Source of the DNA: Saccharolobus solfataricus P2 | Lineage (GTDB): Archaea; Thermoproteota; Thermoprotei_A; Sulfolobales; Sulfolobaceae | Assembly: GCF_000007005.1 (NCBI RefSeq) | Contig: NC_002754.1 | Direction: 5' to 3' (one strand) | Length of the DNA: 64,000 bases | Shown: piece by piece, positions 1 to 64,000 of the stretch | How the letters are laid out: every line of letters begins with the position of its first letter | How positions within the stretch are numbered: position 1 is the stretch's first letter | Position numbers and translations under genes: made by a program | The notes under the pieces: generated by a model | Told to the model about the DNA's origin: nothing | Databases searched by the model: none | The model's input: only the letters and a program-made list of their open reading frames with translations

Positions 1-2033
1 ATTCCACTCCAAGGTGTCTTAGACTGTACTGAGAGTTTAACTCCCAATGGTGTAATCTCTTTATTTGAGGACCCATTCTTAACGCCCTCTTCTTCAGTAT
101 AATTATACTTAATTATTGAGGAGAATATGGATTTCCGCTTCTCATGGTCTAAAAATTCCGGAAGACCCAACAACTGAACATACCAGTCGCCAGTCATTTG
201 AGAAGCATTTAAGGAATCATCTCTTAGATTCGAAATAGGATCATACCAGTTTATATAATACTCCCCATTCCATAAGTATTTATTAACCTTTTCTGTTAAC
301 TCTTTAACCTCGTAGTTATGAAGGTTATTAAGTAGTTTTGATGCCTCATTTAGTGCTTCCAGCGCAGCTATCCATAAAAAGGATACGTAAGGAGAAAAGC
401 CTAACCATGACCAATCATCTAGTGTTTGCATTGATAAGGCTAAAGTGTGATAGCCCAAAATCTTGTGAGCGTCGCTAACTTTTAACATGTTGTTCACATG
501 TCTCATCCACTCTATTCCAGATGGTAATGTAAGGTAAGGCAAACCATCTAAGGTCTGTGTTCTCATAATGCTTTCAATTGCGTTCCTAGCAACCTCATAA
601 ACACTCGTTAGAAACTCCCTATCACCGGTGTATTTAGCTATTAAATAATAGAGTAACACAAATTCCGGGTTGATATCTACCCTCTCATAAGTGTCTACTG
701 TTAATGAGTGGCGAATATAATGAGGCATTCTACCCTTAGGATCCTTGCCTGTTTCCTTTATAATTTTCTTTATTGTATCATATAATTTTTTCAGATCAGT
801 ACTTATAGTTGGATCCTTCTTAACCTCTTCCTTGTACTTCATTAAATTCTCTGGGAATGCTAGTGAAAATAAAACGTATTCTGGGGTATCCTCCTTTAAT
901 GCCCTATTGGAAAGATCCCTTACGATATTCTTAGCCAATTCAGGAAATAGTAACATTACTCCCGGCAGTGCATATAACAGTACGTCTATAGTGTTTAATG
1001 CAGTATTTTCTGGACCTCCTGTATAAGGATATTTTCCAACTTTCCTATAATCTGAGGTATCGAAATATCCTTCCCATATTCCAAAGAATCCATCTTTAGT
1101 TAGCCAAGTACTTTTAACAAGGGTAGCTATTTGTGCTCCAATTAAATCAACAATCCACGATTCTATACCTTCTGCATTATAAAATAAATCGTGGAACTGC
1201 GTAGTCTTCTCCTCTAGGTAGTTTAGATTGTTCACAACGTAATCCATTACTTCTTCACAACTGTTAAAGAAGTTCTCGTAATAATGCCCAACTTTTCTGC
1301 CATCTTTAAGTACAAAATTAGGGAAGAACCAAGTGATTATGAAAGTTAAATCGTTTCCCTTACCACTTACGATTCCTAGATTATCTCCTTTTTTCTTCAC
1401 TAAACTATTAGACCTATAATCATCCCAGAAGTCGAAAATTTGATTATAAGCGATAGCTGATACGTCTTCTCCTATTACCTTTATGCATAGATTCCCTTGA
1501 TATCTAGGATCATCAGATGTCGTTTCTCCTTTGAAGATTACCATGTCCTCCTTAATCTCTATCTGACCTTTCTCAAATGGATTGTTAACTCCGAAGAAGA
1601 ATCTTGTATTCTTCTCACTGTTGAATTTAAATATTGCTACAGGTAAGGAAGAGTTCCTTACGTCTAATGGTATTAACGGTGAGAATGCCTTTAGCTTCAC
1701 TTTATTATCGTAATTTAGGTAAGCCATTGGTGGTTCTCCTATAAACTCAATTTCCCTTATCGGCCTTATCCAAGGTCTTGTATAGGGGTTCGCACCAAAG
1801 TAATAATCGTATGCTTGGAGAATTCTAACCGTTTTTTGCTCTTCATATGCGAAGAAGGAGTCGAATTCAGTCAAAAAATATCTATACCTATCCTCATTTC
1901 TCTCCGCAATTCCTCCGTTGTTAAATATAGTCCATGAGTAAAGTCTGCCATCGGCTCTTATTTCCATGGATCCAGTACCAATTCCACCAAGAGGAACTCC
2001 AGAATCCAAGACATAAGAGTATTTGTATTTCAT
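1..2033 (-). CDS. GH116 family beta-glycosidase, 3' end runs off the window start
   Basis: Not in the ORF track. Manual translation from ATG at 2033 gives MKYKYSYVLDSGVPLGGIGTGSMEIRADG (GH116 N-terminal GVPLGGIG motif). The same frame is open at the window edge (..SVQSKTPWSG). The middle was not translated codon by codon. Confidence 0.88.
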   Translation of the reverse strand, partial: MKYKYSYVLDSGVPLGGIGTGSMEIRADGRLYSWTIFNNGGIAERNEDRYRYFLTEFDSFFAYEEQKTVRILQAYDYYFGANPYTRPWIRPIREIEFIGEPPMAYLNYDNKVKLKAFSPLIPLDVRNSSLPVAIFKFNSEKNTRFFFGVNNPFEKGQIEIKEDMVIFKGETTSDDPRYQGNLCIKVIGEDVSAIAYNQIFDFWDDYRSNSLVKKKGDNLGIVSGKGNDLTFIITWFFPNFVLKDGRKVGHYYENFFNSCEEVMDYVVNNLNYLEEKTTQFHDLFYNAEGIESWIVDLIGAQIATLVKSTWLTKDGFFGIWEGYFDTSDYRKVGKYPYTGGPENTALNTIDVLLYALPGVMLLFPELAKNIVRDLSNRALKEDTPEYVLFSLAFPENLMKYKEEVKKDPTISTDLKKLYDTIKKIIKETGKDPKGRMPHYIRHSLTVDTYERVDINPEFVLLYYLIAKYTGDREFLTSVYEVARNAIESIMRTQTLDGLPYLTLPSGIEWMRHVNNMLKVSDAHKILGYHTLALSMQTLDDWSWLGFSPYVSFLWIAALEALNEASKLLNNLHNYEVKELTEKVNKYLWNGEYYINWYDPISNLRDDSLNASQMTGDWYVQLLGLPEFLDHEKRKSIFSSIIKYNYTEEEGVKNGSSNKEITPLGVKLSVQSKTPWSG

Positions 2034-2117
2034 GCAATCTTCTATGTAGCATAGTAAATAAGCTTTTATGGGTTTATCAGTGATTTTTTAACGGAATAGC
2101 GAGTGTAGGGAGTTAAG

Positions 2118-4130
<2,013 letters not shown>

Positions 4131-4132
<2 letters not shown>

Positions 4133-4162
4133 AAAGGCAAAAAAGAAAAATTTCTTCTTTTC
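4131..4162. terminator. Probable bidirectional oligo-T terminator region between convergent genes
   Basis: A-tracts at 4131-4150 (T-tracts on the minus strand) followed by TTTCTTCTTTTC on the plus strand. Confidence 0.45.
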
Positions 4163-4176
4163 ATTATTATTTTATT

Positions 4177-6309
4177 TTATCTCCTTCTTAATCCTAGTAT
4201 TACTCCTATTATTACTATGATTATAACTACTACTGCTATTATGGCATATAGTGTAGTATTGGATGATGAAGTTACAGTAGTAGTAACAGTAGCTGTGGTG
4301 GTACTTACGGATGTGGATACACTTGTGGTAGTTGAAACACTTGTGGTAGTAACAGTACTTGTGGTAGTGCTAGTTGTAGTAGTTGATGTAGTTGTGGTAG
4401 TGCTAGTTGTAGTAGTTGTGGTTGTTTGATACACGAATGGGTCATTGGAAGTATACCAACTTGAAGGAACTTGTGAAGTATAATACCACCAAGGCTCAGG
4501 AACAGACTGATTAACCAAATGTAAGGCTAAAACAACAGGTAAAGGAGTTGAGGGAAGACTGGTCCATGGGGGAGCCGGCCAATAATAGTTTTGCTGAGTT
4601 GGCCAACCAGTAACAGTATTGTTAACATACTCATACCACTCTGCGCCGTATACTAGAGCAATGGAAGGCATATATTTTATCCATAGAGCAGCTAGCTTAT
4701 TTACTATACTATAATAGGCATTATCGTTTATGCTGAAGTTACCATTTGCCCAGTTCACAAGTTGTTCGAACGTTGGATGGATAATTGATAAATTAAACCT
4801 TTCTATGTTATAATATGTGCTATTTCCTATCGGTGTTATGTTGCCGGGGGAATTCCAATAACCATACAAATACCCAGAAAGTGGTTGTATAGGAGTAGGA
4901 CCGCTAATTAAATCCCACATTAGTCCCATCCAGTAATTGCCAGTTTCCATGTAATTATACCATGTTGTAAACGGTGGTGTTTGTACTTCCACAGTTATGC
5001 CTATTTGCTTCAAATCTTGTGCAATTAAAGTTAAATCGGCGTCCCAATCAGTCCATCCGGCTACCGTAATGATGGTCATTGCTGGTACTGCAGTACCATT
5101 TGGTGTAATTAGTTGGCCATTAACTAATTTATAGCCGTGGGATTCAAGCAACTGTAATGCAGCAGTAACATTACCTTGAGGTGGAGCGAATTGCTCAGCA
5201 AGTTGCAACACCGACGAATTTATATATTGTAGCTGTTGTGGAGGTAATGGAAGAGGCGTAGTTGCTGGCGGTTCGTATCCATATTCGCCCAAATAGTATA
5301 TTGCTGTTCTATTGATCGCAAGGCTTATTGCTTGTCTTAAAACTGGATCGGATAAAGGCCATTTTAGGTTATTGAGTGTCAACATTGTTGGAAATCCAGG
5401 AGCAAAATAGTAATGATAGTGTAGAGGATCTTTTGCCACAAATTGCTGTTGTATATTTGGTTCGAATAGTCCAGCCCAAGTTATTTGCCCATTATTTAAT
5501 GCAGTATCTGCTTGAACATTACTAGGATATGATGGATAGAGTAAGTATTTTATTCTGGGTTCTCCCGGCATCCAATAGTGTGGGTTGGCCACTAGTACTA
5601 TTTCTTGCGGGCTGAAACTATATAGCATATAAGGTCCAGTACCTATTGGATTTGTATTAGGGTATGTGAATGGATTTCCAGTCTTGTTTAGTCCTACATA
5701 TGTTCCATTTGGTAATTGCTCTACTGGGAATATTTTACCCCATTGTGCTGGGTCCACAGGCCATTGCTCCAAAATAGTATACAATACCATTGGCGTTACT
5801 CCAGGTTTAAATACTATTTCTAGCTCATATGGGTTTATTATTGTCATGTTAGCTATTTGATTAGCTGAATATCCCAATTGTGGGTATGCTTGTTCTAACG
5901 CTAATGTGTACCATACTGCTGTAGCGTTAAATGGTGTGCCGTCAGTGAAGTATACGTCATGCCTTAAGTATAATATTAATGCCAATGTTTGTACCTTAGT
6001 ACCATTTGGCAAGTTAACATAACCGGTAGTAAATGTCCAATTGGTGGCTAACCATGGAATAATTTGACCACTTAGCGAATTAACTAGGGCTAATGGTTCG
6101 TAAATAAGCCAAATTAGACCTCCGGGTAAGGCTGGAGCGTTCCATGGATTAAAGTTATCTTGCCATACTATACCCGGACTAGGCATAATTACCATGCTTC
6201 CTTCTGGTTGTACTGATGTTGACTGTGATAGTATTGGCATTGCAAATATCCCTATGCTTATTACCATTAATACTGTAATTATTGTAGAAATTATCTTATA
6301 CCTTTTCAT
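4177..6309 (-). CDS. ABC substrate-binding protein, peptide/nickel family (probably oligosaccharide-binding)
   Basis: Signal peptide, family-5 motifs (YEPL, W.FT, GTGPY), Ser/Thr-rich linker, C-terminal TM helix and RRR tail. Confidence 0.9.
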   Translation of the reverse strand: MKRYKIISTIITVLMVISIGIFAMPILSQSTSVQPEGSMVIMPSPGIVWQDNFNPWNAPALPGGLIWLIYEPLALVNSLSGQIIPWLATNWTFTTGYVNLPNGTKVQTLALILYLRHDVYFTDGTPFNATAVWYTLALEQAYPQLGYSANQIANMTIINPYELEIVFKPGVTPMVLYTILEQWPVDPAQWGKIFPVEQLPNGTYVGLNKTGNPFTYPNTNPIGTGPYMLYSFSPQEIVLVANPHYWMPGEPRIKYLLYPSYPSNVQADTALNNGQITWAGLFEPNIQQQFVAKDPLHYHYYFAPGFPTMLTLNNLKWPLSDPVLRQAISLAINRTAIYYLGEYGYEPPATTPLPLPPQQLQYINSSVLQLAEQFAPPQGNVTAALQLLESHGYKLVNGQLITPNGTAVPAMTIITVAGWTDWDADLTLIAQDLKQIGITVEVQTPPFTTWYNYMETGNYWMGLMWDLISGPTPIQPLSGYLYGYWNSPGNITPIGNSTYYNIERFNLSIIHPTFEQLVNWANGNFSINDNAYYSIVNKLAALWIKYMPSIALVYGAEWYEYVNNTVTGWPTQQNYYWPAPPWTSLPSTPLPVVLALHLVNQSVPEPWWYYTSQVPSSWYTSNDPFVYQTTTTTTTSTTTTTSTTTTSTTTSTVTTTSVSTTTSVSTSVSTTTATVTTTVTSSSNTTLYAIIAVVVIIIVIIGVILGLRRR

Positions 6310-6466
6310 ACCTATACACCATTAATCTGTTTATAATGGTATATTAGGCTATATTTAAACTTTTCTCAGTAATTAAAATCACAATTTTCTAGCAACCTAA
6401 TTAGTGATACAATCTCTTAATAGATTTTCAAGCAAATATCAATAGAAATTAAGAATATAAAAAATG

Positions 6467-7270
6467 TTATTCAATTCTTTTATATGGATCTGGTACTGCT
6501 TCTATTAATAGTCTGGTATACTCGTGTTTTGGATGTGAAATAATAGTTCCCACATCACCCTCCTCCACTATCCTACCATTCTTCACCACATATACCCTAT
6601 CAGCCACATATCCGATTGTAGCAATATCGTGAGTAATGTACATAATCGATATCCCTTTCTCATCTCTTAACCTCTTAAATAAGTCTAATAGTGATGCCCT
6701 TATTGAGGCATCAACGTTTGATACTGGCTCATCAGCTATTAGCACCTTAGGATTTAGTGCCAACACTCTAGCCAAGTAGACTCTCTGTCTTTGTCCTCCA
6801 GAAAGTTGGAACGGATACTTATTGAGAAAGTCTTCTGGAGGAGTTAATGCAACTTCTCTTAGTAACTCTTTTATTCTCTCTTCAATATCACCCCTATATT
6901 TGTATATCTTTAGTGGCCTTTCTATATGCCATTTAACTGTATGAGCTGGGTCTAGTGAGGAATAGGGGTCTTGGAAAACTAATTGAACATCAGCTCTATA
7001 CTGTTTTAGTTGTTTCTTATTCGCTTTGGTAACATCTAAACCCATGGGAGTATAAATTATTGAACCTTTGGTCGGTTTCAATAACCCTACTATCATCCAA
7101 GCTATTACTGTCTTACCTCCGCCGCTTCCTCCCACCATACCTACAATCTCATTCTTCCTTATATCCATATTCACATCCCATATCCCCGGTCTATGCTCTT
7201 TTCCAAAAACACCTTTTCTAACTATGAAGTCTTTATATACATGTATTAACTCAATGAGCTTGTCACTCAT
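6467..7270 (-). CDS. ABC ATP-binding protein (OppF/DppF-like)
   Basis: Walker A GGSGGGKT, LSGGQ signature, LIADEP. Confidence 0.92.
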   Translation of the reverse strand: MSDKLIELIHVYKDFIVRKGVFGKEHRPGIWDVNMDIRKNEIVGMVGGSGGGKTVIAWMIVGLLKPTKGSIIYTPMGLDVTKANKKQLKQYRADVQLVFQDPYSSLDPAHTVKWHIERPLKIYKYRGDIEERIKELLREVALTPPEDFLNKYPFQLSGGQRQRVYLARVLALNPKVLIADEPVSNVDASIRASLLDLFKRLRDEKGISIMYITHDIATIGYVADRVYVVKNGRIVEEGDVGTIISHPKHEYTRLLIEAVPDPYKRIE

Positions 7271-8258
7271 AAGCTTTCTTCACCTCATTTCTCCATTCCG
7301 GATACCTAATGCACTTATAAAATCCAAACTTATCATACGCTACGATTTGAGGTGGGACTTCCTTACATGTGCTCGTAACAAAGGGACATCTTGAAGAAAA
7401 GACACAGCCTTTAGGATATCTTATAAAACCCTCAAAGTCACCAGGAATTCTAGGTAGTTTTTTCCCTCTAGATCTAACGGTAGGTACACTACTAAGCAGA
7501 AGATAGGTGTAGGGATGATAAGCTTCCTCCAATAACGTATTATACTTACCATACTCTACTATTTGCCCACCGTACATTACAGCTATGTAATCTGATATCT
7601 GGAAAAGCATTGCTATATCATGACTTATAACTACCAGTGTTAGATCCTTTTCCTTCTGTATTTTCTTTAATAATTTGAGTATTTCATATTGCACCACTAC
7701 GTCTAATCCAGTAGTTGGTTCGTCCATTATGAGTATTTTTGGATTTAATAGGAGTGAGATTGCAATTACAACCCTCTGTTTCATGCCTCCAGACAATTGG
7801 AAAGGGTACATATCTAATACTTGCCTATCAGTTAACCCTACCTCTTCCAATGTGTTATACACAACGTCAATGTTGGCATAATAATCCATTCCTTTAGCCT
7901 TTAAGATATCTGTAAAGGTCTCCTTAACCTTTCTGATTGGGTTTAGGGAGTTTTGCGCAGCTTGAGGAACGTAAGATATTACGCTTCCCCTTATTTTATT
8001 TAGCTCATCTCTTGACATCGAGAGAATATCGTATTTGCTATCTACAATTATACTACCCCTCTCCACGTATAATGGGGGATTTACAAATCCCATTATCGTT
8101 GTTGCAAGAGTAGACTTTCCAGAACCTGACTCCCCTGCAACACCTATTATTTTACTTTCCGGGATGTCAATACTGACATTTCTTAGGACTTTTATTATAC
8201 CGTAGTCCGATAAGTAACCTACGTTTAAGTTTTTTACCGATATTGAAATTTCGCTCAT
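7263..8258 (-). CDS. ABC ATP-binding protein (OppD/DppD-like)
   Basis: GESGSGKS, LSGGM, MDEPTT and C-terminal Cys cluster GC.F..RC. Confidence 0.92.
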   Translation of the reverse strand: MSEISISVKNLNVGYLSDYGIIKVLRNVSIDIPESKIIGVAGESGSGKSTLATTIMGFVNPPLYVERGSIIVDSKYDILSMSRDELNKIRGSVISYVPQAAQNSLNPIRKVKETFTDILKAKGMDYYANIDVVYNTLEEVGLTDRQVLDMYPFQLSGGMKQRVVIAISLLLNPKILIMDEPTTGLDVVVQYEILKLLKKIQKEKDLTLVVISHDIAMLFQISDYIAVMYGGQIVEYGKYNTLLEEAYHPYTYLLLSSVPTVRSRGKKLPRIPGDFEGFIRYPKGCVFSSRCPFVTSTCKEVPPQIVAYDKFGFYKCIRYPEWRNEVKKAYE

Positions 8259-9235
8259 CTAGTCATCACTTCCTCCTTCTCTTTTGTTTTTTCTATTTTC
8301 TTCATATATTTCTTTACGTCCCATATCCTTAGCCTTGGATTCGCAACTCTATCAATCCCTATGTTTATTAAAGCGAACGAAAACGCTACTAAACCAATCA
8401 TAAGCCCAGGAGGAATGTACCACCACCATAATCCTCTTAGATAAGCCTCCCCTCCTAAGGACCAATAAAGCATAGTTCCCCAATTTACTTGTGTTAGACT
8501 ACCCAATCCAAAATAATAAATGAATGTAAAGCCAGCTATTCCATAAATTGCAGTAAAGAAGAAGTTTGACGCTATGAACGGTAGATTATTAGGTATAATT
8601 TGATTGAAAATTACACTTAATTTAGATTCTCCAATAAGATCAGAAGATAATATATACTCCCTTCTCCTTAACGATAATACTAAAGATCTCAAAACCCTAG
8701 CACCCCATGCCCAACCAGTTAATGAAAGAGTAAGCAAAATTGTTATATACCCTAGTTTAAACTGTAATGCCCCTAGATATGCTCCTATTAATTCGATAAT
8801 CAAAATACCGGGTATTATTAAGAAAATCTGAGTTATTGCACTTAATATTCTATCAATTATCGTCTCTGCATATAATCCTGCGGTTACTCCTATGAGGATA
8901 GCTATTAGCGTACCTATTAAACCTACAGCAAAACCTACTCCAATTACTGGAAATCCACCTACTAAAAGTTGAGAAAAAATATCATGACCATAGTCATCTG
9001 TGCCTAATAGGTGTTGAGGTGAGGGTGGTAGATCCCTAGGAAAGTTAGTCGCGCTTGGATTGTATGGAGTATAAAATACTCCTATTAAGGAAAATACTAT
9101 TATCCCTAGTAGTATATAGAACCCAACTCTTGATACTCTTTGTTCCCACACACCTCTTATTAGATTATAAACCGGACCGTACTTATCTATTTTTAAATTA
9201 AAAGTATTTAACTTTCTGCTGGCCATCTTATACAC
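8255..9235 (-). CDS. ABC permease (DppC-like)
   Basis: HLLGTDDYGHD motif, multiple TM segments, EAA-like loop. Confidence 0.9.
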   Translation of the reverse strand: MYKMASRKLNTFNLKIDKYGPVYNLIRGVWEQRVSRVGFYILLGIIVFSLIGVFYTPYNPSATNFPRDLPPSPQHLLGTDDYGHDIFSQLLVGGFPVIGVGFAVGLIGTLIAILIGVTAGLYAETIIDRILSAITQIFLIIPGILIIELIGAYLGALQFKLGYITILLTLSLTGWAWGARVLRSLVLSLRRREYILSSDLIGESKLSVIFNQIIPNNLPFIASNFFFTAIYGIAGFTFIYYFGLGSLTQVNWGTMLYWSLGGEAYLRGLWWWYIPPGLMIGLVAFSFALINIGIDRVANPRLRIWDVKKYMKKIEKTKEKEEVMTR

Positions 9236-10256
9236 CCTCCGTCTCCTCTTGACTTGTCCTAGGATCTATTATTGTGTAAATTATGTCTGCGACGAAATTA
9301 CTTAATACCATCGCAGTAACTAACATGAAAAATATTCCGCTTAGTAACGGGTAATCCAAACCGGTAATGGCTTGATTAAAGAAGTAGCCTAAACCTGCAT
9401 AGTTAAATAAATACTCTATCGCAACAGCACCCAATACAGAGTATCCTAAGGAAATGGAGAAACTGGTAAAGTTAGGTAATAATGCTAACCTATAGGCCTT
9501 ACTTGCAACCATTTTTTCTGATACTCCCATTAACCTATAATAATTCATATAATCCTCTTGTAAAATGGGTATCATATTATTTCTCATTCCCATTATCCAT
9601 CCTGCTAGGGAAAAGAGAATTAGTGTTAATGTGGGTAATATTGCATGATATATTACGGACCAAATAAAGGGCAAACTCATAGTAGGTTTGAGAAATTGAA
9701 AGGTATTATACTGCCCACCTGTAGGGAATATGTGAAGATCAATTGCTAGTACTTCTATTAAAATCTCCCCAGTAACAAAAACAGGAAACGTATATAAAAA
9801 CATCATGAGTCCCAATATGGCGTAGTCACTTATTTTACCTCTTGACAAAGCAGCCACTCTGCCAAGCAAATTACCTATGAAGAAAGAGGCTACAATAGCT
9901 GGTATTACTATACCAAAAGTCCAAGGAGCAGCTTCAGTTATTATTGTGCTTACAGATACTGGAAATTCGGTAAGAGAAACACCGAAATTCAGTGTAACTA
10001 TTTCTTTTAAGTAATTAAAATACTGAATATAAAGAGGTTGTTGATACTGAGCTAAACCTAATTGCTGAACAAGAATTTGAATCTCTTGTTGAACATTTTG
10101 CCCATAATTGGATCCAGCTCCACCAATTCTACTATAAATTATGCTTGCCAATGCACTACCAGGTATTAGCCTAGGAAGGATAAAATCTATTGTAATTCCA
10201 ACAAACCAAACTATGATGTAATATATACCCCTTTTGATCAAGAAATCTCGTCTCAC
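9228..10256 (-). CDS. ABC permease (DppB-like)
   Basis: FILPRLIPG N-terminus, QY..Y motif, C-terminal DYPLL and IDPR. Confidence 0.9.
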   Translation of the reverse strand: MRRDFLIKRGIYYIIVWFVGITIDFILPRLIPGSALASIIYSRIGGAGSNYGQNVQQEIQILVQQLGLAQYQQPLYIQYFNYLKEIVTLNFGVSLTEFPVSVSTIITEAAPWTFGIVIPAIVASFFIGNLLGRVAALSRGKISDYAILGLMMFLYTFPVFVTGEILIEVLAIDLHIFPTGGQYNTFQFLKPTMSLPFIWSVIYHAILPTLTLILFSLAGWIMGMRNNMIPILQEDYMNYYRLMGVSEKMVASKAYRLALLPNFTSFSISLGYSVLGAVAIEYLFNYAGLGYFFNQAITGLDYPLLSGIFFMLVTAMVLSNFVADIIYTIIDPRTSQEETEGV

Positions 10257-10844
10257 TAGAGACCCACTATTAGAATCTTTGAAATAGAGATATATAAATT
10301 ATGAGTATCAACAACAATTTTGTTAATTTAGAATAAATCATATAAAGTATTCATTTATTTTCAATTCTACATATGATTTGACTGTTGACGAAGAGAAGAT
10401 GTCGCAATTTCTAAATCCTTTCTCAAAAAATTTTGTTGCACAATTAAAGGATTTAACAAAATTGGTATTAGAGAAATTTAAACTAAGTTTCAAATAAATG
10501 AAATTGTTATCCACACTTCATAAATATTATATGTAAAAAACTTAAACTACTAAAACAGTTCTAGATCTTTAAATGAGTATCTGCACAAGGGTTGTGATAA
10601 AAGAAGTGTTAAATCGTATTAAAAATTGAAAATAGTCTTTAGACTTAATGAAGTTCTATCTCTTTTTTCTCAGCATACCAAAAAAATAGCAACTTTTACT
10701 CGATAAGACTAATCTCCTCGTTATGTATCCCTCTTAAGTTTGTTGATTTTCGTTACTAGTTAGATCATTTTTACTGCATGAAGCAGTTCCTTCCTAAGCG
10801 TGAAGACTATATTATTTTTTATTTTAATATTTAACTCTCAATAC

Positions 10845-11915
10845 ATGTCAAAGAGAATTGGTGTAGCGGTTGTAGGTCTAGGCTCAATTGGTAAAACTCA
10901 CGTAAAAGCATTAAAGGACTTAGAAAAGGAAACAGAATTCGTAAAACTAGTTGCGGTAGTGGATCAGATTAAGGCAATAGCAGAAAAAATAGGAAGTGAA
11001 TACGGTACACCCTATTATACCACTATAGATGAAGTATTAAGAAACTCAGAGGTCGATGTCATAAGCATAGCAACCCCTTCCTATTTGCACGCACCCCAGG
11101 CTATTTTAGCAATTGAATATGGAAAACACGTAATAGTCGAAAAGCCAATGGCTACCACTCTAGCTGGAGCTAGAGAGATGGTAAGTAGGGCTGAGAGAAA
11201 TGAGGTTAAACTAGGAGTAATATTCCAAGAGAGATATGCCCCTGACATAAGGAGGTTAAAGAACGATATCTTGAAAGAGCTTGGTAGAATATATTTGATA
11301 GAGTCAGAATTGAAATGGTACCGTGATATGAAGGGATATTATAAGAGGGATGAGATAGCTAGGAGTTGGAGGGGCATGTGGAACACAGAAGGAGGTGGAG
11401 TTATGACAAATCAAGGTATACATACTATTGATTTAATGATATGGCTTAATGGTGAAGTGGAAGAGGTGTCTGGATTTGTTGACAATTTAACTCATGATGG
11501 AATCGAAGTCGAGGACACAGCAGTCGCGATTATGAGATACAAGAACGGAGCATTAGGTACTATTTCTCAAACAGTCTCAATGAAGCCCACTACTTACCAA
11601 TACAGGAAGATTAGGGTAAATGGAAGTAATGGGTTTGTGGAAATTACTGACGGTAGTCTTAGTACAGTCGCAATTGAGGGTAAAATAGAGGAGTCAAAAT
11701 CCAGTGTTGAATATAAGAAAGAAACGATAGCTCAGCCAGGTAATTTGCATAAGGAGTTGCTCAGAGATTTCTTAAGGGCTCTATCAGAGGATAATGATTT
11801 TCCGATAAATGGAAAAGAGGGTATGAAAAGCTTAGAGGTGATAAAAGCCGTTTACCTTTCCTCAGTTAATAGACAAGTAGTGAAGTTACCTTTAGATGTT
11901 AGGATTGTAGTGTAA
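10845..11915 (+). CDS. Gfo/Idh/MocA family NAD(P)-dependent oxidoreductase
   Basis: VVGLGSIG Rossmann motif, ATP...H, EKP and GGG..NQGIHTID. ATG 10845 preferred over GTG 10800. Confidence 0.88.
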   Translation: MSKRIGVAVVGLGSIGKTHVKALKDLEKETEFVKLVAVVDQIKAIAEKIGSEYGTPYYTTIDEVLRNSEVDVISIATPSYLHAPQAILAIEYGKHVIVEKPMATTLAGAREMVSRAERNEVKLGVIFQERYAPDIRRLKNDILKELGRIYLIESELKWYRDMKGYYKRDEIARSWRGMWNTEGGGVMTNQGIHTIDLMIWLNGEVEEVSGFVDNLTHDGIEVEDTAVAIMRYKNGALGTISQTVSMKPTTYQYRKIRVNGSNGFVEITDGSLSTVAIEGKIEESKSSVEYKKETIAQPGNLHKELLRDFLRALSEDNDFPINGKEGMKSLEVIKAVYLSSVNRQVVKLPLDVRIVV

Positions 11916-12050
11916 CCATTTTATTATTCATACTTCCTAGCTGATTACGATTAAGAACTTTTTTTCGCATCTTTCCTTATTTTTTAAAAACTATTCTAGA
12001 TCTCAAAAAAGTTGAACAGTGCTTACTACTCTTTAATAATTTTTTTGGTT

Positions 12051-12075
12051 AACTAGTTAAAGCTAAATTTAAATA
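12051..12075 (+). promoter_or_regulatory. AACTAGTT motif + 9 nt + TATA box (TTTAAATA)
   Basis: AACTAGTT at 12051-12058 and TTTAAATA at 12068-12075, which ends 24 nt before ATG 12099. Confidence 0.55.
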
Positions 12076-12098
12076 TCAAATACGTGTTCCTCTCATCT

Positions 12099-12797
12099 AT
12101 GAAACTCGGAATACAAAGTTATTCGCTTAGGAAATTAACTTATGAGAATGCTTTAAAGGTAATGTCTGAGTTAGGAATATCCTACGTTGAAGCGTTCCCA
12201 AGACACTTGCCTCCTTCTTCTAATAGTGTTAAGGATATAATCAATTTACATAAAGAAAACGGAGTCAAAGTTATCGCCCATGGGGTTAACCATCTTAAGA
12301 GCGATAAGAAAGAGTTGAGAAGTATCTTCGACTTCGCAAACAAGGTTGAAATTGAGGTAATAACTGCGGATCCAGATGAGGATTGCCTTAACTTGATGAG
12401 TGACCTAGTAAAGGAATACGACATTAAAGTTGCCATACATAATCATGGTCCCTATCATAGATGGGGGTCTTATAAGAAGATTTACGAGTTCACGAAAAAC
12501 TTAGATTATAGAGTTGGAATGTGTCTTGATCTAGCCCACTTATTTAGATATGGCGAGAATCCAATTGAGGCAGTAAATACACTAAGGGATAGAATTCACG
12601 ACATTCATGTAAAAGATGTAAATAATAAGGGAGAGGACGTAATAGTGGGTAGTGGAATTTTAGATGTGAAGGGAGTTATAGGCAAGGTAAAGGAGTTGAA
12701 TCTAGACATACCGCTAATGATAGAATATGAGCCAGAACCAGAAAACCCTCTTCCGGGAATAGTTAAGTCCTTGGAGTACGTGAAAAAACTACTCTAG
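12099..12797 (+). CDS. Sugar-phosphate isomerase/epimerase (xylose-isomerase-like TIM barrel); possible 3-ketoglycoside lyase
   Basis: [24 protein letters not shown] and IEYE metal-binding motifs. ATG 12099 fits leaderless spacing. Confidence 0.8.
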
Positions 12798-14870
12798 GTT
12801 AATCTTTCCCCTAATTTTTTGATTAATCTTAGCAACGTAAGTGTTTTGCATTGTCTTCTCTACTTGAATTTCCTTACTATCGTCAACTATTATCTTGCTC
12901 ACTGGTTTCTCTGATGTGATAGTTAGCTTAGATACATAAATCTCCCTTGAAAACTTAATTTCATTACTTGAGGAGGTAATTTCAGCATTATCGTAACGCT
13001 TGAACGAGGTCTCACCGTAAACTATTAACTCGTCACCCTCCAACGGGATTATTGATCCTTCTCTCAAGTAAATTGGCAACTCATGAGTAGACTTAACAAC
13101 ACTCTTACCGTTTATTATCTCGCCATTCCAGTAATTGTACCACTTACCTCTAGGTAATGTTACTAACCTACTCTCCTCTTTACTTACAATTGGAGCGTAA
13201 AGCAAATACTTACCAACCATATACTCGTCTTCTATTCTATACATGTCGTCATCATCCTGGAATTCGTAAAATAGAGGTCTAATTACCGGATGTCCCTTCT
13301 CACTAGCCTCTAAAGCTAAGGAATAAATATAGGGTAAGAACTTATACCTCAACTCCACGATTTCCTTTACTTTCTCCTTATAGTAATCTGGCAGGAAAAC
13401 TGGTTCCGTATCTATACCATCAGTTGCCTTGTGTGACCTATAGAAGGGGAAGAACAAGGCTAAAGCATAATATTTGACTAATAAATCCATAGAGTTGTCA
13501 ATTTCCGCGAAGTTCCTGCCTTGAAATCCACCTATATCACAACCTACAAATGGTACACCAGAAATCGATAAGCCGAGAACCAATTGTAGTTGAAGCTTCA
13601 AATCATCCCATGAAGGGGTATTATCACCAGTCCAGATGAATGCGTATCTTTGTATTCCGGCATAACCGGCTCTACTCAAGATAAATATTTCATTCCTATG
13701 GCTTGTCCTAAACCCCTTAAACGTTGCCATAGCCTCATATAAAGGATAAGCATTTCTAACTTTTTCGTGTTTAACCCTCTTTCCCCTCAAGTAGTGAACT
13801 ACGTTATCTGGAAAAGTGGTAACAAGTCTATCATCTCTGAACTGTACGGGTAACGAAGATAAAACGTCTCTGATCTCAATAGCCCTAGAGAAGTCAGTTG
13901 GTTCATTCATGTCTAGCCAAATACCATCAACTCCTTGTGAAAGCCATTCGGAGATTAACCCAGCCCACCATTCTCTAGTATCCTCCCTGAAGAAGTCTGG
14001 ATAGACAGTAGTACCAGGCCACATTTTACCTACGAATAGTTCACCACTTTCAATCTCACAGAATTTTCCCATTCCGGAAAGAAATGGTGAATAATTCTGA
14101 TCAACCCTTATTCCGTGGTCAACTATTGTAATTAGCTTAACGTTTCTCTTGTGTAATTCGTCAATTAGCTTTTTAGGTTCTGGGAACCTATAAGGATGCC
14201 ATGTAAATAACTTATAGGAGTCCATGTAGTGTATATCTAAGAATACTCCAGCTACTCTAAAACCCTCCTTTTGCATTATATCTACTAACTCAACAACCTT
14301 ATCCTGGGGGTAGTAAGAGTAGCGTGATATCATGTAACCGAAAGCCCACATGGGAGGTAGGAAAGGTTTTCCGGTAAGCTCCGTGTATTTCTCTAGAACG
14401 TCCTCAATTCTTGGCCCTTCAATCACGTAAAACTCTACTGAGTCCTCTGGAATTGTAACAATTACTTTATCGTATTCCTCAAGTCCCACGTCGAAGATCA
14501 CTTTAGAAGCTGAGTTGAAGAAGTAACCAGTTGCAACGCCGTCTTTCACTGATATAAATAAGGGTATACTAACGTAAAGTGGATCTTGATATTTCTTATA
14601 AGCCCCAGCGTCAACGTTATACATCACATACCTTTTCCTCTTTCTATCCAACTCAAACGCCTTCTCTCCCAATCCTATAATGTGCTCTTTCAAATCCAAT
14701 GATTTCTCGACAATAACCTTGTTACCTTGTTGAACTATTGTTAAACCCAACTCTGATAAAGATTTATTCGATGATATCTTTTGCTCAAGTGGGAATTCTA
14801 TGGGGGGAAATGGTTCTCCTATAACTACTTTGTAAACGCCTTTGTTCTCGTATATTTTTATTGTCTGCAT
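12789..14870 (-). CDS. malA: GH31 alpha-glucosidase MalA
   Basis: WLDMNEP nucleophile and WTGDN acid/base motifs; 693 aa with the recognised N-terminus [11 protein letters not shown]. Confidence 0.96.
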
Positions 14871-14899
14871 CCCTTATCACCGTATACAATTCTCTTCAA

Positions 14900-14940
14900 A
14901 ATATAAAGCTTTCTTTATCTAGTTTATCTAACAACTAGAT
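14900..14940 (-). promoter_or_regulatory. malA promoter: TTTATATT TATA box, AACTAGAT motif 9 nt upstream, part of an 8-8-8 inverted repeat
   Basis: Plus strand reads ATCTAGTT (14917-24), 8-nt spacer, AACTAGAT (14933-40). TATA box at 14907-14900. Confidence 0.6.
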
Positions 14941-15290
14941 TGTTATCCTTTTTTCGGATTATGACAATAACTAACTACATAACGTTAAGTTTAAACCAAT
15001 TAGTATTTATTGGAAAAGCGTTGAATTCGATAATTCCTATGAATACCTACCTTAATATTTGCTATTACTTAAAGATAAATAATAGATACTAACAATTTTA
15101 ATATAAAAACATTATTAGCTCAAACATAATTCTTTTAAAAACTATATAACCCTAGGATTTTACGTAAAATGCTAACCAATAACATGCATTCGAGACACAC
15201 TTTTAACTAACTATGCTAATCCTTAATTAAAGAAGGTTTAACAAAATAGATTTATATACTAACCCTATATCATATCATAAATGATCTGTC

Positions 15291-15923
15291 TTGCGGTTAA
15301 GTAATGGAGACGTTATAGTGTTTGCTGGAGATAGTATAACCGATCGTGAGAAGTCAAACAACGCTCCTTTAGGGTATGGGTATGTCAATCTTTTTTATAA
15401 TCTTATGTTGGCTAAACATCCAGAGACGAAAATTACTGTTATAAATTCTGGTATAAGTGGAAATACTGTAATCGACCTCATAGATAGATGGGACGATGAT
15501 GTGCTAAGTTATAAACCTAATTGGATATCGATTTTAATTGGTATAAATGACCTCCATAAGTTTCTAGGTGGCTTAACGACATTTAACCCTGAAAACTACT
15601 ATGAAAACTTGAGACGTCTACTAAAATATACTAGAAAAGTGCTTAACAACGTGAATTTTATTTTAATGACCCCATTTTATATCAGTAGGAATAAACTTGA
15701 GGGTGGATTTAGGGCTAAGGTGCTGGAACTATTACCTCAATATATAGAGAAAGTTAGATTACTATCTAACGAGTTCTCTGCAACTTATATTGACCTTCAC
15801 GACACTTTTAAAAAACTAGTTAATATAAGGGAACCTAACGTCTACGCACCAGAACCAGTTCATCCAAATTTCACAGGGCACATGGTAATTGCCTTAAAGC
15901 TGCTTGAGGCATTGGAAATATGA
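15291..15923 (+). CDS. SGNH/GDSL hydrolase (possible carbohydrate esterase)
   Basis: GDSIT, NSGISG, GIND and terminal EPVHP (D/E-x-x-H) blocks. Confidence 0.88.
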   Translation: MRLSNGDVIVFAGDSITDREKSNNAPLGYGYVNLFYNLMLAKHPETKITVINSGISGNTVIDLIDRWDDDVLSYKPNWISILIGINDLHKFLGGLTTFNPENYYENLRRLLKYTRKVLNNVNFILMTPFYISRNKLEGGFRAKVLELLPQYIEKVRLLSNEFSATYIDLHDTFKKLVNIREPNVYAPEPVHPNFTGHMVIALKLLEALEI

Positions 15924-16120
15924 TTCATTTATAATACGAATTATATGAGATAAATTATTTTAAATCTCTTCAGTTATATTTGGAAGTTTCATTATAATGA
16001 GTTAACTATTAATACTGGCTCTTAAAATAATTTATTAAAAAGATTCTTTGCAATTCCTACACTAGTTTCCTTGTATTTATATAAATGCAAAAAATAAAAT
16101 ACCTTATATAATAGAGTTTA

Positions 16121-18286
16121 TTATCTTCTTCTTACCACTACATAAGCTACTACTGCTATAATTACAATTATAACAACAATTATACCAGCAATAACACCAG
16201 TAGATAACCCACTAGATGTTGACACAGTACTAGTTACCGAAGTAGTACTCATAGAGGTTGTAGTAGTGACAGATGTTGACGCACTCGTTGTAGTAACAGT
16301 TGAAGTACTTGTGGAAGTCTGAGTTACTGTTGATGTGGAAGGCTGCAACATAGCTAATAATGATGGTGGTGTTGCAGTATTGGCCTTGCCGTATATGAAT
16401 GCAAGTAAATCTTGCCAAGCAGCTTGAGTATAAGCAACCTCTTGTGCGTTAGACATACCAGGAGGTCTAGGAGCAAGATTCATTAACATTAATAGATTTC
16501 CTCCTATCCAAGGTTCCACATTCCATGTATAGAAGTATTGTGGAGTCGAAAATCCAATATAGTATTGGTCCTCATATTCGTATCTTGGATATGCGTCAAA
16601 GACCACTGGGATTGCGGGTAAATCCTTTATTAGAATAGCTGCCATATTATTATATATCTGTTTTAGTAATGTTACATTTGTTGTATCTCCAGCCTGTATC
16701 CAAAGGTCTATAAATTCCTTAGGAGGGATCCATCTACCAAAATCAGAATATACATATACCCCAATAGTTTCTAGAGCAGTTACGTTTGGCTGATCAGTAC
16801 CAGGTATAAGTGGAGGTATGAACGCAGATTCCCACACATAATAAGGACTGTAAGCATTAGTGATCCAGTATATTAAATCATACTGACCCCCATCAAGAGC
16901 CGCGAACATTTGTGAAGGAGTTTCTGACACAACATTAATCTGTAGTCCTATCTGTGCTAGATCCTCTGCAATTAGTTGAGTAGTGGCATAGGTATCAGAG
17001 AAACCTTGATAATTTATCATTGTATAAGTTGGTAGTGGTGTACCATTAGGGAAACTTAATTTTCCATTAATTATTTTTAGACCGTGCGATTCCAAAATCT
17101 GTATAGCTTCAGTGAGATTATACTGATCTACTTGATGGGCTTCCTGTATAATTGTTGAATTTAACCAGATTTCTTCCATTGGAGATGGTAAGAAGTCAGC
17201 AGGTGTTGGAGGAGCTCCGGTAGGTATCCCATATTGCGAACCTAAAGAAATTTGTGTTCTATTTAAGGCTAATGACAACGCGTATCTAAACCAGGTCTCG
17301 TTCCAAGGCCAATAGTTAAGCCTAGCAAAGTTTATCCACAAGAACGAGGGTTGACCTCCAGATCCATTCCCTATACTTGCCATACCATGATAATATTGAG
17401 GATTAGCATATGTAAATAACTTACTGAAAGGAGTTGATCCAGTACTTCCAGTTCCACCCCACTGCGCGATTCCTTTAGCTAGAAGGCCATATGCTTGAGC
17501 ATTACTAATCCCAACATAGTATGTGAACGTTGATATAAATGGCCTACCTGGGATCCAGTAGTATGGATTTCTATAGAATGTAGCTTGGGTTTCTGTGGCC
17601 TTAGCTAAATAATATGGACCTGTTCCCACAGGTATGGGTATTACTGCTGCAGCTGGATTCGTTAAATTAGCGTATTGTTCCCAAGGGACAATAAATTGCT
17701 CTAATAAGTCATACAACGCGTACTGGACGTTTGGTTTACCAAAATGGAAAATAACCTCGTATGGATTAACTTCGGTTACTGTAACATTAAATGGATTTCC
17801 ATAGACCTTAAAATAGTCTTGATAAGTTGCAACCACATCCTTAGCTGAAAATGGCCATAATATTTGTCCTTGCGTACCATTAGGTAATGTTCCATTATAG
17901 TAGAAATAAACTCCATGTCTTAGATATACAATGAAATTTGTATTATTATCTGTGAATGTCCAGTTTGTCGCCAACCATGGATAAACCTGACCTGTCATGA
18001 AATCTGCAATTCCTAATGTCTCGAATATAAACTCATAAGGAATATCATCGGATCTCTCTCCTACTCCAAACACGTTCCAATTATTAGGTACAATAGGTCC
18101 ACTTCCGGTTGTTACTCCAAAAGTTGGATATGACGATGCCCATGGAAAACTATAGCTTGCTGCCGGATTTAATTGAGGTGATTGTGAATTGACTACTCTG
18201 CTACTGATAATAAATGGCATAAAGGCTGAAAGTGCCATTAATATTAATGCAGTAAGCCCTATTACATTTTTTATCTTTTTGTTCAT
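16121..18286 (-). CDS. ABC substrate-binding protein, peptide family, oligosaccharide-binding (recalled literature assigns maltodextrin or cellodextrin)
   Basis: Signal peptide, family-5 fold motifs, Ser/Thr linker, C-terminal TM helix and RR tail; paralog of 4177-6309. Confidence 0.9.
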   Translation of the reverse strand: MNKKIKNVIGLTALILMALSAFMPFIISSRVVNSQSPQLNPAASYSFPWASSYPTFGVTTGSGPIVPNNWNVFGVGERSDDIPYEFIFETLGIADFMTGQVYPWLATNWTFTDNNTNFIVYLRHGVYFYYNGTLPNGTQGQILWPFSAKDVVATYQDYFKVYGNPFNVTVTEVNPYEVIFHFGKPNVQYALYDLLEQFIVPWEQYANLTNPAAAVIPIPVGTGPYYLAKATETQATFYRNPYYWIPGRPFISTFTYYVGISNAQAYGLLAKGIAQWGGTGSTGSTPFSKLFTYANPQYYHGMASIGNGSGGQPSFLWINFARLNYWPWNETWFRYALSLALNRTQISLGSQYGIPTGAPPTPADFLPSPMEEIWLNSTIIQEAHQVDQYNLTEAIQILESHGLKIINGKLSFPNGTPLPTYTMINYQGFSDTYATTQLIAEDLAQIGLQINVVSETPSQMFAALDGGQYDLIYWITNAYSPYYVWESAFIPPLIPGTDQPNVTALETIGVYVYSDFGRWIPPKEFIDLWIQAGDTTNVTLLKQIYNNMAAILIKDLPAIPVVFDAYPRYEYEDQYYIGFSTPQYFYTWNVEPWIGGNLLMLMNLAPRPPGMSNAQEVAYTQAAWQDLLAFIYGKANTATPPSLLAMLQPSTSTVTQTSTSTSTVTTTSASTSVTTTTSMSTTSVTSTVSTSSGLSTGVIAGIIVVIIVIIAVVAYVVVRRR

Positions 18287-18317
18287 AACTTCACTTACGT
18301 TTCATTCGATATTATGA

Positions 18318-18343
18318 TATATAAAGTTTTATGTTAACTAGTT
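18318..18343 (-). promoter_or_regulatory. AACTAGTT motif + 10 nt + TATA box (TTTATATA)
   Basis: Motif at 18336-18343 and TATA at 18325-18318; same spacing as the araS ARA box. Confidence 0.6.
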
Positions 18344-18473
18344 AAGTTGAATAGGGGACAGAATTTATATCGTCAAGGGATTTATAAAGAATTAAAATTT
18401 AATAAAATATTAAGTAAGAAAAATGGCGAAACTTTTATATTTATGGTATCAAACATACAAAATGTGTAATAAG

Positions 18474-19529
18474 ATGGAGTATATGAAATTTGGTAATAGT
18501 GGTTTAAAAGTGTCGAAGTTTTGTCTAGGTACATGGCATTTACCTCCGTCTAAGGAAAGGGATAGCTACGGGGTTTATAAGGTAGATGAGGAAGAGAGTA
18601 AAAAGACAATTGTAAAGGCAATAGATCTTGGCGTAAATTTCTTTGATACTGCTAATGTCTATCATGGTGTGATGCAGGGACCAGACGTTTTCCATGTAGG
18701 TAATGCTGAAAGGATATTAGGGGAGGCAATTAAGGGATACGATAGAGAATCGTTAGTTTTAGCTACAAAGGTTCGCGGGAAGATGGCTGAACATGCTAAT
18801 GGTGAAGGACTTTCAAGGAAGCACATTATGTGGCAAGTAAGAGAATCGTTGAAGAGATTGAATACTGATTATATCGATATATATTTAATGCATAGACCAG
18901 ATCCAGATACACCAATAGAAGAGACTATGGAAACATTTCACGATTTGGTAAGACAAGGTAAAATACACTACATTGGTGAGAGTTATTTTGATCCGACAGA
19001 CATACCCTATTTAGTTAAGATTGCAAAAGACCTACATGTTCCTTTCATAGCCATGCAAGAACCCTATAATTTTTTAGAGAGAGACATAGAAAAAGATAAA
19101 TTTATACTGGCAAAAACGTATGGATTAGGAATAATGGCATATATACCCTTAGCACAAGGAGTTCTTACAGGTAAATACCTTAATACTACTCCAGATATGA
19201 GTAGAGCTACATACGTACCCGAAATATCTAATAGGTATTTTACTAAAGAGAATTTCGAGGTTTTAAGGGAATTTCATGAAATTGCTAAGGAACTAGGAGT
19301 CACAGATACCCAATTAGCCTTAGCGTGGATTTTCAAGATTCAAGAAATCAATCAAATTACCATAGTCCCTATAATAGGGGTTACAAAAATTAATCAGCTA
19401 GAGGAAAACATTGAGAGCCTAAATGTGAAGATATCGAATGATACATATAAGAAGTTAGACGAAATTTCAAAACGCGTTAAGGTAAATTGGGAAATTAAAT
19501 ATAATAAGATTATAAAAAGATTTGAATAA
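18474..19529 (+). CDS. Aldo/keto reductase
   Basis: GNSGLKVSKFCLGT, FFDTANVY, DIYLMH and PLAQGVLTGKY. ATG 18474 preferred as start. Confidence 0.9.
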   Translation: MEYMKFGNSGLKVSKFCLGTWHLPPSKERDSYGVYKVDEEESKKTIVKAIDLGVNFFDTANVYHGVMQGPDVFHVGNAERILGEAIKGYDRESLVLATKVRGKMAEHANGEGLSRKHIMWQVRESLKRLNTDYIDIYLMHRPDPDTPIEETMETFHDLVRQGKIHYIGESYFDPTDIPYLVKIAKDLHVPFIAMQEPYNFLERDIEKDKFILAKTYGLGIMAYIPLAQGVLTGKYLNTTPDMSRATYVPEISNRYFTKENFEVLREFHEIAKELGVTDTQLALAWIFKIQEINQITIVPIIGVTKINQLEENIESLNVKISNDTYKKLDEISKRVKVNWEIKYNKIIKRFE

Positions 19530-19609
19530 CTTTTGAGTACTTTGCCAATATAATTTTAAATTACAAAAAATCTATAGTTAAGTCATTTATATTCAACATT
19601 TGGAAATTA

Positions 19610-21463
19610 TTAGATAGTTTTATATGGATCCGGCACTGCCTCTATTAAACGTTTAGTATACTCATGAGATGGATTGGATATAACTTCATAAGTGTTTCCC
19701 TTTTCTACTATCCTTCCCTTATAAATAACCATAATCTCGTCAGCAATATAATTTACAGTTGCAATGTCGTGGGTTATGTATAATATGCTGATACCATTCT
19801 TTTTAAACTTCTTAATTAGATTTAATATGCCTGCCCTCAACGAGGCATCTAACATGGAAACTGGTTCATCAGCAACTAACACTTTAGGTTCTACAGCAGT
19901 TGCTCTAGCTATTGCCACCCTTTGCCTTTCTCCACCAGATAGCTCATGAGGATATTTATATAGATATTTCTCGGGTGGCTTTAATCCTACATTTTTAAGA
20001 ACCTCAATTATTTTCGGTAATAATTGATCTTTATTTGAAACCTTTTTATGTATGAGTAAAGGTCTCTCTACGTGCCACCTAACAGTATGACGAGGATCAA
20101 GCGAAGAGTAAGGATCTTGGAATATCATCTGAACGTTCTCCTTATACCACATAGAGTTCCTCACGCCGTATTCACTCACATCTTTTCCTAATAGAATTAT
20201 CTTACCAGAAGTCTGTTGAATCATACCAGCTAGTATTTTAGCGATAGTAGACTTACCATGTCCACTTCCGCCTACCAATGCTGTTATAGTGCCCTTCTTT
20301 AACTCAAAGGATACATCATTAACAGCATTGATGGGTTCACTTAAAATAAGGTTTTTTCTAATATAATAAATTTTACTTAAATTCAGTATCTTCATTACAA
20401 CCTCATGTTGATTGCTCTCTGATAAATCAGTTTCTGCCTTCTCCTCAGCATAATATTCTAACGGTATGGGAAGAGTAGATAAGTCAACATATCCCCCTTT
20501 TTGTAGGAAACACCTAGCCTTATGACCATCCATTATATCTCCTAAAGCTGGGTTAAGAGTGCTACATTTTTCCATCTTGAATGGACATCTATCATAAAAC
20601 CTACATGAATTAGGTACTTTCGATAGCATAAGTGGTGGATTCCCTGGTATTGATAATAATTTCTCTCGTCTCTTTACCAAAGACGGGAGGCTACTTATAA
20701 GAAGGTATGTATATGGATGAGACGGCCTTTTTATAATTTCCTCCTTTGATCCAATCTCTACTATCTCACCAGCATACATTATGCCTACTCTATCCGATAT
20801 CATCAACAACATTGATATATCATGAGATATAATTACTAAAGAAACACCTAACTGTCTTTGTATTCTCTTTAGATCCTTAAGTATTTCATATTGGACAATA
20901 ACGTCCAGTCCTGTTGTAGGCTCATCGAGTATTATTAAAGAGGGGTTTAAGAGAATAGACGTAGCTATTACAACTCTTTGCCTCATACCGCCTGATAACT
21001 CATGCGGATACATATTAACTACATTATAAGGAAGATCCACTAACTCCAGTTTCTCTTTTATTAACTTACGTGCCTCTTCCACATTTACTCCATGACTTAC
21101 CGCAGCTCGCATCATTTGATCACCTATTTTAGCTACTGGATCTAACGCATCCATAGCAAACTGAGGTACATACACGAACTCTTTCATTCTAAGCTTTCTG
21201 AGTTCTTCCTGAGTAATTGATAAGATATCTTTGTCTTTCAAATAAACGTGGCCCCTAAGGACTACTCCAGGGTACTTAAGTAAGCCGTAAATTGCCATTG
21301 CTAACGTAGACTTCCCACATCCAGATTCGCCCGCTATAGCGAAAATCTCATTTGGATATACCTCAAAATTAACGTTAGTAACACCAATTACAAATCCATC
21401 TTGATTAAAATAACCTGCTGTTAATTCATTTACCTTGAGTAAACTATCCATAATCTCCTCCAC
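19610..21463 (-). CDS. Fused double ABC ATPase (OppD+OppF)
   Basis: Two Walker A motifs (GESGCGKS, GGSGHGKS) and two LSGG signatures; the start may be ATG 21451. Confidence 0.92.
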   Translation of the reverse strand: MEEIMDSLLKVNELTAGYFNQDGFVIGVTNVNFEVYPNEIFAIAGESGCGKSTLAMAIYGLLKYPGVVLRGHVYLKDKDILSITQEELRKLRMKEFVYVPQFAMDALDPVAKIGDQMMRAAVSHGVNVEEARKLIKEKLELVDLPYNVVNMYPHELSGGMRQRVVIATSILLNPSLIILDEPTTGLDVIVQYEILKDLKRIQRQLGVSLVIISHDISMLLMISDRVGIMYAGEIVEIGSKEEIIKRPSHPYTYLLISSLPSLVKRREKLLSIPGNPPLMLSKVPNSCRFYDRCPFKMEKCSTLNPALGDIMDGHKARCFLQKGGYVDLSTLPIPLEYYAEEKAETDLSESNQHEVVMKILNLSKIYYIRKNLILSEPINAVNDVSFELKKGTITALVGGSGHGKSTIAKILAGMIQQTSGKIILLGKDVSEYGVRNSMWYKENVQMIFQDPYSSLDPRHTVRWHVERPLLIHKKVSNKDQLLPKIIEVLKNVGLKPPEKYLYKYPHELSGGERQRVAIARATAVEPKVLVADEPVSMLDASLRAGILNLIKKFKKNGISILYITHDIATVNYIADEIMVIYKGRIVEKGNTYEVISNPSHEYTKRLIEAVPDPYKTI

Positions 21464-21579
21464 CTTAACAAAAAATATAGTAACTCTAAAATAAAAACTT
21501 TTTGCGATATATTGTTATTCTGTATTTTCGTACAGAAAGACGATCGAATCGATTTAGTTTAATCTTAGTATCAGAATGA

Positions 21580-22637
21580 TGCTTTGTGGATTGCTTCAGA
21601 ATTGTACAAAAAGTTTATAAATTATTCGTTTAAGTATTACCTATGGAAAAGAGTAAGTACAAGAGGGACTGGAGCAAGTACGACGAGAACGTCATTACTA
21701 GATATAAGTTGATGTTCCCCTTCTACGTATTCGAACATTGGTGGGACTTATTAGCAGAGGAGAACAGGAACGCTAGGACAAAGTATAAAGCTCCGAAGGA
21801 GTTCGACGAATTCCTAGCCTTCCTCCACATCTTCCTACCTTACAGAGCAATAGAAGGAGTATTAAGAGCCTTAGAACAATTGAAGATCATCCCCACAAGC
21901 CTCGATTACTCAACAATATGGAAGAGAGTGAGGAACATGAAAATAACCTTCCCCGAGGCAAGTGACGAACTTGAAGTAATTGCAGACGCTACAGGCATTA
22001 GCACAAACACGGGAGGACAATACATTGTTGCCAAGTGGGGTAAGACTAGGGATTCAAAATTCCTCAAGATCGAGATAGTAATGGACAATAACGAATTCAA
22101 CGTGATAAACGCTGAGGTCACTAGCAACGAGGTTGAAAGCGCTGTAAAAACAGTTAAGGATCTTCAAGATAAGGGAAAGAAGGTCAAGAAGTTTTATGGA
22201 GATAAGACATATGACGCCAATGAGGTTTACAAGACCGGAGTTGAGGTTGTAGTTCCTCCCAAGAAGAACGCTTCTACTAAAAGGGGCCATCTTGCTAGAC
22301 GTAAGGCTGTGCGGGAGTTTAGGAAGTTGGGTTATGATCGTTGGAGGGAGGAGAAGGGTTATGGCGTTAGGTGGAGGGTCGAGTCCTTGTTCTCTGCGGT
22401 GAAGCGTACTTTTGGGGAATCGGTTAGGGCAACAAGTTTTGCTGGACAAGTAGTTGAGGCTAAGCTCAAGTTCTGGGCTTACGCGTGGATGGTTCACTTG
22501 GCGAATTCTGTAGTCGGTAGGGCTCCGGGCATTAGGGTGTAAGCTTGAGAGGAACGTTGAAATAAATATTAATTACTGAAAAATTAGTGTTATACAATAT
22601 CGTTTTAATGAGACAAATTGAACAAATCAACAAAGTA
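21580..22637 (+). mobile_element. ISC1058-type IS5-family element, 1058 bp, 9-bp target-site duplication
   Basis: TSD TCAGAATGA at 21571-21579 and 22638-22646. Imperfect TIRs TGCTTTGTGGATTGCTTC / TACTTTGTTGATTTGTTC. Measured length is 1058. Confidence 0.93.
21643..22542 (+). CDS. IS5-family DDE transposase
   Basis: IADATG, YGDKTYD and RWRVES motifs inside the element. Confidence 0.93.
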   Translation: MEKSKYKRDWSKYDENVITRYKLMFPFYVFEHWWDLLAEENRNARTKYKAPKEFDEFLAFLHIFLPYRAIEGVLRALEQLKIIPTSLDYSTIWKRVRNMKITFPEASDELEVIADATGISTNTGGQYIVAKWGKTRDSKFLKIEIVMDNNEFNVINAEVTSNEVESAVKTVKDLQDKGKKVKKFYGDKTYDANEVYKTGVEVVVPPKKNASTKRGHLARRKAVREFRKLGYDRWREEKGYGVRWRVESLFSAVKRTFGESVRATSFAGQVVEAKLKFWAYAWMVHLANSVVGRAPGIRV

Positions 22638-22695
22638 TCAGAATGACAAAAGTTTATATACAATGGTAAAACATAATTATATTTGGTGATACCTG

Positions 22696-23703
22696 ACGAA
22701 AGTAACTTATATTCTCTACAAACTTGCAATTTATGTGGCCACATTTTTTGTGGTCATAACAGTAAACTTCATATTACCAAGATTAATGCCAGGAAGCGCT
22801 CTTGCTGTAGTAATATCCTTAATTGAAGGACAGAATGGTGTCGCTGCTACAGCTGGAAGTAGCGCGATAGCCCTTGAAGTAAGCCAGCTTGAAGCTGCAT
22901 TTGGTTTAACTCCTGCACCATGGTATGTACAGTATGCGCATTACATACAAGGAATATTTACGCTAAACCTAGGAGCCAGCATAACATATTACCCAACTCC
23001 TGTACTCTCCATAATTTTAAGCGGACTACCTTGGACATTATTTCTAGTCGTAGTTGGAGCAATCATAGCCTTCTTCCTTGGAAGTTATCTTGGAAGTATA
23101 GCCGGTTTTAACAGAAGAAGTAGAAAAGATTTAGTAATATTAATAATTACATCAATCTTGGCTGCTTTGCCTTCATTCGTTATTTTAATGTATTTAGAAA
23201 TGTGGTTATCCGTGCAACATGGAATATTTCTTATAAGCTTCCCAAGCAAGATTAATACTAGTCCCAATTCAATTATGGCCCTTTCAAGATTTTATACACT
23301 CCCAATAATAGCGTTAATGTTTACATCATTATCGGGATTTGTGCTGGGAATGAGAAATAATATGCTACATACGATTAGAGATAATTATGTAACTTACGCA
23401 GAGATTCTTGGATTAGATCATAATCGAATTAGAAAGATGGTTTACAAAAACTCATTGTTACCAAATATAACCGCCTTTGCAATAATATTGGGTCTCGCAA
23501 TAAGCCAGTCACTGACTGTAGAAGGTCTATTAACGACACCAGGTGTGGGATTCTTCTTCGGGTTAGCATTAACTTCAAAGGATTTACCCCTTCTCCAAGG
23601 GATTTTCTTATTTATCGCAATAATGTTAATACTTTCAATAGCTATAGTAGAAGCAATCTACACTATTCTAGATCCTAGAGCAAGGGTGAGTGAAAGTGAG
23701 TAA
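22696..23703 (+). CDS. ABC permease (DppB-like); start uncertain (ACG 22696, CTG 22693 or GTG 22735)
   Basis: FILPRLMPG motif. The frame is open upstream of GTG 22735 back to TGA 22687, and the extension aligns with the N-terminus of paralog 9228-10256. Confidence 0.85.
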   Translation, partial: TKVTYILYKLAIYVATFFVVITVNFILPRLMPGSALAVVISLIEGQNGVAATAGSSAIALEVSQLEAAFGLTPAPWYVQYAHYIQGIFTLNLGASITYYPTPVLSIILSGLPWTLFLVVVGAIIAFFLGSYLGSIAGFNRRSRKDLVILIITSILAALPSFVILMYLEMWLSVQHGIFLISFPSKINTSPNSIMALSRFYTLPIIALMFTSLSGFVLGMRNNMLHTIRDNYVTYAEILGLDHNRIRKMVYKNSLLPNITAFAIILGLAISQSLTVEGLLTTPGVGFFFGLALTSKDLPLLQGIFLFIAIMLILSIAIVEAIYTILDPRARVSESE

Positions 23704-32073: not shown

Positions 32074-33936
32074 ATGTCTAGGCGTAGATTATACAAGGCG
32101 ATATCTAGAACAGCAATAATAATAATTGTAGTAGTAATCATAATTGCAGCAATTGCTGGAGGTCTTGCAGCATATTATAGCTCTAGCAAACCACCCGCTA
32201 CCAGTACGAGTTTAACCAGTACGAGTAGCAGTTTATCCGTGACGACTTCTTCTACAACTTCTACCTTATCTTCTATTACGACAACGACGTCAACTGCTTC
32301 ATCATATGTAGTAGACTTTATAAATCCGTGGGGTGCTGAAGACCCTGTAGGACTAAAATGGATTGGAGGAAATTTCTCAATTTACTACCCTGGCTATTCA
32401 GTGCAATTCACATCATTACCAGGAGCTAGTGGTGTAGAGGAGAGGTATGTTGTAATTAACGATATTGAGGCTGGTAAGCTACAGGGTATCTTTTGGGCTC
32501 ATGGAGGCCCAGAAGTACTTTCCTATGTGGAACTATTACCTAGCCCCCACGATTTATACAATATGACCCCACTGTTAGCCCAAGAGGGATTATTCCAGAA
32601 GGGTGTCACGGAAGCACTTATGGCTATATCTTATAATGGTACAATATTCGGCTCTCCAACAAACGTGCACAGAGCAGAGGAGTTATACTTCAATCCTCAA
32701 ATCCTTAAGAAATACAATTTACCAATTCCTACCAATTTAAGTTTACTAATCTATGATACTCAACAATTAGAAGCACATGGAATAAATCCGTGGGCAATGT
32801 CTGGCGCTGAAGGTGGATATGAACAATTACATTTGTGGTTCGCAATATTCCTATCTGTAGCTGCGCAATACTATGGAGCTGCAGGAGCTGCTAAATTATC
32901 AAATGAGTTAATGTATGGAGTGCTTAACTTAAATAACGTAACAGTTCAAAAGATTATTAACGAAACTGATAACGTATTCTTGCAGTTTGTAGGTCAAAGC
33001 AGTGTGATTCCGAGCTGGCAAAGTCAATCTATATGGTCCGCTTTAGCACTAGTAATAAAGGGACAAACTGTATTCGAAGCTGGTGGCAATTGGCTTGCTG
33101 AATACGCAGCTATATGGTATAATACCACTACTTATCCTGCTACACAACCCTATCTAAACTGGTCCAATATTACACTAATGGCAATGCCATTCCCTGGTAC
33201 ACAAGGTATTTACGTTATAGATATGGACTCTGTTGCAATACCTACTGTTAATAATCCACAAGAGCAAGCTGCTATAAATTTTGCAAAATTCTGGGCTTCT
33301 TATGAAGGACAGAAGATATGGACATACTACAAGGGTGTGTCAATATGGGCTAATTCAACAGATTACTATTCTACTCCAATGCAGTGGTATGATTATCAAT
33401 CTTTACTAAATACGCCAGCACAGAACTTTACATGGGCGTTCGCTGATGGGACCCTATTTGATGATGTGTTCTACTTCCTAATAGCGCAAGAGTTGAATCT
33501 ACAAGAGCAAGGTTCATCGTATATTCCCACATTTAACGCAGCTCTATTCAAAGCTGAAAATATGACATTCCACGAATGGCAAATAGCTGCGAAAGATGGT
33601 TTCGGCTTCGTGGGACAAAGAGGAAATCCATTTGGTAATTATCTACCACCATGGGTTAATCCAAGCACTTATACATATAATTCAAGTTATACTCCATCAT
33701 TCTTACTAACACCACCTCACTATTTATTGCCATATCTTAAGAAACTTGGACAACAGCAATATGCTAATAAGGTTAATAGTGTAAATTACTATGCTATCAA
33801 CGGTGTTAATTTATTACCATTTCCATTGCTAATCGTATTAATGATATATTTAGATCAAACTAGATATAAATATGTTATAAAGACATTCTTAAATAAGATA
33901 AACTTTTTTCAAATATATTTTTATCTAAATTTTTAA
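32074..33936 (+). CDS. araS: Arabinose ABC transporter substrate-binding protein (class III signal peptide)
   Basis: MSRRRLYKA-ISRTAIIIIV prepilin-like signal, Ser/Thr linker, sugar-binding domain, ARA-box promoter. Confidence 0.92.
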   Translation: MSRRRLYKAISRTAIIIIVVVIIIAAIAGGLAAYYSSSKPPATSTSLTSTSSSLSVTTSSTTSTLSSITTTTSTASSYVVDFINPWGAEDPVGLKWIGGNFSIYYPGYSVQFTSLPGASGVEERYVVINDIEAGKLQGIFWAHGGPEVLSYVELLPSPHDLYNMTPLLAQEGLFQKGVTEALMAISYNGTIFGSPTNVHRAEELYFNPQILKKYNLPIPTNLSLLIYDTQQLEAHGINPWAMSGAEGGYEQLHLWFAIFLSVAAQYYGAAGAAKLSNELMYGVLNLNNVTVQKIINETDNVFLQFVGQSSVIPSWQSQSIWSALALVIKGQTVFEAGGNWLAEYAAIWYNTTTYPATQPYLNWSNITLMAMPFPGTQGIYVIDMDSVAIPTVNNPQEQAAINFAKFWASYEGQKIWTYYKGVSIWANSTDYYSTPMQWYDYQSLLNTPAQNFTWAFADGTLFDDVFYFLIAQELNLQEQGSSYIPTFNAALFKAENMTFHEWQIAAKDGFGFVGQRGNPFGNYLPPWVNPSTYTYNSSYTPSFLLTPPHYLLPYLKKLGQQQYANKVNSVNYYAINGVNLLPFPLLIVLMIYLDQTRYKYVIKTFLNKINFFQIYFYLNF

Positions 33937-33971
33937 CCTTTAATTTTACTTTATACTTAGGTGTATAAGTA

Positions 33972-34829
33972 ATGAGGAAAGGAGCCATCTTAATGTCTAT
34001 ACCGGGATTTATATTTGCAGCTTTTTTGATATACTTATTGGCTCTCAATGTTTACTTTTCACTTTTGAATTGGTCATTATTTAATTTACAGCCGAGTTTT
34101 GCAGGTTTAGGCACTTATCAGACTTTATTTTCAGAATACTTTTTTAGTTTAGCCGTTACTCATACAATTGTATATACTATAGCTGCTGTTGCAATAGGTA
34201 ATATACTTGGAATACTGGGAGCTGGAATTTTATATTTTTTAAAGAGTAATACGAGAAGAGCCATTTACTTATCTGTATTTTTATATCCCTTAGCTGTACC
34301 TTCTTCTACTTACGCCATAACTTGGCAGTGGTTATTTAATCCTCAAACTGGCATTAATTTAGTCTTAAGAATATTCCACTTCCCAAATATAATTTGGCTA
34401 ACTACACAACCCACTATTTACGCAGGGATGATAATTATAGAAACATGGGCATATACTGGTTTAGCAGTGCTATTCTTTCTTGCTTCTTTTATGAGCGTGG
34501 ATAAATCTATTATTGAGGCAGCTAAAATAGATGGTGCAAATAATTTTTATTTATTATTTAGGATCATATTACCAAACTCAATGAATGGACTAATAGTATC
34601 TACAGCTCTTCTATTTCTATTCTCATTTAGAATATTTACTGTACCGTTTACTATAGGAGGTCCTACAAACCCAAATATGATGAGCCTAGTAGAATATATT
34701 TACATTTTGTTTAGTACTGAGTATTTCTCTTTATCTTCAGCATTATCATCGTTAGTGGCATTAATAGCTGCAGTAGTAATTATTCCTTACGCAATACTAG
34801 GTTTAAAAAGATGGGTGTTTAGAAGGTGA
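33972..34829 (+). CDS. araT: Sugar ABC permease
   Basis: EAAKIDGA loop, TM segments, operon position. Confidence 0.9.
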   Translation: MRKGAILMSIPGFIFAAFLIYLLALNVYFSLLNWSLFNLQPSFAGLGTYQTLFSEYFFSLAVTHTIVYTIAAVAIGNILGILGAGILYFLKSNTRRAIYLSVFLYPLAVPSSTYAITWQWLFNPQTGINLVLRIFHFPNIIWLTTQPTIYAGMIIIETWAYTGLAVLFFLASFMSVDKSIIEAAKIDGANNFYLLFRIILPNSMNGLIVSTALLFLFSFRIFTVPFTIGGPTNPNMMSLVEYIYILFSTEYFSLSSALSSLVALIAAVVIIPYAILGLKRWVFRR

Positions 34830-34835
34830 GGTAAA

Positions 34836-35723
34836 ATGGAAAGATCTGTAAGTAAAGGCAGTTATATAACAAGTTCAATTAAGTATGCATTATTGGAAAT
34901 AATAGCTGCAATACTCGTTATCATGTGGTTGGTTCCGTTGTACGCTATGATTTTAGGGGGATTAAAATCCAATTTAGAAGCAGCTAGTACTCCGATACTC
35001 CTTCCTCCATCTAAGCCATCACTAGACGCGTACGCTTTTGCTTGGTTTGGATATGCAACTATTCCCGGATTGGAACCAACACTGTTAAGATATCTCCTTG
35101 TAGCCATACCATCCGTATTACTATCGGTAGTAATAGGGACGATGACTGCTTATTTCTTCTTTGTACTTAGTGAGAAACATGGAATAATAAGCAATGGCTT
35201 ATTTTCCATAATGGCCTTAGCAACCTTCCTTCCTATAGAAACAGTTACGTTTCCATTGATTGAGTTAGAGACTTCTCTAAACGTTTACAATACTTATATA
35301 GGGTTGATATTCGCTATGCTAATATTCTATGTACCGACTTCTGCGTTACTAATGTCAATATTTCTTCCCGTAGTTCCTAAGTACTTAATAGAATCAGCTA
35401 GAATGGATGGAGCTGGAGACTGGACTATACTGTGGAGAGTAGTATTCCCATTGATATTCCCCGGATTCCTATCAACTTTAATATTCGTTTTCTTACAGAT
35501 TTGGAATGAGTTCTTCATACCATTAATACTTACAAATACACCAAACATGTTAATGTTACCGGTAGCAGCTAGATTCTATACTGCTGCCTATGCGTTAATT
35601 TATAATAGGTCGTTTGCAGCTGGAGTTATTTCTTCCTTAATACCGTTAATAATATTTATATTTCTCGGAAGATATTTTATACGTGGATTAGCAGCATTAG
35701 GTGGAGGAGCTAAAGGGGTGTAG
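34836..35723 (+). CDS. araU: Sugar ABC permease
   Basis: ESARMDGA loop, WNEF motif. Confidence 0.9.
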   Translation: MERSVSKGSYITSSIKYALLEIIAAILVIMWLVPLYAMILGGLKSNLEAASTPILLPPSKPSLDAYAFAWFGYATIPGLEPTLLRYLLVAIPSVLLSVVIGTMTAYFFFVLSEKHGIISNGLFSIMALATFLPIETVTFPLIELETSLNVYNTYIGLIFAMLIFYVPTSALLMSIFLPVVPKYLIESARMDGAGDWTILWRVVFPLIFPGFLSTLIFVFLQIWNEFFIPLILTNTPNMLMLPVAARFYTAAYALIYNRSFAAGVISSLIPLIIFIFLGRYFIRGLAALGGGAKGV

Positions 35724-35728
35724 AGATA

Positions 35729-36844
35729 ATGACCACAATTAGAGTAGAAAATCTATCCAAAATATTCAAAAAAGGTAAAACAGAAGTAAAGGCAGTGGAT
35801 AATGTGTCAATAACAATAGACTCGGGAATGGCTTTTGGTGTTTTAGGACCAAGCGGTCACGGAAAGACTACATTTCTAAGGTTGATAGCAGGATTAGAAG
35901 AACCTACTAGTGGTTATATATATTTCGATAATGAGGCAGTATCATCACCACGTAGAGTTATGATGAGTCCGGAGAAAAGAGGCATTGCAATGGTTTTTCA
36001 GAATTGGGCCTTATATCCCAATATGACTGTTTTCGATAATATAGCCTTTCCATTAAAACTGGCCAAGGTACCTAAAGATAAGATAGAAAACAAGGTTAAG
36101 GAAGTTTCTGAAGAATTAGGTTTATCCGGTGTTTTAAACAGATACCCTAAGGAACTGTCTGGAGGTCAAATGCAAAGAACAGCAATAGCTAGAGCGTTAG
36201 TAAAAGATCCTAAGGTTCTTCTGTTAGACGAGCCCTTCAGTAATCTGGATGCACAGATTAGGGAAAGCGCAAGGGCTTTAGTAAGGAAGATACAAAGAGA
36301 GAGAAAGCTAACTACACTAATTGTATCCCATGACCCAGCAGACATATTTGCTATAGCAAATAAAGCTGGAGTTATTGTTAATGGAAAATTCGCCCAAATA
36401 GGTACTCCAACTGAAATATATGAATATCCTGCGACAGATCTAATAGCTAGGCTAACTGGTGAAATAAACTTGATACAAGCAAAGATAATAGAAAATAATG
36501 CGATAATAGCTAACTTAAAAGTACCCCTAAATAATATGGAATTAAAAGGACAAAGCAATATAGTTATAGGGTTAAGACCAGATGACCTAACTCTTTCTGA
36601 TACTTTACTAGATAAGTATATAGACATGGGTATTGTAAAAGTAAAGTTGGTAAGTTATGGTGCTGGTATATTTAAGATAGTTGTATCTCCAATTACTGAC
36701 GAAAATATAGATATAATAGTTGATGCAGAAGAACCATTAGAGACTGGAATTGAAACTCATCTACTAGCTAAACCAAATAAAGTAAAAATATTCGATCTGA
36801 ATGGGAGTAATTTGATTACTAGTAAAACACAAATTATAAAATAG
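35729..36844 (+). CDS. araV: Sugar ABC ATPase (GlcV/MalK-like)
   Basis: GPSGHGKT, LSGGQ, LLLDEP and a C-terminal OB-like domain. Confidence 0.92.
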   Translation: MTTIRVENLSKIFKKGKTEVKAVDNVSITIDSGMAFGVLGPSGHGKTTFLRLIAGLEEPTSGYIYFDNEAVSSPRRVMMSPEKRGIAMVFQNWALYPNMTVFDNIAFPLKLAKVPKDKIENKVKEVSEELGLSGVLNRYPKELSGGQMQRTAIARALVKDPKVLLLDEPFSNLDAQIRESARALVRKIQRERKLTTLIVSHDPADIFAIANKAGVIVNGKFAQIGTPTEIYEYPATDLIARLTGEINLIQAKIIENNAIIANLKVPLNNMELKGQSNIVIGLRPDDLTLSDTLLDKYIDMGIVKVKLVSYGAGIFKIVVSPITDENIDIIVDAEEPLETGIETHLLAKPNKVKIFDLNGSNLITSKTQIIK

Positions 36845-36914
36845 TTGGGGAAGTTTTATATTTATTAAAACATTATACTTAATCTTTTTTATTATGTTAC
36901 CCTATAGTTTTGTT

Positions 36915-36940
36915 AACAGGTTAGCGAAAACGTTATTATA
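36915..36940 (+). promoter_or_regulatory. ARA-box-like AACAGGTT + 10 nt + TTATTATA
   Basis: Same spacing as at araS; the TATA box ends 24 nt before ATG 36964. Confidence 0.6.
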
Positions 36941-36963
36941 ATGACAATAACTTATTTTTCAAT

Positions 36964-37695
36964 ATGATTGAGGAGTTATTCGATCAAATGTCAAAGGGTA
37001 ACTTATTACTAATAGATATGACTTACGACATGTTTAATGGAATGCAGACGTATATCGGAGATCCACCATTTAAACACGAATATTTTAGGAAAGGTAATAA
37101 ATATGGCGAAGTTACACTTTCAACAGTATACATGGGGCTACACTCTGGCACTCATATAGACCTCCCTTTACATTTCGTACCTAATGGAGAAAGTGTTGAA
37201 AAATTTAACATAATACAATTTATAGGTTATGGCAACGTTTTAGACTTAAGTTATAAGAAGTTAGGAGAACCAATATCTAGCAACGATCTAAAGAAGTTTG
37301 ATGACAGGATAAAAGAGAATTACGTTGTAATGCTCTACACTGGTTTCTCAGCAACAAGGGGTAAAGAGGACTTCCTATACAATTGGCCTTATCTTGATTC
37401 TAACGGTGCTGATTACTTGGTGAGTAAAAAGATAAGAGCTGTGGGAATAGAAAGCATGAGTATTGCTGGTTGGGCAGGAAAGGAATATCCTCCTAGAACA
37501 AACTGGGATGAGGTAGTTTACGTACATCATAAGTTGCTTAGTAATGACATAATAATATTGGAAAGCGTGAACAATATGAAGAAAGTGTTAGAAGAGTGTA
37601 AAAATGGTGAGGCACTATTCTTCTATGCGCCTCTAAAAATCGTTGGTGCTGAGGGAGGACCAACTAGGTTATTTGCTATTTGTGAGAAAAGATGA
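36964..37695 (+). CDS. Cyclase/kynurenine-formamidase family metal-dependent hydrolase
   Basis: HSGTHIDLPLHF (HxGTHxDxPxH) and GAEGGPTR. Confidence 0.88.
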   Translation: MIEELFDQMSKGNLLLIDMTYDMFNGMQTYIGDPPFKHEYFRKGNKYGEVTLSTVYMGLHSGTHIDLPLHFVPNGESVEKFNIIQFIGYGNVLDLSYKKLGEPISSNDLKKFDDRIKENYVVMLYTGFSATRGKEDFLYNWPYLDSNGADYLVSKKIRAVGIESMSIAGWAGKEYPPRTNWDEVVYVHHKLLSNDIIILESVNNMKKVLEECKNGEALFFYAPLKIVGAEGGPTRLFAICEKR

Positions 37696-38577
37696 AAGAT
37701 CTTTTATCATCCCTCGTATTTTACTCTCTTCTTCACATATTGATAAAGGAGGTCTTACTACGTTTTTTATAGGCATATTCAATACCTTAAGCAGTAGTTT
37801 AATTGATGCAGTATACGAGTTACAATAATCGTAAATATCAGTTAGGTTTAATACGTTTCTCCAGTATTTATTAGCGTCAGAAAGATTGCCATTTTTCCAA
37901 CTTTCGTACACTTTCAAATGGAGCTTTGGGATGGCGTTGGCTAGACCCATTACCCCACCATTACCACCCATATATAGAAGTGGTAATAGGTACTCGTCAA
38001 ACCCCGTAAGTATTGAAAAGTCCTTTCTTATTTCTCTTATTTCACTAATCAACTTCTTGAAGAAAATTAGGCTGTCTAGGGTTACTTTAGTTCCAATTAT
38101 ATTGGAGTGTTGAGATACTAACATCTTGTAAACTGAGATTGGTATGTCGATTCCGGTGAAGAGGGGTATATTGTATATAATGATAGGAAGATCCACTTTC
38201 TCAGCTATCATTGAAAAGTGATCCAACAACTCTTTTTCTCTTACCTTAAAGAAATATGGAGCCATTACTACTATTGCATCAACTCCCATATCCTTAAAAT
38301 CCTTAGCTAGCTTTATGGTTTCCTCTGTAAAGTTAGTAGAAGCTCCCGCGAAAATTAATGTGCTGTAACTTTTTCTGGAATCTAAGGCTATCTTTGTTAC
38401 TAGTTTCATTTCGTCTAGAGTTAAGCTTGCGAACTCACCTACGCTTGAATTTACGAATATTCCGTTAACCCCATTTTCACTTAAGTAAGATACTAACCAT
38501 TTAAGACCTTCCTTATCTATTGAATAATCCTCTAAAAAGGGTGTGATTAATGGAACTACTACACCTTCTAATCTCAT
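37669..38577 (-). CDS. DapA/NAL/KDG-aldolase family class I aldolase
   Basis: PLITPF, NSSVGEF, IYNIP and the Schiff-base Lys in IGTKVT. Confidence 0.88.
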   Translation of the reverse strand: MRLEGVVVPLITPFLEDYSIDKEGLKWLVSYLSENGVNGIFVNSSVGEFASLTLDEMKLVTKIALDSRKSYSTLIFAGASTNFTEETIKLAKDFKDMGVDAIVVMAPYFFKVREKELLDHFSMIAEKVDLPIIIYNIPLFTGIDIPISVYKMLVSQHSNIIGTKVTLDSLIFFKKLISEIREIRKDFSILTGFDEYLLPLLYMGGNGGVMGLANAIPKLHLKVYESWKNGNLSDANKYWRNVLNLTDIYDYCNSYTASIKLLLKVLNMPIKNVVRPPLSICEEESKIRGMIKDLSSFLTNSK

Positions 38578-38614
38578 AAATATAAATAAACGCTACACGG
38601 CTTTAATATTTTAA

Positions 38615-39376
38615 TTAGAAAGTCCCTCCTCCTAATATATCCAGCAATACTTCAAGTCCGTAAGTGGTCGCTATACCTATAAATAGCCATGTCCAGAACC
38701 TAGCCTTAAATCCACCTAGTAGTGATGCTGCGTTTATGTTAATCCTAATCATCACAAACACTAAGGAAGCTGAGGCCACTACGTTAAGAAATGCTAAGAA
38801 TATTTCGTTTGAAATACCAAGATAGTATATTGAAGCTCCTAAGGTAGTAGGTAAACCAGCAAGTAGGGATAGTGGTATTAGAACCTTTAGCCCCATTACT
38901 CTTTTTGACATTACTGCTGGTGACGATATGGCAAATCCCTCAGTCGCGTTGTGAACAGCGAACCCTATCGTAAAAGCCCAGGCTGCAGCTACTGACCCTG
39001 ATAATAATGCTGCGGCTATGGCAAATCCTTCCCCTATATTGTGAAATCCTAGAGCGCTAGCCACAACAACCGGCAATCCTTCACCACTTGGGTTCTTTTC
39101 TAAAAGACTTAAAAGCAACCATGTTCCTATTAGTCCTATTGAAGTTAAGATAAGGGCAACGGTGAAATCTGGGTAATCTTTGACCGCTAAGAAATTGGTA
39201 ACTATTTCTTCAGCTTCCGAACCAGTATCCAATGCTAAATATGATAATATTCCTCCAGTAAACGCTCCTAGATATCCAATTGTTGTTTTGTTGAATTTCC
39301 CTTTGGATATTATTATTGCTCCTATAGCAACCGTACCTCCTGCTATTAGACCTAAAAGGATTGGGAAGTAATTCAT
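38615..39376 (-). CDS. ZIP family metal transporter
   Basis: HNIGEG and HNATEG metal-binding helices. Confidence 0.88.
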   Translation of the reverse strand: MNYFPILLGLIAGGTVAIGAIIISKGKFNKTTIGYLGAFTGGILSYLALDTGSEAEEIVTNFLAVKDYPDFTVALILTSIGLIGTWLLLSLLEKNPSGEGLPVVVASALGFHNIGEGFAIAAALLSGSVAAAWAFTIGFAVHNATEGFAISSPAVMSKRVMGLKVLIPLSLLAGLPTTLGASIYYLGISNEIFLAFLNVVASASLVFVMIRININAASLLGGFKARFWTWLFIGIATTYGLEVLLDILGGGTF

Positions 39377-39523
39377 TTCTTTTCGCCATGTCGTAATTGG
39401 ATAAAGAAACTTATAAGCTTATCTATCATATCAATTATATAGATTAAATAGAGTATTGAATCTCCATATTTTTCTCATAAAGAAATCTTGATTACGTAAA
39501 TATTATGGACTAACTGCATAAAA

Positions 39524-40175
39524 TTACTCTATAATCTTCTTAAACCTTATAGATGCTAAGAAGTACATTACTACGTTAAATATTAAAATGGCTAAAACAT
39601 CACATACTACACCATCTGTATTACCAGTTATCATTAGCCTCCTACAAATATCTATAATATAAGTTAATGGATTACCTAAGGCATTAGTTCTATGTGTAAA
39701 GTCCATTACTAGCTAAGAATAAGGGCATAGTTATTACTTGCCCTATTCCCATAAATATCTCCATGGTTTTCATGAAAGAGACTAGATCGTTTCTGATCTC
39801 GTATAATCCTAACCTATATAGCTAGAATGTATTCTATTTTTCCTTCCTCTCCGAGGATGGTATACCGTAAATTTTACTGTAAATTAGTAAATTGTCGTAT
39901 GCAGTGATATCGGTCCAAACACTTATCTCTTGAGGGACGTATCCTATTATTTTTCTAGCTTTGTTTGCATCATCAGTTACATTATAACCACCAATATAAG
40001 CCGAACCTCCACTTGGTGGTATTTGAGTTGATAATATCCTGATTAAGGTTGTTTTTCCTGCGCCGTTAGGACGTAGAAGGGCAAACGCAGTGCCCCACTC
40101 AACTTCTAAGTCAATTCCATTAAGTGCCTTTACTTTGCCATTATATGTCTTAACAAGCCTTTTACGTAAACAGCA
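39524..40175 (-). pseudogene. Collapsed ABC-2 exporter remnant (ATPase N-terminus plus permease C-terminus)
   Basis: Minus strand reads LVKTYNGKVKALNGIDL..LLRPNGAGKTT (Walker A G>R)..GYVPQE, then stops; the permease tail NPLTYIIDICR is at 39524-39700. Confidence 0.8.
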
Positions 40176-40541
40176 AAGCTATTAAAAAACACAAGATATC
40201 GTAACCGAAACGAATTTTAAAGTTAACTGAGAGATTAAAGAAGATTTACCATCTTTATTTAACAGAGTCAACTAGCTGATAATAATTTACCATCCCTAAC
40301 TGTTAAATAATGTCTTTCTAATCAAGAAGTTACTTAAAGTTTCTGTACGTACATTAGCTTCGTTTAAGAACTCACTCCCATTCGCTCTTTCTATAAACTA
40401 ATTTTAATAACCTTTCCTCTATTTACTTTCCCTCAACAATGTTCTTCAGCCCTTTCAACACACTCATTGTTTTCCAAAAATAGTTTACCTATAATCTCCC
40501 GCTACAGTATACTTAAATATCTTACTGATTATTTTCACAAT

Positions 40542-41321
40542 ATGAGGGATAAAATAATTTTATTTTTAGGAGGTGTAGCCTTTGGAACAGCTGCAATATT
40601 TGTAAAATTTTGTACTATAACTCCTCCTTTTATAACTTTTCTAAGATTTTTAATAGCAGGGATTCTTCTTCTCCCATTCGTGTCAAAGAGAAGAAGGAAA
40701 ATCATCTTAAAACGATTTATCTTACCATCTCTGTTTCTTTCTCTTCACATGTTATTCTTTGTTTCTAGTGTATTTCTAACTACAATAGCTTCATCAACCA
40801 TTCTAGTCTCTACTAGCCCGATATTTGCAATGTTATTTAAGAAGAAAATTGATCCTTTCATAATTATGGCAATCCTAGGAATATTTATCATGAATTTTAA
40901 CACTTCGTTTGGATATATTTTTGGCAATGTACTCGCTATACTTTCAGCAATTTCATTTGCAATTTACACATATTTCCTTTCTAGACTAGATTATGATTCT
41001 CTTTCAATCATACCTATTATTTATCTAATATCCTCTATTTTTATGATCCCAGTCCTTCCATTTTACGGTTTAGGTGATATTAACCCAATATCAATATTAG
41101 CTGTACTAGGTTTAGTGTTAGTTCCAACTCTTATTGGCCATGGCTCAGTCATATATACTGCAAATAAGTTGCCGATCAGTTTAGTTACTTCTGCGGAATT
41201 GATTGAACCAGTTATGGCTACAATATTAGCAATACCTATATTTCACCAAATACCAGATACCCAAGAACTCATAGGAGGAACAATAACCTTGATTTCCATA
41301 TATTTTGCATTCAGACGATAA
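40542..41321 (+). CDS. EamA/DMT family transporter
   Basis: FGTAAIFVK, FLRFLIAG and LIEPV motifs; ATG 40542 preferred. Confidence 0.85.
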   Translation: MRDKIILFLGGVAFGTAAIFVKFCTITPPFITFLRFLIAGILLLPFVSKRRRKIILKRFILPSLFLSLHMLFFVSSVFLTTIASSTILVSTSPIFAMLFKKKIDPFIIMAILGIFIMNFNTSFGYIFGNVLAILSAISFAIYTYFLSRLDYDSLSIIPIIYLISSIFMIPVLPFYGLGDINPISILAVLGLVLVPTLIGHGSVIYTANKLPISLVTSAELIEPVMATILAIPIFHQIPDTQELIGGTITLISIYFAFRR

Positions 41322-41617
41322 ACCATTCTATGTTACTATATCAAAAGAGTGCCTTATTATCAACATTAGAGAAGACACTAAGGAAGGGTGTGAAGTATGA
41401 CGCCCTTATGAAGGGCATCCCCATTTCTCGGTAATGGTTTTTACTTCTTAGAGAAACGTCGATCCCCCAGCAGAAGAAATTCCGCCGAACGAAACCGTTC
41501 TGGAATACCCAGTACAGAAGATTGATTAGGTAGGGGCGTTATATATAGGTTGCACTCCAAAGCTTAAGCTCCCCTAGTCCTAAAGCACTATATGCTCTAT
41601 GCCTCTTATATAAAACA

Positions 41618-41639
41618 TATTACTCAGATCTGAGTAATA
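41618..41639. repeat. Perfect 22-bp palindrome at the IS left end
   Basis: TATTACTCAGATCTGAGTAATA. Confidence 0.95.
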
Positions 41640-41758
41640 CAGATCTGACTGGGGTGTAGGCCGTTACGCCTCTTGGGCTCAAAGCTCGGTTGTTAGCTTG
41701 GCTACCTCCCAATTCGAACCGGAAGTTGGGCAAAAAGCCCGAATAAGGGTGAGTATAC
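41634..41758 (+). ncRNA. Putative guide/bridge RNA in the 5' non-coding end
   Basis: Contains exact copies of the left flank (GCCTCTT 41668-74) and right flank (ACCGGAAG 41718-25), each just before a GGGC-N5-GCYC hairpin. Confidence 0.65.
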
Positions 41759-42377
41759 ATGGAGGCCCCAGTTTCAGGAATAGATGTATCAAAAGATAAA
41801 TTAATTATGTATTTCCAAGACAAATACTACGAGTTTGCTAATGATAGGCAAGGGTTTGAGGAGATAAGGAAGATCTTGCCTAAGGGTTGCAAGATAGGTA
41901 TTGAAAGTACTGGAGTTTACCACGTTAACCTAGCAAAGTACTTGATGGGCGAGTATAATGTTAGGATTATTAATCCCTTCATACTCAAGAAGTTCAAGGA
42001 TTTTAGGGGGAAGAAGAGCGACAAGAATGATGCTAGCAGAAATAGTTGTAAGTATGGGTAGTGGGTTTACAACAAGTGAGGCTAGGGAGTTAACTAGCCA
42101 ATGGGATTTTGTTACTAGGAGTATTGCTAGGGTTAAGAATAGATTGAGGAGGGATTTGATACTTTTAGGCTATAAGGATAGTTTATCCAAGAAAAACTTA
42201 GAGGAGGTTTTGAGGGGTGGGGATAGTATAGTGTTGTCTGAGGTTTCTCTTGGAGGAGTTGGAGAGGCTTGAGGCTAGGAAGATTGAGGATAGGCTTGGA
42301 GAGTTAGTTCCCAAGGATAGTTTGATCTTCACGATTCCGGGTATTGATGAAATTTTGGGTTGTATAATTTTAGCAAG

Positions 42378-42710
42378 GGCGTTCAGTAATAAACCTTTTG
42401 GTCAAACTTCAAGCATAGTGTCAACTAAGGTTGCCACGTGGGTCCTTTCAACCCACGTGGCGATTCGGGGGAGGGCTTACTTATTTAGGCTTATAAGGCC
42501 TATTATTATACCAAACACTCCAAACAACCCTTGCCAACTTCCTAGCCAAAGCAGTGTACAACTTATATTCGTGAATTTTATCACAATGTTCAGTCCGACG
42601 GTAGGGGTGAGTCACGCCTCTCGCCGAAGATTTCACTTCAATTTCTAAGTCGACCATGTTTCCCCAGCCGAGGATTATTTTCCTCCTCGGCTAATATAAC
42701 CTATATAGGC
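42378..42710 (-). mobile_element. 330-bp non-autonomous IS110 mini-element (internal deletion derivative of the ISC1190-like family)
   Basis: Both ends are homologous to the 28955-30126 element; GGC duplicated at 42378-80 and 42708-10; removal restores AGC AAG GGC ATA TCT AGG (SKGISR). Confidence 0.88.
42481..42657 (-). CDS. 58-aa residual ORF of the mini-element (in-frame N/C fusion)
   Basis: MVDLEIEVKSSARGVTHPYRRTEHCDKIHEY-KLYTALARKLARVVWSVWYNNRPYKPK; expression unknown. Confidence 0.4.
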   Translation of the reverse strand: MVDLEIEVKSSARGVTHPYRRTEHCDKIHEYKLYTALARKLARVVWSVWYNNRPYKPK

Positions 42711-52874: not shown

Positions 52875-53000
52875 TTTTATGCAAAAGTATTAGATACTGT
52901 AGATATGATTATTACAATTTAATTATATTAACTTTAATAAGGGTTTATAATATCACAACTTTTATAATTACCTAAAAATACGTAATATTTTGAGGGAATC
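52875..53000. repeat. 126-bp perfect inverted repeat, copy 2 (dsrE-like 3' end plus promoter/leader)
   Basis: Encodes FYAKVLDTVDMIITI-stop, two TTTATAAT boxes (52944-51, 52961-68) and a GAGGGA leader. Confidence 0.97.
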
Positions 53001-53002
53001 GA

Positions 53003-54223
53003 ATGAATAAAAAGCAGTTAATAAAGGCGTTGTCCAGTTATCAATTATGGTTAATAGTAGGACTCATAGTAATTATATTGATAGGAGTAGGGGCTGCATA
53101 CATTATGTTAAAGCAGTCTCAATCGTCATCAATACCTAGTTCGACCCAAACTACCAATAGTTCAGTTTCTACTACTACTTCTCCTCAATACAGTTTCCTA
53201 GTATTCACACAGAAAGGAATTGCAGAAATAATAAACCCATCATCCACTACTCCTTTCCAAGGATATACGCATTCCATTAACATCTCTACAAACGTACCAC
53301 AACAAGTATACTGGTGGGTTGAGTATCCATTTGAAAATGCTGCACAATCACGATATTACCTCATACCAGTAAATAATGGTACGGTTTACGCAATCGATGC
53401 TAATAGTTTAAAGATCGTAAAGGAATTCAATTTTGGAAATAGTATAGGATTTATAGGAGTTGCATACTCACCAAGTCAACAACTAGTCGCAGTAGCAGAT
53501 GGTCCAAGCGGTATCTTAGCTCTAATCAACGTTTCATCTCTTAACGTATTATGGGAACAGCATTTCGTCTCTCCAGTTAATGGTAGAACGTATTATCCTT
53601 GTGACGTTAGATGGAGTCCAGACGGAAACTATTTAATAGTTCCAATGAGATTTAACAACAGCGTTGATCTTATAGCGTTAAACGGTAGCTTAATTAAGGT
53701 TTTACCCACTGCTGCTGGTTCACAACCCTATATGGTAAGCCCTAATATGCAAGGCACAATGGTAGCGGTAGAGTACGTTGGAAATAACTCAGTTGGGTTT
53801 TACTCTCTACCATCATTGAAATTGCTAGGCATCTTACAAATGCCCAACGGTACAATACCACAGAGGGGTGTATTCACTCCAAATGGAGATTACTACCTTG
53901 AGGCACCTTCAAATACGAATCAAGTGTTTGTGATATCCACATCCACTTTTCAGATAGTCAAAACTATAGACTTGCCATCATTTAGTGTTAAAGGCTTAGC
54001 AGATATAGAACTTATGCCTGGAGGGCAGTACGCATATGTAGTGATTCACGGTAATGTACAATCAGGTGGTATAATAGCTCTAATATCCGTAAGTAGTTTA
54101 ACGGTAAGTAGCTATGTACCTTTGTCTACCGCTCCAGCAGTGATAATTCCAGTTCAAAACCAAGTAGCAACTTACCTAGTTGATAACGTTTTGTTACCTC
54201 CAGTTACTGGGCTTCACTGTTAG
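53003..54223 (+). CDS. Membrane-anchored YVTN/YncE-like beta-propeller protein
   Basis: N-terminal TM, Ser/Thr linker, repeated blades (GVAYSP, DVRWSPDG, VFTPNG). Confidence 0.78.
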   Translation: MNKKQLIKALSSYQLWLIVGLIVIILIGVGAAYIMLKQSQSSSIPSSTQTTNSSVSTTTSPQYSFLVFTQKGIAEIINPSSTTPFQGYTHSINISTNVPQQVYWWVEYPFENAAQSRYYLIPVNNGTVYAIDANSLKIVKEFNFGNSIGFIGVAYSPSQQLVAVADGPSGILALINVSSLNVLWEQHFVSPVNGRTYYPCDVRWSPDGNYLIVPMRFNNSVDLIALNGSLIKVLPTAAGSQPYMVSPNMQGTMVAVEYVGNNSVGFYSLPSLKLLGILQMPNGTIPQRGVFTPNGDYYLEAPSNTNQVFVISTSTFQIVKTIDLPSFSVKGLADIELMPGGQYAYVVIHGNVQSGGIIALISVSSLTVSSYVPLSTAPAVIIPVQNQVATYLVDNVLLPPVTGLHC

Positions 54224-54233
54224 GGGAATAGGG

Positions 54234-55145
54234 ATGAAAGTCCTACATCCATATTTCTATACTTTTTTGTTTTTTAATTTTACCGTATTTCTCCCAATTT
54301 TAATAAATGGGATTAGGATAGTTAGTTTGTGGTATTCTCCCTTATCTGATACCGGACAACAAACGTTTATACTTCCCTTCTTAATATTCACCGTTATATA
54401 TCTTGCTTGTTCTAGTATATTTGGGTACTTCCTTTATAGACACAAGGAGAACAAATTCATACTAGTGAAAGGAGACTTTACCGTATTAAATATTATGAAG
54501 AGTCTTCTAAACGATAAGGCGTTTAGAAAAATACTAATTTTCTATTCAGTTTCCTATTTAGTATCCTTCCTAATAGTTAGCGGAGTCATCTTGGTCCCGA
54601 ACATCAACATTAGTCCCTATTTTTTAAAGCTAACAACTATAACATACGATGCATATGGAATTCAAATCTACTTTAATTTCTTCGTTCTTAACATACCAAT
54701 GATCATCTTTGCTCTATTAAACACGTTAATACTATCATTTGCGTTCATGCTAAGCTACTATACCATTTCACTAATATATGTGTCATACAATTTAATGGAA
54801 TGGAAAGTACCAAAGACCTTTAGGATAACTGCAACAAACATTGCAGGAGGATTTTTGACAGCCTCTGTCCCATCAATTGGAACAATAGCGGGAATTTGCT
54901 GCTTAACCCCTACTGCAATAAATTCACTATTGTATCTCGCTTCCTCCTCGTTCCCATTAATAAGTAAAAACCTAGTGTGGAAGTACACAATCTATATGGG
55001 AATGCCCTTACTCTCTACTATCTCCCAATTAATATTACTCTCCTCTCCCGTATTTGCTGGAGTGGTAATTCTCTCTTTATCATTGTACTCTCTCATACAA
55101 ATTAGCAAGAAATTAAGAGAGGGATTGTTATGGCAAAGACAATGA
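54234..55145 (+). CDS. Multi-pass membrane protein with a GICC motif
   Basis: About 7 hydrophobic segments, [10 protein letters not shown]; ATG 54234 preferred over TTG 54180. Confidence 0.72.
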
Positions 55146-55666
55146 TCTCCGATAATTTTACATTAATTTTAAGGATATCAATGGCTTCCATATGGCTCTA
55201 TGCGGGTATTTTAGGAAAACTTCTCAATTCAGGATTTCTGAATCCATCTTCCGAACAGTATGTAGGTTTTACAATACAGTACTTAGCCCAAGGATCTATT
55301 ATAAGGCAATTTTTATACATAGTCGCAATGCCACATCCGGTTCTAGTGGGAACATTAGTCATGATAGGAGAGATTAGCTTTGGGATTCTAACTCTTATAG
55401 GATTAATGAGCAGACTATGTAGCGTAGTAGCATTTTATACCAACTTAATTTACTTCTTATCTGCTAGCTGGACTGGAGCTGAGGAATATGGGTTAAATCT
55501 TCTAATGATGATAATAAACGCGTACATAATAGCCTATGGTTCTGGTAATTTCTCAATAGACTCTTTGGTTTTACGAAAGTTTAACGTTGTAAATAACAAG
55601 ATATTATGGATAATAGTAGGTAGTGTGATATACATTGCTGTCATTGTGTATTTAATACTTATCTAG
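55130..55666 (+). CDS. doxD: DoxD-like protein (TQO small subunit / DoxX family)
   Basis: [29 protein letters not shown] and SASWTGAEE. Confidence 0.75.
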
Positions 55667-56667
55667 GAAATTCTCAGTTTTATATATCCAACTATTAGGA
55701 GAAGAGTTGCTAAGAGAGAATATAAGTATCTATCATATATTACTAAATTTACAATATAAAATCCTAATATTACAGAATAATATATCATGTTCTTACTTCC
55801 GAATTGCGCCAAACCGTAAACACCTAAAGAGAAAGAGATTGAAGCTATCATATAAGGTAAAATCAAGGCGATGTCATTACCTATCAAAATGAATTCAAAC
55901 AAATAAAATGGCAGACTGGATAACATAATTGTCAAAGGTATCTCAGCTATTAACTTTCCGACATATACTTTAATTGTTCCTACTAACCTCATAATTTGCC
56001 TTAATTCGCCTCTTGGAAAAGAGGATAATAAATAGTAGTCCATCAAATCGATAAAGGAAAAGAAAAATAATAAAAGGATAATGAGAGGTATCTTTAGCGT
56101 GTTTGAAAAATTATTGTAGGTGAAATTGACATCTAGAGGAAGATTAACATTGTCTGAATTAATCTCAAAAATTGTATAATTTGAATTTTCTTGTTTAGGA
56201 TCTACTGCGATGAAAGTTTTACCCTTAACGCTTATTATTGAAAGATTTTGGCTGGAATAATATTTTAAAAAGAGACTTGAAAAAGCGAAAGTAGTTGAAG
56301 AGTTTGGTATAGTTAATGTTAGATTTACGTTCTTTTGAAATGAATTTATTATTACGTTAATCCTAGTATTATTCTGAATATAAGCCACTGGAAGATACAA
56401 GTAAAATGACCCATTATTTGTCTTAACGCTCTCTGTGAAATTGTAGTATGACAACTTTATTTCTGAACTTACACCTTTTCCTTGAAAGTCAAAGACATAG
56501 CCTGATACTTTTATCCCATAAGAAGAGCCCTCAACGATTCCTATAACGCTTATCGATTCGGAAAGAATTTGCGCAGCTATTAGTGACAGACTCAGAGCTA
56601 TAAGAATTAAGAAGACGAATACAATTGATCTTTTAAATTCCTGCATAAAAATATAGGAAAACCTCAT
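55663..56667 (-). CDS. ABC exporter permease with extracellular domain
   Basis: TM-loop-TM layout behind the ATPase; the start may be ATG 56646. Confidence 0.7.
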
Positions 56668-57346
56668 CTGGTGTCACTCTAATAACCTCATACTTAACTC
56701 CACATTTATCTAAATCAATTTCAATACTATTCTCGTTTTCCCTTTCCCATATCTCACTATTCTTAAATCTTATAACCTTGTACAACAATCCACTCTTGGG
56801 ACCATCGAAAACGACCCTACCCTTAGACATAATTATAACTCTATCTATTAAATCCCATATATCCTTAAGGTTATGGTGAGCAATTATCACACCTCCTTTA
56901 AATCTCCTTATCAAATCTTTAGTTAGAGAAGAAATTTGGGACATGTCATCGACTATGAGGTGGTTAGGGGAAAAAGGTAATGAAAGAGCTAAGGACAACC
57001 TCTTTTTCTCATCTAAGGATAGATCCTTAACCTTCTTATTTCCATCTAATCCAACAAAATCTAAATAATGATACTCCTTATTAACATAAGTCATTACGTC
57101 TTTAACACTGATAGTGGGTATAAATTTGGGTACCTGAGGTATATAAGCGATCTTCCTCTTATCTTCTAAATACACTTTACCTTTAGTTGGTTTCACATCT
57201 CCAGCTAGCATCTGAAGTAGTACAGTCTTCCCTGAGTTATGAACACCTATAACTCCTACCTTCTCGTTCTCATAAATATCTAGATTAACTTCAACTACTG
57301 CAGAACTTCCGTGAAAAATTTTACTTACGTTTATTGCCCTTATCAC
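56633..57346 (-). CDS. ABC exporter ATPase (degenerate signature)
   Basis: GVHNSGKT, LSLDE in place of LSGG, IVDD. Confidence 0.8.
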   Translation of the reverse strand: MIRAINVSKIFHGSSAVVEVNLDIYENEKVGVIGVHNSGKTVLLQMLAGDVKPTKGKVYLEDKRKIAYIPQVPKFIPTISVKDVMTYVNKEYHYLDFVGLDGNKKVKDLSLDEKKRLSLALSLPFSPNHLIVDDMSQISSLTKDLIRRFKGGVIIAHHNLKDIWDLIDRVIIMSKGRVVFDGPKSGLLYKVIRFKNSEIWERENENSIEIDLDKCGVKYEVIRVTPDEVFLYFYAGI

Positions 57347-57638
57347 GTTAAAGTTTACTCGTTTTAAAACCTAATATATTTTCTTGTGATTTGATAACAG
57401 CAGTTATAGGATTTTCCTTGAATGCTTGAATGTGAAGATAATGCCGTCATTAAGCTATAAATTCTCTCCTTGATATTCCAAACGTATATTAATTATATTG
57501 GTTTAGCGTCTTCTCTTTATCAAGGTCAGTAAACTTAATTAATTTGTAGTTAAGTGACGGCACTTTCTAAAAAGTCATCAAGAAATGTCAGTTCCTCTAA
57601 AATTTGATATATAAATATGAGAAAAGTAATGTTTAAAT

Positions 57639-59297
57639 GTGAGTGAGAAGCGCGCGTCAAGAGTATTAACGATCATATTAATAGTATTGATTTTATCAGA
57701 ATTTTGTAATGGTATATTGGTTAAGACGAGCACTATGAAAAATATATTCATCAGTTTAATTGTCTTAGAAGGAAAGCCAATAATGGTAATCCAGACTTCT
57801 AAAGCTGATTTTCTAAATATAACTTTAGAAGATGTTAATAGAAATAGAATAACTTTGCCTACCATTTCTCTTAACGAGTCCAACGTTCTAACGTACACTT
57901 ACGATGGATATCTAGTAATTGAGATGCGTGCACAAGGAAGTTTAACAGTCTATGTTATAGACTCCTCGTTAACCTTAATTAGTAATATAAAGCTAAACTA
58001 TAATTATTCTGTTCAGTATCCACTCTTAACTGGAGACTATATAGTTCTGATTAGCAAGAAGCTAGTGGGAGTAATAAGTAGAAATATGACCACTAATGGT
58101 TCACTTTTAGAGGAAAACATTCCCATTTATAATATTTCTATATCAGCAACTAATTTTCTTAATAAATATGAAAAGAATATTAGCATAAGCGATGTTATCG
58201 GATATCCCTTAAATCTTACACTAATTAAAGATCATATTATAACTGGGTCTTTCTTTCCACTAAATGAAGTATTACCCATTTTCACATATAAAAACTGGAT
58301 TTACATAGTTTATCCTATATATTCTAATTCCACAATAGGGGAATATGAAATAGAAGCCGTAAATTTAAATACGGGGTCAATAAGTTCTACAGAGATTAAA
58401 TTTAGGGGGTATATGAGTGGATATATTCCTTCTAACTTAGAGGGTCTGCGATTTCTAGTATTCTACAACGAAAGTAACATCTCGGTTTACTCTATTAATG
58501 GGAGCTATATGGAAAGCTTAGAGATAAATAATTATACCAAACAACTAGAGAAGCCTTATGCAATATATACACCGCTCTTTCCCTCAGTACTGCTTTCAAG
58601 TAGCTTAACCCTTGTTAATCCAATTGTTGTCCCACTGTCTATTGAAGTAGGGCCCATTATCAATGTAGTCAATTATTCTGTTAACGTTTTACCATCGGTT
58701 GCGAATCGTATTTCAGATTATTATTTGTTAGCCAACTTCAATCCCTATCTATACTTAGTTCTATTTAATACTACTTATGGACTAAATATTCATAACGTAT
58801 CGAACTTTTATATTTACAATAAATCTGTCTTATTAATACTTTTTTACAATTCGACTATATCATATTATCAAATTGGTAAGAGAGGTTTAAATAGACTTCC
58901 CTCGGGTACAATGATTTCAACTGGTCTTGTTGTGGAGAACAACTCTGTACAGTATTACCATAATCCTATATTCTTCTATCAGAACTTTCCTTTAATTCAA
59001 GGTTCTCCCATAATAATGAAATACAGTAACGGTACTTATGAATTAGTTATAAGCTTGCCAAATTCCACCATTTATATACCTAGGGGATATTTTGTCGTAG
59101 GAGTTTACAATAATACTATAGTGTTATATCATAAGGGTAAATTGTACTTATCACTGGGAGATAAACTCCATGAGATAAATTTCAGTATTCCTCGGGATAA
59201 TGATAGCTTTACGAATTATATTATCGTCTATGTTATCATATTACTAGTATCAATTGCAATATATATTATAATTCGCGAGAAAGATAGAATTTCATAG
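57639..59297 (+). CDS. Hypothetical cell-surface protein
   Basis: Signal-like N-terminus, Asn/Tyr-rich beta content, C-terminal TM plus charged tail. Confidence 0.75.
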   Translation: MSEKRASRVLTIILIVLILSEFCNGILVKTSTMKNIFISLIVLEGKPIMVIQTSKADFLNITLEDVNRNRITLPTISLNESNVLTYTYDGYLVIEMRAQGSLTVYVIDSSLTLISNIKLNYNYSVQYPLLTGDYIVLISKKLVGVISRNMTTNGSLLEENIPIYNISISATNFLNKYEKNISISDVIGYPLNLTLIKDHIITGSFFPLNEVLPIFTYKNWIYIVYPIYSNSTIGEYEIEAVNLNTGSISSTEIKFRGYMSGYIPSNLEGLRFLVFYNESNISVYSINGSYMESLEINNYTKQLEKPYAIYTPLFPSVLLSSSLTLVNPIVVPLSIEVGPIINVVNYSVNVLPSVANRISDYYLLANFNPYLYLVLFNTTYGLNIHNVSNFYIYNKSVLLILFYNSTISYYQIGKRGLNRLPSGTMISTGLVVENNSVQYYHNPIFFYQNFPLIQGSPIIMKYSNGTYELVISLPNSTIYIPRGYFVVGVYNNTIVLYHKGKLYLSLGDKLHEINFSIPRDNDSFTNYIIVYVIILLVSIAIYIIIREKDRIS

Positions 59298-59347
59298 TAA
59301 GATGAACCATCTAATCCTTTTAAATTCAAACATTACTATATTCTATA

Positions 59348-60010
59348 ATGATAAAAAGTTACACCATAGTGCTCTCACACGACGATTGGAGTCGTTACAC
59401 TGAGAGATTTAACGAAGAGGAATTATATGTAAAGGTTGTAAGGAGAATTCCATCATTAGATGGACTCACTGAAAACGTTATGGGTATAATTTACGCTAAG
59501 GACAAGGAGTTTTATAGGCAAATAATTAGAATGCTGAGTAGAAATGAAACAACTATTGATTTCAGAATAATAGATGAGTACAAAAACAAATCTAATATCA
59601 GAGCAATATACGCATCGATAGAGAGTCTTAAAGGAAGAATAGCTGAAAGATTATTAAAGGATTGTAGAATTTTTAGCATGTCAGAAACTATATATGAAGG
59701 AATGGAAAGATGGAACGTAATTGCTGACTCCGAAAACTTCATTAAGATCATACCAGAGGTGAAAGAGCTAACTTATGAGTTTAAAATTATTGAGGAATCT
59801 TCAAATCCACTCCTTTCAGTAAAGGAAGAGCTAACGCCTAAGGAATTATCAATTCTGAAGCTAGCCTTTGATAAGGGATACTTCGAAACGCCTAAAAGAA
59901 TAGGACTAGAGGAGTTAGCAAATGAGTTGGGTATTTCTAAACCAGCCATAATGCAAGTTTTAAGAAAGGCTATTGCGAAGTTGACCGAAAAGAGTATAAA
60001 AGATTTTTAA
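59348..60010 (+). CDS. Transcriptional regulator with bacterio-opsin-activator-type HTH
   Basis: LTPKE..AFDKGYFETPKR..LEELANELGISKP; paralog of 46233. Confidence 0.85.
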   Translation: MIKSYTIVLSHDDWSRYTERFNEEELYVKVVRRIPSLDGLTENVMGIIYAKDKEFYRQIIRMLSRNETTIDFRIIDEYKNKSNIRAIYASIESLKGRIAERLLKDCRIFSMSETIYEGMERWNVIADSENFIKIIPEVKELTYEFKIIEESSNPLLSVKEELTPKELSILKLAFDKGYFETPKRIGLEELANELGISKPAIMQVLRKAIAKLTEKSIKDF

Positions 60011-60747
60011 CCGGTTAGAGAGCTTAAAATTCCCAACCCTATCATAAAAATTCCTAGAAATAGTAGTGATAGCCTCCCTGCCTTAGCTAGAATTTGGAAA
60101 TTCGCTTTCACTCCTTTGACCAAACCTTTGTATATTAATAAAACCACTATGGATTGGGCTATCCATGAACCTATTCCAAATAATAGTCCAATTAAGAAGG
60201 TGATATTCACACTAATAAGTGTACTTAGGGCAATGGTTAATAACAATATTACTATAAAATCCCCTCCAAAGGCCGCAGCTAGGCCGTGAATCCAGATTAA
60301 TTTGTAATCTGGATTATTATCTTTATCCACAACTTTATCCTTGCCTTTAATAATGAAAATTAAGGCAACTCCTATCATTGTCAGCCCTACTATAACATCT
60401 ACTATTGGGTCTAAGTTGTAATTCTGAAAGAATGAGAGAAGTTGTCCAGTCAATGCGCTCAAACTAGCCCAGACGAGTGTTAATGCCCCTGCGAAAACGC
60501 TTGTAGAAACTATTGCACCTTTCATATTCCTCTGCATTATTCCATAGGATACGGTAATTGGCCATGTATGTTCGTCAGGTTTAAGTCCATGAACTATACC
60601 TATTATAAAAATTGCTAAAGGCCAATAAATGCCTAAGACTAATAATATTTTATGTGCTATTGGCTCTAGTATATCTGGCAACGATAATATAGCAACTGCA
60701 ATTCCGAGAGATATGGAAAGCGCAATTATGAGTTCTTTTCCTCTCAT
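60007..60747 (-). CDS. NicO/RcnA-like nickel/cobalt transporter
   Basis: VHGLKPDEHTW and WIHGLAA metal-binding motifs, 6-7 TM. Confidence 0.7.
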   Translation of the reverse strand: MRGKELIIALSISLGIAVAILSLPDILEPIAHKILLVLGIYWPLAIFIIGIVHGLKPDEHTWPITVSYGIMQRNMKGAIVSTSVFAGALTLVWASLSALTGQLLSFFQNYNLDPIVDVIVGLTMIGVALIFIIKGKDKVVDKDNNPDYKLIWIHGLAAAFGGDFIVILLLTIALSTLISVNITFLIGLLFGIGSWIAQSIVVLLIYKGLVKGVKANFQILAKAGRLSLLFLGIFMIGLGILSSLTG

Positions 60748-60830
60748 ATGGTATTAGGGTAACCCTAAAGTATATAAATTTTTCTACTAATAACAAAGGA
60801 AAAGGACAAAAAACATTTAAAAAAGAATTT

Positions 60831-62482
60831 TTACCTTCTTCTAACTAACACCACGGCTATTACTATTATAACTATTAGCACAATTATTCCAATCGCTATA
60901 TATGTCATAGTATTTGATGATGAAGTTGCTGTTATATTAGATGTGGCTGAAGGAGATGTCGTGGATGTTAAAGTAGTAGAGACACTTGCGGTAGTGGATG
61001 CACTAGATGTACTTGTGGATGTTAAAGTAGTAGAGGATGTCGTTGAAGAAGTTGGTTGTGCGGAGTAAACTACATAATATGTTGAAGATGGATCGTCAAA
61101 TATTTCCAGTTTTCCATTTATGATGAAGTAATTGGAAGAGTTTAATTTAACTAATGTATCATTCTCTACCTTATAGACGCCAATTATGGAACCATTATTA
61201 AGCGTCGTAACGTTGAATAGGATGTATTGTGAAGACACGTTGACTACGACCTTCTGTGCCACATGAACGTTACCGTTTAAATGCACATTGGTAACGTTTA
61301 CCAATAGCGGAAGTGTTACGCTAACATTATGAGTAGTATTGGCTTCTGTTAATACTACGAATTTTGACGTTGAATTTAACGTTATTTCCGCTAGCACGCC
61401 TTTATGATTATTCACTATGACTAAATGAGAAATGTTAACGATTGCAGTTGACGTTATATTACCTTCATCGTTTCCTACTATCATTACTGGGACTCCATTA
61501 ATGTAAGTGTAACCCATAAAGTTTGCATGTACTTGTTTTACTCCACTTACCGTAACTATCTTAAGTTCAGTAAATGCGATGTTATAATTAAGTCCAATCT
61601 TAACTGGAATCATCTCTAGATTTCCAACAATACTCGAAATGTGTACATATCCTAGAATTGTACCATTTACTCCATAAAATTCTATCGTCTCAAAATCTGC
61701 ACGTATGTTTCCCTTACCTGACATTACTGGAACTAAGCCTTCTCCTTTCCAAAATAAGGCAGGAGTCAGTGTGCCATTAAAGTACGCTGTAGTAACCTTA
61801 TATCCATTAACAGTTGCGTTGCTTTCTGTCCCATTATAGTTAATACTGACCAGTAATGGAGAATATCTCCTTGGTATTTGCGCTGTAGCAGTTAGCTCTC
61901 CACTAACCGATACTTTAGCCTCTACAGATGTTACCGGGAATAAGTATAGGCTTATTTTATTGCTTATACTTACATTTTCTTTATTAATTGCCAATGTTGC
62001 ATTAGCTATTGTGGAACCGTTTGCGAATTGAAGCATAACTTCACTTGTTCCATTAATATATGCATAAGCGTTAATATCAGTAGCATTAAAACCAGCCCAT
62101 ATCAATTCTGTCTCATTTGCACTCATTATCACTATTCTTATTAAATCAGGTAAGTCAGTTTTTATCGTAATGGTGTTATTAGTATAAGCTGATACGTTAA
62201 CATATCCCTCAAATTTTTCTGGAGAAGAAGCAAATAATAAAGTGTAAACTGTTCTATTGTACGTTACCTTAAACGCTTTGCCGTCACTTAGGGTTGTATT
62301 GTATGTAGCTGAACTTACAGTATAAGTTACTGTACTTGCACTTAATGGACCATTAATACCGGAGGCTCTGTATACACTATCATATCTTTGATAATACACG
62401 TGTATTGTAGGACTTGAACTAGCTGAAATTAGAATTGTTGCGAAAACCGTTAAGGGGGAAGTAGGAGGACTAGCCATTTCAT
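60831..62482 (-). CDS. Cell-surface glycoprotein with Ser/Thr linker and C-terminal anchor; probable frameshift in the signal peptide
   Basis: Long ORF from ATG 62477; an upstream leaderless ATG 62482 encodes MKWLVLLLP in another frame, and the two join across a C5 run. Confidence 0.8.
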
Positions 62483-62583
62483 GTGAGATAGTAGGACGTT
62501 TCCCCTATATAAGGGTTAAGTCGTTCCGCTTCATGAAACGGGTTGAATTTCAAATAATTTCTTCACTAGATTTATATCACGAA

Positions 62584-63177
62584 CTAATATAAACTCATCT
62601 GAGTTTTCATTACTGTGCTGTTAGTGGAGTTTCCTATAAATTTAAAGTAAAGACCTATATCGTTAAGTATTTGTTGTGGCGTCAAATTCTCATAACTCTT
62701 ACCATAAATATAAGCAGTTACCTTAACATCATTCTCCTTTATAGTTACATTTACATAGGTTTGGTTAAGATTTAACGTTACGACTTGACCATCTTCAAAA
62801 TAGAGAATAACATATAATTGAGAAAACGTTATATTAGGCTTGATACCAACAATGTATATTCCATGTTCTTTAACGTGTATCTTAAATTCAGCCTTAAATG
62901 AAAATGAATAGGTCTGAGGCTGTTTAGTAGTAGTTGAAGATCCAGAATTAGTAGTAGAGGACTGAGTTGTAGTGATAGTTGAAGTTGCTCCAGATGTCGT
63001 GTTAGTTGTGGTTGAACTAGACGGAGAGATAATTTGCACTGTGGAGACATTTATTGGAATTCCACCTACTGGCTGAGTAGGTCTATTGTGTAGTGTATAA
63101 TAAAGTTCTACACCTAAAATTACATTTACAATTAAGGTAATAATTACCAAACCTACCAAGAGTGTTTGTCTATCCAC
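62584..63177 (-). CDS. Hypothetical membrane-anchored Ser/Thr-rich protein
   Basis: GTG 63177 lies 24 nt after TTTATATG; N-terminal TM then a Ser/Thr tract. Confidence 0.7.
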   Translation of the reverse strand: MDRQTLLVGLVIITLIVNVILGVELYYTLHNRPTQPVGGIPINVSTVQIISPSSSTTTNTTSGATSTITTTQSSTTNSGSSTTTKQPQTYSFSFKAEFKIHVKEHGIYIVGIKPNITFSQLYVILYFEDGQVVTLNLNQTYVNVTIKENDVKVTAYIYGKSYENLTPQQILNDIGLYFKFIGNSTNSTVMKTQMSLY

Positions 63178-63691
63178 GATTTGTAATTGGTTGAATATTC
63201 CATATAAACCTTGGTTCCATGAAACAGTGAAACAATACACTTTAGATGACGCATTTACGTCAAAGTATAGCAAATTAAGTAACCTACACGAGCTACATGA
63301 ATTACCTAATATCATAAACCTTTTCATAAAACTTGAAGCGAATAGTTAAAAGTAAATTGCATCTTCTGGAGGGGCGATTCAGGTCTCTTTTGCGAATTGT
63401 AATTCATGAATAAGATGGATAAAACAAAGTAAACTGCCAGTTGTGTTTCACCAATTTTACTAGAAATGATGTAATTTCTATGGTAGGGGAAAATATCGAG
63501 TTATGGTTGTGAAAATCGGCTTATTTCAACATGATTATCAAAAAATTTTTAGATTAAACGAGAAGCATGGTTAAAAAGGAGTTTGTATATAGAGGGTAAT
63601 ATCATCTGTTTAGTATTATCAAGCGGGGAGGGGAGGTCTAGGGAGGAGGTGAACAGGAAAGGGTTAAAGCGAGGGACTCCATGACTCCGTT

Positions 63692-64000: not shown

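Follow-up and report, generated by a model that had tools for sequence, protein, structure and literature searches.

Gut and soil bacteria have recently been found to possess, in the oxidative-eliminative cleavage of glycosides, a broad alternative to glycoside hydrolases. In Saccharolobus solfataricus P2, a gene for a Gfo/Idh/MocA dehydrogenase is followed by a gene for a TIM-barrel protein (hereafter Gfo protein and TIM protein) beside malA, which raises the question whether such a pair could perform this chemistry in an archaeon. The initial annotation had proposed such an oxidation-elimination route, by comparison with the BT2156 lyase. We analysed the whole stretch of DNA of 64,000 nucleotides (the window), and the gene order described was confirmed by open reading frames, by Pfam and by PDB 2G3M, to which MalA aligns end to end (1583 bits, residues 1-693). 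The features are listed in Table 1.

Table 1. The Gfo-TIM locus and its surroundings, in positions of the window
Feature	Positions	Strand	Basis or remark
Oligopeptide-class sugar ABC transporter	4177..10256	-	divergent from the Gfo gene
SBP_bac_5 binding protein (transporter component)	4177-6309	-	
Two ATPases (transporter component)	6467-8258	-	
Two permeases (transporter component)	8255-10256	-	
Gfo/Idh/MocA sugar dehydrogenase gene, predicted NAD-dependent	10845..11915	+	ORF list, Pfam
Spacer between the Gfo and TIM genes, 183 nt	11916..12098	+	read from sequence
T-rich tract in the spacer	about 11955-11995		
TATA-like ATTTAAATAT in the spacer	about 12067-12076		roughly 25-30 nt upstream of the TIM ATG
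Xylose-isomerase-like TIM-barrel gene	12099..12797	+	ORF list, Pfam
KLGIQSYS	12102-12125		TIM protein, aa 2-9
IHNH	12435-12446		TIM protein, aa 113-116
DLAH	12528-12539		TIM protein, aa 144-147
HVKD	12606-12617		TIM protein, aa 170-173
13-residue block	12636-12674		TIM protein, aa 180-192
IEYE	12720-12731		TIM protein, aa 208-211
MalA, GH31 alpha-glucosidase	12789..14870	-	Pfam GH31 7.8e-100; PDB 2G3M
Aldo/keto reductase	18423..19529	+	Pfam 2.5e-71

The two open reading frames extend over 10800/10845-11915 and 12084/12099-12797, and the lengths of orthologues, together with the family alignment, favour the ATG codons at 10845 (356 aa) and 12099 (232 aa) as starts. Since orthologues are present in other Sulfolobaceae, with 61-97% identity for the TIM protein and 78-100% for the Gfo protein, both are real genes and chance reading frames are dismissed. 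The malA gene is convergent with the TIM gene and overlaps its 3' end by 9 nt. A six-frame translation of all 64 kb gave no DUF1080, as the initial annotation had stated, and neither a second Gfo, a second TIM barrel nor any other hydratase candidate was found in the window. The two genes are probably not carried by one transcript, because they are separated by a 183-nt gap (428-655 nt in the orthologous Sulfolobaceae loci) with a T-rich tract and a TATA-like box of its own for the TIM gene. The position of this box suggests that the TIM gene is transcribed from a separate promoter into a leaderless mRNA, the T-rich tract being a putative terminator; a bacterial promoter and terminator scan was set aside since it relies on a sigma-70 model and archaeal promoters differ.

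The Gfo protein possesses the N-terminal Rossmann domain with EKP and the C-terminal alpha/beta domain of the Gfo/Idh/MocA family (GFO_IDH_MocA, PF01408, 2.8e-31; GFO_IDH_MocA_C, PF02894, 1.6e-27). It carries a GLGSIG Rossmann motif (aa 11), EKP at aa 99-101 and, after beta2, Asp40, which suggests a preference for NAD over NADP; no signal peptide or TAT signal is present in its 356 residues. The best PDB matches are WlbA (3q2i, 3.3e-42) and the P2B11 glucuronide-3-dehydrogenase (8tdi, 2.5e-24), the WlbA enzymes being C3-specific sugar dehydrogenases. By BLASTP, the Gfo protein is 30% identical to P2B11-Oxido2 over its full length (4e-39) and 27% identical to Oxido1 (1e-29). Furthermore, all five Oxido1 pocket residues whose numbering could be matched, Trp179, Arg181, Tyr185, Asn205 and His209, are conserved as W158, R160, Y165, N189 and H193. 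Judged by this full-length similarity and conserved pocket, the Gfo protein resembles the P2B11-type cytoplasmic glycoside 3-dehydrogenases. It scores far below the NCBIfam cut-offs for the BT_2158 glycoside 3-dehydrogenase (NF058561; 35.9 bits, cut-off 750) and the BT_2159 disaccharide 3-dehydrogenase (NF058563; 36.1 bits, cut-off 650), and below that for the archaeal UDP-GlcNAc 3-dehydrogenase (NF040723; 132.4 bits, cut-off 450).

The TIM protein, which is cytoplasmic and lacks an N-terminal signal sequence, is an AP_endonuc_2 (xylose-isomerase-like TIM barrel) protein by Pfam (2.2e-22). It belongs to an uncharacterised orphan subfamily with 3LMZ, 3P6L (BDI_1903) and 4KW2 (BDI_1873), structural-genomics proteins of Parabacteroides distasonis, which are bacterial and have a few loop insertions. 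These three are matched by phmmer at 7.6e-31, 1.7e-30 and 3.8e-28 with about 30% identity, and by the family profile at 4.7e-76 to 5.8e-51. The AlphaFold model (pLDDT 96.4) superimposes on 3P6L and 3LMZ with a Foldseek TM of 0.93-0.94, the range across all three structures being 0.78-0.94, and the blocks GxQSYS, IHNHGP, CxDxxH, HxKD, GxGxLD and EYE are common to the TIM protein and the subfamily. The family comprises about 765 clusters at 50% identity, with these three orphan crystal structures; some other bacterial members carry signal peptides. Outside the three P. distasonis proteins, Foldseek did not separate functions, as IolI, Art22, epimerases, IolE and DgpB-C all scored about 1e-12 to 1e-10. 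In the literature searched (SSO3049, 3P6L/3LMZ/4KW2, Art22 and archaeal 3-keto-glycoside pathways), functional data were found neither for the two genes nor for the TIM family, and 3LMZ/3P6L/4KW2 had a single incidental mention.

All six motifs that the initial annotation had named in the TIM protein are present, yet the link that it drew from them to the BT2156 lyase has to be corrected. The blocks KLGMQSYS and DVIWGTGILDVKG, ascribed to that lyase, really occur as RLGMQSYS and DVIWGTGILDVKG in PDB 3P6L (BDI_1903), whereas the AL1 lyase (8TCS) has IGIQLYSVRD at the first block and is missing the second. With the family profile, the AL1/BT1 chains (set 8TCD/8TCR, 8TCS) reached only E 0.016 (8TCD) and 0.028 (8TCS), at 17-18 bits; none appeared at E < 1 with the TIM sequence alone, nor in the Foldseek top 50. 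Membership of the TIM protein in the BT2156/AL1 family was thus ruled out by PDB profile search, NCBIfam scan and Foldseek.

Comparison of active sites brings the TIM protein closer to eliminases. In the family alignment (A1), H114-N-H116, D144, R150, K172-D173 and E209-x-E211 are invariant and H170 is nearly so; H36, R150, K172 and G184/G186 are invariant residues specific to the family. Putative metal ligands would be H114, D144, H170 and E209, and putative bases H116 and E211. The Mn2+ ligands and catalytic base of AtOGE, His132, His134, Asp163, His189 and Glu233 (PMC10628242), align with H114, H116, D144, H170 and E209 (hhalign 97.4% probability, E 1.4e-11); in AtOGE, activity is abolished by the H134A exchange and falls below 0.1% with H189A (PMC10628242). 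Similarly, His178, His180, Asp211 and His237 of AL1 (preprint 10.1101/2024.03.25.586180) align with H114, H116, D144 and H170 (96% probability, E 4.5e-9, 22% identity), and Glu272 corresponds to E211 by spacing alone, the hhalign alignment ending short of it. The TIM protein thus has counterparts of the His/Asp/His metal ligands of AL1/BT1, of their Glu base and of the second histidine in HxH. On the other hand, the substrate-binding Trp214 of AL1 is replaced by His147, and the position of AL1 His103 and AtOGE His66 is variable in the TIM family, where the neighbouring Gly62 alone is invariant. P2B11-Iso2 aligns with 98% probability (E 1.6e-13). For AL1 and AtOGE, the sequences compared were reconstructed from HMMER alignments, and each lacks a few terminal residues. 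The HxH signature argues for elimination chemistry in general and does not single out aglycone release, because the dehydratase IolE also has His-x-His.

To place the family in a pathway, we surveyed fusions among the best 150 of the 765 family representatives (E <= 1e-30). Seven of them are fused to DUF1080/PF06439 (P0318, P0351, P0356, P0365, P0372, P0377 and P0386), two to ThuA (P0342 and P0386) and one to GH88 (P0354); the TIM domains of the fusion proteins score 210-231 bits, and HNH, HxKD and EYE are for the most part retained in them. A Gemmatimonadota member lies in a Gfo-DUF1080-Gfo(TAT)-TIM operon, whose second Gfo has BT_2158_fam as best match, and other archaeal members have as neighbour a Zn-dependent alcohol dehydrogenase, GH127 or a Gfo from another lineage. 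Within 500 bp, a Gfo or DUF1080 gene was found at about 11 of 80 bacterial and archaeal loci, roughly 3-fold over far flanks, a modest enrichment (gene-rank Fisher test over the 80 loci, p = 0.08), and more weight is given to the fusions. No partner gene common to the whole family emerged: the neighbours of 350-395 aa that recur in loci of archaea and Armatimonadota proved to be unrelated proteins.

We tentatively favour, as quite possible though short of probable, a reading in which the Gfo and TIM proteins form a keto-sugar module in the cytoplasm and act on an imported glycoside by oxidation and then beta-elimination. The Gfo enzyme would oxidise, with NAD+, a ring hydroxyl, most likely the C3-OH, of a glycoside imported by the adjacent ABC transporter. 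As the active site and the gene fusions suggest, the TIM protein would then hold the 3-keto group via Mn2+ or Co2+, the metal being coordinated by His114, Asp144 and His170, and Glu209 lying close by; His116, Glu211 or both would take the acidified C2 proton and the C1 substituent would be expelled, giving the aglycone and 2-hydroxy-3-keto-glucal by beta-elimination. More speculatively, the glucal might be hydrated slowly by the TIM enzyme, by another enzyme encoded elsewhere, or without any enzyme at 80 C, and the resulting 3-keto-glucose might be reduced back by the Gfo enzyme or by a nearby aldo/keto reductase. The net result would be a redox-neutral, non-Koshland 'hydrolysis' alongside MalA. 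At 80 C, the lability of 3-keto sugars is a concern for this route. It is a speculation that the aldo/keto reductase of Table 1 is linked to the pair and acts on its keto-sugar product; aldo/keto reductase genes also occur near the pair in two other loci (L093 and L094) and at the edge of a Caldivirga Gfo/TIM cluster. Strain PBL2025, deleted for SSO3004-SSO3050, is viable (PMC8037382); this deletion probably removes both genes, and its viability is counted against the module.

The pair could instead act as a YcjQRS-like epimerase or isomerase of keto-glycosides, the Gfo enzyme making a 3-keto-glycoside, the TIM protein inverting a neighbouring centre and a reduction yielding an alpha-glucoside for MalA. 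The E. coli ycj cluster, by annotation, comprises an ABC transporter, glycoside phosphorylases, YcjQ (Zn-dependent dehydrogenase), YcjR (TIM epimerase) and YcjS (Gfo D-glucoside 3-dehydrogenase). The Gfo protein shares 29% identity with YcjS over the N-terminal 213 residues of the latter (7e-20), the family alignment matches YcjR by hhalign over 223 columns (94% probability, E 9.7e-8), and one archaeal TIM-family member adjoins a Zn-dependent dehydrogenase. Furthermore, in Caldivirga and Ignisphaera, the Gfo orthologues show translational coupling to another TIM family, which is Glu-type and resembles Art22, titled an isomerase in the PDB. However, the first metal position, an invariant His in the TIM family as in eliminases and IolE, is Glu in YcjR, MJ1311 and P2B11-Iso1. 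The TIM protein with its His114 therefore departs from the Glu-Asp-His-Glu site of the ketose 3-epimerase/YcjR type, in which two Glu form the acid/base pair, and these Glu-type proteins score lower than the His-type ones, YcjR ranking under AtOGE, AL1 and Iso2 on the same hhalign scale. The fusions to DUF1080, a lyase/hydratase, also better suit a cleavage pathway, and the window contains a single dehydrogenase. Collectively, these data make an epimerase unlikely.

We also regard as unlikely that the two genes are mere neighbours in a sugar-utilisation island and belong to unrelated pathways. Their apparent separate promoters, with the T-rich tract in between, and the large gaps in orthologous loci would be consistent with this. 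Gfo orthologues are also far wider in archaea than the TIM family and have another TIM partner elsewhere, and most bacterial TIM-family members are orphans. On the other hand, four Sulfolobaceae lineages keep the two genes adjacent and in the same orientation, with 61-73% TIM identity. The Gfo-then-TIM order is found in S. tengchongensis, a Saccharolobus MAG and Sulfolobus sp. B5, the whole transporter-Gfo-TIM-GH31 order being identical in the first two; a GH31 gene and an SBP_bac_5 transporter are always near, even in the rearranged surroundings of Sulfolobus sp. B5. Further archaeal lineages independently have a dehydrogenase gene adjoining one for a TIM barrel, and P0220, 36% identical to the window Gfo, is a fusion with an Iso1-like TIM. 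The Caldivirga cluster contains two Gfo and three TIM genes, and one of these TIM proteins is AtOGE/AL1-like (8bvk 1.3e-21, 8tcs 7.6e-14).

A pair of the IolG/IolE type, in which the dehydrogenase makes an inosose or ulose from a cyclitol or free sugar and the TIM barrel dehydrates it, seems distinctly unlikely. Of the characterised proteins, IolE (3CNY) is the nearest match of the family profile (2.9e-12, 49.7 bits), with HxH, DxxH, HxKD and E in common. The top NCBIfam matches are also IolG for the Gfo protein (TIGR04380, 135.8 bits) and IolE for the TIM protein (TIGR04379, 32.8 bits), and the S. shibatae Gfo orthologue is annotated as myo-inositol 2-dehydrogenase. However, both scores are far under the curated cut-offs of 355 and 290, the IolE match being confined to residues 94-176, and identity with IolE was rejected. 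Further iol-type genes are absent among 20 Pfam-annotated ORFs at 2 to 39 kb, the genes conserved around the pair encode a GH31 enzyme and a sugar ABC transporter, and the fusion partners of the TIM family belong to 3-keto-glycoside pathways, none being iol. The profile and structure searches that were to place the TIM protein among BT2156-type lyases, IolE and epimerases thus gave a divided answer: by profile IolE came nearest, an outcome that the initial annotation had itself named as speaking against its proposal, and AL1/BT1 far behind, yet the IolE model failed by a wide gap and the epimerases are Glu-first.

It is very unlikely that the TIM barrel acts at another 3-keto step, such as AtHYD-like hydration of 2-hydroxy-3-keto-glucal or 3-keto-glucose handling, with cleavage elsewhere or spontaneous: an Agrobacterium TIM barrel deposited as '2-hydroxy-3-keto-glucal hydratase' (8RO4) is a weak profile match (9.4e-5), AL1/BT1 also hydrate the glucal slowly (preprint 10.1101/2024.03.25.586180), and fusions and neighbourhoods point to the pathway rather than the step, but AtOGE and AL1 align better than 8RO4, and DUF1080 already gives the fusions hydratase and alpha-lyase activity (same preprint), therefore a complementary beta-eliminase is the likelier fused partner.

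Returning to oxidation followed by beta-elimination, the idea of the initial annotation is partly supported, and is plausible but unproven. The active site, the DUF1080 and ThuA fusions, the Gfo-DUF1080-Gfo(TAT)-TIM operon, the P2B11-like Gfo protein, synteny and the links of related Gfo proteins to TIM barrels elsewhere speak for it; the specific similarity to BT2156 did not hold. Against it stand the apparent separate transcription of the two genes, IolE as closest characterised protein by profile, the orphan state of most bacterial TIM-family members, the lack of a hydratase candidate in the window and the pairing of Gfo orthologues in Caldivirga and Ignisphaera with another TIM family. A wider claim is doubtful, namely that Saccharolobus, and Caldivirga with a more canonical set, split glycosidic bonds by cytoplasmic NAD+-dependent C3 oxidation and then beta-elimination without DUF1080, the eliminase being this uncharacterised TIM family. 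If true, it would add an eliminase family to BT1/AL1, AtOGE and the C-glycoside deglycosidases, and provide the first non-Koshland glycoside cleavage known in Archaea, operating at about 80 C; the pathway would reach hyperthermophilic, acidophilic conditions. A function could then be assigned to a sizeable family of orphan TIM barrels, among them three PDB entries without annotation from a human gut Parabacteroides, and the DUF1080 partner would prove dispensable. The enzymes could also be a source of heat-stable, broad-specificity deglycosylation for glycosidase-resistant substrates. Should the pair be an epimerase or dehydratase module instead, it would represent an uncharacterised sugar-conversion step in the main glycoside-utilisation island of a model archaeon.

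Among known systems, AtOGE, the O-glycoside beta-eliminase of Agrobacterium tumefaciens (PDB 8BVK; PMC10628242), is the best characterised match of the TIM sequence alone (3.7e-4). It is likewise a small single-domain TIM barrel, and its loop IGTGVLDWKTI resembles the GxGxLDxK loop of the TIM protein. However, identity is only about 23%, ELD..W in AtOGE stands against CLD..H in the TIM family, and AtOGE acts in a bacterium after an FAD-dependent glycoside 3-oxidase. The AL1/BT1 lyases have in common with the TIM protein the layout of a GIQxYS beta1 strand, HNH, DxxW/H, HxKD and ExE, whereas they are periplasmic and encoded with DUF1080 and a TAT-exported Gfo, none of which applies to the window pair; this combination is found only in some bacterial TIM-family members and fusions.

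The P2B11 system of a Gram-positive gut bacterium (Iso1-Oxido1-Oxido2-Iso2) is also cytoplasmic and consists of Gfo and TIM proteins only, without DUF1080, and its Iso2 is an HNH-type TIM barrel like that of the window. It differs in having two dehydrogenases and two TIM barrels, and in being specific for glucuronides; the window has one of each. IolG/IolE follow the same two-step logic, with oxidation by a Gfo protein and elimination by an HxH-type TIM barrel, but the window pair scores far under their equivalog cut-offs and lies in a glycoside context with no iol genes nearby. Finally, E. coli YcjQ/YcjR/YcjS also join dehydrogenase and TIM barrel for the conversion of 3-keto-glycosides, and their genes likewise lie next to those for an ABC transporter and for enzymes that cleave glycosides, though YcjR is a Glu-type epimerase and two dehydrogenases are present in the cluster.

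The initial annotation proposed that the Gfo/Idh/MocA dehydrogenase (Gfo) encoded beside malA oxidises C3 of a glycoside and that the TIM-barrel protein encoded 3' of it eliminates the aglycone, as in the Bacteroides BT2156-2159 system. This oxidation-elimination route gains from mapping of the active site and from fusions of the TIM family to DUF1080 and ThuA, whereas membership of the BT2156 family and the proposed similarity were lost. From these sequence comparisons, we tentatively propose that Gfo oxidation and TIM-catalysed β-elimination of a glycoside could act together, a reading that we judge possible, somewhat short of probable. Both open reading frames exist as described, with all six quoted motifs in place, and the window Gfo is 100% identical to an S. 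islandicus cluster representative. This identity, the MalA match and the split alpha-L-fucosidase gene assign the window to a Saccharolobus in the solfataricus/islandicus group. The reported absence of DUF1080 from the window also held: none is detectable in a six-frame translation of the 64 kb, and neither is a second Gfo or a second TIM barrel.

Coordinates of the gene pair, its surroundings and related loci
Feature	Sequence	Position	Strand	Length	Matches
SGL and glucose-dehydrogenase-like genes	window	2118-4132	+		
SBP_bac_5 protein	window	4177-6309	-		
Gfo/Idh/MocA	window	10845-11915		356 aa	PF01408 2.8e-31, PF02894 1.6e-27
Xylose-isomerase-like TIM barrel	window	12099-12797		232 aa	PF01261 2.2e-22
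GH31 gene	window	12789-14870	-		S. solfataricus MalA, PDB 2G3M, all 693 residues, 1583 bits
SBP_bac_5 protein	window	16121-18286	-		
Aldo/keto reductase	window	18423-19529			
Fused ABC ATPase gene	window	19610-21463			
IS transposase	window	21643-22542	+		
Permease genes	window	22735-24661			
Alpha-L-fucosidase, main ORF	window	25262-26473	-	403 aa	Pfam Alpha_L_fucos, profile positions 88-345
Alpha-L-fucosidase, upstream ORF	window	26503-26748	-	81 aa	
IS transposase	window	28966-30033	+		
ORF overlapping TIM gene	L004-L006	8713-9876		387-395 aa	
ORF overlapping TIM gene	L024	1225-2412		387-395 aa	
Split TIM gene, Ignisphaera sp.	L097	8071-8864		187 aa + 72 aa	
Caldivirga sp. UBA161 cluster	L096, DAXS01000011.1	2996-8868			

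The ABC transporter flanking the Gfo gene is directly adjoined by the gluconolactonase (SGL) and glucose-dehydrogenase-like genes, which overlap by 4 nt; this links the island to the entry steps of the non-phosphorylative Entner-Doudoroff pathway. At the C-termini of both SBP_bac_5 sugar-binding proteins, long regions rich in Ser/Thr precede a hydrophobic segment and RRR, a layout typical of Sulfolobus binding proteins, which are usually anchored in the membrane and glycosylated. A weak 'Rifin' Pfam match on the first of them was rejected as a low-complexity artefact. Two IS transposases, one DDE_Tnp_1 and one of the IS110 family, are present; in the second SBP_bac_5 transporter cluster, the first along the window separates the fused ABC ATPase gene from the permease genes, and its insertion may have split the cluster. 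The alpha-L-fucosidase is divided between two ORFs in different frames, the same arrangement as in S. solfataricus fucA, which is recoded by programmed -1 frameshift (PMC8037382). Strain PBL2025 lacks SSO3004-SSO3050 (PMC8037382), a deletion that, by a leftward gene count starting at malA (SSO3051), would include both genes of the pair.

Three other Sulfolobaceae likewise encode TIM 3' of Gfo on one strand. S. tengchongensis (TIM 73% and Gfo 78% identical) and a Saccharolobus MAG (65% and 82%) retain the full order ABC transporter, Gfo, TIM, GH31; in Sulfolobus sp. B5 (TIM 61%) the surroundings are rearranged, but the Gfo-TIM pair is intact and adjoined by genes for a GH31 and an SBP_bac_5 protein. 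The intergenic gap measures 183 nt in the window versus 428-655 nt in the other Sulfolobaceae loci, and in the window it contains a TATA-like box ~25-30 nt upstream of the TIM ATG as well as a T-rich tract. Because of these features, Gfo and TIM are probably separate transcripts. Such a layout would suit coincidental neighbours; with the pair kept in all these loci, coincidence seems unlikely.

In Archaea, more distantly related TIM-family genes adjoin a Gfo of another lineage (divergent, ~100 nt), a GH127 gene or a gene for a Zn-dependent alcohol dehydrogenase. In the Thermoproteota loci L004-L006 and L024, a GH127 gene lies divergently upstream of the TIM gene, whose 3' end is overlapped by a conserved ORF. 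This ORF is 70% identical between two lineages, has no Pfam match and could be a candidate partner protein of the TIM barrel.

In Caldivirga (59% identity) and Ignisphaera (54%), the orthologue of the window Gfo shows translational coupling with a TIM barrel of another, Glu-type family, which has 'isomerase Art22' as best PDB match. In the Ignisphaera locus the coupled TIM gene is in two pieces, the second retaining the C-terminal VEWE motif, suggesting frameshift, pseudogenisation or faulty assembly. The Caldivirga cluster comprises aldo/keto reductase, GfoA, TIM1, TIM2 (reverse strand), GfoB and TIM3 genes. TIM1, after GfoA, is a clear homologue of AtOGE, the O-glycoside β-eliminase of Agrobacterium tumefaciens, and of the BT2156-type lyase AL1 (8bvk, 1.3e-21; 8tcs, 7.6e-14; 8tcs/8tcd, ~1e-13); TIM2 resembles Iso1 of P2B11, a Gram-positive gut bacterial cluster (Iso1-Oxido1-Oxido2-Iso2), and GfoB is the 59% orthologue. 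With its two Gfo and three TIM genes, this cluster is reminiscent of P2B11 and may be a better archaeal candidate for 3-keto-glycoside cleavage than the window. The 621-aa protein P0220 joins an N-terminal Iso1-like (Glu-type) TIM to a Gfo domain that shares 36% identity with the window Gfo. Collectively, the orthologues with other TIM barrels, the Caldivirga cluster and this fusion argue that the association of the window-Gfo lineage with some TIM barrel is a conserved theme, in which the TIM partner has changed in the course of evolution.

The best PDB matches of the window Gfo are WlbA 3q2i and 3q2k (~1e-42), which we take to be UDP-sugar 3-dehydrogenases, followed by the P2B11 glucuronide-3-dehydrogenase 8TDI (2.5e-24). 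Compared with P2B11 sequences from the supplement of a preprint (10.1101/2024.03.25.586180), it is 30% identical to Oxido2 over the full length (4e-39) and 27% identical to Oxido1 (1e-29). The same preprint names six pocket residues for Oxido1, the NAD-contacting Asn147 among them. Five of the six, Trp179, Arg181, Tyr185, Asn205 and His209, are kept as W158, R160, Y165, N189 and H193, and Asn147 appears aligned with Gln128 of an FQER motif; in AL3, Gln161 fills the role of Asn147 (10.1101/2024.03.25.586180). The window Gfo has no signal peptide, and Asp40, which follows the second Rossmann strand, suggests that it uses NAD+.

The blocks KLGMQSYS and DVIWGTGILDVKG, which the initial annotation had assigned to the BT2156 lyase, occur instead, as RLGMQSYS and DVIWGTGILDVKG, in PDB 3P6L (BDI_1903), a Parabacteroides distasonis protein from structural genomics to which no function is assigned. 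The window TIM falls in the same subfamily as 3P6L, 3LMZ and 4KW2 (phmmer, 1e-28 to 1e-31; profile of 30 family members, 1e-51 to 1e-76), and its AlphaFold model (pLDDT 96.4) superimposes on 3P6L and 3LMZ with TM 0.93-0.94. Structures of BT2156-type lyases come from Nasseri et al. (deposited codes include 8TCD, 8TCR, 8TCS and 8TCT); the family profile matches 8TCD/8TCR and 8TCS at no better than E = 0.016-0.028, and such lyases are absent among the Foldseek top 50 for the window TIM model. The best NCBIfam match of the window TIM is IolE (33 bits vs a cut-off of 290), and the window Gfo scores 36 bits with BT_2158 and BT_2159 (cut-offs 750 and 650). Therefore, neither protein belongs to the Bacteroides families, and the specific kinship with the lyases is not borne out by profile and structural search; the TIM barrel belongs to the 3LMZ/3P6L/4KW2 orphan subfamily only. 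The literature searched assigns no function to this subfamily and reports no 3-keto glycoside route in Archaea, an absence that is not proof of absence.

In the family alignment, H36, H114-N-H116, D144, H147, R150, K172-D173, G184, G186 and E209-x-E211 are invariant and H170 nearly so. Most of the AL1 (8TCS) and AtOGE (8BVK) sequences was recovered from HMMER alignments, with numbering checked against the papers from which the residue roles were taken (PMC10628242; 10.1101/2024.03.25.586180). Profile-profile alignments (hhalign) against the family, collinear from the first strand onward, matched P2B11-Iso2, an HNH-type TIM (98%, E 1.6e-13), the eliminases AtOGE (97.4%, 1.4e-11) and AL1 (96%, 4.5e-9), the epimerase YcjR (94%, 9.7e-8) and the Glu-type P2B11-Iso1 (67%, 5e-5). 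Since these alignments end before the strand of E209 and E211, both residues were matched by motif spacing. A YcjQRS-like epimerisation route could draw on the YcjR match; however, YcjR, MJ1311 and Iso1 carry Glu where the window family has His114, and we judge this route improbable. IolE, on the other hand, shares His-x-His (KVAYHHH), DxxH, HxKD and E with the family, and it is a dehydratase, that is, a β-eliminase acting on a cyclic α-hydroxy-ketone. Judging from a handful of characterised members, the His-x-His branch of the superfamily would thus seem to perform eliminations, not epimerisations. An IolG/IolE-like dehydration of a non-glycoside would agree with the shared motifs, set beside an IolE score far below cut-off, and is quite unlikely. 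The predicted active-site design of the window TIM is alike to that of AtOGE, AL1/BT1 and IolE.

Active-site residues of the window TIM and their counterparts in two eliminases
Window TIM	AtOGE	AL1	Role
H114	His132	His178	metal ligand
H116	His134	His180	AtOGE catalytic base; H134A is inactive
D144	Asp163	Asp211	metal ligand
H147	Trp (DVAW)	Trp214	contacts the substrate (AL1)
H170	His189	His237	metal ligand (<0.1% activity in AtOGE H189A)
E209	Glu233	E270	weak metal ligand in AtOGE
E211	-	Glu272	putative base (AL1)

A HMMER scan of 1.84 billion representatives gave 765 TIM-family clusters at E <= 1e-30, and among the best 150 of the 765 family representatives the longer proteins proved to be fusions. 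DUF1080 (PF06439, '3-keto-disaccharide hydrolase') is fused, in either order, in seven of these 150 (P0318, P0351, P0356, P0365, P0372, P0377, P0386), ThuA in two (P0342 and P0386, the latter a ThuA-DUF1080-TIM triple fusion of 708 aa) and GH88 in one (P0354); in three (P0241-P0243), up to 1049 aa long, the TIM domain is repeated in tandem, with two to four copies. The TIM domains in fusions match almost the entire profile at 210-231 bits, with HNH, HxKD and EYE mostly kept. DUF1080 acts as 3-keto-alpha-glucoside lyase and glucal hydratase in the Bacteroides system (10.1101/2024.03.25.586180), ThuAB makes 3-keto-disaccharides in rhizobia, and GH88 is a non-Koshland glycosidase family; all these fusion partners come from 3-keto or non-Koshland metabolism. 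Genome loci provide much weaker evidence than the fusions, a Gfo or DUF1080 gene lying <=500 bp from the TIM-family gene in only ~11 of 80, and the Planctomycetota copies are mostly orphans. A Gemmatimonadota member lies within an operon Gfo-DUF1080-Gfo(TAT)-TIM, the second Gfo of which has BT_2158_fam as best match. Together, fusions and neighbourhoods tie the TIM family to 3-keto-sugar metabolism as a pathway, in which elimination is the candidate step; a role at a different step of it, e.g. glucal hydration, is very doubtful.

In the oxidation-elimination route that we favour, the NAD+-dependent Gfo would oxidise C3 of an imported glycoside. Because of the active-site mapping and the fusions, the TIM barrel is then predicted to bind the 3-keto group through a metal ion (Mn2+ or Co2+) at H114, D144 and H170, while H116 and/or E211 would abstract H2 and the C1 substituent would be expelled. 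Glucal hydration and subsequent reduction of 3-keto-glucose might, more speculatively, be carried out by further components, the aldo/keto reductase of the window being a candidate by position only. If true, the pair would represent a cytoplasmic, archaeal, thermophilic and DUF1080-free version of the known oxidation-elimination scheme, with a new eliminase family.

Follow-up and report, generated by a model that had tools for sequence, protein, structure and literature searches.

The chromosome of Saccharolobus solfataricus P2 holds a 330-bp unit in which the two ends of an IS110-family element are joined around the last 27 codons of its recombinase gene, and the question raised by this locus is whether such a unit moves as a guide-only element or is what remains of a larger one. 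It lies in a window of 64,000 nucleotides (GCF_000007005.1, NC_002754.1, one strand; G+C content 35.5%), the window being the whole stretch of DNA analysed. A sequence-only reading had taken it for a MITE-like derivative that carries its own targeting RNA and borrows a recombinase in trans. Our analyses make it very probable that the unit is the fossil of an RNA-guided insertion of an ISC1229-group element into the recombinase gene of ISC1190, another IS110-family element, and that it was gutted in place. Bridge-RNA guidance has been established for IS621 (Durrant 2024, Hiraizumi 2024), and the rules known from that bacterial element appear to be readable in this archaeal IS110 family.

Anatomy of the element and its ends

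The ends of the element (hereafter the mini-element) were set by comparison with seven complete relatives (L042, L046, L048, L049, L050/L032, L051 and L055/56) drawn from isolate genomes and hot-spring metagenomes. It was compared by local BLAST with a full-length ISC1229-type copy in the same window, global MAFFT alignment having misplaced its left part. The features are as follows, a slash marking a junction.

42380..42707, minus strand: internally deleted ISC1229-group (IS110 family) element, 328 bp, made up of left end, last 27 codons and right end (the mini-element)
28950..30126, plus strand: full-length ISC1229-type relative, recombinase ORF intact (28966-30033), first ~50 nt of the left end missing
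42708..42709, minus strand: core CC at the left-end junction (relatives' left flanks differ at -1, CC constant)
42378..42379, minus strand: core CC at the right-end junction (from ~20 right-end loci)
42698..42709, minus strand: left terminus CCTATATAGGTT, the sole exact copy within the window
42563..42564, minus strand: deletion junction GAATATA/AGTTG, placed by alignment to the full copy and the relatives
42481..42657, minus strand: fused ORF of 58 aa, an N-terminal leader overlapping the RNA loops fused in frame to the recombinase's last 27 codons
42432..42462, minus strand: right-end hairpin CGCCACGTGGGTTGAAAGGACCCACGTGGCA, its loop bearing TTGAAAG
42380..42428, minus strand: conserved right-end terminus; holds the left donor half-site ACTGAACG and a 24-mer that is the same in the window's full copy

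On the minus strand, positions 42640-42561 match 28983-29062 of the window's full copy at 80% identity, and 42564-42377 match 29950-30127, i.e. its last recombinase codons and right end, at 78%. The alignments to this copy and to the relatives bear out an internally deleted IS110 element with both termini, as the sequence-only reading had it, and confirm its in-frame fusion to the last 27 codons (58-aa ORF, 42657-42481). The junction is unchanged across all eight sequence variants of the mini-element, and its 30-mer reads AAAATTCACGAATATAAGTTGTACACTGCT. Pfam assigned the 58-aa ORF to no family, with a single sub-threshold match to an AsnC-like ligand-binding domain (E = 0.0026, below the gathering score). 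The DEDD/RuvC-like and Tnp-domain recombinase, which full relatives carry as matches to PF01548 and PF02371, is absent; the window's 355-aa recombinase has relatives that carry the annotations 'ISC1229' and 'IS110 family RNA-guided transposase'.

All seven complete relatives start with CC/TATATAGGTT and finish with TTACTGAACG/CC, except for one variant in ..CTG/CC, and their flanks bear no kinship to each other. Because CC is constant at these ends while the left flanks, terminating in ..TC, ..TA, ..AA and ..TG, vary at position -1 (C, A, A, G), the core of the ISC1229 group is the dinucleotide CC and not GCC. Right ends at ~20 loci nearly all read ..CTGAACG/CC and then unrelated flanks, the exceptions being one subgroup with CTGAATA/CC and two decayed stumps that deviate. 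The mini-element's own termini, CC/TATATAGGTT ... TTACTGAACG/CC, are family-specific, carry the core dinucleotide at both junctions and form no inverted repeats. Its last base is the G at 42380, and the G at 42710 is a host base, the third position of a host Gly codon GGC (minus-strand reading). The clean GCC duplication claimed earlier does stand in the sequence at 42708-42710 and 42378-42380; it is apparent only, because the core CC is extended by the element's terminal G at one side and by the Gly-codon base at the other, and the flanks do not derive from one duplicated target (see below). Within the left terminus, CCTATATAGG is at once a palindrome, the right donor half-site and a TATA-like box, and the terminus may act as a promoter; the right-end hairpin is a candidate Cbp1 binding site.

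Termini, right-end hairpin and left-end RNA architecture are those of ISC1229 (IS110 family, IS110 group; P2). Positions 2,832,377-2,832,564 of the P2 genome have been listed as a partial ISC1229 copy in a study reporting that Cbp1 binds ISC1229 3' flanks (PMC10883916). That entry covers the right half of the mini-element only (188 bp); the 147-bp left end was not recognised there.

The window's own full copy has the same donor guides and a different target loop. It was considered as the parent of the mini-element and rejected, given an identity of only 78-80%, the different target loop and its truncated left end. A complete relative in the same strain lineage (P0049, locus L049) encodes a recombinase that is 68% identical, with the same donor guides. 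The closest full-length relatives found are ~90% identical to the mini-element in the left end and 93-97% in the right end, the left end being closest to L046/L048 (90%) and the right end to L050 (96.8%, against 93% for L046/L048).

Several rearrangements were seen in the wider group. Homology of the window's full copy to the complete copy L042 starts at CCTAGGGTT, ~28950, and the metagenome contig L031 (3566-3804) has the same truncated left side (window 28850-29090). In L031, the bridge-RNA region lies in its entirety on an inverted segment of ~127 bp between two CCTAGG palindromes. Copies that are otherwise ~98% identical differ in the orientation of the inner part of their right-end hairpin (window 30043-30074 compared with L042/L033/L037), GTGAATCCTTTCAATTCAC against GTGAATTGAAAGGATTCAC. 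The TTGAAAG in the hairpin loop resembles the 3' end of Sulfolobus CRISPR repeats, and Cbp1, reported to bind ISC1229 3' flanks, probably does so at this hairpin.

A bridge-RNA-like left end with a truncated donor loop

A consensus fold was computed with RNAalifold on the left ends of the seven relatives, and the mini-element was aligned to it.

42667..42691, minus strand: 5' stem-loop of the predicted bridge-RNA-like transcript (helix 2 of the consensus, two pairs with compensatory changes)
42641..42649, minus strand: left target guide CTTAGAAAT, 5' side of the predicted target-binding loop
42624..42640, minus strand: apical hairpin of the target-binding loop, UGAAG..CUUCGG (helix 4, conserved in 7/7 relatives)
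42617..42623, minus strand: right target guide CGAGAGG, predicting the target CC/TCTCG
42562..42608, minus strand: truncated donor-binding loop, which stops before columns 154-175 (the 3' strands) of the consensus structure

The family consensus is bridge-RNA-like: two internal loops come after a 5' stem-loop. Pairing holds in 95% of cells, and compensatory changes were counted at five pairs, where slid controls gave 0-2; across these seven sequences, covariation lends the fold moderate support. The first (target) loop has the base GUCG with UGAC and the apical stem YUGAAG..CUUCGG. The second (donor) loop has the bases ACCCCUACC with GGUAGGGGU and GUCG with UGAC, and the apical stem UGUGA with UCACG. 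The 5' side of the donor loop, ACUGAAC, is in the sense of the right end, the guide ACTGAAC being equal to the element's right end at -8..-2; on its 3' side AUAUAGG (ATATAGG in the DNA) pairs, in full copies, with CC+TATAT of the palindromic left terminus.

In its predicted fold and its junctions, the group shares with IS621 the order of a 5' stem-loop and two internal loops, a dinucleotide core at both junctions, and the strand logic by which the 3' side of a loop is complementary to core plus right half-site and the 5' side is the sense of the left half-site. It differs in the core (CC, where IS621 has CT), in its archaeal host, in the position of the loops inside the first ~35 recombinase codons and in a left donor guide that stops short of the core; moreover, the mini-element's donor loop is truncated, and the ISC1229 group is known here from its sequences and is not represented by an Rfam model. 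Rfam gave no match at the gathering threshold over the whole window, nor at E<=1 over 42300-42800. The family's recombinase ORF opens 54 nt from the left tip, and both RNA loops lie within codons 1-35 (P0020-P0049; window 28966-29070). Residues 3-7 and 12-13 of the predicted recombinase are hypervariable because the same bases serve as guides. The N-terminal 35 codons were set aside as a sign of protein-level conservation, the RNA stems being formed by the same bases.

The sequence-only reading had described a complete left end with 5' hairpin, target loop and most of the donor loop. The hairpin is there, ~5 nt shorter than in full copies, and the target loop is intact, but the donor-loop share was overstated. 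The mini-element still has the left donor guide ACTGAAC (42588-42594) of that loop, its apical hairpin (42570-42585) and, from the basal stems, the 5' strands. The deletion begins inside the right donor guide, which is altered to ATATAAG at 42562-42568 with a mismatch at a core position, and strips the 3' strands of both basal donor-loop stems, 13 base pairs in all. As modelled, the RNA is an intact target loop with no foldable donor loop and is not a complete bridge RNA. The mini-element keeps what are predicted to be both DNA half-sites recognised by the family recombinase, together with the target loop; on this anatomy it cannot direct its own movement, because it has neither a recombinase nor a foldable donor loop.

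Guides and their targets

The right guide is decoded as follows: the 7 nt that come after CUUCGG have the form N5+GG, and reading them as reverse complement gives a prediction for CC plus the first 5 nt of the right flank. The agreement is 5/5 in L051 (AAGTGGG, predicting CC/CACTT), in L055 (GCAAGGG, predicting CC/CTTGC) and for the window-type guide TTTCCGG against the flank CC/GGAAA of L026/L031/L033/L035/L040. Left guides are the 9 nt before the apical stem, and match the left flank at 8/9 positions in L050, 7/9 in L051 and 9/9 in L056; three registers were allowed in this scoring, for which the non-cognate null tops out at 6/9. A single register fixed for the whole family failed, the guides of L050 and L051 pairing with -9..-1 and that of the mini-element with -10..-2, a shift of one base. 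Guide-flank agreement is not universal in the ISC1229 group, because L046 and L048 carry the mini-element's left guide next to unrelated flanks (5/9 and 2/9).

For the mini-element itself, the left guide CTTAGAAAT matches the left flank CCTAGATAT at 7/9, above the null maximum, and matches the homologous position of an independent ISC1190-like copy in contig L047 at 9/9. The 6/7 match reported earlier between TAGAAAT (42647-42641) and TAGATAT (42717-42711), both correctly placed in the sequence, is thus real and was understated. The right guide had been said to match poorly, and indeed the actual right flank CTTGC agrees with the predicted TCTCG at 1/5. The predicted CC/TCTCG is missing at the mini-element, but directly follows a related right end in metagenome contigs L025/L047, and intact P2 ISC1190 reads CC/TCGCG after the left-flank sequence (4/5). 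The flank CTTGC is, in turn, the exact target predicted by the right guide GCAAGGG of another family member. The predicted cognate target CTTAGAAATCCTCTCG has no match in the window at up to three mismatches. Elements of the P0044 type were considered as specialists for the second ISC1190 site described below and rejected: their own sites lie outside ISC1190 and their left guide mismatches site 2, only the 5-nt right half agreeing.

The host gene and its missing 97 bp

The host of the mini-element is a second IS110-family gene, decayed and encoded on the plus strand, which resembles ISC1190 and is split into two parts.

41605 to about 42377-42379, plus strand: ISC1190-like host, 5' part, frameshifted, 80.6% identical to P2 ISC1190 339-1140
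about 42707-42710 to 42992, plus strand: ISC1190-like host, 3' part, beginning GISRRGD (tblastn), 90.7% identical to P2 ISC1190 1238-1526

The DEDD_Tnp_IS110 match in the host is a fragment at 41759-42061; ISC1190 proteins are 41-43% identical to the window's 355-aa recombinase. Compared with intact P2 ISC1190, the host lacks positions 1141-1237, i.e. 97 bp with the codons VGD...VSR, exactly between the flanks of the mini-element. Because of this gap, the two flanks are two different ISC1190 sites and not one duplicated target; a test for flanks that rebuild one contiguous target (LT-core-RT) failed for the same reason. Site 1 is CTTAGAAAT-N-CC-TCTCG, in codons for SRGISRRG; site 2 is ..ATCACCAA-CC-CTTGC, the second CC lying 97 bp from site 1. 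A spacing of 97 bp between the flanks in ISC1190 excludes that a 330-bp unit simply inserted into an intact target.

A counterpart was found in contigs L025 and L047, where an ISC1229-type right end (92-93% identical to the mini-element's) is joined at CC/TCTCG to the same 97 nt that are missing in the window; then come CC and 13 nt from the start of a left end. The window thus has the junctions site 1-left end and right end-site 2, and L025/L047 have right end-site 1 and site 2-left end; insertion of family members in the same orientation at both ISC1190 CC positions would be expected to give such complementary junctions. The position of L025/L047 is not orthologous to that in the window, and each of the two elements there is truncated as well.

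In L025 (reverse complement, 870-1455) and L047 (reverse complement, 759-1345) an ISC1229-type element is present as its 3' half, and its right end is followed by CC, 97 nt of ISC1190, a second CC and 13 nt of left end. The structure lies in a non-ISC1190 context, with an intact ISC1190-like copy 11 kb away on the same contig.

History of the locus

The anatomy, the agreement of guides with targets, the occurrence at one locus and the absence of the 97 bp were read directly. The order of events is reconstructed and not observed, because none of the genomes examined has a full-length element or an empty intact ISC1190 at the exact locus of the mini-element. A full-length element at this site in other strains, suggested earlier as a sign of decay after insertion, was not found as such; the nearest finding is that in L025/L047 a longer element has its right end at this ISC1190 position and the 97 bp are retained.

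In the proposed history, an element with the target loop CTTAGAAAT / CGAGAGG would have integrated at its cognate site 1 in ISC1190 and left the present left junction. By the route that we favour, at about an even chance, a second family member would then have inserted at site 2 in the same orientation, and both recombinase genes would have been lost, together with the 97 bp, in one illegitimate deletion that began just past the first copy's donor loop and reached codon ~330 of the second. Two insertions and one deletion would make the simplest history. This route fits the mildly discordant nearest relatives of the two ends (L046/L048 on the left, L050 on the right), and it fits the right flank CTTGC as the exact target of another member's right guide. 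By a second route, rather doubtful, the element would have inserted once and been deleted internally, and the 97 bp would have gone in a separate deletion anchored on the right end. By either route the 330-bp unit would have arisen in place and then been passed on by vertical inheritance or by exchange together with its locus.

It is very unlikely that the host ISC1190 lost the 97 bp first and that a full-length element or the mini-element then entered the composite site by half-match recombination. Insertions of this kind have been reported for IS621 (bioRxiv 10.64898/2026.08.31.748434), and the family itself offers an example in L050, whose flanks match its guides at 8/9 on the left and 1/5 on the right. 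However, such a history needs an earlier deletion ending exactly on two CC dinucleotides, and leaves unexplained both the second CC as a left-end junction in L025/L047 and the identity of CTTGC with another member's predicted target.

In REY15A, HVE10/4 and CP046616 (S. islandicus), a further 633 bp of the host ISC1190 beside the mini-element's right end are deleted (L012-L014 from position 4281; window 41742-42377). The breakpoints are two CCCTT repeats, one of which consists of the core plus the first three flank bases.

Distribution and the case for mobility

The 58-aa ORF falls into a 90%-identity cluster of seven sequence variants, all traced to one orthologous locus with the order EamA, ISC1190 relic, mini-element, ISC1190 relic, PIN/MazE. 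This locus occurs in S. solfataricus P2 and the 98/2 lineage (exact look-up of the ORF: CP033241 and ACUK01) and in S. islandicus L.D.8.5, L.S.2.15, REY15A and HVE10/4; ~20 Yellowstone and other metagenome contigs carry the mini-element at the one locus. Scanning metagenomes with a conserved right-end 22-mer returned 23 loci, three of mini type with identical flanks and the others full copies or 3' stumps elsewhere; in a set of genome contigs that evidently does not include this sequence from the window's own species, the 22-mer found only a Stygiolobus 3' stump. BLASTN gave no match in plasmid and phage collections, and neither a protein query nor a left-end 17-mer gave one in viral contigs. 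The genomes and metagenomes searched showed no second site, the DNA-level genome scan covering one genome per species, such that copies with a disrupted ORF in unsampled strains would escape it. The sequence-only reading had named beforehand two findings that would together refute its MITE-like interpretation, a single copy in all genomes and a full-length element at this site in other strains; the first of these, one orthologous locus, is what the genomes searched contain.

That the mini-element inserted as a 330-bp unit, at a target chosen by its own guide and with recombinase supplied in trans, is accordingly not supported and highly unlikely. Both of its DNA termini are preserved and equal those of full copies, its target loop is intact with a left guide that matches the left flank, and its donor guides are common to family members, so that a helper could recognise its ends. 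Precedents also exist: donor-arm-only excision has been described for IS621 (bioRxiv 10.64898/2026.08.31.748434), and MITEPpu9, the ssr9 module of ISPpu9, is a MITE-like element linked to the IS110 family, present in eight copies, some at independent sites, and forming minicircles (PMC12288879). Like the mini-element, MITEPpu9 is a short IS110-family derivative with IS ends and an RNA gene and without recombinase; unlike it, the mini-element occupies one fixed site and shows no sign of movement. A second left-end-to-3' fusion (L020) is also known. Against mobility stand the single locus across genomes and metagenomes, flanks that lie 97 bp apart in the intact target with a right flank that agrees at 1/5 with the element's own right guide, a donor loop that cannot fold, and a divergence like that of a pseudogene, with no visible constraint. 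Short non-autonomous IS derivatives are familiar in the same organisms: the Sulfolobus MITEs SM1-SM4, described by Redder, She and Garrett in 2001, are multicopy derivatives of DDE-type ISs with terminal inverted repeats. None of SM1-SM4 is known to be IS110-derived.

The L020 fusion (5807-6286; ENA ERZ27249306 k141_1349) is a second deletion derivative with the same left flank and left end as the mini-element. It joins GCATATAGG/AGTGGG in frame to the last ~78 codons, with a breakpoint within 3 nt of the mini-element's; the right end matches at 87% identity, and the flank beyond it differs (CCAAATTTTGTAA). Both this fusion and the 633-bp deletion could stem either from recombinase action at pseudo-sites or from microhomology.

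Divergence and the case for a retained function

Between the window and the REY15A/HVE10-4 lineage, the mini-element is 94-95% and the ISC1190 relic 94% identical, against 99.2-99.9% in flanking genes and ~99% in flanking intergenic DNA. The mini-element diverges as fast as the adjoining dead ISC1190, and no constraint is visible. Its substitutions fall in stems as well as loops, with C to A in the apical stem in L.D.8.5 and several in REY15A. The left and right target guides (LTG and RTG) are unchanged in all eight variants, as expected by chance for 9-nt and 7-nt guides at 1-6% divergence.

These observations make co-option of the stump very unlikely, whether as a stand-alone target-loop RNA steering a helper recombinase to ISC1190 or through the right-end hairpin as a Cbp1 site affecting chromatin or neighbouring genes. 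Separate target-loop and donor-loop RNAs do support IS621 recombination in vitro (PMC11208158), strong Cbp1 binding has been reported at 3' flanks of partial ISC1229 copies in P2 (PMC10883916), and the mini-element persists, with both guides unchanged, across S. solfataricus and S. islandicus. Nevertheless, its overall divergence equals that of the adjacent pseudogene, substitutions strike stems, the constancy of the guides needs no selection, and Rfam holds no match. Least probable of all is that the stump acts as a target-loop-only guide whose transcript would pair in trans with an intact ISC1229-type donor-loop RNA and recombinase and steer insertions into ISC1190 recombinase genes; were this true, it would be a guide-only hitchhiker or an anti-ISC1190 weapon, and two later deletions anchored exactly on the right-end core would be traces of recombinase acting in trans.

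A decayed remnant gutted in place is thus the reading retained. In a comparison of window positions 40467-46114 with L004, L012-L015 and L019, S. solfataricus and several S. islandicus strains agree at 99-100% in genes and in intergenic DNA, and at only 92-97% in both IS relics. Conserved surroundings with diverged relics suggest that the locus was exchanged recently or that the relics underwent gene conversion by paralogous IS copies.

Significance

The mini-element is an ordinary decayed IS remnant, half of it already catalogued, and not a new kind of element. What is new is modest: the left half is assigned to the same relic, the guide code of the family becomes readable, and one ISC1229 subgroup appears to be programmed against a conserved stretch of the recombinase gene of ISC1190, a rival in the same IS110 family. 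IS4321/IS5075 (IS1111 group) reportedly target the ends of Tn21-family transposons, and so would be another case of an IS110/IS1111 superfamily member with a specific target in another mobile element. The target of the ISC1229 subgroup differs in that it falls within the coding sequence for the recombinase in another IS110-family element; the evidence for this target is comparative only. The locus and its relatives also provide candidate natural examples of half-matched junctions and end-anchored deletions, which bear on the off-target behaviour of bridge recombinases.

Two minor observations concern the surroundings. Directly beside the relic, window positions 43113-43719 encode a toxin-antitoxin pair of a PIN-domain and a MazE-type (AbrB-fold) protein, which is identical in many strains, the exact PIN sequence being indexed in 84 blocks of the collection. 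Downstream of the window's full copy (30127-30145), and likewise in L042, L050, L020 and L051, the right flank shares the motif CCAAnTTTGTAA(A) despite different guides; it may be an ancestral or preferred target sequence.
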